From contig JBLDXI010000004.1 of assembly GCA_047495785.1 (NCBI GenBank), positions 2,852,001 to 2,916,000 on the forward strand: DNA of 64,000 nucleotides, written 5' to 3'. Positions 1-64,000 of this stretch are shown here, piece by piece. Under the pieces are notes generated by a model. The model saw only the letters and a program-made list of their open reading frames with translations. It searched no databases and was not told where the DNA came from. Both the position numbers and the translations under genes were made by a program. This DNA comes from Lepidodermella squamata. Lineage: Eukaryota > Animalia > Gastrotricha. Position 1 is the stretch's first letter; every line of letters begins with the position of its first letter.

Positions 1-75
1 AGTTGTTGCAGCTGCCAAGGTTCGAGATGTTTAATTTGTGCGATCACTTAATTTATTTTTGCGAATGTTTTTCAG

Positions 76-671
76 AAAAAAGACCCCGCCAAAAAACTGC
101 AACCAAAAATAACAGGAAAAATGGTGAGTTTCACTCTTTGATTTAATTTGTGTTGTTGTTGTTGCTGTTGTTGTTGTTACATTTATTTGTCTTATTTAGG
201 ATATCACCCTGCCCGGCGCGACCGAGTCGATAGACATTTTTGCCATGCTGCGTACTGCTTGCCGTGGGACAATCGAATTGAACCGTTTTGCTGTTGCAAT
301 TGCCCGAATTGTTTTTGGTCCCGATTTTGGTCGTTACCTGTTATTTCCTGCTTACGGCCAGCGCCTTGAAGATCGGCCGCCGTTTCCTGTTGGCGACGTG
401 CGCCCGCGTATGTGGCAAAGTAAGAATATTTTATTATTTTATTAGCGTAAAAAAAATAAGCATTTATTCTCGCCGTATAGAAGTGATCGAGGCAGTATTT
501 GTTGATCAGCTCGATCAGATCGATATGAGTAATGCCATTAAGGCTGTGAATAAAAGTGCAGCCCGCGATGCCGCTAACAAAGACCGAACGTTAGGAGCCC
601 AGCTTTTGAGGGCCATTCGGGCCAAAGAACTGGTTGTTACTAAACCATCAGACGACGAAAGCGCCGATTAA
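76..671 (+). CDS. 3' exons (76-123, 200-419, 481-671) of a BEN-domain-like gene, probably transposon-borne; 5' part lies outside the window
   Basis: GT-AG introns with compatible phases give KKDPAKKLQPKITGKM-DITLPGATESIDIFAMLRTACRGTIELNRFAVAIARIVFGPDFGRYLLFPAYGQRLEDRPPFPVG...WQKVIEAVFV...IKAVNKSAARDAANK. The F..A.+AR++F / RPP / +K.+N pattern resembles BEN domains. Confidence 0.55.
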
Positions 672-1087
672 TCATCTCGACTCACTGGACTGGATTGGAC
701 TGGACTCATCTTCTTGACTTCCGAATTTCATCTCAATCAAACCGAATCAAATATTATTATCTCTTATTACCTGTGATTTGTTACGATTAAATTTTTTGCA
801 ACCTATTTGATACCTTCTTTTGACCTTCTTTTCTCTTCATTATTTATTTGAAACTAATTGAATGGTTTGAGGTGAAAAACCTGAATGATACAACAACAAC
901 AATAACAACTGAAAGTCTCAGAAAGCCTGCAATAATTTGTAATAATAAGTTGGACAATGGCAACAGAAGTAGGAGCAGGAGCAGGAGTACGAGAATAAGT
1001 TCATCAGCAACATTAAAGCCTGTAATAGCCACCCCCACCTGCAACAATAGCTGTAACAGTAACTGGGCTTGGATAAGACGCTCTTTT

Positions 1088-1374
1088 CATCTACTTGTCA
1101 TATAGATTTCATGTAGATTGCATCTACTTGTCATGTAGATGGCATCTACATGTCGTGTAGATTGCATCTACTTGTCATGTAGATATCATGTAGATAAGGC
1201 CATGTATCATCATGGCTTCATGTTAAGATGATGCTCGGATGAATTGTACATGAAGCTTAGCGATCATCTATGATTCATGTAAGTTACATCCAAGATGCAT
1301 CCTCGCATCAATGTAGATAACATCTAAATGACATCTACATCGACTGTCGATCTATCCTAACTTTATTCCTTGGG
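1088..1374. mobile_element. Right end of a CACTA/EnSpm-type element with subterminal CATCTAC/GTAGAT repeats, ending ...CTTTATTCCTTGGG
   Basis: Dense direct and inverted copies of catctac/gtagat(g) at 1088-1340. The terminal GGG (CCC on the other strand) matches the CCC/CAC termini of animal EnSpm elements. Confidence 0.55.
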
Positions 1375-1670
1375 TAGCGAAATATTCAATATTTTACCGA
1401 AATTATATTGCAATATTTTCTGAAATTCCGCGATTAATTTTTGAAGTAAAAATAATTACATGAAATTCTTCGTGATTCTCTATAGCACTAAAAATGCGGA
1501 AAAATATTAAAATATTAGTGTTAATAAAATTTTGGCTTAATTTCATATCTATTTCAAGCGATTCAAATTTCTAGATTGCAAAAACTTGCTATTTTCGCTT
1601 ACGAAATTTATCCAAATCAGGAAATCCGCAGCATATTGAAACCGAATTCCCAAATATGAAGCGGGTCTTA

Positions 1671-1898
1671 CTTTTAGCGGAACCAAATTTCGGAAGTTTC
1701 GATGGGCCTAAAACCACTTTTAGAACCTTTTTAGGATGTCACGATTGGTCAGCAAAATTCAAAATATATCATATTTAAATTCAGCGTGAACTTCTGTGTA
1801 AGATGCGTTCATCACTCTAGAATTCATACATTGCCCCGATTTTGTGGGAATTTTGGAAAAGTGACCTTTCGCTCACTAAAATTAGGTTCCGCTAAAAG
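1671..1898. mobile_element. MITE with ~20-bp TIRs
   Basis: cttttagcggaaccaaattt at 1671 and aaattaggttccgctaaaag ending 1898 (one mismatch). Confidence 0.7.
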
Positions 1899-2082
1899 AT
1901 ATTCTGATATTACTGCAATCGTTATCGCTCAAGAAAAATTATTGACTCAAATCTAGTCGTCAAGCCCTTCCTAATTCCTAATTAAAGCTGCGATGCGACG
2001 ATTTAACATATCAAACCCAATAACCTGAAAATGCCAAGTTTTCAAAATTAATTATTTCTCAATTTTTTCCATTTTTCTCCAG

Positions 2083-3377
2083 GTTACTTCAGCTGCCCTC
2101 GCTGCTTGATCCATGGCCGAATTCGAGCAGGAGGCAAAACCGTGTACTTCGCGTCCGAGGCTGGAATTGAACTTCGAACCCACGAAATGGTAATGGAGGC
2201 TGCTAGGCTTGAAACAAAACGAGATCCTGTGCAGGGCATTTTCGGCTGGGCGGTAGTCAGCTTGATTCTCGATATGGTGTTGTCATTTCCGTTTGACTAC
2301 CTTCACAACGCTTGTCATTGTGTGATTCGGGTGCTTCTAGCTGCATTTATCGATAAGGCTGCTACTCCAATTTGCCACATTGGCGAAGCTGCGGTGCTTC
2401 AAGCTGAGCGTGAACTTGAAGTTAAAATGCCGTCGTGTTACCATCGAATTTACCGGTCTCTTGTTGATCGTCACCTGTTCAAGGCGAATGAAAATCGTGC
2501 ACTGATTTTATTTGTTGCACCTGTTCTCTTTCATGACCTGCTCAACCCTCGAGTCTATGCTAATTTCATCGACTTCTCCAGTGGTTTATACGAGGCTTTA
2601 AAGCCGAATCCTCGCCCGCAATTCGTTGCCGATCGAATGCGAAATTTCATCATTAATTTCGAAAGATTGCATGGCCCAGAGCGATGCACTTCAAACATAC
2701 ATCAACTCGATCATATGGCTGAAGATGTGGCCACATTCGGACCGTTGTACAAAACGAGCACCTTCGAATTTGAGAGTAAGGCCGGTGAAATTGTCCGCTA
2801 TCTCACTAGCCCAAATGGGGTCATCTCTCAAACTATTGACCGAGTTTTGCTGCTTGAAATGATGACATCATGCAACGAACCGCCCGAATGGGCACTTCAG
2901 CTGTTATCTAAGCAGTATCGCCACGTCGGTGCAGTGGTTAAAACGGCTAATGCAACTCTGATCGGCCTCGGCGAGGAATTCCAGATCGATGAGATCGACT
3001 CGTTCAACATTGAACGTGACTTGCAGCTACAAGTACAAAAAGATGAAGTTGTTCGCGATTGGTCACGGGGCATTTGTCGAGTTCAATCGAAAAAAGTCAG
3101 CGTCGCCAAGGACGACTTGTTTCACCTGGGTGACAACAGCTTTGCCAAGGTGCGAAATTTGATAAGAATCAACGAGCGAACCTACGTGAAAGCAACCAGG
3201 TTCCAGGCTAGGTTGGTTCATGGCATTCAGGTTCACTTGATTGACGGGGCATCAGCGAGACTGGCAGAGCCGTGTTTTCTGAAGCTTGAAAATCTTGCGG
3301 CTCCAGCTGTAAAAATCACTTACAGGCGTCTCAACTACGTCATACCGTTCCCGAATTGCGTCGAAATAACGTTTTGA
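2083..3377 (+). CDS. Terminal exon of a CACTA/EnSpm (CMC superfamily) transposase
   Basis: Acceptor ttctccag at 2075-2082 gives GYFSCPRCLIHG. Motifs PFDYLHNACH, FKANENR and TSNIHQLDHM-x6-FGPLYKTSTFEFES are typical of CMC/EnSpm transposases. Possible element end ...atttttccatGGG at 3856. Confidence 0.85.
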
Positions 3378-4203
3378 TTAACTTTTTTTTATATTATTTC
3401 ACGATTTTTGTGAATAATCGCTCTTATCCTTTGCACATATTCAAATTATTGTGAAACAACGTGTGAATGTGACTGAACAGATCCAATAAAAGTTGGAATT
3501 TCTGCGAAAAAATGACCTTTATTTTACTCAAGGACTCGATTTTTCGTTGTTTTTTTGCGAAACTCTTTATTCTTTAGGTGGCCAAAATAGGGGTAAATTG
3601 GCACAAAATCGCAGCCGGATCAAATCGCCTCATTCTGCGCCAAATTCGTCCTTGATCGAAACCTAAAATTTCGCAAAAATAAGCAGTCTTTCTAATTTTG
3701 ACCAGCTTGGCGTTCGGCTTGAATTTTCGGAAAAATGAAGGAAAAATGAGGCCCAAAGTACGCCAACTTGGGGTGAAAATTCCGGAAAATTCCACTTCGG
3801 CCCACCGTTTTCGGTCAGGGCATTGTTGATGGAGACGAAAAGAATTTTTCCATGGGAAGTTGAAAGATAAAATTACGTTAAAATGTTAAGAGTTAAGATA
3901 ATGTAATAAGTTGTTGAGAATGCCGGGAGGAACCCCCATACTGTCACCGTTTGTGAGTGGACAAGTTGTTTGTTTGTTTGTATGCCGCCAGTGTGCGCAC
4001 AGTCTATGCACGCCATGTCGCGCAAGACAACACAGCAAATTATACATTTGGAGCAAATTAAATTCATTCAATTTCAGGTCATGAATCATTTAAATTTTGT
4101 TGTGAATTATTAGGTATACTCTTATTATTATACTCTCATAGGCACGTAATATAATTTTCGAGGGGAAAATTAAAGCGATAATTTCTTAAAGCTAAAACTG
4201 GCA

Positions 4204-4602
4204 ATGGCGATGGCAATAAATGGCAATAAAACTGAGAGTGTCACGAATCACGAAAAGGAACAGAGATCTAAAAAGCAAATTAGTGACAGAAATCGTCGAC
4301 TGAATGAGAAACCTCAGCGCTATTTGGATCGTCTGGCCAAAATGAGAGTTGCTGCTGTCATTCGACGGCCTTTGGAGAAGCCAGAACAAACCGAGACCCG
4401 GAGGGTAAAGGAGAAGGAAGCGGTCGCCATTCGACGGTCTTTAGAGAAGCCAGAACGAACCGAGACCCGGAGGGTAAAGGAGAAGGAAGCGATCGCCATT
4501 CGACGCTCTTTGGAGACGCGCGAGCGCCTAACAATAGCACTGGTTCCCATTGTTCTCCGCCGTGCCAATATCAAGCCCATCTTCCATGGCATCTGTGAAT
4601 AG
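4204..4602 (+). pseudogene. STPR-like 23-aa repeat ORF, probable fragment of a Helitron RepHel N-terminus
   Basis: 69-bp direct repeat encoding the 23-aa unit IRRxLEKPExTETRRVKEKEAxA (just over two copies). No Rep or helicase motifs follow. Confidence 0.55.
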
Positions 4603-4973
4603 TGGCGACAATGCATGAGATCGACATAATTAATTGTTTTCGATTTATTTGCCTTTCTCATGCTGTAATTATCAATTCGTCGATGCTGAGCACGAATTTA
4701 ACATGCTCCGACCCCGTGGACGTGTCCTTGGTTGAGATAATGGAAAACCAAAGGTCAGGCGACGCGGCGCCCGGCGACCGGAATTTTTGAATTTCCCCTG
4801 TCGTCCACGCCTGTCGTACACTCCATTAATTATTCAGTTTTGGCTTTTTGATCTAAAACTAGTTAACCACCCTTTACATTACAGCCTTATCGTACTGGGA
4901 GCAAGCTACGTGACGAAGTTGGTGGTAGATTGGAGACCGTCTCACGAGCGGTCATTTCATGACCTCGATCCTG

Positions 4974-5112
4974 CCCGTATCAACAATTTTCAGTATTACG
5001 TAGGATGAAATATGCTAATGAGCACTTTTCATTGTGATTTCACGCACTGAACAATGAAAAGTGCTCATTAGCATATTTCATCCTACGTAATATTGAAAAT
5101 TGTTGATACGGG
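4974..5112. mobile_element. 139-bp near-perfect hairpin MITE (CCC...GGG, 2-bp TG duplication)
   Basis: ~62-bp arms cccgtatcaacaattttca...cattgt / acaatg...ttgttgatacggg, flanked by tg on both sides. Confidence 0.8.
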
Positions 5113-5599
5113 TGGCCCCCCATTTTGAGATGCGATATTACTAACCTTTTTTTATAGAAGGTAGACGTGCTAACAGCCAAACATGAAGCGTGGCAACTAC
5201 TCAGGAGTCTTCGAACGAAGTTGTTCAGGGGGAGGAAAAGGTACTGGCCGAAGCGTTCGGCCTTCCCTATGAAGCTCGGGTATGGCGGCGTCCTTGTGCT
5301 GTCTGTCGATGTTGCTCATAGGTTACTCGATCAGTTGTTGAAACTCATTACGCCGTTGACCGAATCTGTTGCTCTTAGGCTCTTGGGCTGCTATCACCGG
5401 CATTTTGATGCGTCCGAACTTGATCTGCGACGAACTGAGTCTCTACAACTCCCAGAACCGACGAGTTATCCGTTCTCCGTTGCGTGGTAGCTGCCGCGTA
5501 TCGCCTTGAGACTTTCATAACTCCCTGCATAGATCACTCCGTTCTCTAGGACTCCCGTGTTAGAGGCATTATTAGTCCTATTTTCTACGAGCGAGGAAA

Positions 5600-6168
5600 C
5601 GGACACTTCACTCTGCGGGAGAACTACCGCTAGGGATGGTAGGGATCGTCCCTACCAGTTCCCCGGTCTTACTTCACTATCTTTCACGAACTGAGCCTCT
5701 TCAACTCCCAGTACCGCTGAGTTTTCCGTTAGTCAGCGATTGGTTCAATTTAGCATACACTTTGACTCGCCTATGGCTCTCTACAACTCCCGGGTTAGAA
5801 GGTTGTAGAAATTTTCTAACCGTAGCACCACCGTAGTTCTACGGTCTACCGTAGTGAACACGTTGCCGTATTGTACGGTACCGTAGGTGGACAAAATGAT
5901 AAGTGACAGTAGCAGATGAGATTTGAACCCTCAATTGAACCCTCAATTGAACCCTCGAAGACAGGCCCCCTATCAACTGAGCTATCATGCAGTTTCAAGC
6001 GCATGCTAGTCTTTTGAAGGTGTCCCTGAGTGGTTTTTGCGTTCGTTTCAAACAAGACAGTTTCTGGAAAGTTTCATTTCTAGAAGAAAGTCTACTAGTG
6101 AAAACTATGGTACCGTGCTGAAAAACTACCGCACCGCAGTGCCTTACCGTAGTTTCTACCGTAGTCGT
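5600..6168. mobile_element. CACTA-type ends rich in ACCGTAG/CTACGG subterminal repeats
   Basis: ...ctacggtctaccgtagtg at 5856 is the reverse complement of CACTAC. A second accgtag cluster ends ...accgtagtcgtg at 6168. Confidence 0.5.
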
Positions 6169-6759
6169 GACTTAGAACTTAGAACTAAGATACATATGTA
6201 CGGTATGCATGGTGCTAGGGGTGTCACCTCTTTTGTACATAATGTGCAAAACTGGTCTCCTCCGTTCACCCAGCACCTTTGGCACGGCGCAGCACGCCAT
6301 CTTGAGAGTCCGTCCTACAACTACTACGCCAGAGTCTCCGCCCTCGAGCACTGCTGTCGCTTGCCAGGCGAGTTTGTGTGGCGCATTCAACGCCGCCATG
6401 AGGTAACCTTGGGAGGTAACGCCGTTTGCTAGGTGGTGCCGTTGCGTGAGGTTATGGAAAGGTTGCTGTTAATCTTGGTCTTGTCATGCATAGAGATTAC
6501 AGCAGGCTCGATTCAGGCCTAACCCGATAGTTTATAGATCATTGTTCTCGTCAGTCTCAAAGGTTCCCCCCGGCGCTACTGCGGCAGCTTTGCTGCTGCT
6601 GTTGCCAATTTGTAAAAATGAAAATTGTGAAATCAAATAACCAGCGACACGTGTCATTGCGCAGGTCGCGTGCAAGAACACGAAACACGCCGTAAACCTG
6701 AAGGAATGACACATTTTCTGATTCAATTTTGAGAGAGAAATCGTTTGGTAAAATTTTCA

Positions 6760-6918
6760 ACAACATTTGCGACGATTTGAATTATACTGCGAGGGAAAGT
6801 CGATTTGCTGCGGAGAAAAGTCATTACTGCGCCAAAAAGTGTGTTACTGCGAAAAAAGACATTTACTGCGAAAGAAAGATATTTACTGCGGGATAAAGTA
6901 TTTTTCTTATTACTCCCC
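6760..6918. repeat. Subterminal TTACTGCG repeat array of a DNA-transposon end
   Basis: Six regularly spaced (tt)actgcg/gctgcg units ending in cccc. Confidence 0.5.
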
Positions 6919-7050
6919 ATACCTTATTTCTTAGAAATATATGCTGGGGTAGCCTTGAGATTGAACAATTAGGGTTGTATTTGAGGTGGAGAATGAGGTA
7001 AGCAAACCCTAAGCAATGATGAACGTGCTCAGCTAAATGACTGTTTAAGC

Positions 7051-7657
7051 TTTTTTTTTTATTTACATAATCTTTCGGGTGCGTACTGATGACGTACTTA
7101 TAACGACATCCCTAGTTTGTTCATATAGCATTTGAAAAGGTCAATATCAACAATTTCCGGAAAGCAGGTTTTCGGTATTCCGTTCCATAGTTGTATTATT
7201 TTCTCGACTCTCTCGTAGGGCTTGATGTTTCGCTGCTGGTTTGACGGTTTCGCTAGGCAGATTTGATGGTGGTGTTTTGCTGCCGATGCCCTGGTACCGG
7301 TTTTCCTCACAAAGATGCGTCTGAATTTTGATCTGACTTGTTTCGTTCCGCGACCCGCCACGATTATCTTGTACCACCGTAGAAGACTAGCCATAGAGAT
7401 GGCCCGAGTGCGCTTCCTTGACAGATACCTGCAGCTTCCTCACGCACGCTCGAAGCAGCTCCAGCAACTAGCACTCGAAAGGACCTGTCGCTCAAGTATG
7501 ACTTGATGAGAGCGTGTACTTTTCCTTGGATGCCGGCTCGCCAGAGAATGTCTAGTAGCAGCAGGCGATCGACCCGATCGAAGGCGCCACTGACATCCGT
7601 TTGCCTGAGGATAAAATCCCGCCCTTCATTACTTGTGCTGATGATATCGATAATCAC
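7051..7657 (-). mobile_element. 5'-truncated, internally deleted CR1/L2-like LINE
   Basis: RT motifs DVSGAFDRVD, SYLSDRSFRV and GICQGSALGP; C-terminal ...LWNGIP; poly(A) tail (T10 at 7051-7060). The YADD motif is missing. Confidence 0.85.
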
Positions 7658-7812
7658 GGAGAGCTGCGTATCCGTGTCACGGAGAGCTGCGTATCCGTGT
7701 CACGGAGAGCTGCGTATCCGTATCACGGAGAGCTGCGTATCCGTGTCACGGAGAGCTGCGTATCCGTATCACGGAGAGCTGCGTATCCGTATCACGGAGA
7801 GCTGCGTATCCG
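7655..7812. repeat. Tandem repeat, 7 x 23 bp (cacggagagctgcgtatccgt(g/a)t)
   Basis: Units start at 7655, 7678, 7701, 7724, 7747, 7770 and 7793, with no spacers. Confidence 0.95.
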
Positions 7813-7996
7813 GGGCTGCATCGTCGTCAGCTTATTTGTCGCAGCTGAAATGTCGCCGACATTTGATTGAATTTTGGCTGAGATGTCGCAGGCTGAATTG
7901 TCGCTCAGTTATTTGGGCTTAATTGTCGTTGGACTAAAAAGTCCGGCCGGAATAGTCGCGGCTGAAATGACATGTGCTGCATTGATGCCACACCCC
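7812..7996. mobile_element. Small MITE-like element (GGGG...CCCC) with GCTGAAATGTC-type repeats
   Basis: Repeated gctga(a/g)(a/t)tgtcgc motifs between terminal G4 and C4 runs. Confidence 0.45.
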
Positions 7997-8596
7997 AATA
8001 TCTCGTTGGTTAGAGTTAAGGAATGAAACAGTTGGCCAAATTAGAGGCTCGGCGCTCATTCTGCGACTATTCTGCGAGACGCTTTTTCATTATTTTTCAT
8101 TTTCGTGAAATTCGAAGCGGGTTTTCAGGCTCAGGTTTGATATATTTACACGCTGTTTCAATGGGGAGCACATTTATCGGAACAACAGCCGCTTCGTGGA
8201 GGATTAAATGCGAGATTTCAATCTCGATTTGAAGAAATTAACATTTCATGTCGGAATTCTAACGAAATTGTGTATTGAAATGTTTTCAATAGGTCATGGT
8301 AACTCGATTAGACCCTTTTCAATCTCATATGATCGGAAAAACATTTTTCATCAGACCAATGTCTTATTTCTCCTGACAACCAAAATGTGACTGTAACCTG
8401 CTGACTTGCTTTTACATATTTTCAAATAATTACAGTAAAAATGTGACTAATCGGATCGCCATAAATATGTTACCAACAGATACTGCCGGTTCACCTATGA
8501 AACCCCTATGAACGAAACGAAAATCTGTTTTATTTGTCCTTAGTTGACATACAAATTAAATTTAAAGGCAGAAAATAATAACAATAAAAATACATA

Positions 8597-9305
8597 TGTC
8601 AGACCAGGCGCCGGCACACAGAGGACACGCGATTGTCTAAGACAGTTCGCAGATGACACTATTGGGGAGGCAGAAAGGAAGGATTTATCAGAAGCTCAAG
8701 TGTCATCGGGTGCGGGTAGATAGGAAAGTGAACAAAAGTGCTAGAACAGTTCATAAGACATAGAGCAACGTAGACATAGAGCAACGTAAATCGTAAATGA
8801 AGAGAAGAGCATGAACAGGAATGATGAGAAGAAAGAAACAGAGACAGAAGGAAGGAATAGAAAGAAATTCGGACAGAGACAGAGCAGAGGATAAGAGAAG
8901 GATGGAGAATACAAGGAATAAAGGGGAGAGGGTGGACTAAGTCACGAAGACAAGGAGCGGGCCCGACGACAGGCGGTCATGGAGGACGACTACGGGTGAC
9001 TTCATCGTCGTTGGCGGACGTAAGCGGACGCCTTCGATTTGCTCGCGAAGTGGTAGCACAAAATCGAACTTTGGGAAAATCGAGAAAATCGATATTTTCA
9101 TGTCTGAAGAAATAGGACATTGGTCGGATGAAAAAAGTCGCACCCTTCAAATCTGTCAACACGTCTCATGCGGTTCTTGAACAGCCTCGATATGTTCGGC
9201 TATGTTATAGCTTTTAATCGTGTAATAATCCTATAATCATTTCCATTAATTTTTATTTTCTACTATCACGGCGGTCAGCACAGGCACGCGACACTTGGTG
9301 TGACT
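8597..9305. mobile_element. Possible solo LTR
   Basis: Begins TGTCAGACCA and ends TGGTGTGAC (imperfect inverted ends); purine-skewed interior; no clear TSD. Confidence 0.3.
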
Positions 9306-9770
9306 AATCCAACGCGCGTGAGAAAATTACGTTTTCCACTACAAATTCACACTAATGCTAAGTCCATTTTATTTTCATCAATTTCCCAATTTTAGGCCCA
9401 AATCCCGTATAACATGATTAACCTAATTTGAACACTTTTATGCTTCGACACGCGCTCAGCTTTATTCGCTTTCTTCCTTGTCATTACTACCGTAACTCAA
9501 GCGAGCGCCGATTTTAAGCGAGGGGGCATCCATAAAGGACGTCCGGCTTTCGAGGGGGGAGGGGGTCGACTAAAGTGTGACTCGCGAATGAGGGGGGTCG
9601 GGCGAAGTCGGACATGCGAGATAATCACACATTTTTATTTAGCAATGTGCGCAGTCACACTCGACGGATTTGCAACACCTGTTTCAATAGCAAGTCAATT
9701 TTCGCCAATTTTCACCACTAAGAACGAGGACACTCCCAGACCGGCATTTGCACTGCAGAACAACGCCGAA

Positions 9771-10364
9771 CACAGGGGCTGAAAATGTCTGCCGAACAAA
9801 GGGGTGAAATCGAATTGTACTGACTTGTTCGGCTTTTTTCCGCAAATTTGTTCGGACTTGTTCGGAATTCTTCAAGGAAAATCATTACAGCCAAAAAATA
9901 TAAAAATCTGCGCGAAGGCTGTGGGAGTTGAACCATCGTTCTCACACTCCTAACCCAGCCTCTCTCACCACTAAGCCATCTACTCTCTTGAAATCAGTGA
10001 CCGATTTCTTGCTATTTAACTGAGTGGGTGCAAATCGAAACTTGGAAACTATGATGGCTACGAAAATTCTGAAAAAGCCATTAGATTCAGCGTGTCCGCT
10101 TTTCTTTATGGACTTTCTTTGCTGGCAAGAGCGCAGGTGCCCACCGATGTTCAGTATTGAGTTATTCAGTTAAATAGCAAGAAATCGGTCACTGATTTCA
10201 AGACAGTAGATGGCTTAGTGGTGAGAGAGGCTGGGTTAGGAGTGTGAGAACGATGGTTCAACTCCCACAGCCTTCGCGCAGATTTTTATATTTTTTGGTT
10301 GAAATTATTTTCCTTGAAGAATTCCGAACAAGTCCGAACAAATTTGCGGAAAAAAGCCGAACAA
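9771..10364. mobile_element. CACAG-starting element with ~199-bp inverted arms, each carrying a tRNA-like Pol III unit
   Basis: Arms 9825-10023 and 10166-10364 are near-exact reverse complements. They contain ccgaacaa repeats, A box TGGCTTAGTGG and B box GGTTCAACTCC. Confidence 0.75.
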
Positions 10365-10620
10365 TTAATTGCATCATTTTGATCCACCATCGTTGGCCAT
10401 ATTTTTAAACAGTGGTTAAAAGTCCCTAAATTTCTTGAAAAACTCATTCCGAACTAAAAGCAAGAGGTTAACATAGACGTAACCGCAATTCACCCGTTTC
10501 TTGATAGCAGGTTGCATGAGACTTCCCGATCATTTTCTGAACACATTATAGGTGCTGCAGTGTAATAAGTAACACCTGGAAAAAGCATGCGAAATTTGCA
10601 TTGAAAATTGCAATGACACG

Positions 10621-10658
10621 ACCAAGTCACCAAGTCACCAAGTCACCAAGTCACCAAG
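10621..10658. repeat. Microsatellite (accaagtc) x ~5
   Basis: Direct reading of the sequence. Confidence 0.9.
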
Positions 10659-10767
10659 CTCTCTGGACGACAACACGCAAGCTGACTGTGGCTGATGGAT
10701 GACAGCAATGGCTGACAATGGACTTTGACCCGGAAAATCGGAAACATAATGTTATTTTATATATATT

Positions 10768-11245
10768 TGTCGTAGTTTATTAAGCAATTTAGTTGGATTG
10801 GGAATCCAACTAGTTTAATAAGCAAACTTTTAAAAAACTAGTTTATAAGGCAATCAAACACAAGTATTGTGCTAAACAATACCTCCCTGGGGAGAGGCTT
10901 AGCTACTGAACAACCAACTCGATTGATAGCGTCAAGCAAATGTTATAAATACATTTTATGGCTATTTTTGCGCCCTATTTCAATTTGCAACATTAAATTT
11001 TGTTATGGTAGAGCCATTGCCATTTCGGCGAAATAAACGAGACGAAACGGCAAAGAAAACCACTTCTGACCTTCTTCAGGGTTGGATTCTCAAAATTTTA
11101 GGTGAATTGCGTAATATGTTGCTATTTAACCCCAACTTTTGGTATTGGATCAATTATCACGGTATATTAAACTAGATTTTTGAGCAAATTGGCAAAAAAC
11201 TAGTTGGATTCCCAATCCAACTGAATTGCTTATTAGACTACGACA
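10768..11245. mobile_element. MITE with ~45-bp TIRs
   Basis: tgtcgtagtttattaagcaatttagttggattgggaatccaactagttt versus aaactagttggattcccaatccaactgaattgcttattagactacgaca. Confidence 0.8.
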
Positions 11246-11395
11246 TATTCAATCGCGGCGATGTTCGTTAAAATCAAGACAATTGCGAATTTTTATAGAA
11301 TTTTATAGAATGTTTTTAGCCCTCGCTTAGATAACGGCCAAATTCAACGAAATTTCCATGAATTATCAAACTATTTTTATCCAATGTTTCCTGAC

Positions 11396-11554
11396 CAGTG
11401 CGCGAAGTAGGATCCTCGAGCTAGGGGGTATTTTCGGGCCCAAATTTTACGACCAAAAGGTCCCCCCTGTGGTTTTTTGGGGGATTTTCCACTTAGGCCT
11501 TGTGAACTGGGGGGTACGATACCCCTCATCCCCCCCGTACTTCCCGCACCACTG
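11396..11554. mobile_element. hAT-type MITE, 8-bp TSD TTCCTGAC
   Basis: CAGTG...CACTG termini; TSD at 11388-11395 and 11555-11562. Confidence 0.9.
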
Positions 11555-12689
11555 TTCCTGACTTAACGACAATCAATTTATTATTCAATTTTGAATTTAT
11601 TATTAAAAATAATATTATTGAATCACCTTCATCCTTTGATTTTCTAACAAAAGTGCCAATTGAAATTGAAATTGAAATTGATTGATTGCACATGACTCCA
11701 AATTGGCCGAATTTAGCCTTGAATTTGTTATAGAAAAATCCCTCTCGATGAGACCAGTGTAGAAATATTCGTTACGCAGTATCAGCCCCCGATGAATCGC
11801 TACGACGATTTTTCGGCGACGATAGTTCCTTTTCAAGCCATTTTTTTACGATTTTCCGAAAAATACGGAAAATTCGCCTCACCTTTCACTTTCTTATGAT
11901 TATTTTAATTAAAAATAATCGCAAATCATGACGAATAGAATGAATAGAATGAAAGTTAAATCTACTACAGCAGCATCTAGCTAGCAAATAACAGGCGGTC
12001 CCGTCGAGGTATTACTTGGCGGATTATGAAACTGCGCCGGTCATTTAATTTGCTTTTTGAAAAGTGTCATATAGCCGGCGGACATTTTCATGAGGAAAAT
12101 AGTCTGTACAACGATTCACTTGCAATGATAGAATAAAAATGGCCGAAGCGGTGGAAACAGCACGTTTCGATTTGGCTCACCGGGTTTCAAGTTTCTAGCT
12201 ATACATCGGAAGAATAGTCTAGAGTCGCGTCGCTTTCTTCAGTTTTCGGGCAAATGAATGAAGGCAAATAGTCGGCATTCGAAATTCCTGAAATATGGGA
12301 ACTTTGAGAAGGCGTTGACGTTGCGGAAACAACTGAGAGGTTGTCCAGCATTCTGCTCAACACATTGCCAACAGCAGAGCCCAAGCACGACGAGCAACTC
12401 GCGCTAACATCCGAATGAGAATTGCTCGACATTATTAAGGTATACAATATAAAGTCCTTAAGATATAAACAATAATCAAGTTCAATGTTCATCATTGCCA
12501 GTTCTCATCAGCTATTTTTTCATACTAGTTCTTCTCTTGGGTGCCTCATTTTGTTTTACAAAATAATTCTTTTTCTTCAATTTCTTTCTCAGTAAGAGCT
12601 ACGCTGCCTGTTTTTTGCAATACAATTGTAAATGTTTTTTCAAACCGGATGAATCGAAAAATGTTTTATCGCACAAACGGCATTTTCAG

Positions 12690-13897
12690 CGAAAACCGAT
12701 TCGATGAGGTTTCTTCCCAACAAATTTACCCATAACTCGTCGTTGACCTTTGATTCTCAAGCTTTTAGACGTTTTTTTCTTTGATTTTTCCAACTCAAGC
12801 CATTCGCTTCGCGTTAGGCGCATCTCAGCAGTAGTTTCATCAAGCTCCATGGCGGCCATCTCGATATTATAAAACCTGTAAGAAATTGGTTATATAAGAG
12901 AAGATTTCAAATTTCAAGTAATTTCCACCTCATTTCATTTCAAAACCTCGCAGACCGCAGCTCGCAACCCGGTCTCCAGCAAGACTAGGACTGCCTTACC
13001 CTGTATTGGTTCATTTTGCTCATCACATTAGTGACGGTACGTCCTCCAAAGGACTCTTCGAAGGAAGTACCCATCTCCTCAAGTATCAAGTGGAAGTGCT
13101 CAGTTGTTGACCTGACGTAGCCTGGCTCCCCACGGTCCCGGCGCTCATCCATTGTCCTAGCAACCGCCGTTAGGAGCGGGACTTCCTTGAGTTTGTCGTA
13201 AAGTGACCCAGTCCGATCAACAACTGTCTGCGGTGCCGCTCTGGAGCCACTGGTACCAGTCGCGATGGGAAGGCGAGACTGTGACGCCACCTAAATTCAG
13301 AGGTGGCGCATTGAAAGGCGTCTGGGCTGGCGACTGCTTAGGTTCGGTTTGTAATTCTTATGCAAAATTAGAGAAATTTATTAGGAATATGCATAAATAA
13401 TTTGAACCCTAGCGCTGCGAAAAAACTGCGATAAATTTGCGATTTTTTCCAGCAAACATGTAACCTAAAAGTAATAGGAAAATCTGTCCTGAAAACGATT
13501 TCCTTTCGAGCATAAAATTTAAAAATAAGAGGAAACTCCATTCCATGAAAAATATTCCTAAATACCTGAAATCATTCTCGTCAAATCCTCGACCTTTTGG
13601 GACAAGGAAGGTTTTAATTCCATTAGGTCCTCGAGATAGCGTCCAAAAAAGACCGATACATGAAGACGCTCTGGATTCAACTGGAACGCGAGCAGGAGGT
13701 CATCATCGTCATCAATGATGACGAAATGTTCGCCGTCATGCCAAAAAAGGCCGTAGTCGTCGGCCTTGAAGAGGTTCCGAAAAACTGAGTAGATCTTAGT
13801 TTTTAAAAAAAGCAAAGGGCTCTCCGTGGAGCTATTCATTTTAATACAGCGCGCCCAATTTGACTCGCCGAGGTAATTTTTATTGTTGAGTCAGCCA
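12690..13897 (-). pseudogene. Decayed multi-exon gene with an N-terminal PB1-like domain, probably transposon-associated
   Basis: LFWHDGEHFVIIDDDDDLLLAF resembles the PB1 OPCA acidic hairpin. The upstream MADSTIKIT...GRAVLK is one base out of frame. The downstream exon 13290-12985 ends in an in-frame stop. Confidence 0.45.
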
Positions 13898-13979
13898 TTT
13901 CAGAAAATCACCTAAAATTCCGAGAAATTCGAAAAATGTGAACAATCGTTTGCAATGGCTCGAAATGGTAATATCGACT

Positions 13980-14178
13980 ACGGGCTGTGAAAAAATAGGC
14001 TTGGTTAAATTATCGTCGCCATGAAGATAATATGAAGTGTGATTATATATGCTTTATGTTGACCTGAGTTGCTCTTCGTTGCTAAAAATGTGCTTTATTA
14101 CCATCAAAAACGATGGCTTCTTTACCAAATATTAGACGTGACAAGCGACTTCGGTCCTACTTTTTATTCACAGGAGTT
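13980..14178. mobile_element. Possible Tc1/mariner-type MITE
   Basis: ctgtgaaaaaatagg ... cctacttttttattcacag imperfect TIRs. Confidence 0.4.
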
Positions 14179-14461
14179 TAAAAAGGCAACAGCTGACTTA
14201 TAATCGTCATTGCTCAACGACGCCCAATTTTCATTTGACTGAGAAGCTAGAGTTGAGGTTGAAATCATTTGTCAAGTCAATATGTGAGCAACGAACCATA
14301 GACGTCGCGTCTATCGGCGTGTCTCAATCGTCGCGTCGAATAATTAATTACCTGCACATCCGTCCGATTTTCACTCTTTCGCCAAAATCGTCAATATAAT
14401 TGTGAGTGGGTTTGCGGGCCGTAACTTCCATCAACTACGTTATAAAAATGAATCTCCAGTA

Positions 14462-14724
14462 CTCTCGTGTACGGTTTGGACGAACCGTACACAGCCATTA
14501 CGGCTGCCACTCCTGTACTCAGCATGTACGTTGCATTCGACTGTACTTGGGCTTACAGCTCATTGAGCTGTACCCCATGCTACAGGAATGAAACGCTGTG
14601 CATCTAATATACAGTCTGGTCAACTGTACTCATTCTACAGTCGAGCGAGCCGTACTGACATTTACGGCCATCAGTACTGTAGCAATTTGTACAGAATAAA
14701 AATACTGTACTCTTGTGTACACGA
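14462..14724. mobile_element. MITE with CTGTAC/GTACAG repeats
   Basis: ctcgtgtac...gtacacgag inverted termini and many ctgtac motifs. Related repeats occur at 37280-37410. Confidence 0.55.
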
Positions 14725-15752
14725 GTTTTTTTGCCTGAAGTGCTGGTTCTTCCGCGCCACGAACGATTAGACTGTTCAATGACTGGCATTATCATAGGAC
14801 ACTACACTGTCTACAGCAATCTTCCGACATTTTTCGGTACTAGAAACTAGAAAATTACTGTCACTGGAAAGAAATTGCAAAAAGCGAACGCGAATTTGGA
14901 ATAAATTGTGATTTTTCGATTTTTCGCTAAGCTGCTGTTGCTTCGAAGTTCGCGATATTAGTTAATACGCAATTAAAAAATCAGAGATGTAATTCCCTAA
15001 AACGCTAAAAGCCAAAAGTCTTCGATGCTGTTCTAGGGAATTAAGATGTTTCAAAATTGCTAAATACGAAAAACAAAAATCAACAAAATAGAACAGAAAA
15101 TAGGGAAGAGAGGCGATTTGCCTCTGAAAATGCAAACAAATGAGCATCTCGAAGCTGGGTTTCTTCTAAATAGGAATGCATTTCAGGTCTCCTTCTAACT
15201 TCCGGACTGAATCCAGATCATTGATAATTATTGAATTTTGATTTTGATTTCGATCGTTGAAATGGGAATAGAAAAATTGCGAACTGAGCTCGGTCCAGTG
15301 GGAAACGATCGGAACACTGTTGCACTGTGGCATACAAGTCACACAGTCCAACAGCCTCTTGCGTTGCATTTCTGCCAAATAAAGAATTAAGGTGCGTGCC
15401 TCGTGTCGCTCGTCCGCGAAATCGCTGAAAAAATATTCAGGTTCATTTGATATACCTTTGCCATTATTTCTGATACAGTACTCCCTCGTTAAAGGCAACC
15501 TTTTTATATAAGACAGCTTCCTTATCGAGGGCTGTTTACGATCGGAAGAGGATTAGCGCATCAGGTGCAATTTGATTATTAATTAATTCATGGAGGTGAC
15601 GTTGACAATTAACATTTATTTGTTATCAATAGTTGCGCTTTGTTATCGATTTGATTCGCGAGCCATCCTTTCTCATCATAATCTTACACAAATTCATTTA
15701 CAATTTCATCTAATGCCACTCGCAAATCATGCATAGTTTTCGATGGTGGGTA

Positions 15753-18700
15753 TCAATAGAACGTCTCGCATAACGCGGTGCCTACCCAATAGGTACAAGG
15801 AATAAAGTAAAAATTCCAATCCCCTGCGCCGGAACCAGAAAGAACAGCACAACCATCTTGAACTTCCCCAGCCACTAGCGAATTGAACGTAAAATTAGAG
15901 CCATCGTCCCATCTGGCGACGCCGCCTTCCCCCGACAGACCGATCCAGTAATCGCGAATATTTTTCTGAGACGCGATTGCAACTTGTAAAGCCAGAGCCA
16001 GCTCGTCGTCTGACCTGATCGTAGCTATCGCAGCATTGTTGGCGAGGCATTTCGCCACAGCATCTTTTTTCATGGTCGAGCCTTCCAAAAGCTCTGGCAC
16101 AAATTTCTTAGTCGCGTTGTTGCAGCTGTTTTTGTCCGGGAACGTGATATTGGCCGGGATTTGAAGCTGAGTCGCCGCTTCACAGCCTGTCGACTGCGGC
16201 ACGCAATGAACTACCCCGTGACTGCCGTCGACGCAGCGAATAAAAAGAGACTATAATTGACGTAAAATTAACTATTTTCTATACGTATCAGATAATTGCC
16301 AGACCTGAGATTGCAGGCATTCAGCGTAGTTGCTGGCAAAGTCTGATTTTGCCCGGAAAATCGATACCTGGAAAATAGACTGGGCGTTATTCCTTCGTAA
16401 ACACAAGTTCTGCTTACCACTGTCATAGGAGATGGGCACGCGTTTCGACAAACGAGTGAACCAGACGCCGAGCATAGGGCTGCAGGCTGAAATATTTCCG
16501 CAATCTTGTATTATCATTGAGGAAAATATAAAAAAACGAACGCCTGTGACGCATTTGTATCTGTCACTGTATGTTCCGGTGCTGTAGGACTGAAAATGCA
16601 GAATAAGAGTATAAAAAATGGGCACGCAACATTCATAAGCAATAGGTAACCTGAGTCATTGAGGCTGCATCACAGGGCGTTGATTGACAGCCGAAAAATG
16701 ACCGATCGATTTGAAGGAAGCATCGATTGTGGGGCATGAAATCGGAATTATTCCGGATAACTGTGAGCATATTAATTGTGATTTTTTTCCATTAATACAC
16801 CACCCTTAAGAGCTTCAAGCTCGTGCGACAAATGATGTGCAAGCACACATTTTAGTTATTTAAAAAATCGACTGAATTAAACGCACTTTTCTCCGACGCC
16901 AAGCAGAGTTGCATAGTTTTATGACTGCCAACTGAATTCTGTGTTAGTTGAAGAAAAATTCAATTTTTAGTCGATTTGATTCAGTGTACGAAGGACTCGA
17001 GCATGAAGGTATTTATCGACTCGAATTTTCAGACCAGGTTTGTTTCTACGAGGCTTTCTAAGTGGACCCTGAGTGCGAAGGACAGGGAAATCGCGAGTCG
17101 CGACACTCCAGCTTCGAGATGTCATCCACAGTAAGGCTGTAAAAGTGGGACCATTTGATTTCTTCGGCTAAGCCTCAGAAAACATTAATGCTTCAGAGTC
17201 CTATTATGCACACTGGAAACCTTTACGGTACCCCTATCGCTGCTCGTACTTCGTACACTACTCAGAAATTAGAACATACCCCGCCATTCGGACATGGGCC
17301 GTCGATCGGAATACACGTTCGCTGTCCGTTGTCACAAACCTTTGCCGGCATATTCTGATTGAATAAAAAAGCACAATAAGCAGCTCACTTGAAGCAACTG
17401 CGGTTTCATAGTAGGCATATTGGGGTTTGTGCATTGTTCTAAGATTCCTTTAACTACAAAAACTAAACGTGAAGTGCCCTCCCACCAGCTCGGTAGTTAG
17501 CACGTGGTGCCATCGACTCTACTGTAAATAAATTGAAACTGCTAAAAACAGACAATGCTGGAAACTGCTAGAAACAGCAAATAGCTACTCAAAACTAAAC
17601 CAGCAGAAGGTAAGGAAGTGCCCCAGAAGTAGGCTGGACAGGCTCGCCCAAACCCATTAGGACGGCGTGCTCAAGCAGCTCGTGTACCCATTGCCGGCAG
17701 ACATTGTCCAGAGCGGAGCCTCGAAGGTCCCAAAACATGACCTGCTAATAGCCATGGGCGACTCCGACGCTAAAGATCTGCATGGGTAAACAAGGGTTTA
17801 CAGAGCATATCTAACGCAGCACGAGTAGCCCTCAAAGCACAGTATGAAGAACTGGGGAAAAAACGGAGGAGTAAAGGGGACAAGCGAAAATGGGCGGAGG
17901 ACCTCGCGAGAGAGTGGGACACGTAGCAGTAGATAAAAGATACCTCGGACGGCTGAATCAAACAACTGACTGTAACAAAATGCCGCAACGAAGGAGAGAT
18001 TCTCGGTTCTCGGTGAGAAAGGGAGAAAGCTGACGACGGAACGTGACCAAATGGCGACTTGTAAGCGACATTTCGATCGGGTGCTAAACAGCCCGAACGA
18101 GCGGCGAACCCAGCGGCGGTCGATTTGGCGACTGCCACAATCTTCCTACGAAGGCTGAAAGCGGCACCGCACGGAGCTAAGTAAAGAAAGGTAAAGCCTC
18201 GGGTCCTGACGTAATTGTGGCCGAGTTGATGCTGGCCAATGACGACGCTATCGCGTATACACTGGTAGACCTATTTAGCGACATCTTGCCAACGGAGCAT
18301 ATCCCAGACGACTAGGAATGCGTTTAGCATGTCGTATTTTTATTTATATAGGCCCTCCGCCGGCCGGCGCTATAGACTAGGATTACGTTCGATAATAAAA
18401 ATAGAAATGCCGAAAAGGTTGGGTTGGGTAAAGCCTGGCGTGGCAAGCAAGAGTCGGCACCAAAATCTAGATATACAATGGGACGGAAGCATGACGGAGG
18501 CGTACCGCCGATCGATCGACAGCTTTCACACAAATTGCCTAAGGCGCATAGTCGGAATCTTCTGGTCAAACGTCATATCTAGCGTTATGGCCTAACAAAC
18601 AGCGAAGCGATCGGCAGTTGTCGAGGCGACGCCTTCGCTGGTAAGGTCATCTGCTGCGATTGCCCGACAAGAGGATACCTAGAACTGCCCGGTTCTGGAG

Positions 18701-19480
18701 CTTACGTGGCGAACCATCATCGAGCGAGACCTCTCAGAGCTCTCAGAGCAAGATGTCTTGGATCGAGACCTAACAGCGTGCGACAAACAGGAACGAGTAG
18801 GGAGCGACCGTTGCAGGCTAACCTAGACCTACTACTGCTACAATAGACAGCTGAAAAGAAGAGTTTTTCAGAAATTCAGAAATAGAAAAATTGCTACTCA
18901 ACCCGGCCATATTTTGAACTCGATTTTCTCATAATTTGTGGTTTGCATCAGTTTCATAACAAACAAACGAGAAAATTTTTGATCGTCGATCGGCACAGGT
19001 CATATTTCGATCCGAAATTGTCCCCGAGAAATTCAGCTGTCTGTTGTAATAGAAAAGATGATTATTTGGAATTTAATATTATCTCAGAAACAAACCATGA
19101 CTTCATCATTTTTATCACAGCCGAGATTACGAGGGATACATCGCATGTTGACCGTTTTGTAGTTGTAGCAGCTGCGCGCGGCCTAAAGGCAAATTCAACA
19201 TGGGAAATAGGAAATATTTGCAATAATTTAGCTACTTACGCCAGATTTACAACTCGCCAACGAAGTTAACTTGAGCCCGAGCTTCATTAAATTAGGCAAA
19301 AATAATTAAATGAAATCTGACGTTGAATAAATGGCTCACCTGAACTTCATCTAGGAACCAACAGTTCTCTTTACAACCGGTGAAAGCGTCATTTAAACGG
19401 GAGAAACATCGCTTGAATTCTTGTGGATAGGCCAATGCTGTTAGGCTCAAGATAAGAAAAAAGCGAGTAATTTCGGTCAT
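15753..19480 (-). CDS. Gene A: secreted protein with six four-Cys modules and one C-type lectin-like domain (~418 aa)
   Basis: Exons 19480-19340, 19281-19240, 19182-19096, 19040-18969, 17354-17280, 16938-16887, 16760-16651, 16589-16542, 16486-16418, 16367-16305, 16250-15753 splice in frame. Signal peptide MTEITRFFLILSLTALA; CTLD motifs YWIGL, RWDDGS and ALCE. Confidence 0.8.
17480..18870 (+). mobile_element. Degenerate RTE-clade LINE inside an intron of gene A
   Basis: GKASGPDVIVAELM...IPDD* (RT domain 0); C-terminal IDSFHTNCLRRIVGIFWSNVISS and RLRW*GHLLRLPDKRIPR. Confidence 0.85.
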
Positions 19481-20694
19481 GATTTATAAATCCGAATTAT
19501 TAATGAAAAAGAATGAATGAATGAAATGAATGACGCCTGTTTCATTGGAGCACGCGATGTTTTCGTGCTTGAAATAAACAACTGTCGAACTACACGCGCT
19601 GAATCACTATTTCAAAATAACATAATGTGAAGTTGTATTACGCAAGCGCCTAGTTTCGATAAACAAGCAGCGTCATTCATTCATTGTGATCCGATTTTTG
19701 CCGCTTTTCTACTACTACTATTCGAATGGTAAATGATAACTCGATTGTTAAATGTCAGTGGTTCACTCGTTTTTGCATATTTTCACTGTTTTATCGTGGC
19801 TTCGAGAGAACTAAAAAGAATCGGAAACATAAAACATAAGTAAAACGTGATCAATATTCCGTCAAACCGGATAGGATATGCCACAGCTTTATTCAGCCTG
19901 GCGGAATTTAATAGCCGTATTTAATGCATGACTAAAAATATATCGTTAACTTTTGCTCCAGCACATCCGCAACAACAATTTGTCCAGCAGCTGTCCAGCA
20001 ACCAATCTCATTTTTTTCTTCCTCTCTGTACTTGTACTCAATTGTTATTGTTATGCTATCGATCAATTAATAAAATAAAGAAAATGCTCCAAAAATTATG
20101 ATATCAGGTAGAATCAACAATTTCTCTGTACAAAACAACGCTGAGAGACAATTGAAAGTCCATGTAGCAAGGCCGAAAATAATCGGAAAATCAAGATTAA
20201 AAATTTTACCTGACAAATTTCATATCGCCGGATAGAGAAAATTCTCTACATGGATAAACTAATTTGTTCAAATTTTTAAACAAATCTCCGGAAGAGCTAA
20301 CCTCGGCGGCACGCGACCAACAGGTGACGTCTACAAAGTGAATTCTTATTAAATTCATGTTGTTTTGATTTATAATGTTTTTAACATCCGGGTAGGGTCG
20401 CGCGTTTCATTTGAACTCTAAAAATTGAAAAATTGACTGAGTCTGGACGACTGCCTGAAAAATGCCAATGGTGAGTGAATTTTGTAATTTTACGAAAACT
20501 TATCGCCAGCTAATCGCTAGCGGCTAGCGTTTCGTGTAAATGTTCGCCAAATTAAGACTTAAATAAAACACTATCGACTACATTTAACTTGAAGTAACGA
20601 CGATTTTGTGGCTGTTTTAGGTGAATTTGAGGTGAAATAGCATATTCTGTGAAGAAACACATCTGCTGCTTCATCGCTGTCACTCGTGAATTCA

Positions 20695-20787
20695 TAAGCC
20701 CCCCTGTGGTTTTTTCAGCCTTTCTCAGTTAGGAATCCCGGAGCTGGGGTGTCGCGACACCCCAGCACCCCTGTACTTCGCACCCTG
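20695..20787. mobile_element. Right end of a hAT MITE related to 11396-11554
   Basis: Shares ccccctgtggtttttt and terminal gtacttcgcaccctg. Confidence 0.6.
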
Positions 20788-21118
20788 CTTGCAATTATCG
20801 CATACGCGAAAGTAGCAACGTTTAACCACAAAGAAGAGTGAATTAAACACAACAAAATTTGAATATCAATTGAGGCGTCTCACCGATGAGGTCAAGTAGG
20901 TCAAGTGCTAATATCTTTATCCATTAAGGCTTTTTTTATAACAATTCAAGCTACCTTTAATAATAGCAGCAGTCAATAGCGTGAACATGCTCAACATGGA
21001 TAAAGTAACTTGTTAAGAATTTTCAAAAATAGGTGGCAAAAAGTGGTCGCGTGCCGCAATCTTTACATATTGAGCTCGGATAATCAATAAGCTCGGGTCG
21101 CCTTGCATCATGATTCAT

Positions 21119-21686
21119 CACTCTAAGGCGTCTTAGAGGGCTGTGATTCACAGCCTAGGCTGATTAATGACAAAAAACTCGGTCAGCCAGGGACTTTGGC
21201 AAAAAATCAAAAATTTTAAGGCGCCTTGCCAAGACGTCTTCGTCATGGACGCCTTACCCAGGCGTCTTTAAAAGATGACTTACCGGGGCGTCTTCTTAGG
21301 ACGTTTTACGAAGTCGTCTTTTAAAGATGCCTTACCAAGTCGTCTTCTTAGGACGTCTTTTCAGGGACTTGACATTTTGTGCGAGTGCAACTGACCAAAA
21401 AAAATTCAGATCAAGTAACAAAAAATCGCACAATGTTTTCAAGAGCAGTGGTGGCGTAGTGGTTAGAGAGGATGATGGGTTGTCTGAGAGGATGATTGTG
21501 CGTGGGTTCGAACCCAACAGCCTATATAGATTTTTTAATAGATTATTTTTAAAGCTCAATTCTGCCACAAAGACGTCTTAGTAAAGGCGCCTTCAAGGCG
21601 TCTTACGAAAATACAGGGCGCCTTAGGCTAAGGCGCCTTTATGCGGTTTTTTTGCATTACGCTAACCCGTCTTTTCTGTGAGAGTG
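21119..21686. mobile_element. CACTA-type non-autonomous element (CACTCT...AGAGTG) with AAGGCG(T/C)CTT repeats and an internal tRNA-like unit
   Basis: Many gcgtctt/gcgcctt repeats. At 21445-21537: A box TGGCGTAGTGG, B box GGTTCGAACCC, then T6. Confidence 0.7.
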
Positions 21687-22022
21687 CATTTTGAACGAAA
21701 AAAACCGTCAAATGTGTTCTGCCATAATTATTGTCTTTTACGTCATTCGTATTTCGTATTTGAAAACATTTTGTGCAAACAAGCCGCTAATTTTTTCTTA
21801 ATATTTAAGCGGCGTTCATTTGGAATTTCAACAAACACGCCGATGCCAACACGCCTCTGCCATTGTGATATATCATACACTAAGTGCATCGTTATCTTGA
21901 AAAAAATGATCGCTAATAGTTTGAGCAGCTGGCGGAAAATTCCCTGGGAAGGCCTTTAAAAAGCCACACTGAGTTGAAATTTTTATTCTTTCAATTCTTT
22001 CTTTCCAAATTTTCTTTCAAAG

Positions 22023-22356
22023 ATGAACCAGATCCTCTTTTTCACTCTCGTTGTGGTAAGTTTCTCGCTTGGATCATATAGCTCTTTTCCTTTAATACCC
22101 TTTCATGCCTTTCTTGCAGGGTTTTGTCGCCGTGCTGGCTGTATCAGCAGTCGAGGACATCGCCGATACGGCGCGCGAGGTAGAGGAGGTAGCTCGTGGG
22201 GACAGGCAGCACAAGGAAACTGGCCAGCATTCAATCCACAGCGGAAATCATGGCAAAAGTGGCAAACACAGCAGGTTTCACGGCAAGAAAAAGGAAACGC
22301 TCGTTGAAGCTGCTCGACTTTGCCCCCCATATTGTTGCGTTCCCCCAGATTGTTAA
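22023..22356 (+). CDS. Two-exon 89-aa secreted peptide precursor (acidic pro-region, His/Gly/Lys-rich segment, C-terminal LCPPYCCVPPDC)
   Basis: Exons 22023-22055 and 22120-22356 joined by a gtaagt...ttgcag intron. Hydrophobic signal MNQILFFTLVVGFVAVLAVSA; TATA-like tttaaaaag about 65 bp upstream. Confidence 0.85.
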
Positions 22357-22444
22357 GCGTTAAATAAGCATCTGCCATTGTTCTTCAAGTGGAGTTGTGA
22401 GACTTCAAGATGATGTGAGAGAAGAGAGAAGAAAATAATAATAT

Positions 22445-23136
22445 CTCTCCTTTGAGCACTTTTGCTCAATTGCACAACTTGTGCTCAAAATGCTCAATGA
22501 TTGCTCAATGGGTGCTCAATTTGTGCGCAAATTATGCTCAACGTCAGCCGGAACATATCGAAAGTGCTCAACTTGTGCGCAACAGGATAACAGGTTATCA
22601 TTGAGCACTCCAAAGATGACAAAATTGAGTGTGAGGGCAGTGATCACTGGTTCGATTCCCGCCCCTGACTGGTTGTTTTTTTTTAATATTTTTCCCCAAT
22701 TATATTTTTTCATTTGCAAATGGCTCGGTTGCAATTACAAAAAAACTGCCTAAGTTGCAAAATTGTTAACAAATGGAATTATTGATAAGTCGATTTTGAT
22801 AGTATCCATTTATGAGGAGCCAGTGGCGCAATGGATTTGATTGCGGGCTTGAGAGCAAAGATCACTGGTTCAATTCCTGCCCGCGACTGATTTTTTTTAA
22901 TTCATTGACGACTGGTGCTTAATCTGGCGCTGAACGCGATGCTCAAGAGCCGCACAACGAGTGCTCGAAGGCTGCTCAAAGAAGCACAACGTGCCTAAAG
23001 AAATGTCTCATTTTGTGCTCAATGTGCACAACGCTGCTCAACGGAGTGCTCAACAGTGCTTAACGGAATGCTCAAAGATGCTCAACGAAATTGAGCACCG
23101 GGTCAAGGTGGCGCACAACCAATGCTCAAAGGAGAG
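22445..23136. mobile_element. MITE with TIR CTCTCCTTTGAGCA, TGCTCAA repeats and two tRNA-like units
   Basis: Exact 14-bp TIRs with a 2-bp flanking duplication. B boxes GGTTCGATTCC (~22649) and GGTTCAATTCC (~22867) are each followed by a T run. Confidence 0.85.
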
Positions 23137-23749
23137 ATAATATATTTTGATGATGATATTACATTTGCAGTCAACATAATATAACATATTCAAAATATTA
23201 TCCTTGCGGTAAAATTTGCTGTGACTAAGACTAAAGGCTACTCATATACCTATAGATGATGTGATTATCCATATACAATTGAGAAGTCTTTTTTTGATAT
23301 TCTAATGGTTTGTGTTTCTCCATTTAAAAGCAATAAACGCTCATCCTAATAATATTCCTTTCTTTGACATCATCGTCCGTTTGAAAGAGTATGCTATTCG
23401 AATCTCTGGTGAGACACATTAACAATGTTGGACTCACGGGCTTTGGCAGTTGACGGGGAATTTGATACCTGAAAAAATGTAGCTTATCAGCTACATATCA
23501 AGCTATGGCGTCAAGAGCAGGTTAAATTGATGCGGGACTGCGGGATGGTGTGGGTTTGACTGCGTGACAGATGCTGAATAGGTGACGGATGTTAACCGTT
23601 AACTAATGCTCGCTTCGCTCGTGAGTGGTTGATGCCTCATTTAATCTCAGCGAGGAAAGAAGCGCCAGGGACGCCAGGGACGATGAGGGTAGTACCAGGG
23701 ACGCGTACCTGGTAGGTTTGAGGGTACTCTAAATCGTCAGTAAATCAAG

Positions 23750-23880
23750 GGGGCTAAATCATTTGCAAATCAAATCATCTTGAAATTTTGTAAATCAAAT
23801 CTTCAGTGAATCATATCATCAAAAAAATGGCCTAAATCAAATCAAATCACAATCAAATCAGATCAAATCAAATCTCTGAC
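23750..23880. repeat. (AAATC)n subterminal array of a probable hAT-type end
   Basis: Multiple aaatc/caaatc units. Confidence 0.5.
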
Positions 23881-23905
23881 AGCCTTTTTAAAACTGAACT
23901 GGAAA

Positions 23906-24196
23906 TGTTGGGTCCCGAATTCGGCCTGAACGCGTTCGGGTCAGCCCGTACGCGGTCGAGTAACGGCTTTAAACAATAGCACTGGTTCATGTTGTTCTCC
24001 GACGAGCTCGGGCCAACACCATTGCCGGCCGTGTGCAGTGAATAGTGATTCTTTTGAATTTGTTAAATTTATAATAAACGTCGCATACGGGCATGTTATA
24101 AAGCGGCCCCAGAGCGGAGCAGCAAGTCGATGCTACCCGTCTGCGAACGGGCCGGCCGGATCGCGTACGGCCTGAATTCGGACTCGGGCCCCAACA
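23906..24196. mobile_element. GC-rich MITE
   Basis: tgttgggtcccgaattcggcctgaacgcg ... cgcgtacggcctgaattcggactcgggcccaaca imperfect TIRs. Confidence 0.55.
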
Positions 24197-25804
24197 GAAA
24201 CACTACGCAAATACTGACAAAAACAGCAACAGGACTCTTTCGTCCTGAGATATCATGTCGCCAGACGTAATCATTTATATTTGGTCTCATCGGTTGGTTG
24301 ATATTTTGCCATTTGAATAGGCGTCGGGGCTAAATTGCCGGGGCTGTTTTGCCTTGGGCTGAATTTTCGTCCAAATGCTCAACATGGATAAACTAATTTG
24401 TATAGAATTTTCAAAAATAGGCTATCAATTTTTTATTTTGATTTGCACGTGCCTTTTTCTCTCTTTTTTACAACCTCAATCTTTTCAATCTCAATCTTTT
24501 AGCACTACTCTTTAAAATTACATACTGGCCCGGTGCCAGCATTACATTTCATCGATAATTGCACGATTTCATTTAATTTTATTATCTACTAATTGAATTA
24601 CCCAAGCCAGGATTAGCGTGGCTTGTCCCACCCCTTATCTTCAACCCCCCATTTAATTTATTTTACATTTTACTCGGTCTCATGATGGGCCGTGGTGGTT
24701 GTGGTGGTCACTCGGGCTCATTTAGAGCCCCCAGTCAACGCCAGGTCGGCGATAAAGCAGGCCCTACACAAGCTGATCTCGGCAAGTGGCTCGCTGGGAA
24801 TGGAAGGGAAACCAAGCAATAGTCTTCGAATACTGCTGATCAAGGCAAACGCAAAGTTTCCCTGTTTTCCTGTTTAGGAATGCTGCTCAGTGATGCTGTT
24901 TCCCTGTATCAGGCGGCCACTATACCACTACACCACGGTAGCGGCGATATTTGGGTTTTGGCGAATTCTTTTGTAATGTGCATCTTTTGGGATAATGGCT
25001 GTTTAAAAATGCTGAATCGGCGTCGTTTCCGGCGGCTCCTAAATTCGCAACCAAGTATCGACAGTCAATAAATTGAATAGCGGCGGATAGACCTCAAAAT
25101 TCTGTACAAGCTATCAGAGGCCGCTGAACAAAATCACCGCCGATTAGGTCGAAATTGGCTCTTGTAATCGCGACTTGGGCCTTCCCCGCAAGGTATTTTG
25201 ACTGACGTTGCGCGCGATTTCAGACCGAACCAAGGAACATTTAGTAGGAGTGGCCATATTTTTCTGTTTACGTTACTTGCGAATCATCAGTTGTTTATCA
25301 AACATTTTACACAAAAGACATATGGATATCAAAGATTTTGCGATAAAAAGAGCTAACGAGAAAAAATGCAGAGTACCGCGCGATATAAATAATTAAAAAA
25401 TAATTCAATATATTTTTGACGACATGCTTTTTGACCCTTAGCCGCCGAAGACGTGTACACGCGTTAATTCCGGAGAAAATTCACCGTGGTCGTCGGAAAT
25501 AATTTTGAACATTATTTTTATTGTGGAAAATGGAAAAAAGTTGACGGTTGACGGTTCATGACAGTATTTTACCTGTATTTCAATCAAAAACCCCGACGTC
25601 TCAGTAGTCACTGACAGAAATTTATTGGAGTTCCTCATACATTTAATTTGAGACAGAACGAAAAAGATATGCTTAATAAAAGTCAACACAAATTTCCGGG
25701 AGAAATGAATGCGATCATCACGCGGCATCACAGATCACAGCTGATAGATTTCTTCTAGTTAAATTTCCAGGTTCAGTAGCCTTAGAGCCAAGTAGCCTGC
25801 TTCC

Positions 25805-28800
25805 TTAAAACCGTTCGCATATGGCGCGTTTGGATAAAGAACACGAAGCCAACACAAGTCCGTTCATATTCGCGTGTATACCTGAATTATAAAACACGAA
25901 TGTTATTTGTTAGAATTTTAGACTATTTAAGCCCCCTTATCTCGCTCGCCTTACTCACAGTGTTTCGTGTTATCAGGCGTCTGTGGAATGCCGAGGAATG
26001 TGGCGTTAGCCGGCTCGCCTGTAATGAAGGAATAAGTTGTTGGGTTCGCTCGTTTCGCGCCAATGAACGGCCATTCAGTGTCTGTGGCAATCGTTTTTGC
26101 CTTATCGAACATCGCCTGATCTTTGATAATCGCCAGCGATTTATTGAGGCGCTGGCAAGCGTTCACTGCATCAGCTCGCGTGCCTTTTGATGCCGTGCGT
26201 TCCAAGCTCGCTGGGGTCTGAAAAATTGCATTGCTTTCAAAAAATGAACAAATACTGTCTCCTACTTACATCTCCACAAAGACCGTAACTAGGGCCCGAG
26301 CAGCTTGCATCCAAAATGCCTAACGTTGAGATGCGCATACCTAATTAACACGACAAGTAAGAATACAAACTCGCTGTATTAATCGTGGTTTTCAGACTTC
26401 GACATCGACAATAATATTGATTTAAACTGTACAGACAGCGGTTGGCTCTAAATCATTTGGCAGCTCGGGGATCCAAGATCGCACCCTGGCCGAGGCATCC
26501 CAGCTCAAAATTTCTACTTCGCACACTGGTTTCCGCTGAGCGTACTTCCCTGTTACGCCTTTACAGGTCTAATATTTCACCGCGAGGACAGGATTTCGAA
26601 ATTTTGTCGCATAAACATTTGGACTCAGGAAATGTTTTCAAATTTCAATAATTAATTCATGTGAATATGAAATTATTCATTAGGGTAAAGTGACCTAATG
26701 TGTCATAATTTCGCTTACTTTTTTTCGAGGCCCGATATCTACTCACCTGAGGGGTCCCGGCCCGATTTTGTTTGACAGGGACCTCAGTTAGGGTCTTGGC
26801 TTCGATAATCCGTCGAAAAAATTCGACCCCGATGCCTATTGTGAGTGTGGCAGCAGGTGTTGTGACGCAAGAGACCGATTATGACAAATTAGGAGCCGGC
26901 GCCTATTTCGTCATAATTTTTCGACCAACGGTCCTAATTGTCATAATGGGGTCTAGTTTTTTTTTGACCTGCCGTTATAGGAGTAGGTGAATCGAGGCCG
27001 GCGGATTCGATTCTGAGGTTCAAATCATTCAAAAATTAACTGTTGTCAAGATTTTCCGACCACTAAATGCTCTATGTTGTTTTTAATCCAAATTTTACTG
27101 CCTTTTCCCAGTCAGAAGCACAAATTTTAGGAAATTTCTTCCAATTCGTAGTAATGTGGTGACCCTTCAACTAAAATGCTCTGGTTAGAGTGTAATTTCT
27201 GTTTAGTTGTCATGAAAATAGGCTCCTTTGCATGCTGTACACTGTACATGCCGAATGGCCTTAGCCTAGTTTCCTAACACTAATTAAGGCTAAATAGGTA
27301 ATCTAATATGCCTAATTTCGATCTCGAACAGCTTAATTCGGTATCAGGAATTCTTTGGGGCATCCCTGGCTAGCAAAGGCCGACCATGTCAAGTTGGTAT
27401 TGTTCGGAAATGACCCTATGGCGCTATCTGGAAACTAGTGAAACCGCAAATAAATATGTACCTACCGAGTGCACTAAGATCCAAATTTTTCGATTCTGCC
27501 TCGATCTTAACGTAAATTTTGATGACGGATGGCATCAGCTTACCAAGGTAGAGGAGCCAACCAATAGGATTTGGCAATATTTCCGTAGACTTATCGATTA
27601 AACTCAGATGAACTAAAACCCATTTTGCCATTCGTTCTCACATCTAATCAATCCTACCAAATCTGCTAGATCAATAGTAGCCTTGAATTGGTCCCAGAAG
27701 TTCGTTAATGGGCTCATCAAACTATAGTAGGAGTGATATATGAGCTTTAGATGGCCTTATGATGATTTAAGAATGACAAAAACTCGGCTGGAAATTCCAA
27801 AAGGAAACAAATTTTGGCAATTAAAGGCATAGATGGCATAGATCATAATCGGTCTCTTGCGTCACAACACCTGCTGCCACACTCACAGTAGGCATCGGGG
27901 TCGAATTTTTTCGACGGATTATCAAAGCCAAGACCCTAACTGAGGTCCCTGTCAAAAAAAATCGGGCCGGGACCCCTCAATTGTAAATAAATTCATGGGG
28001 CGGCATGGAACACTGCTATAAATATTAAATAATTCGTTGTTTCATCAAGAAAACTTACATTCCCCAGAGTTTGATGGGGCGATAGCCATCCAGAATGGCG
28101 AATCCATTATAACAGGACTGCCGTCGTCCCACTTGAAATCAGCCACAATGCCAACTAACAAATATAAATAGCCTGCCATCTGCAAGGCGACAGCCAAGTC
28201 ATCCGGCGTGGAGAATGTTGCCAGGCGCCCACCCGCATTTTTACAAGCAACTCTTTGTTTATTAAAGACCCCAATGCTGGTCAGCGCAAAGTACTTAGGG
28301 GGCTTCGTAACGTCAGCTAAGCAGCTTGCGTAGTTATCAGCAAACAACGTGGAGTTTGAGTAAGTTTTAACCTAATAATCCAGGAAAATTTGCAATGAGG
28401 ATATAGTTAACTGTAAAGTTTCAAGGCTCGTTACCTTGGTGGAACCATCTGGGCAGATGTTGTAACACTTCTTGCCATTTTGTGTATTATTACACTGAAC
28501 AGCAAACTAGAGGCAAAATTAAACCGATTCAAAAGCATAATTTCGTACTCTGATCAACTAATACTTCAACCATTACTGGCTGAACTGCTCTCGCCGTTTG
28601 GTGATATATACTATCGTCTAACCCTGAAAACGATGGGCGACGATACCACTGGACGGGCTGAGGGAACTTCATTCATTATTACAGTCACTAACCACTGATG
28701 TCTACATTCTGCTCCTCTTATAAGGCAAGAAGTTTCAGATGGATTAAGGTTTGAAGTATTAACCCAAAAACTAACCTTTGATAAGCAAGTGGCCTTATTC

Positions 28801-31800
28801 CTGTAGACACCAGATGAGAATTGTGCGGTTTCATTTGCCAAGCATGTTGTGCTGTTCAGTCGGCATGCAGTGAACGCGTTAGTGGTGGAATCGAAGCAGC
28901 GAATGTGGGGCTTCACGGAATCAGCTACTGCGCCTGAATAAAATTATAATGCTTGAAGTATTCAAGATATCAAGACGGTTTTTGGAAACAAATAAGTAAC
29001 CCTACTGCAACATTGAAGCTGAGATTCCATCGCTGGATGATAGCTGGATTATAGCTGGATTAGAGTTGGAACTTTCTAATCCCGATTAAATTAACTTGCT
29101 CATTATGGAACCACTCGAAAGTATATTTTTCAACTGCGCACGCTGATTAGACACTAGTCACTAGATACTGGATCGATCTAATGACTCCGGGAAGAAACAT
29201 TCGGCCTAGCGATACATAAAGCGTATCCTGATTTGATGATGTTCGACCATATCCGGGTGCCATGGTTGGGTATCGATGGATATTCAGCCCGCTATTCCGG
29301 CTGCGCCTCGGAACTTTAAAGCTAGCTTCAGGGCCCATATTCATCATCGTATCCTCTATGAATGTACACCCTGATATTATATACAATTTTTGATTTTATG
29401 TGGCAGAAAAAACTCAAAATTAGGGGAAGAATCCACCTGTTTCTCCTTTTGTACTATCGCTACTATGAAATTAGCAATCCACGATGGCTTTGCAGGCTGA
29501 AGATAACGCGAAAACCGATGGCAGGTAGCGCAATTACGCGTAACATTAAAATCTATCGGCTGGGGTCGATACTAAGATTGAGATTCTAGGGCATAAGATT
29601 AACTTGAAATAATTTGTGGTTGAAATCCAGGGCTGGTATCTCAAAGCCAGGGTGACCCTGACTTATCTCAGTGAAATGAAAATCATCCGTAGTCCGTAGA
29701 ATATAGAATATCAAACAAACTTACTGCCGAAATTTTGAAGACACGCATCCAAGCTAGCGAACCCTGTTTTCCCTTTCACCTGAAAAACAGAAGGTATTAA
29801 AAGGTACAATTTGGCGGCGAAAGATTACCGTAGCATTGGAGCAGGGAAAATTGCTAGGAATGCATGTGACGAATTGCTGAGCCGAATCGACACATGAGTC
29901 AAATCTCTGTTTCTGTTCATTCGATTTGTGTCAAGTTATCAAAATAAGTCATGATTTATTACCAGAAATCGGTTCAAATCCGTAGTACAATTGTACATGT
30001 TATTTCTCAGCGGTAAAAAGCCGTTGTAAGAGCTGCCGATCTATAATTTAAAATGCTAACGTTAGTGGCAGAATGACAGCGATAGAAACATGGGATTAAG
30101 AGTGCACGTTTTTTCTTCGGAAGAAACAACCGTAAATACTGAATTTTCTAAGGCTGAAATAAAAGGACATGGGTTCACCTCAGAATTTAAGACGCGTTTT
30201 GGCCATGAAGGGATGAAATCACTGCTCTAAAAAAAGTGGTTCTAAAACTATTTCCTCTTCCAGCAAAATGTTTTCTTTCGATTCATGCATACCTGGCAGA
30301 TCAGATGTCCTATTTTCATCGCCGCCGCTGGCGACCTTTCCTGTGACATTACTGCTTGACCCCTTGGCCGACTTGTACCTTGGCCCCTTTTTGTAAACTA
30401 CTGGATTGAAGCCGTCGAAAGATCCGTCCGGCCGCAATTCAAGAGTGGCACACCTCTGCTGGCCGGCGAGGGTTTATCTAGCCACCCTCAACACGTCCCA
30501 AATTTCGAGCATTTTGGCTATTGTTGCTATGGAGGTTTTGAGATCCATTTAAAAAAAAACAAATCCTCTGTGCATCGAGGCGTAAAACCGTCTCCCTGTT
30601 AAATTTTCTTAATCTCTTGTGAATCCACCTCGGAGTAATAACTGAGGCTGCAATCTGTAATTGACAGTAATTGTCTTCAATCAAAGTCACGGAGCCGAAT
30701 TTGATCTTTTAAGGCTAATTACTGTTCATCTAAAGCAGTGGTTCTCATACCCTGGCATGCGAGCCAATCGTGGCACTCTAAGAAAACTAATTGGCATGCG
30801 TGCCAAAAATGGCACGCGGAGGGTTGTGACTGCGTGCTAAGTGTGAAATCAGATTGCCCATTTCCCCTTTTTTCTTCATTTTAATAGGTGAAAGATGCGT
30901 GAAAATTTTCTCGCTTCACTTGTTTGATCGGTTCGAATTATCCAACATACCTAAACATACCTACCGTATTTTGCCCTGTATTTAGGGTCTGCCCTCTATT
31001 TCGGTTCTGCTTTTTATTTATTTGAAGCTATTCAGTCACGGAAAAATACCTAGATCAACCTAGATAAAACAGCTATAGCTACTGCCTTCCATCCGTGACG
31101 TAACGTGGCGTGTATGCTCAAGTGGATTAAGGTGGATAAAGAATAAAAAACGATTAACGCACATACTGACGAAAATCGCAACCTATCCAACTAACACCAC
31201 TTGCCCAGCAGGCGCTAATGTAAGCCACTTCATATAAATAATTCAACTGATGCGCACGAGCCAAGTCCTGATTTTTAACAAATTTTAAACCGCGCGCGAA
31301 GATGCAACAGGGTTACTTTCAAATATTGCGTCGGTTTTTATACCAAAAAAAATTCAGACAATTCACTATCGATTGAACATGGGGTTCTCGCTCGAAAAAA
31401 TTCAAATAAAAAGTTTAAAAGTACAAAAAAGGTACGCGCACCTGAAATTTTGCGCGCGAGTTGAGAGCTCGCCCACTCGCTTGTCAAAAGTTCGGATGTG
31501 CGGTAAACGTTTTTCCGTTAATTCTTCACGCGAGAAATCCATATCTAGTCGATAGAGAATTTTCGGAACTTTCTTTTGGTATAAAAACCGCCTAAATAAT
31601 CAAAATTTGCCCTTTGACTTTACCGCACGCGGCCTTGAAATTTCCATAGTTGTGCGCGTTTTGTCCACTTTTACCCTCCGACTGGACGGAACTAATATGG
31701 GCCTGGAATTGAGCTATTAATACAGTTCTGCCCTTTATTATTTCAAATGATCATTGCTGTCTGCCCTTTATTCCGGTTGCACATTTACGGATCCGCGGTG

Positions 31801-34334
31801 GTTTCCTCCGGTCACTAAAAAGCCGCGAAATGCTAGTTTTCACTAACAATTAATTGCCCGCACGCTATTGGTCGATTCAAAAATAAGCGCGGGAGTCGCA
31901 TTAATGCCACAGCGAAACAAAATAACCGTCGACTTCACAGATTCATGGTTAATAATGCAGACCGGCGCAAATAGAAGAGCCTCATTTTTAGATGCTGTTA
32001 CAAGTGGATTTTATGTGAAAATGATTGGAACAATTTTCCAAAAAATCCCAAATACAGTGAAATCAATAATTGGAAAAATTTGCAAAGGCTGTGATTTTCA
32101 CCCGAATATCAACATTTTCCTGGCTGAAAATTAGAAAAATTTGGCATAATCACCCAAAACGATCGCCCAAAAATTCAACGAAAATTGTCAATGAAAAGCG
32201 CGGAAAAACTGGACGCTAAATCACAGGTGGACTAGAATTTTGAATATCAATAACAAGTTTTTTGTTTTATACGGGTGAGGTTGTCACAAGTCATTACACA
32301 TTACAGTATGGCAGTTTTTACGTTCGTTCATGCTGCTTTCGTGGCTATAGTTTTTTTCCTTCAGTAGTAAAATATCACATAGCAATAAAACTTGCTAACG
32401 CTATTTTTTGCAACACACAACAATTTCCGCGCATTTATTAATTAGGTCACTACACACAAGTTATGAATGGCTTGCAGCCAGCTCAGTGCGTGCATTGCGA
32501 TCATCTTCCGTTCTTATTTCGACAAAAATTAACGATAAAATTGGGCCTTCGAAATTAAAAAAAATAGGGGTATTTCTTTCTGCCATTCAATTGAAAATTA
32601 TAACTTAATTTGTGGCCATCGATTTAAAAGCAGCAAATGGATATTAGGCAATTTTTATTTATAATTTTGCAAAATGCCAAGCGTAAAATTTGTCGCATCA
32701 AGGTGATTTAAATTGCTTGCAAATTGAAGCCTTGGCTTATTTTTTCCAATAATTTTTGCTAAATTTTTCTTTCGAAATAAATAATTTATTCATTTCTTAG
32801 TGGAGTAATTTTCACAATAAGTCAATTTTTGCAGTTTGTGAGAATGTAGGATGTAGGTCTTAATATTCCCGTCTTAATATATCCGTCGGTCTTGACTTTT
32901 AGCCACAAACCTGCAAAGTCAACCGTTGTTTTGTTTTACAGTGGCATTAGTGCGGTTCCCGCGTTTATTTTTGAATCGACCAATAGCGTGTAAGCAAATA
33001 ATTATTATGGAAAACTAGCCTTTCACGGCTTTTTAGTGGCCGGAGGAAACCACCGCGGATCCGTAAATGTGCATTCCGGTTCTGTCCTACATTTGGGTCC
33101 TGCCTAATAATTCGTAAAATACGGTAAATTACGTGAACACAGAGATGCAAAATCCTTGATGAAAACAGCTTTTGAGGATGAATTTCGGTCTGCGATGAGT
33201 TGACGAAAACCAGCCTGGTTTGTCGCAAGAATTTCATGAGCTAAAAAAATGAAGTATGAGCGGACACCGCCGATTCGAAAAAATGGAAATGTGGCTCTTT
33301 TGGCGAAAATCGCCACGGTTGACTGCTATAATTAGTGATTTTCGCGTAAAATATCTGAGAAATGTATGACGAAGTTTTTCCGAGGTATGCTATAGCTTGA
33401 CGACCCGCACCTTAGTGGGTCAGCTCATGCTACTTTTCGATCAGATTAATAAGGATAAGAACCGCATCCGATTAAAGGCCGCCGAGTTTTTGGGCCTTTT
33501 CCAGAAAATAGTCGCATATTCAACAACTTATTCAACAATTTATCATAACTGATAACTGACATGGAAATTCAATGTTTGGATCCTATCCATAGATCACGGA
33601 CCTCCATGATCCCATAAAATCTCTACATGTCTTCTTCAAAGGCAATGCCGCCATGATATTCAAAAATCGGCATAAACAGCTCAAAATCCAACTCGAATGA
33701 TAACTCGAATCAAGAATTGGAAAATTTGACGCGGCTCTGTGAGCACTGGTTTGTTTATCGCGCACTGGCTAAGCGTACACAAAGTGTGTTAGGATGATTG
33801 GCTACTTGATCACAGCGAGCGTTAAAATCTAGGTGTGCGTGACGCAATCACGTCCAGATAAATTCGGAATGGTGAAAATTTGTTAAATTTTCCAAAAAAA
33901 TCATGAATCGTCTTCATGAAAGAAAATTGAAATTTCAACTAACCATGATCTCGCCTTCTTTCGCACAGCCAGGGATGCCCGGTCGGCATATCGCTGCCTG
34001 AGTCGCCAATCGGTAGCACAATCTAGCAGTCTGTGGATGTAACACAATTCAATTAACAATTCAAGCCGCAAACACAATCGAAAAAAGAAACTCACCGATG
34101 TCATGCACTTTGATTTATCCGACCAACTTCCGCCGAGCTGGTGAAAGAGAACAACTTGAAAATTATTTAGGCAGGTTAGAAATTATTAACCTGGTATTCG
34201 CTCAATTGAAAACAGCCGTTTGGTAATTCGCGGCAACTCGTGAACGTATCGTCGAATTGCGAGAAGCAGCGAGCCCATTCGCCACACCGAACCGTATCGA
34301 TTGCGAAGAAAAAGACGAGGAAAATTGGCTTCAT
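25805..34334 (-). CDS. Gene B: secreted protein with five four-Cys modules and two C-type lectin-like domains (475 aa)
   Basis: Twelve exons splice in frame (1428 nt): 34334-34191, 34137-34096, 34030-33944, 30040-29963, 29912-29829, 29779-29725, 28933-28776, 28494-28435, 28371-28059, 26340-26270, 26217-25959, 25881-25805. Signal MKPIFLVFFFAIDTVRC; CTLD motifs GGRLAT/FKWDDGS and FIGAKR/AICE. Confidence 0.85.
26681..27979. mobile_element. Intronic DNA-transposon derivative with ~135-bp inverted repeats
   Basis: 26748-26885 is the reverse complement of 27843-27979 with few mismatches. Left terminus tagggtaaagtgacc. Confidence 0.75.
31309..31613. mobile_element. Nested MITE with long imperfect TIRs
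   Basis: cggtttttataccaaaa / ttttggtataaaaaccg, plus ctatcga/tcgatag inverted segments. Confidence 0.55.
31779..33072. mobile_element. MULE-type non-autonomous element, 9-bp TSD ATTCCGGTT
   Basis: ~60-bp TIRs beginning gcacatttacggatccgcggtggtttcctccgg; TSD at 31770-31778 and 33073-33081. Confidence 0.9.
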
Positions 34335-35082
34335 TATCACACAAAGTAAGCGTGGAAATAATAAAAGTGAAATCAGCGTTTGGAATGAACAATTATTAAA
34401 AACATGTTTTGAATTTTGAGACGGAAGCGCGTGGCTATATTTTCAGGCACGTGGAAATAATTTCCATTGTAGGTGACGGATTATTTTTTTAGTTGTAGTT
34501 TTTGTGAATAGTTTTCATTCATCGCCAATCGCCATTTAATAAATGAGCAAAAGGTCACCGACCCCACGACCTCAGCGCCATCAGTATCATTGCGGCGCGC
34601 TACGCACAAAAATAGAAGAAAAAAACGGTTGTCATTCATCGATAACAGGGCATCAGTGCGAAAAAATTCAAATTCGATTAAAATATGCATTACTGCGAAA
34701 AAGCAAGAACTGGGCGCTCTAATTAATTAATTGGAAATTTGGTTTTCTATTCTTAATAGTGCGATGCCCTTGAATCAGTCATCATCGTCTTTTCAATGCA
34801 AACTGGGCGAGCATGTCTTCGAATCCGGAACTAGGTCAACAAGAAAACGACCTGACCCAGGACGAAAGCGACTCAAAGTCCAACCGCGACCTCGACTCGA
34901 GTCAGACGGGAGCACTCAGCAGCCAATCGCGTGCGGTCATTCGGCAAAGCAGCAAAAAAAACAAAATAAAAGACCTCACATCGCAATAAACTGGATGAAA
35001 CTGGATGAAGCAGTTGATGAAAATGACGGAATACACCTGACAAATTATGAAAACATGATTAATTGAAATATAATAATAATGA

Positions 35083-35480
35083 TCTTTACTCTTTACTCTT
35101 CGTGACTGAGCGTCTAGTACCGTTCCCGGTTTTGAAGAGGCGAAGGCAGGCGAAGATTGATCCTCAGGCAACTGGGGTAATTATAGCCGTTGACCATTTC
35201 TTCTGGGACTCTCTTATCTATCCAAGCTCAATTCAAAATTTCCCTGAGCCATTCAATATTGGCGTCGCTCAGAGGTTCGACCATTTCGGGTCTTACTTCA
35301 TCTATACCCGGGGCTTAACCGTTTTTCATGTGGTCGATGGCATTTTATATTTCTGTAATTTCTGTTCAATTTTGATTTTTATCTAATAGAATTTCATCGT
35401 CGGGGTTATTAGGTTCCTTTTCAAGTCCTTGTAATAGATCCATAAAATAAGTTTTAATTACTTCTAATATTTCCTAAAAT
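35083..35480 (-). mobile_element. Decayed non-LTR retrotransposon fragment (RT domain 0 fused to the 3' tail)
   Basis: MKNG*APGIDEVRPEMV...VPEE/WSTAIITPV; tail gacgctcagtcacgaagagtaaagagtaaag. Confidence 0.7.
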
Positions 35481-36469
35481 TTGAACCAAAACCCCAAATT
35501 GAATTTCTGGGAGTTTATTAATGGCACTATTAAGCTGATCTGCTTGCCTGAACTTCATGGTTTAGCTGAGCTGGCTGCAAGCTGAGCTTGTTACTCGAGT
35601 CGAGGCTATGTGCACCCCCTGAAAAAGGTACCACTAAGTTGCTATGCGTACCCTTTTACTTTCAGGGGTACAACAAATTTGCTGTGTGTACCCACCTTAG
35701 AAAACGTTTAAAAAATATCGTAAACGATCTGAAATTATGAAATTTTGACCCTTATTAGCGATTAGTTATTTTTAGATCTAATTCTTGGCAGCTCCGCATG
35801 ACAAATGCCCATCCTCACCTAGGACCAGGCCCAAGCCCAATGAGAATTGCATTGAAATAAGAATTAAAATTCAGAACCATCCAGGACAACTTCAGATATA
35901 GGTTGGTGTTCTCCGAACAACTGCAGCTCAAATCCAATAGGCCTCTGTTAAAAGACGTTCGAGAGCACGGTGATATAGACGAAACTAGTCTCGAACAATT
36001 CTGGCGCGAGAACAAATATTGTACGCTGGCGGCCTCTTGCCTCTTGGATTTGTGCTACGGTTGTTTAGGACACTTGTCCCTGTTCCCTGTTATTGAAACC
36101 GGCTCGAAATTCCTCGATCCTTCTTGGTTATGATCCCAAAGGCGTCATCCACGCGTCGGCCATCCGGTGACACTTTTTAGATTTGTGATTGCTTCATGTT
36201 TAAAAAGCGAACGAAACCACTTGGACTTGGACCAGCGACTTGGAAAGGGTGGAGGACAAACGCAGAGTGATTGAGTTCACAAAAATCACGAACGAAATCA
36301 GTCTTCAATTTACCGTAAATACGATTTGAAAGGCTAGATCGAAGTCCTATAGGGCATGGTCTGAGTTCTCTTGAGATTTCAAGACCGGTTTGCACTGATT
36401 TGAGTCTGCTAGGACATTTTCCTGAAAACGATCTTCAAAAGCAAAAGAATACAGCGCCTTATAATCAAC

Positions 36470-37000
36470 TTTGCATCCCGCAGTTCATCCCGCAGCTCAT
36501 TCCGCACAGTGTCATCCCGCACTTAAGGAGTATGAAATAAAGAAAAATCGGACGCGGGCGGGACTCAAACCAGTGACTACAATCACCAAACACGCACACT
36601 AATCGATTGCGCCACCGGTCCAATCACAATAAGATATACAGAACGGCGATACTTGGTTCGCGCAGAAATTGCGTGCTAAGTCAGTCAAATTGGCGTGCGG
36701 CCAAGGCTAAAATCGCGATTCCTGAAGCTGATTTCGACGCGATCGGCGGCGAATTTGGTTTTTATAAGGGATCATGATGTCGTTTCGGTATCTCTAAAAC
36801 GGCGAAACGACATTTTCCAGGAAATTATCCGCAGAAATATTCACAAAAATAGCGTTAACTCAGAGAGCGAAGTGCCGCTGGGGATGGTAGGGATAATCCT
36901 TTCCAGTTCCATCGGTGAACTCAGTCAAAAACCAAAGAGGGGACCCATATGTCGATTTTCCTTATCCTTACCAGTTCCGCTGTCCTACTTCGCTATCTGC
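36470..37000. mobile_element. CACTA-like element remnant with CCCGCA repeats and a minus-strand tRNA-like unit (36543-36621)
   Basis: Minus strand: A box TGGCGCAATCG, B box GGTTTGAGTCC, T5. The gggatggtaggga...ccagttcc motif at ~36880 is shared with ~5633. Confidence 0.5.
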
Positions 37001-37464
37001 TAAAGCTCGCTGAAAACAGACTGAAAATGCGCTCAAGAGCCCAACAGACTGGAAATTACAAGAAAAATATGTTCAAACAGCGTGATATATTTGAGCTTTG
37101 ACGCAGAATTTCGAAATTCTGAGCATCTTTTGCCACCCAGAAAAATGATAAAAACGAAAAACCGCAAGATAGAAATAATTTTGATTTTGGCTTCCACGCG
37201 TCTAAACATCAAGGCCCGCTCCGGCCTGTTTTTAAATAACTACAAATCCGGCTCGGCTCGGCCCAACAAAAGTATCATCACCTGTACTTTGAGTACAGCA
37301 TCTCTCCTGTACTATAAGTACAGTAATTTATTTATTTATTTATTCCTAACTCGAGTAACATTGGGCCGTGCGTATATGTGTACAGCCCGATTTCTACAGT
37401 ACTCAGCTTAACACGTTTTTCAACGATCGATTCGGTTTCGGTTGACTGATTCAGCTTGACAATC

Positions 37465-38430
37465 GGCTAAATCGGCTTTGTTTGAGTTGACGTTTCGTAG
37501 CGCTGAACTCGTTCTTTGATGATCCAGCGATCGCCTCCATATTCGTCCGCTTCCATCATATCGAGTAGGAAGTCTCGTTCATTCGCATCGCTGTTGCGTA
37601 GCATCGCATACACGCCAACTGACACCGGCCCTGCCGATCCTGGCCATCAGATTTGCTTTGTATTCCGGTACGAAACCATCATAACATTGCTTGGTATAGT
37701 ACTCAGCAGGAGTCTCGGCGTAGAAGCAGAAGAATTTCGTGGTGTAGCCATGCCACGTGCATGAATCGATGAATGGGATTGCCACGTGCTCGTAGTCGTA
37801 GTAGATTGATGACGGGCAGCTTGTTGTTGAAGCAGCTTTGTTTTTGGAAATATCTGACGAAGTTGGCGTATCGATAATAACAGCGGCAAAAATTGTTTGA
37901 AAATAATCAGAAGCGCGCGTTCTAGGAGACGGCACTGGAATCGAAAACGACAGTAACCTCAGCAATTTTTTTTTAATATTTTTTGGTGTGCTATGGCGTG
38001 TAACATCCTCGTAGCATCATCCCTTGTTACTCTTTTTTTGATGAAAGCCCGTGCTGGCATTGGTAACACTTTTCCCTGGTGGATAATCTGCATATGCACA
38101 TTTTCTAGTGTGCGCGATTTGACAAAAAACGGATGACACGAGCTGGAAGCGATCTCTTTCCGCTTTTTCGCTCCATTCAAAAGTGTGTGCATATGCAAAC
38201 CATCTTTATTTCTTTGCTGCATCTTACTAAAAAAGGTGGTGATTAATTTTTCCAAGAATATTGCATCATTGCAGCAGTTATATTGCCCGTTTTTCTCTGC
38301 GGTAGTTCACTGCGATCAGGCTGGCTTTTGGAGGAGCATCTCGGCTCTTGAGAAATCCTACAAACAGAGGGCGTTCTACGATGTCTTCAAAAAGCTGCTT
38401 TTCCAGGTTTTCTCAAGCGGCTAGGGTGCC
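37465..38430 (-). pseudogene. Decayed coding sequence of unknown (likely transposon) origin
   Basis: Overlapping frameshifted ORFs 37959-38255, 37579-37965 and 37647-37889, with no recognisable domain. Confidence 0.25.
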
Positions 38431-38761
38431 CCTAAATTTTACAAAGTCTAGGGAATGATTGTTGAGGCCTCTATCACTTCTGATCAAGACGCATGAATGA
38501 AGTATGGAACGGCTTATGTGTCAATAAAAACTATCGATCGAAACAAAAAAATTTTCGGGAAGCGCGACCAAAACTGAAAAATAGCATGAGGATTTTTCGA
38601 TTTTAAAATGAGCACGCGCCGCCTCATGAAGCCATATGTTTCACGTGGCGGTGTTTTTCTGCGCTTAAGAATGTTAACATCGCTTTCATTCACTTTAAAT
38701 TATCCACGCATTTATTTTCAATTCTCAAGCGTTTTTCCATATTTCTATCTTTTGAAGAAAA

Positions 38762-41700
38762 ATGCGACAAGTTTTTGCGACATTGATATTTTACTCGGCG
38801 GCTGTTGAATGGGTGCTTTGCGGCGAATGGGCTCGCTGCTTCTCGCAATTCGATGACAGGTTCACCGATTGCCGCGAACTGCCGACCGGCTGTCAGCTAT
38901 TAAGGGAATATCAAGTTCGTTCCAGCCTTAACGAAGTGGCTTAATTTAATTTTGTTGCTGTCAAAGGTCGGAAGCAGCATTTCTGATAAAAGCAGTTGTC
39001 TGAAAGGGGTGCGATTCCATTATTTTTATTTGATTTGATTATACTAGGAAGTTATTTCAAATAGACTGCTAGGTTGTGCTACAATTATGACACTTACGCA
39101 GCGACTTGCAGGCCGGGATCACCTGGGTGTAGCAAAACAACCGAATTCATGGTTAGTCACAGGCACATATATGCCTGATTTTTTTTGTTATTTTTTAATA
39201 AGGTCCAAAGGTCGTCGTGGCCAGAAATTAGCTCATTAGAAGCGATCGTTATTTTTCTTCTGCGACCAGCAAAAAATCTCATTCATGAAAATCACGTATT
39301 TACGGAATTTACGCCGCGAATTTTATCGGTTATTTTGTTATCAATTATAATTTTTATTATCGATGGCAAATTAATTTTGTTTTCAATTATAATTTTTATT
39401 ATCGATGGCAAATTAATTTATTATTCAAAAAAAAATTTTTCCATCGAAAGTAATTATTATTCACGCTTATGCTAAACACGTCACGTGATTTTTTACGCAA
39501 ACCCGGATACCGCTAGCTTTGAAGCCGCTGCGTCCTTGTACGTCTCATGTCCGACAAGGTTTCACTTTTTTCTGAATTTATCCATTTCTGTCTTCGATAA
39601 ATTCAAGGTTGGTGCATCCTACAACGGTGCGTACCCCTTCAGAACAAATCTGGCGGCTTGTGTTAACGACTTCACCTTATTCCCGGTGATCATCTATTTG
39701 TTGAGAATGATTAGAGAATAACAAGATTGTTCCCGCAGAATCGTAAATTCGACTCGTGTGCCGCTCAGCAGTTCGTCACTTGTGTGCCCAGTGAAGTTGC
39801 CTGCCCCAGCGGGGTGAGTACAAAGTATTTATCTACAGGGTGTTCTTTTTAAAACCGAACATCCTGCCGTAGTCGCGAAAAATAAATTTGCCGGCTATTT
39901 TACAAAAATAATTTTACTAAAATAATTTTTTATCACTTTTAATATAAATTTTTAATTTTATTTTCAATTGCACGATGCCCTTGAATTTTAGCGCGCGTTG
40001 CCACGTCGACGCGTCGGTTTTTAAATTTTAGCGGTTAAAACGCCTGAAATCAGGGTTTTCGCGCCTGGTTCCTAAGGTAACCGGCAAGCGCGCGGCTCCT
40101 TTCCGCGCATCATTCAAGTCAGTTAAGCGAGCTAAATGTTTTAGCCGCGCCGTTTTTTCTTATTCGGTCTCAGTTTTCGCAATGTGGTATACCCAAAATC
40201 GGTGAAAAGAGCCTTAAATTGCGCTTCCTTGCCGTTGAAATCCACCGCTGGAATCAAAAAGACGGCGGTGCAACGTGGTTTTCTGCTGTCTTGAGGAGTC
40301 TAATGATATAACAAGCGGCCTTGAAAACTTGTCGCTCAAGTTTCAGTCCGCGGATCAGAGAAACGCACCATTTTCTGGGCGAAATGCAATGCAACTAGCT
40401 GTTTCACGATGAAAAGGGCAGTGGTATCATGTAAATAAACGGAAAGCTGGGGGAAACATGTCGAATTTACTGGCATAGATGTTGCTGATGCGGAAGACAC
40501 GTTGCCTTCCTTCATTATCCTTGATGTTCTCTCATCCTTGTGTGATACTTCGTCGTCCGCAGTGAGGCCGTAGCTAACTTCTATAGACTAATTAAAGCTG
40601 ATCTCAAAGGCGTTACCACCGTTATCATCAAAGCTGTCTCGTAGAACATGTTCATAATATCAAAAAGAAAAAATACAAGGTATTTTAGATTACGATGATT
40701 TAGCCGCTCAGTTCATTTCGTTTGCTGCTGTTCGTAACATCAGTCATGTTCCTTACTAAGGATAGTGGTTTACAAGTCAGCGTAGCTTGGTGCTTAGTAA
40801 GGACTGTCATCCTAATAGTCATAACTATGGACACTCACTCTTCACTCTACGCCGCGTCTTTTAAGGTGCACGGGTCCATCTGAGATCAGATCCTTAGATC
40901 GCTCAGTCTGAAGCGGCGAAGTCTGAGTAAGGATTGTTGAGTAAGCCATTCCTACCAAGCATACCAGTGACACCGCGTCCTTACTTGGAAGCCATCTTGC
41001 TAAGGATGTCTTGCTTAGTAAGGACATCCTTAGTAAGGAATTCCTTATAGCAAGATTGCTTTCAAGTAAAGAGAGCGCTTAGCATCTCTTTTACTCATAA
41101 ATGCATCCTTAACATCCATAGCATGGAAAATCAACATCGCTAGGCTATGAACAGCCGTTTATTTGCACCATTCAGATCAAGTTGAGTGTTTAACAAAACG
41201 TCATGTAAACTTTAACATCATTGGCAGCATCCGGCGCGCGGCGTGAGTCGTTAAGAGTGAGAATTTAGCATCATTTTCGGCGAAAAATTCAGTGGTATCA
41301 CTGGATCCCACGGAGATTTGAAAACAGCCGATGACTGAGACAACGCTTAGGACTGATAACCGAGATCTTATTCAGACATTGATCACTCGTTTGCGGCGGC
41401 GCAGGGCAGCGGCGGGAATATTCCGTGGTATGCCCGTGTCCTGTCATCCATTTCCCTGCGGTAACCGCAGTTACGGGCGGATGTAACTGTTTGTGAGACT
41501 GCGGTAACAAAGCAAGTTTAACACCACGCCAGTCTTTGTCTTTTATATGCATCCCTTTGATCTCTGATTCTACGCGTCCTGTAAGAACAGTCCAGCATTC
41601 TCGCATAGATTTTACGTTTCTTGTAATATTTTAGTGGTAAACTATTTGATTGATGTAACTTCAAGCGCAATAAATCACAATAATATAACGCGCCCCACTC

Positions 41701-44700
41701 CCGGAGAAATAGAAGAATAAGCGAAAACAAACGATTTCAAACCTTAGCCCTAATGCGGCCGCTGAAAACCAGTAGCAGCGGCTGAAATGTGTCAACGGGT
41801 AAAGTCTTTTGCAGAATTTTAACACGATTAAAGCTATATATTCACACAATGCTTAAAATTCATGCATCGACGTCATATGGCCCCATAAATCACGAAGGAT
41901 TGCGGCTACAACGCGTTGAAACGTCCTCTAACAAGGATGGTATGGTATCAGAAAGCCGACCCAGCGCTCGAGTTAGGGCGGCAACACCAGCATTTTTCTG
42001 CTTTATTGTCAAACTGACATCTTCTCTTAGCAAGTTCACTTATGTTGGCCAAAATTTAACCGCTAAATTATTTGCTACGACCAAAAATATCCCGAAAAAC
42101 CCGAAAAAACCCGAAAAATGCATGCCAAGCCACTTAAAGCGGAAAACCGCGTTGTCCAACCTAAAAGTAATGGTAACAAAGAAATATACAGTTTATTCTA
42201 CAAGAAAACCATGAGAAAGATTGTTCTTACCAGATTATTTCATGAAATGGGCTATCCTTAAGGTTTCTGATCTGACTCAATGATGACGTCTAACCAGAGT
42301 GTGTAGGGCAGACGAAAGTCGATCCTGCGCTCGAATTACGGCGGCAACACTAGCTTTTTCCTGCTTTGTCGTCATATTGATATAGTCTCCAAGCAAAATC
42401 ACCCAATTTTACCCATATCTGACCGTTGATTATTTCCCAGCATCAATAAATGTTCCGATAAACCCTAATAACTCCATTTTAACGTCTAAATGCATCCTAA
42501 GCCGTAAAACGAGAAAAGCCACGGTGACCCCCCAAAAAGACATGGTAACTAAGAAATTTACACTCTATTCTACCAGAAAACAATGAGTAACAATGCTAAT
42601 TAAGCAAAATTCATGACATGGACCATCTTGAAGATCGTTCATCTTGCCAGAGGATGAGATCTAACACAGCAGGTATGGCAGAAGGAAGTCCCTCCTGCTC
42701 ACGAGTTAGTATGGCAACACCGACTTTTTCTTGTTTCATTGTCAAAGTATTTATGTCTCCTAGTGAATTCACTCATTTGAGCCCCCATTTGACCGCTGAA
42801 TTGTTTGCTAACTTTGTAAATGTTCCGAATATCCCGAAAAACTCCATTTATCGACAGAATGCATCCATAGCAGCAGCAAGTGAAAAACCGCGGTGACCCT
42901 CCAAAAAGTAACGGTAACTAAGTAGTATTTACTCTGCTTTACAAGAAAACAATGAGAGACAGTGTTTTTGACGGGTGATTTGAAAGCATAGACCTCCTTG
43001 AAGATGGTGATAATGAGATCTATGCTCTGAAAGACCGGCTGGCTGTTAGGGCAGACGTGCTAAAAATAACCATCATCCTACAAAAACGGCTGTGGTAATC
43101 TTGTAGAGAATACATTACTGTACTTAGAAACACTGTTTCCGCAAGGCATAACCGCACTTAGGTGAAAGTTTCCGGGGTTAAACGCTTAAGATCTGCGAAA
43201 AACGGCATAAAAATGGCTTGTTTAGGCTTAGCGCATACGTCTAATTGAGCCATATTTAGAAAAAATGACGCCGGCTGCCTTATTAAATGCTTGAAATGCT
43301 ATCAGAAAAACACTAACAAAGGTGTCGTCACCGGTGATAAAATGCGGAATTACGGGGATGAAGTTGCGCGCCGGGGAACTTGCGGTGCGCGGAGCGGCTA
43401 CAACGCGAAAACGCGCGGCATCGCGCAGCACGCTTTTCCGTAGCAACAAAATTTTTATTTAAAAAAAATTATTAATATAATAAAATATAAATATTTTTAA
43501 AAGGATATTTAATTTTGTGCATAAAAATTTGCGGTAGCGCGCGATTTTCCAACGCGCGCGGCGGATGTTCGGTTTTAAAAAGAACACCCTGTATTGATCT
43601 TACTCTAAATTATCTAATAATATAGAGAAAAAATGCTATTGGTTTTGTGAGCTTGGACGCCTGCCTGAAAAGTATCAGCAGTAAGTTGATTTTCAAATGT
43701 AGAAATTTGTTTACCAACTTGTTTACTACAAAAAAAAGAAACATCGTAAAATTTCCTAATTATGCATCGAAATTATATAAATAATTTTTAGATAGGTAAA
43801 GCCATGTCATTTATTGGAATGCTCGGACCAGCGACCGATGTGTTAGCCTCACTGAGTCTTAAAATTGACAAAAACCAACCTCACGTCTCATTCACTTGTC
43901 CTATCAGGCCTCGTCAATGCTAACATGAAATTTGGTTAGGAATGGACTTATTTTTGTTTTATTCTTGAGAAATTATTTAGGACGGAACGACGAGACGCAG
44001 AGGTTTTTTCGCGCTGTAGCGTTAAATATTGCGAATTAGACACTCATATTTTTACTGTAGCTAATCCTAATAGCCTGCCGTATGGGCGCAAAAAATATTT
44101 GTCCCCGGATGTATTGTTACGTAACAGCAATTTTACAAAGTGGTCGGACGGAATGACGCGCAGGAATTCATAATTTTGAAAAACTATTTTTCGGCTTCAA
44201 ATTCTCTGAATCTTCTGGGCGAAACAGCATGATCATATTTTTACATAGTCTACCAATGAGTAAATAATGAAAAAATGCATTCGGTAAGACCTGATAGCTT
44301 ATTGTATGGTTACGCCGCATCACATTTCAATGTAGGGTCATCAGGACGGAACGACAGGACGGAACAACGCTCTGATTATCTCAGCAACCCTGAGGAATTT
44401 CAAAAAATAAATTAGATATTCTGAATGAGCGTGAAAAGTTAGGGCGGTGTGCAAATTTGCGCATGATTTGTGAGTGATTTGCGCGTGATTTCGGCATTAT
44501 CTGCGCATACGGCTCTCACCCGTGTTGAGCGCGAAGTTCATGTGCGCGCGCGCACTCACACGCACATGCACGCGCTGTTCCACTATCCCGCCTTATTTCT
44601 TCCCCATTTTGGAAGATAATCGCGCGCAAATTAGTATCCCTTTCTAACTTTTCATGCTGATTCAGAATATCTAATTTATTTTTTGAAATTCCTCAGCGTT

Positions 44701-47700
44701 GAAAAGTTAATTTTTTGTCGTTCCGTCCGTCGTTCCGTCACGTGTCGTTCCGTCCATGTGATTGCGCAACATCTATAGCATCTGACCGGAAAATTTTTCG
44801 GCCAAAATGTTGCCAACAAATATAGACGCAGCTTTACCCATCCCCGAGGCCTTTAAAAGTGCACCGCTTAGTTGAAATCGAATTAGAAACAATAATTGAT
44901 GGACGGAACGACGCGACAGTGTCAAAAAATGTAACATCACCTGGTCAAAAAATATTTTGACTACGGCATCGAGCAATGTCTCAAATTGAAGCTTACATGG
45001 TCAACAACATTTAAACATATTAATATTACATAAGCACTTTCAACTGTCGTCAAAATGTTGTTGGGAAAAATTCCATCTTTTGGCATTTCGTCAATGTCAA
45101 ATGTGTACCATTTTTGACAAGGTAAAAATCATGTTAACTGACAAAACTGACTATAGTCATATATATTTTCTGAACGCTCATGTCCAGGGCTTTCTGGAAA
45201 TATATAAATTTCTATCTAAATCGCGAATTTTTTTTCCGGTGGTCAGGTTGACAGTTACACGTTTTTACCTTTTACGTTTTTCATGAAGAAAAAACGAGAG
45301 GATTTTTATGAAGACACTCATAGAGAGAACAATGGATTTGGTATCATCGTTATTTCCCCTCAAATTAATTATTATTTTCTCTGCGAAATAGAAAACAATC
45401 ATCATAATATCGTTATCTATATCCGTGAAGACAAGCGTACATAGCTCTTTAAACTTCTTTAATTTTTGGTCCCGTAATGGGCGGATGTGTAAAAATGGCG
45501 CTTTCAATGTGCTTAAAACAGCATTCTTCATGCAATTTTCTCGCATAAAAATACGATAATGTGTCAAAATTTGGGACAGCCTTGGGGCCAGGACATCATT
45601 CGCGGCCCCAAATTTTCCCGACCAACTGGATGCCTAAATATCTCGAATGGTCAATACCACCTGAAAAATCTCAATTTAAAGGAAAAACGCAGATGAAAGC
45701 TTTGATGGTCGAAAAATCACTGATTATCGATTTTGTTCGACTATTTATTGTTTAGATTACGATGCCAAAAAATATTACGCATACTTTATTATACTACTGC
45801 TCGCCTGAATGTTTTGTTGTCCATTGGCTTTCTTGTCTGTTAATAGATGTAGTCGCTGACTCAGTGAAGCCGCACATCCGCTGCTTCAATTCAGTCACTC
45901 GAGAATTCACTGCCTGCCGATTGAGCAGCACGCGATGCATCGCCAATGAAACCGCAGAGTACTCTGCTGGTACCTATCGAAACAAAGCCAACTGCTTGTC
46001 TTGGGTAAAAGCATATTTTTCACAATTTTCAAGGTGGAAGTGAACCAAGTCGCGGTAACCCTTACTTATTGCAAAATTCTAATTGTTTCAAGGACAGGGG
46101 GTCGCTTCATGATCATTTTAAACAACATTCGGATATGAACGCTTTTGAATATTAAGGTTTAAGTAACCTTAATATATTAGGGAGTTCGAATTTTTCAATT
46201 CGAAAATTCAAAATCCAAAGTACCGTTTTTTATAGCAATTTCAGCCTTACAATACGTGAAATTCTCTCGGGCTATTCGTTGATATACTTCATAATACACA
46301 TTGGAACTATTTTTTTCTCTTTTCTCAGTTCGTTTCTCAATGTGATACGCCGAGCGGAAAGAAGTGCTACAACATTTAGCCCGGGAAGACGTTTTAGCTC
46401 AGTTACGGGCCCATCATCGTAGTTTCGTCCGATGAGCAAGCGTCGGTTGTGTAACGCTGATTTTAACGACATTTTGAACATTAATCCGCGACGGTTAGGC
46501 TAGTTTTAAGTCCCAAGTTAGATAATGTGCACAATTAACGTCTAATTTTGCCTAAAATTAAGATTCATTTTTCTGGGCTATCACAAGACTCTCTCCGCTC
46601 TCTCCGCCACATTTGTAAATTGAAATCGTACATTACCTACTTGGAAAGATTTAACCGGAGGCTAATTTGGGGTGTATTGGTACTTCCGCACAGCAAGAAA
46701 TATCTGCGCAGAAATTTTCCGCACATGTTACTTGCGCACAATGCATTCCCACTCATACTGTTTATGTAGCTGATCAATCCTTAAAATAAACAATAACGCG
46801 AAATCTTCCTTAGGACGAGAAGAGAAATAGGGGAACATTCATCAATCGTCGAGATCAATTGCTGCGTAGACGCAGCTAGTTCATCGCCACCGGCCTCAGC
46901 CTCACAATACCCGTTGTGATACTCGTCGACTGGCGTCTCATTCTCGCAAACGAGTGCGACGTCGGTCATGTTGGCCGAGCAGGCATCCAAACTCCATGAA
47001 GCCGATCTTCTCAGCGTCGAGGTCGTCCCACAGCCGTTCAGTTGTCGCTTTAAGCCGTTCGTATTTCTTGTCAGCTGGCTTTTTGCACATACGAGCGTCA
47101 ACTCTGGCCCAGTCTCGACGGGTAAAACGGACTCTTCGCGGATGAGAAGAGAAGAAAATCGTCAATGCTTATGCGAGAATTCCATCCTGATAACACACAA
47201 AATTGAGAATTTTAAGCAAAGTTTAATGGAAATTAATTTACATTCGACGATGTTGTTGGTACCAAGTCTGCTAATTGCTCATCTTGTTATTGTTTTTCTT
47301 TTCAATTCCAAGGTGCGTGGTTGTTCAACATTGGCATAATGACTGATTCTGATTGCAATGTGCCCGCGTTCGCTCTATGTGGCAATGTAAGTGAAGCTTA
47401 TTGCTATAAGCTCTGCATCTGATTTTGTTGCGCTCTGCATTTACCTAATACCTAGATACTCTATTTTTCACGAATTTTTACAATAGACATCGGCAACCAT
47501 TGAAAGAATCAACACGACTGCAAGTCGAGATGAACAGGTAAATAATTGCGCAACCCTCGGAAAAACGCTGGCCACGATCAAAGATCAGGCGACATTGAAC
47601 GATGCCTTGGCGATTATGTCTGATCCGCCGCATTTAGTCGGGGCGAAACGGCGGGACCTGGAAGCCTACCCTTGGATAACAGGAGAGCCATTCAACAGTT

Positions 47701-47883
47701 TACTGTTCAATTTAACTGGCGCAGCAGTTTATAATGAGCAATGTGAGTAAATAACTGGTCCACAGTCTGTACAAATGTTATACAAATAAATCATCTATAG
47801 GCGTTATTCTTTCCAATGGCACTCTTCAGCGATCTACATGCACATTACCGGATGGTTATGCTGGCCTGTGTGAGCATTTTTGA
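38762..47883 (+). CDS. Gene C: inverted paralog of gene B lacking the module-5 and CTLD1 5' exons (possible pseudogene or exon-skipped form)
   Basis: Exons 38762-38914, 38967-39008, 39065-39151, 39608-39685, 39739-39813, 43626-43680, 45847-46004, 47313-47386, 47487-47742, 47801-47883 match B exon for exon (e.g. CGEWARCFSQFDD, VADSVKPHIRCF). Confidence 0.75.
39836..43591. mobile_element. 3.76-kb Tc1/mariner-type element without an intact transposase, in intron 5 of gene C
   Basis: TIR cagggtgttctttttaaaaccgaacatcc at both ends with TA duplication (39834-35, 43592-93). Confidence 0.9.
41900..42960. repeat. Three diverged ~370-bp tandem units
   Basis: Anchor ggtaac(a/t)aag...agaaaac(c/a)atgag recurs at ~42172, ~42544 and ~42913. 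Confidence 0.8.
43980..44755. mobile_element. MITE with GGACGGAACGAC termini and an internal inverted repeat
   Basis: ggacggaacgac...gtcgttccgtcc; internal arms ~44390-44442 and ~44644-44696. Confidence 0.7.
46780..47165 (-). pseudogene. Possible transposase C-terminal fragment (MULE-like) inside gene C
   Basis: KKPADKKYERLKATTERLWDDLDAEKIGFMEF loosely resembles MULE transposase C-termini. Confidence 0.3.
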
Positions 47884-48261
47884 TGCTCACTGCCGATCTG
47901 ATTCGAATGTGACGATTCGAAGCAGCTACGCGAAGCCTGGATTCAACTGTCTTCATAGATTCGACTTCTTGTCCCTTTCTTGTCACTAATAATAGCTTTT
48001 ATGCCGATGTTATGTAGAACTTCTGTCTAGTTATTTCGACAATTAGGCCAATTAAGAAAAAATAAAGATAACTTGACCTGAAAACATTTGAATGAAAAAA
48101 ACCGGTTTGCTATATTTGAATCCTCATTTTAGCGGATTCCAGGTGAGGTTGTCAGTCGTCAGCAGGGCTGGGGCGTTAAACAATATGTTTGAACATACCG
48201 CAAAAATAGGTCAGAAACAGTTGAAAAAACAGAGGTTATACAGGTTGTATCGTTTTTACTG

Positions 48262-48548
48262 GCGGGGTTTGTGGTGTAATGGTGTAGTCTCTACATAGCT
48301 GCGCAAGCCCTAGAGAGCGATGTTCGATTTCCGGCGACAGCAGTCGTCGCGGAAAGAAAATGGAACTGGATGAGCGTCATCTATCATCCACTCGCTTTCG
48401 GGCCTGCGGTCCACCAAGCCGCTAAAAATTGGTACCGCTTGCGGGTAATGGGCTGGAATGCTGCGAACGCCTGGCCCCGGATCCAGCATGCATACCCCGG
48501 TATGGGTTCCAGTTTACGCTCAGGGCCTAGAAAAGGATATGAGCGTAT
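48262..48548 (+). mobile_element. tRNA-derived SINE
   Basis: A box TGGTGTAATGG, B box TGTTCGATTTCC, central gtccaccaagcc...aaattggtacc, and a 3' acgctcagggcctagaaaaggatatgagc segment typical of SINE bodies. Confidence 0.65.
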
Positions 48549-49734
48549 GTTCCGACAGGAGTGCTTCTCAAAACAGATATCTCCGTTGTTCACAGTGACT
48601 AAGCATTGTAGGGTATGGTATGAGAATTGTATGGAATTTGTAGGTCCCAGGGTCCATACAATCGAAAGACCCTGCAGGCTGACGCATTCAATTCCATGAC
48701 CATTTTTAGTGAATTGCGTAATAATTATGCGTTTTTTTAATTTTTTAAAATCATCAACTAAATTCCAGAAAAAAAACACACACACGTTATCAAACTCCCC
48801 CGCGTTTTCCCTGCCTTCGAGTTTTTACTATTCGAAAAATGGCCAATTATCTCACCGCTTAAAAATCGCGCTATTTCCCGTCATTTTGAACTCTCAATTC
48901 CAAATTAATTGTAATATTAAAAAGATTGGTTCCGATTTTTATGGTTTCGAAATTAATTAAGCTCTGTAATTAAAAGATACGGGCGCTTTCCATATTCCCC
49001 GTAACATCGTTTTCAGCAAAATCAAAATGAAGCGAATAATTTTGCCAACGGTTTGTCATCAATAACGCTGGTTCCACACGGTTCCGTCTTCGCATGAGTT
49101 GGCTCTGAAATCATGGGTAAATTGTAAATATTTCGCGATTTTTTGTCATGATTTACGGTCAAATTTGCAGAATTAAATAGAAGTAGAAATTAAAAAAAAA
49201 TAGTAATGGTGAGTCATGTGATTTATTTTTAACTAGCGAGTGTGACATAGAGCGTGGCTCGTTATATTAAGAGAGTAAGGGCCAAAAAACAGGCAATTAT
49301 TCCAAAATTTGTTGAAAATCAAGGTGAGCTCGGAAAATTCCAGGTAAAATCCTGGGGCTTCATATTTGTATTCCGCTGCTACCTGTATCATTTCATTAAT
49401 TGTTGAGCTCAACCTGGTTTTTCTAGAAATTCTGCAAAAAAGGTCCAAACTTGACGCATGTTTGAGAGTGACCTTTGGACCCATTGTTTGAGCTACTGTA
49501 AACTGAGAGATAGACCCTGAACAAAATTAATTTAGTCATGGCGATTTCCAGCCATTAAATTCAAAAAATGAATGCGAACAAATTGGAAAGAAACCCAAAA
49601 GTCGATAGTTCATAAGAATTATCGAAATTGAAAAATATTTGAAATTACTAAATACTTAGGCGAATAAATGATTTGGCATTAATTCAATTTCAAAATTTCT
49701 TTTTTAAAATTATGATAATTTCTCTATTAATTTT

Positions 49735-52157
49735 CGGTGTGGCTATTGGCACATGGTTATGTGCCCCTTTTTGGCTATTGGCACATTTTATGTGCCTCTT
49801 ATTGGCTATTGGCACATAACATGTAAAATGAGTAGAAATCGTAATTTATGTCATTATTTGAATGAAAAAAGTTACTACCATCGTAATTCCGGCGCGTGGA
49901 TTTGAGTTGATTTATTCACTGACGATTTTTTTTCCCGGCCACGTGCATTTAAACAGCATATTAGAAGCGGGTTTATAAGTGTTTATGATAGTCTTCTTTG
50001 TAGCATCTTTATCATGGATGACGCTTTAGAGATAAAAGTCGGCGATGTTTTTCCTACTGGTGAATCGTTTCTAGCCAAGTATGACCTGGTGAAAACAGCC
50101 GGTAAACATCCTTTTCGTGTTCGGTCCACCTCTGAAACCCAGATTATTCGCCAATGTCGGCACGGTATTCTCAGGGCGAGTAGATCAACTGGGAAACGAG
50201 AAACGCAGAACTATCTCTTTCGAGATTGTCCCGGTATCGTTAAATGCTCTTACTCAAAGATCACTGACTGTTGGGAGGTTACTGAGTCTAATTGGACTCA
50301 TACCCACCCTCTCGGTGGAAAATGGTTTCCGAACGACAATCGTCTCACAGAAGAAGAAGTAAGCAATACCGTTAATTTGATCAAAAACTACGCGATCAAA
50401 CCTAGCCTCTTGGCCAGGGTTGGGGCTGTTTAAACAATCTGTTTATACAGTATGTTTAAACATACTGTTTAAACAGGTCCGAAAAATCTGAAAAAACAGG
50501 GTTTATACAGGTCGAACAGTGTTTTAACTACGATCTAACTTAAATGGTATATCGGAGCATAAAAATATAGATCAGGTTTCCCTAACATTTGCTTATGATG
50601 TAGCTGATGGTAGATATAAGCTCTGAGCTCTGAAGAAACAATCGAAAATGGCTGAGTAAATGTCAATCAGTCAGCTGATCGATCACCAATAACCGATAAT
50701 CGATAACCGATAATCGGTGTCGAATGCTATAAAGCTGATGTCACCAGCTTGTTCAGCGGCAAAAGTTACCCTAGAATCCAAAGTTTCAAGCCTCTATCTA
50801 TCATAATAACGAAGATATCGCGAAATCAGTTCATGCTTCCGGTAGGGTATAATTGGGCGGTTTCGTGCCTTTAAAGTTGAAATGTTCAAAAAAATCGGCA
50901 AAACCGCTTCCTTTGACCTTGGAAACCCCCTTAGAAACCCCGGGGGGAACCTTTTCACGGCGGATCCGAATACGTTTTCAGAATTTCAGTAGCTGTCATA
51001 CTTCCGGAAATAATTGCATTTTTTGAATTATTTTATTACTTTATTGCACCTTCATCATTTTGTCTTTCTGAATGAGAAAATAGTCGAGTAATACATCAAA
51101 CTATGCAGTTTTTCACGCAGAATCACGTGGTGCAACTTAAAATTCAACTAGAGATACAGTTGACGAGATGTAGCTCGGAGCAAAATACCCATTTTTACAC
51201 TATCTGTATATATACCTGTTTAAACATGTGTTTAAACGTTTAAACGTTTAAACAGATCCGAAATTTGAAATATCTGTATAAACCCCAACCCTGCTCTTGG
51301 CAAGAAACATCAAGAAAAATACAGGTAATAAATGCAACATTCTTCGATATTCTCACTTCACTTTTCACATTCAAATTGGTTTAGGAAAGGTTGTCTCTAG
51401 AAAGTTTATCAACAACCTAAAGATGAAACATCTGTCGAATGAAGTCCACCAGGCGGAGCTCAGTAGCTTCATTGATGACATCAAGGCAAACGGAGGCGTA
51501 GTGGAAAAGCGTGATGATGGCGATGGTGTCACTCAAGCCATGTTTATTGCTACGCCAAAGATGATTGGTACCGTGGCAAGACAAAGGCCTCGAACTGTTC
51601 TCCTAGATACCACCTTCAAAACCAACAAGGAAGGATACAAAGCCCTCTGTTTTTGCTACAAAAATGCCGATAACGGTAGAACTGGCGTCGCTGGCATAGC
51701 CCTGCTTGAAGACGAATCGGACGATAATGTCCGATTTATTTTGGAATCTTTCAAAACTATCCACAAGCCGGGCATCTTCCTTGTGGATAAGGACCTTCAT
51801 CCAATTGATTTGGTGGAAAAAATATTCGACTGCATAGTTTTGTTGTGCGCCTTTCACGCGTTGAAATATATGCGAAACCTCATTGCTACAGCAGTTTGTC
51901 GATTGGAAGTCAAAAAAGAACTATCCACCGCTTTCAAGGATATGGTACACGCCCGCTACGAGCCTCAATTCAAAACGGCAGAAAAGGCATTCGTCTCCCT
52001 TGCTAAAGGTTTGGAAGTACGAAAGCCTGGCGGTAAACCTAACGAATACATTGAGCTACTGCCTTATTTCGAACAAAATTGGTTGGCATCAAAGGCGATG
52101 TGGGCGAAATATGCCCGCCGTATGTACGAAACTATGAATCAAGATACGACCAATTAG
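49735..52157 (+). mobile_element. MULE/Mutator transposon, 3'-truncated; transposase CDS 50014-52157 interrupted by a hAT MITE and one intron
   Basis: Left end cggtgtggctattggcacat (motif x3). N-terminal C..HG...C...W.V...HTH zinc/WRKY-like domain; catalytic motifs LDTTFKTN, LVDKD and LLCAFH; ends at DTTN*. Confidence 0.85.
50415..51293. mobile_element. hAT-type MITE, 8-bp TSD CTCTTGGC, GTTTAAAC repeats
   Basis: CAGGGTTGGGG...CCCCAACCCTG; TSD at 50407-50414 and 51294-51301. Confidence 0.95.
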
Positions 52158-53049
52158 TTTTTTCAATCGCTAAGTCTCAAAATGGGCATGAAAAAGTCGA
52201 AAAAGGCCATAGAAACGTTAATGCTGAATTTTGCTGACAATTTCAGCCATATTTCAGTTTTAAATTCAACCCCGGCTTGTCTCACAGCCAATTTTTTTGG
52301 GAGAAAATAATTGCTATTACACGCAGTAAAATTAGTATTTTTGTTACATTTTTTAGAATTACGACAAAAACGTGGTGTTTTTCGTAACGCTTCAGCTCTG
52401 TGAAAATGCTATTTCAAAGCCTTCAAGGCGTGTTTAACTTGAAAAATCAAAGAATGTGCGAAACAGATTTGAAGAAAAGAAACGAAACGCCTGAATAGCC
52501 GATAATTGATTGTCTCAGCTTTGAATGAGGTCAGTATGATGTAGTGTATGGTAGTGTATGGCATTGTATGTCGAAATCGAGGACAGTGCGTAATTGTGTA
52601 GTGGCGTCATACATTACAAACAATTCACCATACGTATGCATTCTTAGTCACTGGTTGTTCACCAAATTTTGAATGCGACGTGGGAAAAGATTTAGGGTGG
52701 GCAATTTCTGCTCAGTCTTGATCCCATCAAAATAAATGAAACCATAGTGAAAAAGAGGTTTTTGTATCGTAACAACGACTGTGTTGTCCACCTCAAATTT
52801 TATTCCAAATTTGTTGAGCAACGAAGATATCTGTTTTGAGAAATTCAACTTTGAAAAATGAAGACTGCGATTTTCGCTTGAGTGCTTACTCTGGTCATTT
52901 TCGTGTCTTGAAAGTTAACATTTTCAAAATCAATTTATCCAATCATCGATTCGTCTTACTTAGAGGAATTTTTCCTTAACACAATCGAGGTAAACATCGG
53001 AATTCTACTTCTTTGAACCTTTGAACCGTATTTTTTACCAAAATCAACG

Positions 53050-53750
53050 CCGAGAATTATCAGTCAAAATTCATGCTCATTTCAGGTGATATAACAAGCT
53101 TTTTCGAAACAACACGGGTTCTCGGAAAATATTTTATTGAATATGTAACTATGAAATTTCGAGAAAAGAAAATTGTAGAAACTAGCTAGAGAGGGTTGGT
53201 CGCGCTATCGCAAAATTGGACGCCCTTAGCTCAGCGCAAAAACTCTCCCCACCGTCCCCTCAAGTGTTTCGTATGCCGACCCTCTAGTTCTTTTAACAGT
53301 CGTTTCGCATTCACAAGTTAGCTCGCTTCAGTCGTTATGAGCTATTGCTCCAGATCAAATTCACAAGAGCAGCGCTCATAAAAATGCAGGCACATCGAGA
53401 ATGGCATGATCCATGCTCTCATTCTAGAAAAGAGAGTAATGGTGTCTATGTAAAGACTCCCTAACTTTTTGGTTCTGGCACCCCCTCGTTTGAGAGATAC
53501 CGCTAGTCCTTCGTGCAAGTAAAAGGGCAAGTATAGCATAGCGACTCGACCTGTTTTGCGCAGAGAACCCACTTGCGAACCCATGCAAGTCATATCCCAA
53601 ATTATGGATCCATCCCACCCAGTTCGGCCAACGTTCTGCGTGACTGTAAAACCGTCACTGTTAACCCTAGTTTTCTTGTCGAACAGTTGCGAAGGTTTCT
53701 ACGCAATGCCAACCCTATTAATTTTACAAATTATTTCATTTTTTCATTGA
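53050..53750 (-). pseudogene. Decayed tyrosine-recombinase-like gene (Crypton-like)
   Basis: One frame with stops reads ...KPSQL...LRKTGRVAMLYLPFYLHEGLAVSLK...LITTEAS...SRNFIVTYSIK...SLLYH. The order matches the KT, LP..L..L, R.F.T and LLxH elements of tyrosine recombinases. Confidence 0.4.
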
Positions 53751-55407
53751 AAACTTTACCCCCAATGAATCTTAGACTCAATCAGCATTAAATAACCGTG
53801 TTGAGATGACGACATCTGGACATTTATCAGCTATAACGGGACCGTCATCGACGCGTCGCTGGTTAATTGCAATTTCCCACTAACGATAAACCCAACTTCT
53901 AAGTTCTAGTCTTAGAACATCCAACATCCTCAAGTCGCACCCAGATATAACGAAGCCGATACAGTCACCTGACATAAAGAACAGTTACAACATTGAGCGT
54001 TACAATTCCATATGCAGCTGCTTTTGGTTCTTGGCCATGATGTTTGATCAACTTGAATCTCAAGCGGAAAACTGCCAGGTGGTGCTAGGCGAGATGTTCC
54101 TCCATCTTGAGTCGATGATTGTATTGCAATTTGTTGATGAAGGGCAAGTAATGTTATATTTTCCGCTAAATTCATGTATGAAAAACAATATTATGAATTA
54201 ACAGCGAACTGCGATAGTAGCGCTTTAGTAACGCAGGGGTCCAGAAAGTTGCTATTAGAAACGATACTCAAAGAAGGAGGCTCAAGGAATTATTTGGTAT
54301 AGCGTAGTTTTAGAAGCGAGCATTTTATCGAAGCTTACATTTCAGAATTAATAAACCACTGTAAGAAAGCCACACTAAATGAGCTTTCCCACACTAGTTT
54401 GCTTTCTTAAATCAGAGCGTAGGTATTTGTCCGCTGAGAAAAAATAGTTATTAAATATTAATTTACTTTATTAATATTTCTGCGTTGTTTGAATCAATGG
54501 AGATAATCAATACTCAAATCATGGCTTCCTAGGGGATTATTAAGGCAAGCTTACAACCAGGCAAGTACCTCAGATTACCGGAGATGCTTTGCAACATTGA
54601 AAGGGCGATGCTTCCCTCAAATTCTCTCGAATCTGATCGATTACCGTGCCTTCATCTCGGCCTTATGCGTGGCAGCACAATGTTACAAATTGGCCTGAGA
54701 TTGCGTGATGCGAATAACTATGGTACATAACAACGTCCGACAATAACAAATGATATATAGTATGTAATATATACATACATTTATTCATCGACTGTGAAAA
54801 ACACAACAAAACTACCATCAAGGTTGACAATATTATTAATCGCGAAGCGCAGCTCTTATAAATCCCTCCTTCTTACACACGCACACGCAAACGCACACAA
54901 ATCTAAAAGTAGATCTTTCGGACCTGGATCCTGTTTTTGCAGCAGCTGAAAATTGAGATAGATCCAAAATCCCTTGGCGGTTCATATTTTGCAAAACTAG
55001 AATTTCGCAATGGTGGAGTCCTTATCGTTAGCGAGGCGCCAAACAACCACTTTACTATTTATAGATTTTATAGAAAGTACGTTCGGCCATTAAACGTAAA
55101 TTCAAAGTACGATCGAATGAGTCATCAAAGTGGTTGTTTTGGCGCGTCGCTAACGTTATGTCATTCAACATTCAACAAAACACACCGACTCACACTTCCG
55201 ACTCCCGACCTTCTTCAAGGTTGGGATCTCGAACTATTTGATGACTTACGCATGATATTACCTTCTTCTAAACTACCTATTGCAAAAAAGTCGAAATGCA
55301 GTACCAGTAATAGCAAGTTTATTTTCTCAATTCCACAAACCTGTGTAATTTATACTACGATAACAGCTTTCAGGAAATGCGCATCAAAGTTAACACATCT
55401 ATAGGGT

Positions 55408-56022
55408 TCAATCCAATGATTTCGTCCAAAGACGAGGCTGGTGAAACTCGACCGTGGTAAAAATCTCCGATGCCAAAGAGCCTTTGGGCGACTTCTTCAC
55501 CTGCGATGATGTCGAAGTCATCATCGTAGTCCGTCTCTTGTGATGATAGGCATGTTTGCTGAGTTGAGACGCATCGTCGAAATGCTGCAGACACACATAG
55601 CATGTGACGGCGAATTTATCGAAATGGCAAGTTCGAACATGGTAGAGAAGACCATTGAGGGAATTATATATTCTTTTATTAGGACAATAATCGCACCCGA
55701 ATCCAATTTTTTGATTTTTTTCATTATTCACATTTAAATTACAAGAGGTAGGAGGTTTGACCTAAAAAAGACAATTAGGAACAAACAAAAAATGACGGTA
55801 AATATCTTTCTTTACCGAAGGTAAATCAGCATAATAAGAAGATTTGATCGGGATCTCCGCGTCTGGATGAAAAGCTGAAAGTCTATCCGAGTTTATTGCG
55901 GCAAGGTTTTGCTTGGGTAATGTTCGAGCCCATGGAGCTATTGTGCTAATCGAAATAATAGTTGCTTGAGGAGATGAGCTATTCCGCGATAAATTCAACG
56001 GCTTCGACGCACTTTCATCCAT
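55408..56022 (-). CDS. Two-exon C2H2 zinc-finger protein (186 aa) with an N-terminal PLNLS motif
   Basis: Exons 56022-55816 and 55761-55408 (phase-0 intron). Fingers CDYC...HVRTCH and CYVC...HAYHH. Confidence 0.7.
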
Positions 56023-56845
56023 TTTTTAGAGGTTTTCTAGAAACAATGGACAGTTAAATAAAACGTATCAAGTTGAAGCACGTAAGACAGTAAAGACTCA
56101 TTTTCTCTTTTGCTGGGACATGGGAGTATTCAAAAAATTTGGAAAGTCGAATCGTGGAAATACGGTCCACAGGGAATAAATATAGCTATTATTTGAATTC
56201 GTTAACATGTTTTATTTATCGCACGATTTCCAAAGATGCATCAGGTATTTGACATTAATGGATTCGGGAAAATCAGTAAGGCTGTCGTCGCATTGCGTTT
56301 GAAAGGAGCCCCTATTTGAATGTTCATGATGGATTTCTTATGAATAATAACGATTGAGTGGCTCCTTTCAAACGCAATGCGACGCTGTTTTCAAATTTGT
56401 AAAAAAAATAATACAAAATGCTTGAAAGCAGCGTCATTAATCGAAAAACACCACGCATCAGGAAATACGAGCCTGATAGAAATGAAAAATGAAAAGATTG
56501 GCACGCGACTGCCACGTGGCATAAACTCCAACGTTGGTGATGGCGCAGTGTTTGTTTGACCTGGACGACCTTTCTAGATTATTCAATAATAAATCTCGCA
56601 TTATCACGGTAATTAATAATAATGCTCATAGAAACAGCCTTGCGAAGTGCTTACCTTCGCTAGAGTCGACTTCATTCAACAAATATTTGTAACTTCGATG
56701 TGTTCGGCCTTGCAGCTGTAATAACAGAGTGAGTGAGACGTGATCTGGGCATGGCGCAGTTTGTCCTTTAGTATGTCGCCAATATCGAGTAGCGATCGCC
56801 AATGTCGCCATAATCGGCTAGATTAATGGGAAGACTGGCAAAAGG

Positions 56846-56991
56846 CAGGGTCCCGACTAGGTTCAGTTCTGAGGGAGGTAAATCGAGCATTTTGAGACCA
56901 AAATTTGCAAATCCACAGGGGGGACCCTTACGTTTTTCAGAAATTTTCGAACGTCAGGGGGGTTTGTTTACCCCCCGTACTCGGACCACTG
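56846..56991. mobile_element. hAT-type MITE, 8-bp TSD GCAAAAGG
   Basis: CAGGG...CACTG termini; TSD at 56838-56845 and 56992-56999; related to 11396-11554. Confidence 0.9.
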
Positions 56992-57419
56992 GCAAAAGGT
57001 GATTTTGTATTTACAATTTTCAAACAGATGCAGTTTAGAAGGCGCATGCAGCTTGGGCCAAAAATTCAGCTAACTGGTTAAGCGTCACGCTCCACTAGTC
57101 ACGTACCTCCCCCACAAAGAGGGAACGCGCCGGCCTTGCGTGATGCGTCGGCTGACCGAAAAAAGAAATGTTAGCACCTATCGAACACTGGCTACGAGCT
57201 GGTGTCAATATTTTCGGGGCGACACCATGCCTCTTCACAGCAAGGGCGTTCGTAACAAGTTGGGAGCTTTAAAATGTCCTTAAATTTGTCCTGAAAACTC
57301 ACCCCACCCCTTCTACCGGGCGCGATTACGTCAGGGCTATTGGCTATTGGCTGAAACTTTGCGAAAATGTAGAGGACACCCATCTCAAGAATTGGTGTAA
57401 AAATGAAATGGATATGTTG

Positions 57420-57825
57420 TACGGCTATAGGGGATTTAGGCCTTTAGGGTATGAGCATTGTATTTAACCAAAATAATGGCCAAACCGTGAGGGTGACTAT
57501 CGATCATGATATATCAATTGATTGCTGTAATTAAGGGCTATCGATTAGTGCCAAATCGAATTCCGCGCGGAACTTTTGGAAATATGATTTTTGCCTTCAA
57601 AGTTAAAAAATGCGGAAATTTTGCGTTTTTTGGCCATAGCTTGACCCTGAGTGTGCCGCGTGGAATTTGACTTGGCACCAATCGATAGCGCTTAATTACA
57701 GCAATCGATTGATATATGATGATCGATAGTCACCCTCACGGTTTGGCCGCTATGACAGTTTAAAATATTGCTTATGCCGTATAGGCTTAAGCCTATACCG
57801 TATAAGCTTAGATCCTCTATAGGCG
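57420..57825. mobile_element. Foldback/MITE with ~90-bp inverted arms
   Basis: 57478-57570 is the approximate reverse complement of 57656-57748. Confidence 0.75.
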
Positions 57826-59703
57826 TACAACAGATATCTATTTATTTATTTATTTATTTATTCAGAAGGCAACTAAGGCAATTAAATTCATTGAGGAAAT
57901 GGCAAACGAGCACTTTCTTTAATAAGCACAATAGCAGCACATCGCGTTGCCGTCGGTCAAGCACTGCAGCGTATGGGCAGTATCGGCATCGTGTTCTTCT
58001 CCCCTTCCGGTTTCCCGATAAAGTGTGTGTTGTGTGATGGCCATGATGCCTCAAAGCTTGTAGCCGCGACTTCTTATAGAGAAATCCTGGGTTCGATCCC
58101 CCGAGGTTTACCGGTGATCTACTTTCAGTTTGCCTCAGAAGTCCAAAAAACCTAAGAAACCGCACACTCCCAGGTTAAACGCTACGAGGGAAAAGCAGGG
58201 AAAAGTTATTTTTCCGCGGTGAAACTTATTCATTTTCCTATTGGAACAGTTGCTCAAATTTGCAGAACTTTTCACCGTTGATCTGCTCGCAGTTTACCTT
58301 AAAAGTGCCAGATATATATATAGGAAATTGCACACTTTAAACCCACTCCAAAGCTGAAAGGAAGAATGTGCGGCAATACTTTTGACGGCATTGTTAATCT
58401 ATATCGTCGAGGATAATTTAGGTTAAATATCACAGAAATTGACCGCAGGTTATGCATGACTTCACCGTAAACACACCGTAAGATGCCATGTTTTCACCGT
58501 AGAAATGCCGTATTCTTGCCGTTTTTTCTGCCCGCGACACAGCAAAAATAACATGGCGCATGAAAAATCGATAACGGTAGTACTTTTCCTATATTATCTA
58601 TGCATGCTAATATAAGGCTCACCTCGTACGGTTTTTTATGAAACACCCTGTAGAAGCTCATAATAGCATCGCAACAGTAAAAAAATCGAGTGCAATCAAT
58701 TTATTAAAGTGTTAAAATAGAGGCATTTTTGTCGTAGGAAAAAGCGTGAGCAATTGATCGGCATGTGTCGGCTGACTCGGCCTGCCGAGCCTCAATAGGC
58801 AGTGATTCCACAGTTCGGGACCTCCGTAACCCAGACTGAGCATTTCTTGTTTTGTGTCGCATTTAGGCTTGAACATAGGTTCGAAATTTCGAATCTCGTA
58901 TCAGGGAGGCGGGTTCAGGCAATCTATCACGGACGCGAAACGCGGCTGATTTTTTGGCAAACTGTATCGAATCACGACGCGTAACGAATTAGGCTCACTC
59001 ACCTTACTGTTTTTCCAGTTATTATTAGGTTTCGAAGCAAAATTTAGTTGGCAAAATATCTACTAATTCTCTACGAAAGTAATTTGGGGAAATAATCTTA
59101 AAACAGTTTCCATCCCCAGCAGCTCCAGGATCCATTATCGAAGATTGGTTACCGGCTTCGTATTCCGGATGCATTCGGAAATAGGGAATACGTCGGGTGA
59201 AGTTTTCAAAATTCAAAAAATATCTCATGGTGCTGAAAAAAGTGACATTCGCGGCATTCGTCAACTTGTATGCGGCACCTAGCATTAACTAACTCAGATG
59301 GTTTCATACGAATTGCGATCGTCACGGGCGACACAGCTCCAGAAATTTGCTGCTGAAATGCAAAGAATTACGCATAGATGTCACAAAATAATCAGAGTTG
59401 CATCAACTGAGTTGAATTGATAATGATTTTATTCCTCTCCTTCCCTGCGACTGAGCGTCTGTACCCTTTAGAGTTTTGAGGAAGGCAAACCAAACCAAAA
59501 GAATCAGTCGCCCGCTCCCACGCCCCCATCGAGTTAAAATGTATATTTTAAATCTTGATGCTCAAAAACGAACTGCAATGTTTTTGCAAGCCTGTTTGGT
59601 TTATTCTACCGGTATTTTGTTGCAGCAACTCATCACGTATCATCAACATGTAAATAGGCAACATGTAGTTTAAAAGCTAACGGCAGCGTCAATGCCTTGC
59701 CAC

Positions 59704-61225
59704 TCATTCAGCGTAGGTTTCGCATATCGCGTAAATCATCCAAGCGCCGCACGGAGAAAACTCCATCTTAGAAGCACCTGCCAGCAGGTTCCCGCATCGA
59801 TCTGGATAGTACCCATATACAATAAGGTCTGGATTGTATGTGAATGCCGAACCGTCCGACCATTTGTAAACGCCGGAATATGGATCAAGACCCATCCATG
59901 CATTATCGTGTGGGGGTCCAACATTGTGAGCCTGGGCTATTTCGGCAGCCGTTTTACCAGTTGCCAATATGCTATCCAATTGCGAGCACTTTGCGGCTGC
60001 AGATGAATAATTAAAATAACCGCCGGGGTTATCAACCATGAACACAATCCTTCTAGCGTTTTGACACTGCCATTCGCCGCTGAACGTAACATTTGCAGGA
60101 AAGCGAATCTCAGTGTTGGCGTCACAGCCATTCGAGCTCGATCGGCAAGTTACTGAACCGTCGGCAGTTCGCAGGCACCGATGAGTAGCAATCTATCAAA
60201 ATATGTTATCACTTAGTAAAAAGTCTGTTGTTTTTATGCCTCTTCATTCAAGTTAAAAAGCCGCTTTTTAATTGTCACCTATCACCTTGAAGCAGGTGCA
60301 GACAAGCCTAAATTCGAGTTATTCAACGTCGCTAACGATAAGTTTACTACGAAATACGAAATCTTGGCTCGAAATAAACTCACATGGGGCGATATATCAT
60401 TGACGCAATTGTTGTGGTTTAGCCGAAAGGTCCCCAAGTTCGAGAACAGCTTATCCTGTAAAGAAAAGCGGTTGATACCAGCTAAAACCATGCTTTTGGC
60501 TGAGCTCTACCTGAGTTTGACCTTGAGGACAAGCTGCGTAGCAAGATAGTCGGTTGGATGAATCCTTGCACGAAACGGCATTCTGTTAAACGAGGGTAAA
60601 CGAGAGAATAGAACTGATTTTAGTTAAATTGCTAAAACAGAAGAGCAACTTACTCCGAGCAGGCAAGCTGCACGGTTGATGTAAACTTTCGTCGAGTACT
60701 GCTGCGTTTCATTGCCAGGAAAACAGCCGGAGCTTTGCGGTCGGCAGTCGTTGAACCTTTTGGTCGTAGAATCAAAGCACCGAACATGCGGCTTTTCGCT
60801 GACCGGAACCGTGACTGTAATGTGAAACGGGAAATATCAGTAATTTTTCGCCCATGTTCGTACCGATTTTTTTACTGGGAAAATCACTAACCTGTTCCAT
60901 TGGTACATGACGTGAGAGTTGAATAAAGAGTCGATTCAGTGACCTAGAAAAACAAGAATCAGCGTTACACAGCAACACATCAGACGTTTCCACGTCGCTC
61001 ACCCAGTTGTTAGGGCAGGAGAACGGATCCGGAACACAGGTCTTGATGACGCTGTTCGATGTGCAGCGCCTGAATTTCGAAGTCTGGAATGATACAAATA
61101 AAAAGCGTAATACGTAATGGCCTAGTTTCCATAATTCTAACCTCGAATACAGCTTTCCGTTTCTCACATTCGTTAAGGTTATATTTCAAGCTCAACGTTG
61201 GCTTCTGATCGTCGAACCAGAACGT
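59704..61225 (-). CDS. Gene E (3' part): paralog of gene A, four-Cys modules plus one CTLD; 5' exons lie beyond the window
   Basis: Exons 61225-61142, 61083-61003, 60943-60892, 60814-60654, 60582-60511, 60455-60384, 60192-59704 splice in frame. Motifs KPHVRCFDSTT, AWMGL, YKWSDGS and AICE. Confidence 0.8.
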
Positions 61226-61777
61226 CTTATTATATTATAATAGCATATATTATAACAAAAATGAGAATGACAAAAAATAACAATAGCAAAAATAACAAAC
61301 AACACTTCAACAGATAGATCTCTCCAGAGTTAATGTAGTTTAGATGACTGTGCAACAAATAAGGCACGCCATCACTTTATAGGCCACCTAACGCCCTTTC
61401 TGCCCTTTCTAATTTTAATTAATTTTAAAAATCGAAAAAGCCACAGGTGCCACTTTCAAAAATTTTGGATTTCTGCGAATAAATACTGGAAACGGCCCTC
61501 TATCTAATGATATGAGATGAATATTGTGTTCTCTCACGGATAATTTGTTATAATTCGCGGAAAAAGCAGGGTATAATACCGACCGGATTTTTTGTTGAAA
61601 TAACCACCCACCGGTTTGAACCGGTTTTTTTAATACACCTTTTTTCATTTGCATTTTCATAATGTGCAAAACCAATTTCACAAAGGCGATGTTTGATCGC
61701 GTGTTCTCATATTTAAATTTGATTTTTTTTCTCATTATTTTCATTTTATTACTTGCGCTACTTTTTTCGTTTCCATC

Positions 61778-62515
61778 ATGGCTTCATCTGAAGTTTCTAT
61801 AAATAACACTAGCGCGCACTTCTCGCCAGTTTCTCCAAAAACTGTCATTGTTGAAACAGCAAGGCGCATTACGCTGCGTTCACGCTCAACGGTGAAAACC
61901 CCAAATCTACAACAGCTTATCGAGAAAAAAGAGACTGAGAAAGCTAAACAAGCTGCTAAACAAGCTGCTAAACAGAAGAAAAATCGCGATGCGGCAGTCA
62001 ACAAGCGGCGCGGAAGGCCGATGAAGAACGCGGATAAAGACTCTGTTTTAGCGGCCGGTCCTCCACTGCCACTGCCGAATCTGTCCGGCTTTCCAACCTC
62101 ATTTGGTGCGTCCTCATCATCGACTTTTCATACGCTAGCCACGGGAATGTCCGTTTCTCCCGATTCGGCAGGTACCTCAAACCAAGGTTCATTTGGTTCG
62201 TTTGTTTCCGCGCCGCCAAATTTGCCGCATGATACAACAGGATTTCAGGCCCCGAATGTGACTTCAATGCAACTGTACTGTCAATCCTCGCGTGCAAAAA
62301 GACAATGGAACCCGTACGAGATAAGCCTTCTGGAATGGGTCATCTGGTACTGCAATTCACTGGGTGATAAACCTTCGGAGCAGATGGTCGATGACTTTAT
62401 CGCTTGGTTCCGCAATACTGGTCGGGGCGATTTTTCAGCTTTGCTGCGCCGCAACTCTAGAGCGATTTCTTACAAAGCCAGCCAAGTCATCAGGGATCGC
62501 AAAAAAAATAAATAA
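61778..62515 (+). CDS. Transposon-borne 245-aa protein: basic helix, AT-hook, Ser/Pro linker, C-terminal Myb/SANT-like domain
   Basis: Intact intronless ORF inside the TIRs. KRRGRPMK; KRQWNPYEISLL...RNSRAISYKASQV; AATAAA at the stop. Confidence 0.75.
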   Translation: MASSEVSINNTSAHFSPVSPKTVIVETARRITLRSRSTVKTPNLQQLIEKKETEKAKQAAKQAAKQKKNRDAAVNKRRGRPMKNADKDSVLAAGPPLPLPNLSGFPTSFGASSSSTFHTLATGMSVSPDSAGTSNQGSFGSFVSAPPNLPHDTTGFQAPNVTSMQLYCQSSRAKRQWNPYEISLLEWVIWYCNSLGDKPSEQMVDDFIAWFRNTGRGDFSALLRRNSRAISYKASQVIRDRKKNK

Positions 62516-62642
62516 AACTTGAATTTGAAGCGTTTAATTTGATGAAGAAGAAATAAATCATTACTTCAGGTGTTTGCTCCTCACAGTTTTTATTCAACTT
62601 TTAATTCTCGCCAATTTCGAAATCGCAATTAATGTTTGATAT

Positions 62643-63704
62643 TTAACCCATTATTGGTTCGCTCGCGATGCAGGCTGGTAGATAGTTTAGCACATGGCGA
62701 TCGCAATTAGCCACAAGTTCAGGTGTAATAACTGCACGAAGATGCCTTTCAATGATTTCACTCAAAAATTCACGACGGGTATTTTCTAGAACAGCGCCAA
62801 CAACACGCGCAGCCTCGATAAGCTGGTAGTATTCCAGCCTACGCATAGCTAGTTCGTTTTTTATCGCAGCTTTTACAGCTGAAAAAACGTTTTCGATAGG
62901 GTTCAAAAACGGCGAATATGGTGGGAGAAATTTGAACTGATGCAGCTCCCACAGCGGAAAATCGGCGTCAGGATAATGGCTTCTCAAATTGTCCAGAATA
63001 ATGACAGCTTCGTTTTGATGGCCAATTCGCTCGCTAGTTTGCGTGGTAAACGTTGCGAATCGTTCAGCAGTCATGCCCCTTTCAGAAATTTCGTAGTAGA
63101 CCAGCCCTCTAACAGGTGAAACTACCACCGCCACAGACATATTTTTGCCGGGAGAAGCTGTCGGCAGTAAAACATAGGCTCGCTGTCCTTTCGGCGCTCT
63201 GCCACGGCCGCGACGAGTCCAAAGCGAAACGCCAAATTCGTCTTGGTAGTAGTGAATTTGGCGATTCCGGATATCAGAGAACCAGAGCGCATATGCGGCT
63301 CGTTCCAAAATAACATCAGCCCGGTTGCGAGCAGCGGGATACGGGTGAAGACGTTTCATCGTAATTAGGGCGCCATCCAATTTTCTGTGGATCGTCGTGA
63401 TCGAAAATTCTGCATTAAAATTTTGCAGCAGTCTCATCCTGAGATCCTCCAACGTCAGCTGGGAGTTTTCTTCGATTACCCCAACTAAATGTTCAGTAAA
63501 CTGAGCTTCCCAACGGCGGGGAGCACCTCCTCGATGCTCAGCTTCAATGCGAGCATCGGTGCGATATGTGTTGATGATATTATACATGGTTCTGTTAGAA
63601 ATTCCGAGAACCTTTGCAGCCGCATGAAAATCTTCGCCATTTTCGAAGGCAGTTACCAACCTTTCCCTGTCAATATTTGATGTCCTTTTGTACGCTCGCG
63701 GCAT
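62643..63704 (-). CDS. IS630/Tc1-like DDE transposase (353 aa, DD32E)
   Basis: N-terminal HTH regions; YYQDE, IILDNLRSH and LPPYSPFLNPIE, with 32 residues between the second D and the E. Confidence 0.95.
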   Translation of the reverse strand: MPRAYKRTSNIDRERLVTAFENGEDFHAAAKVLGISNRTMYNIINTYRTDARIEAEHRGGAPRRWEAQFTEHLVGVIEENSQLTLEDLRMRLLQNFNAEFSITTIHRKLDGALITMKRLHPYPAARNRADVILERAAYALWFSDIRNRQIHYYQDEFGVSLWTRRGRGRAPKGQRAYVLLPTASPGKNMSVAVVVSPVRGLVYYEISERGMTAERFATFTTQTSERIGHQNEAVIILDNLRSHYPDADFPLWELHQFKFLPPYSPFLNPIENVFSAVKAAIKNELAMRRLEYYQLIEAARVVGAVLENTRREFLSEIIERHLRAVITPELVANCDRHVLNYLPACIASEPIMG

Positions 63705-64000
63705 TTAAACGGATATCGAATGAATATTTTTTCAATGGAAAAAAATTTACTGATGTTATTTACAACTCCAAGTGAAACGCTGATTTTATCGCTTTTACGG
63801 TCAATTTCCGGCAAATTCTCAATGAAAGATAGGAAAAATAGTGAAAAAATGAAAAAAATGAATACGCAGAAAGAAATTGGCTCGTGCTAAGAAACCATTG
63901 TGAAATTTGTTTTGCACATTATGAAAATGCAAATGAAAAAAGGTGTATATGCAAAAATCACTGAAATGTATTATTTGACATAGCCAAAGCTTGCTAGCAT

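Follow-up and report, generated by a model that had tools for sequence, protein, structure and literature searches.

A Two-Gene ITm Transposon Lineage with a Conserved Partner Gene Predicted to Encode a Helix-Turn-Helix Protein

The stretch of DNA analysed here (64 kb, referred to as the window) contains an ITm (IS630-Tc1-mariner) transposon which, beside its transposase, carries a second gene, ORF2, that is a real, lineage-level gene. The C-terminal domain of ORF2, about 75 aa, recurs in tail-to-tail arrangement with both of the closest transposases that were found (50-55% identical), and ORF2 is under purifying selection in the resulting two-gene clade. The domain is predicted to adopt a helix-turn-helix (HTH)-like fold, and a second HTH-like gene suggests a two-protein way of working. 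The window element itself looks autonomous and is of the cut-and-paste ITm type, with TA as its insertion site. Its features are:

61634..61635, no strand: left TA target-site duplication (a single TA at the empty site of sequencing run X1)
61636..63945: ITm element, 2310 bp (2.3 kb), intact
61636..61686, plus strand: left terminal inverted repeat (TIR), 51 bp, begins CACCTTTTTTCAT
61732..61753, plus strand: T-rich subterminal stretch 5′ of the ORF2 ATG, with an inverted counterpart at the opposite end (22 nt, 86%; of low complexity, so that chance is possible)
61778..62515, plus strand: ORF2, 245 aa, pI about 10.3, uninterrupted
62003..62026, plus strand: AT-hook-like motif KRRGRPMK (aa 76-83), which doubles as a basic NLS-like patch
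62291..62512, plus strand: conserved ORF2 domain (aa 172-245), four helices, predicted homeodomain/Myb-SANT-like HTH fold with an extra helix
62552..62557, plus strand: candidate AATAAA poly(A) signal for ORF2, from sequence only
62589..62594, minus strand: candidate AATAAA poly(A) signal for the transposase, on the same basis
62643..63704, minus strand: ITm transposase, 353 aa, with two N-terminal HTH motifs, an RGGAPRR linker and the triad D155-D238-E271 (DD32E)
63840..63861, minus strand: subterminal stretch, inverted relative to 61732-61753, 5′ of the transposase ATG
63895..63945, minus strand: right TIR, 51 bp
63946..63947, no strand: right TA target-site duplication

The transposase (minus strand) and ORF2 (plus strand) are convergent. 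As the first-pass annotation had described, they are two uninterrupted ORFs (353 and 245 aa) lying tail-to-tail; their stop codons are 127 bp apart, with one AATAAA per strand in the gap, and their start codons are found 142 and 241 bp inside the element ends, which are the distances given there. Judged from the open frames, both genes are apparently intronless. The TIRs had been called near-identical and about 49 bp long; the former is correct (49 of 51 positions are identical, with two mismatches), but the measured length is 51 bp. The first 13 bp of the left TIR are also the TIR start of a related element, L001. TA is present on both sides and occurs once at the empty site, in accordance with the proposed duplication. 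No second copy of the element was found within the 64-kb window, and an Rfam search of 61000-64000 gave no match.

The transposase matches Pfam DDE_3 (E 2e-22). Its catalytic triad is intact with spacings of 82 and 32 (D-82-D-32-E), as expected from the DD32E assignment. The two HTH motifs correspond to HTH_23 (aa 12-49) and HTH_32 (aa 39-107), both under the curated cut-offs, and RGGAPRR at aa 58 is a GRPR-like linker. The element has the DDE_3 triad, the paired HTH motifs with a GRPR-like linker, and TIRs with a TA duplication, all of which define ITm elements. These normally have a single ORF (PMC8533490), in agreement with the earlier remark that they usually encode only the transposase, though multi-ORF exceptions exist. 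This habit, which is typical rather than strict, is broken by the second conserved ORF of the window element.

The nearest named matches of the transposase are Anopheles funestus DD34E and fish DD35E proteins, and identity to named relatives is 30-38%; a scan of metagenome contigs gave no match. In a quick tree of 69 sequences with SH-aLRT support, computed without curated Gambol and Hiker references, the two-gene clade is a branch of its own, with a marine and mostly DD30E group at its side, and is separate from the groups that contain the Anopheles DD34E and the fish DD35E proteins. It resembles the Gambol (DD34E)/Hiker (DD35E)/Dici side of ITm in its DDE_3 transposase with PPYSPFLNPIE, its TA duplication and its short TIRs, but differs in the presence of a second gene and in the spacing, which is DD32E (window) or DD29E (L001 and L008). 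By spacing, the element is not Gambol: that of Gambol is DD34E, that of the window transposase is 32, and L001 and L008 both have 29.

The first-pass annotation had proposed a search for the same gene pair in relatives, and the pair was found tail-to-tail in L001 and L008, so that ORF2 is not unique to the window copy. The best transposase match, P0001 (50% identical), lies within a complete element of 1980 bp (L001:110-2089), which has 49-bp TIRs, with the same first 13 bases as those of the window element, and a TA duplication. Its convergent ORF codes for 149 aa and has 37% identity to ORF2 over the C-terminal 82 aa. The best match of ORF2 in a search of 1.8 billion representative proteins is P0121 (E 2e-15), encoded tail-to-tail with the L008 transposase, which is 55% identical to that of the window over its C-terminal part. 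A fourth homolog, P0122 (L009), is on a contig of 765 bp where no element context is visible. The transposases of the window element, L001 and L008 form a single clade (SH-aLRT 100), and the distance from ATG to TIR is similar in the three two-gene elements (137-182 bp). There is no ORF2 match in six sister elements of about 28-38% identity (L002, L003-6, L011, L012, L014, L015), which have AT-rich 3′ spacers of 154-561 bp; the right end of L014 was not located, and the contig of L007 ends too early for it to be counted. Judged from these sequences, ORF2 appears to have been gained once, at the root of the two-gene clade, which has three members.

The L001 and L008 transposases are DD29E and have a GT-AG intron of 51-52 nt at the same codon position, so that "DD32E" and "intronless" apply only to the window family. 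Both copies are decayed: the L001 transposase is interrupted by a stop at codon 7 and, late in the frame, by a frameshift, while ORF2 of L008 is frameshifted 3′ of its AT-hook. The window transposase is without this intron, which indicates intron gain or loss inside the clade. An internal-deletion derivative of the L001 family, which is non-autonomous and without the ORF2 domain and the transposase C-terminus, occurs at two further sites, L010 and L013. The positions in these relatives are:

L001:984-1034: common intron
L008, near 5840-5891, minus strand: common intron
L010:94-558: derivative of the L001 family, with a deletion of about 520 bp (L001 1163-1680)
L013:494-1117: derivative with the same deletion, from a different sample

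A homolog search with full-length ORF2 gave no match, nor did the ORF2 profile when contigs from metagenomes, viruses and prokaryotes were scanned with it. A recently captured host exon had been named as a possible source of ORF2, but no host gene with the ORF2 domain was found among the 1.8 billion representatives. Two groups of candidates were rejected. Convergent ORFs beside P0009 (L002) fall beyond its inverted-repeat end, and the ORF2 profile gives no match to them. The long proteins P0123-P0136 are most likely spurious; the three that were scanned are FG-GAP repeat proteins in which many weak stretches had been summed.

In several single-gene sisters (L002:4785-6419, L011 and L012), both ends are rich in short subterminal repeats (TCAAATGT / TTTGACA-like), of which the two-gene elements appear to be devoid; possibly the two groups organise their ends in alternative ways. 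In two of four flanks of the L001 family, CACGTG is found just outside the TA (L001:101-107, L010:84-93), which is probably due to chance.

Across six pairs, pS of the ORF2 domain is 0.79-0.88 and thus saturated while pN is 0.38-0.44; transposase pairs have values of 0.82-0.90 and 0.34-0.40, respectively. The ORF2 domain is constrained nearly as tightly as the transposase, and neutral evolution, which would have spoken against a functional partner gene, is countered by this between-family comparison. Constraint between families on a transposon gene usually reflects service to the propagation of the element itself. As the constraint matches that of the transposase, we suggest that ORF2 serves in this way.

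From N- to C-terminus, ORF2 consists of a basic motif, a K/A/Q-rich helix, the AT-hook, an S/P/G/T-rich linker and the helical domain. An ORF of this length did not occur in any of 5000 shuffles of the region. The N-terminal two-thirds are poorly conserved, and ORF2 length ranges from 149 to 245 aa. An AT-hook is found in two of three ORF2s, those of the window and of L008 (KRGRGRPK), while L001 has only a basic patch. Across the four homologs, 18 columns are invariant, four of them Trp, and the last helix is AI(S/A/C)(Y/H/C)K in all four. The start WNxYE and the R-R...I..K C-terminal helix resemble Myb/SANT.

The designation of ORF2 as an AT-hook/Myb-like partner could be upheld in part. The AT-hook-like motif is present, but a Pfam search with the four members (E≤10) returned no Myb/SANT or MADF match and only a weak one to DUF7763; the HTH-like fold comes from structure models. 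Two models of the domain (pLDDT 84 and 88) match HTH DNA-binding domains, though with weak structural scores; for the second model, such domains are 40 of the best 50 structural matches. An ESM feature score of 0.80 between the domain and Rap1-Myb is taken as a lead only. The homeodomain recognition-helix signature WFxNxR is absent from the last helix in all four members, and a duplicate of the transposase HTH region was rejected by an hhalign probability of 0.1.

Our preferred reading, to which we give slightly less than even confidence, is that ORF2 is a trans-acting DNA-binding helper at the ends of its own element. Each gene would be transcribed inward from its own end, with termination in the 127-bp gap at a separate poly(A) signal. 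The transposase would recognise the TIRs by its own two HTH motifs and would cut and join, while the ORF2 product, a small basic protein of the nucleus, would bind DNA via its homeodomain/Myb-like domain, assisted by the AT-hook in some members. Acting in trans on terminal or subterminal regions of its own family, it might maintain the activity of the promoters at the ends or guard them from silencing, or it might bend and stabilise the ends for the transpososome. It would improve the spread of the element without being an obligatory TIR-binding subunit. As the ORF2-less derivative sits at L010 and L013, ORF2 is not needed in cis. Of the earlier proposal that an ITm lineage had acquired an accessory DNA-binding factor, the second gene is borne out as constrained at clade level, while its DNA-binding role is a prediction from models.

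Purifying selection would fit equally well if ORF2 were cargo directed at the host or a means of counter-defence, with host chromatin or silencing factors as its binding partners or host genes as its regulatory targets, and with no action at the element ends; it would then be retained for the protection or advantage that it gives its carriers. Its layout of basic region, low-complexity linker and HTH is transcription-factor-like, and the L009 domain is without visible element context. However, linkage is tight, the tail-to-tail layout is constant in the three elements whose context is available, and their ATG-to-TIR distances are similar; together with the lack of a host paralog among the representatives, this makes such a role unlikely. 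We consider it slightly less likely still that ORF2 is an obligatory subunit of Harbinger type, which binds TIRs and transposase, mediates nuclear import of the latter and is indispensable for excision. The window transposase retains its own bipartite HTH, and the single-gene sisters L011 and L012, with nearly the same TIR start (CACCTTTTT), have no partner gene; an accessory role is for these reasons the more likely one.

A tether which bridges the transpososome to AT-rich DNA or to particular chromatin would agree with the AT-hooks and with the insertion of the window element after a T-run. We regard it as improbable, as the L001 ORF2 has no AT-hook and the flanks of the window element, L001, L010 and L013 have no clear common motif beyond TA. 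There is similarly little probability that ORF2 is carried along neutrally or is a fragment without function for element or host, or that its domain is not HTH. The weak structural scores and the poorly conserved, length-variable N-terminal part point in this direction, but 18 invariant residues are retained in the four homologs at saturated synonymous sites, a 6-nt insertion in the X1 copy (see below) is in-frame, and the lack of profile similarity to the transposase HTH region argues against simple duplication. Neutrality of ORF2 is largely refuted.

In run X1, a contig with an exact match to the left flank (depth 79.7) joins 61633 to 63946 and shows the site as it was before insertion, with one TA. 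Another X1 haplotype, which differs slightly, is likewise without the element (depth 82.6). As X1 holds the exact empty site, we infer that the insertion is polymorphic and recent. The element body is nevertheless covered end to end in X1 by contigs that are near-identical or about 92% identical to the window element, some of them frameshifted, at a contig depth of about 230, which does not equal copy number; the simple reading is that copies exist elsewhere in the X1 genome. The main X1 copy differs at several sites, including the in-frame 6-nt insertion in ORF2, and thus X1 is probably another individual than the source of the window. At least six changes occur in ORF2 within the window family; among those listed, three are silent and three are replacements, the latter all outside aa 172-245. 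One X1 contig connects both TIR regions (61663-63900) with 2236 bp missing in between and may come from a MITE-like derivative of the window family, with only 20 letters on the short side. In run X3, guessed to be RNA, the element is thinly covered, with chimeric joints.

The left flank contains high-copy repeats (60880-61230 and 61335-61512; X1 contig depth 700-3000). Two C-type lectin domain exons (Pfam Lectin_C) are found at 15756-16250 and 59707-60192, both on the minus strand, the second about 1.4 kb from the element; lectin genes of this type point to an invertebrate animal as host. Pieces of a Mutator-like (MULE) transposase with a FAR1/AFT-type N-terminal region are at 49906-52154 (plus strand), and an inverted match (48176-48245 / 50443-50512) is close by. 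MITE-like or foldback elements with long inverted ends are located at 9825-10364, 26748-27979 (137-bp arms, 98%), 31778-33073 (TTCCGGT on both sides, a duplication of at least 7 bp), 44345-44739 and 57417-57805. A 441-codon open frame (2052-3374, plus strand) with a CPRC...H motif and no Pfam match resembles, by eye, an EnSpm/CACTA-type transposase fragment.

In PIF/Harbinger elements, the transposase is accompanied by a second, small and rapidly evolving gene, the product of which is a helical DNA-binding protein similar to Myb/SANT (PMC9179366), consistent with the first-pass view of this trait. The window element also pairs its transposase with a small gene for a protein predicted to be HTH-like. 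However, its DDE_3 transposase is unrelated and has its own HTH domains, the duplication is TA and not 3 bp, and the ORF2 domain is C-terminal, with an extra helix and no Myb/SANT Pfam match. PIF/Harbinger membership was rejected on the basis of transposase and duplication. The excerpts of two papers describe TBE and Tec of ciliates as multi-ORF Tc1/mariner elements with extra ORFs under purifying selection, one of them reversed, which code for a 22-kDa protein of unknown function, a 57-kDa zinc-finger/kinase and a tyrosine recombinase (PMC7325037, PMC4724952). These elements have three ORFs and are confined to ciliates, and the excerpts report no HTH/Myb partner. Second ORFs also occur in the L31 'duo' elements of bivalves, an ITm group of the DD37E lineage, and in Mariner-Fanzor elements, where Fanzor is a RuvC nuclease; ORF2 is without a nuclease fold. 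A possible working model is provided by VANDAL/VANC, Mutator-like elements of Arabidopsis, for which an excerpt describes an element-encoded anti-silencing protein that binds non-coding DNA of its own family in trans (PMC10398659); superfamily and host differ, and the suggested likeness is one of working mode.

In the open-access literature we found no report of a Myb/SANT- or HTH-like second ORF in Tc1/IS630/ITm elements. Multi-ORF ITm elements are already known from TBE and Tec, and the HTH-like partner gene is a new variant. It is possible, though we hold it doubtful, that a two-component mechanism like that of Harbinger arose independently in an ITm lineage whose homeodomain/Myb-like partner, belonging to a family known to date from these elements only, is needed for transposition or steers it. 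If true, the same helper design would have arisen by convergence in transposase superfamilies that are unrelated.

Elements of Tc1/mariner type are the textbook case of transposons that work with one protein, and gene-transfer tools are based on them. The retention, within a clade, of an HTH-like second gene at transposase-like constraint points to an undescribed accessory step, be it end activation, anti-silencing, complex assembly or targeting. As the window copy is intact, apparently intronless, only 2.3 kb long and insertionally polymorphic, the role of ORF2 should be directly testable.
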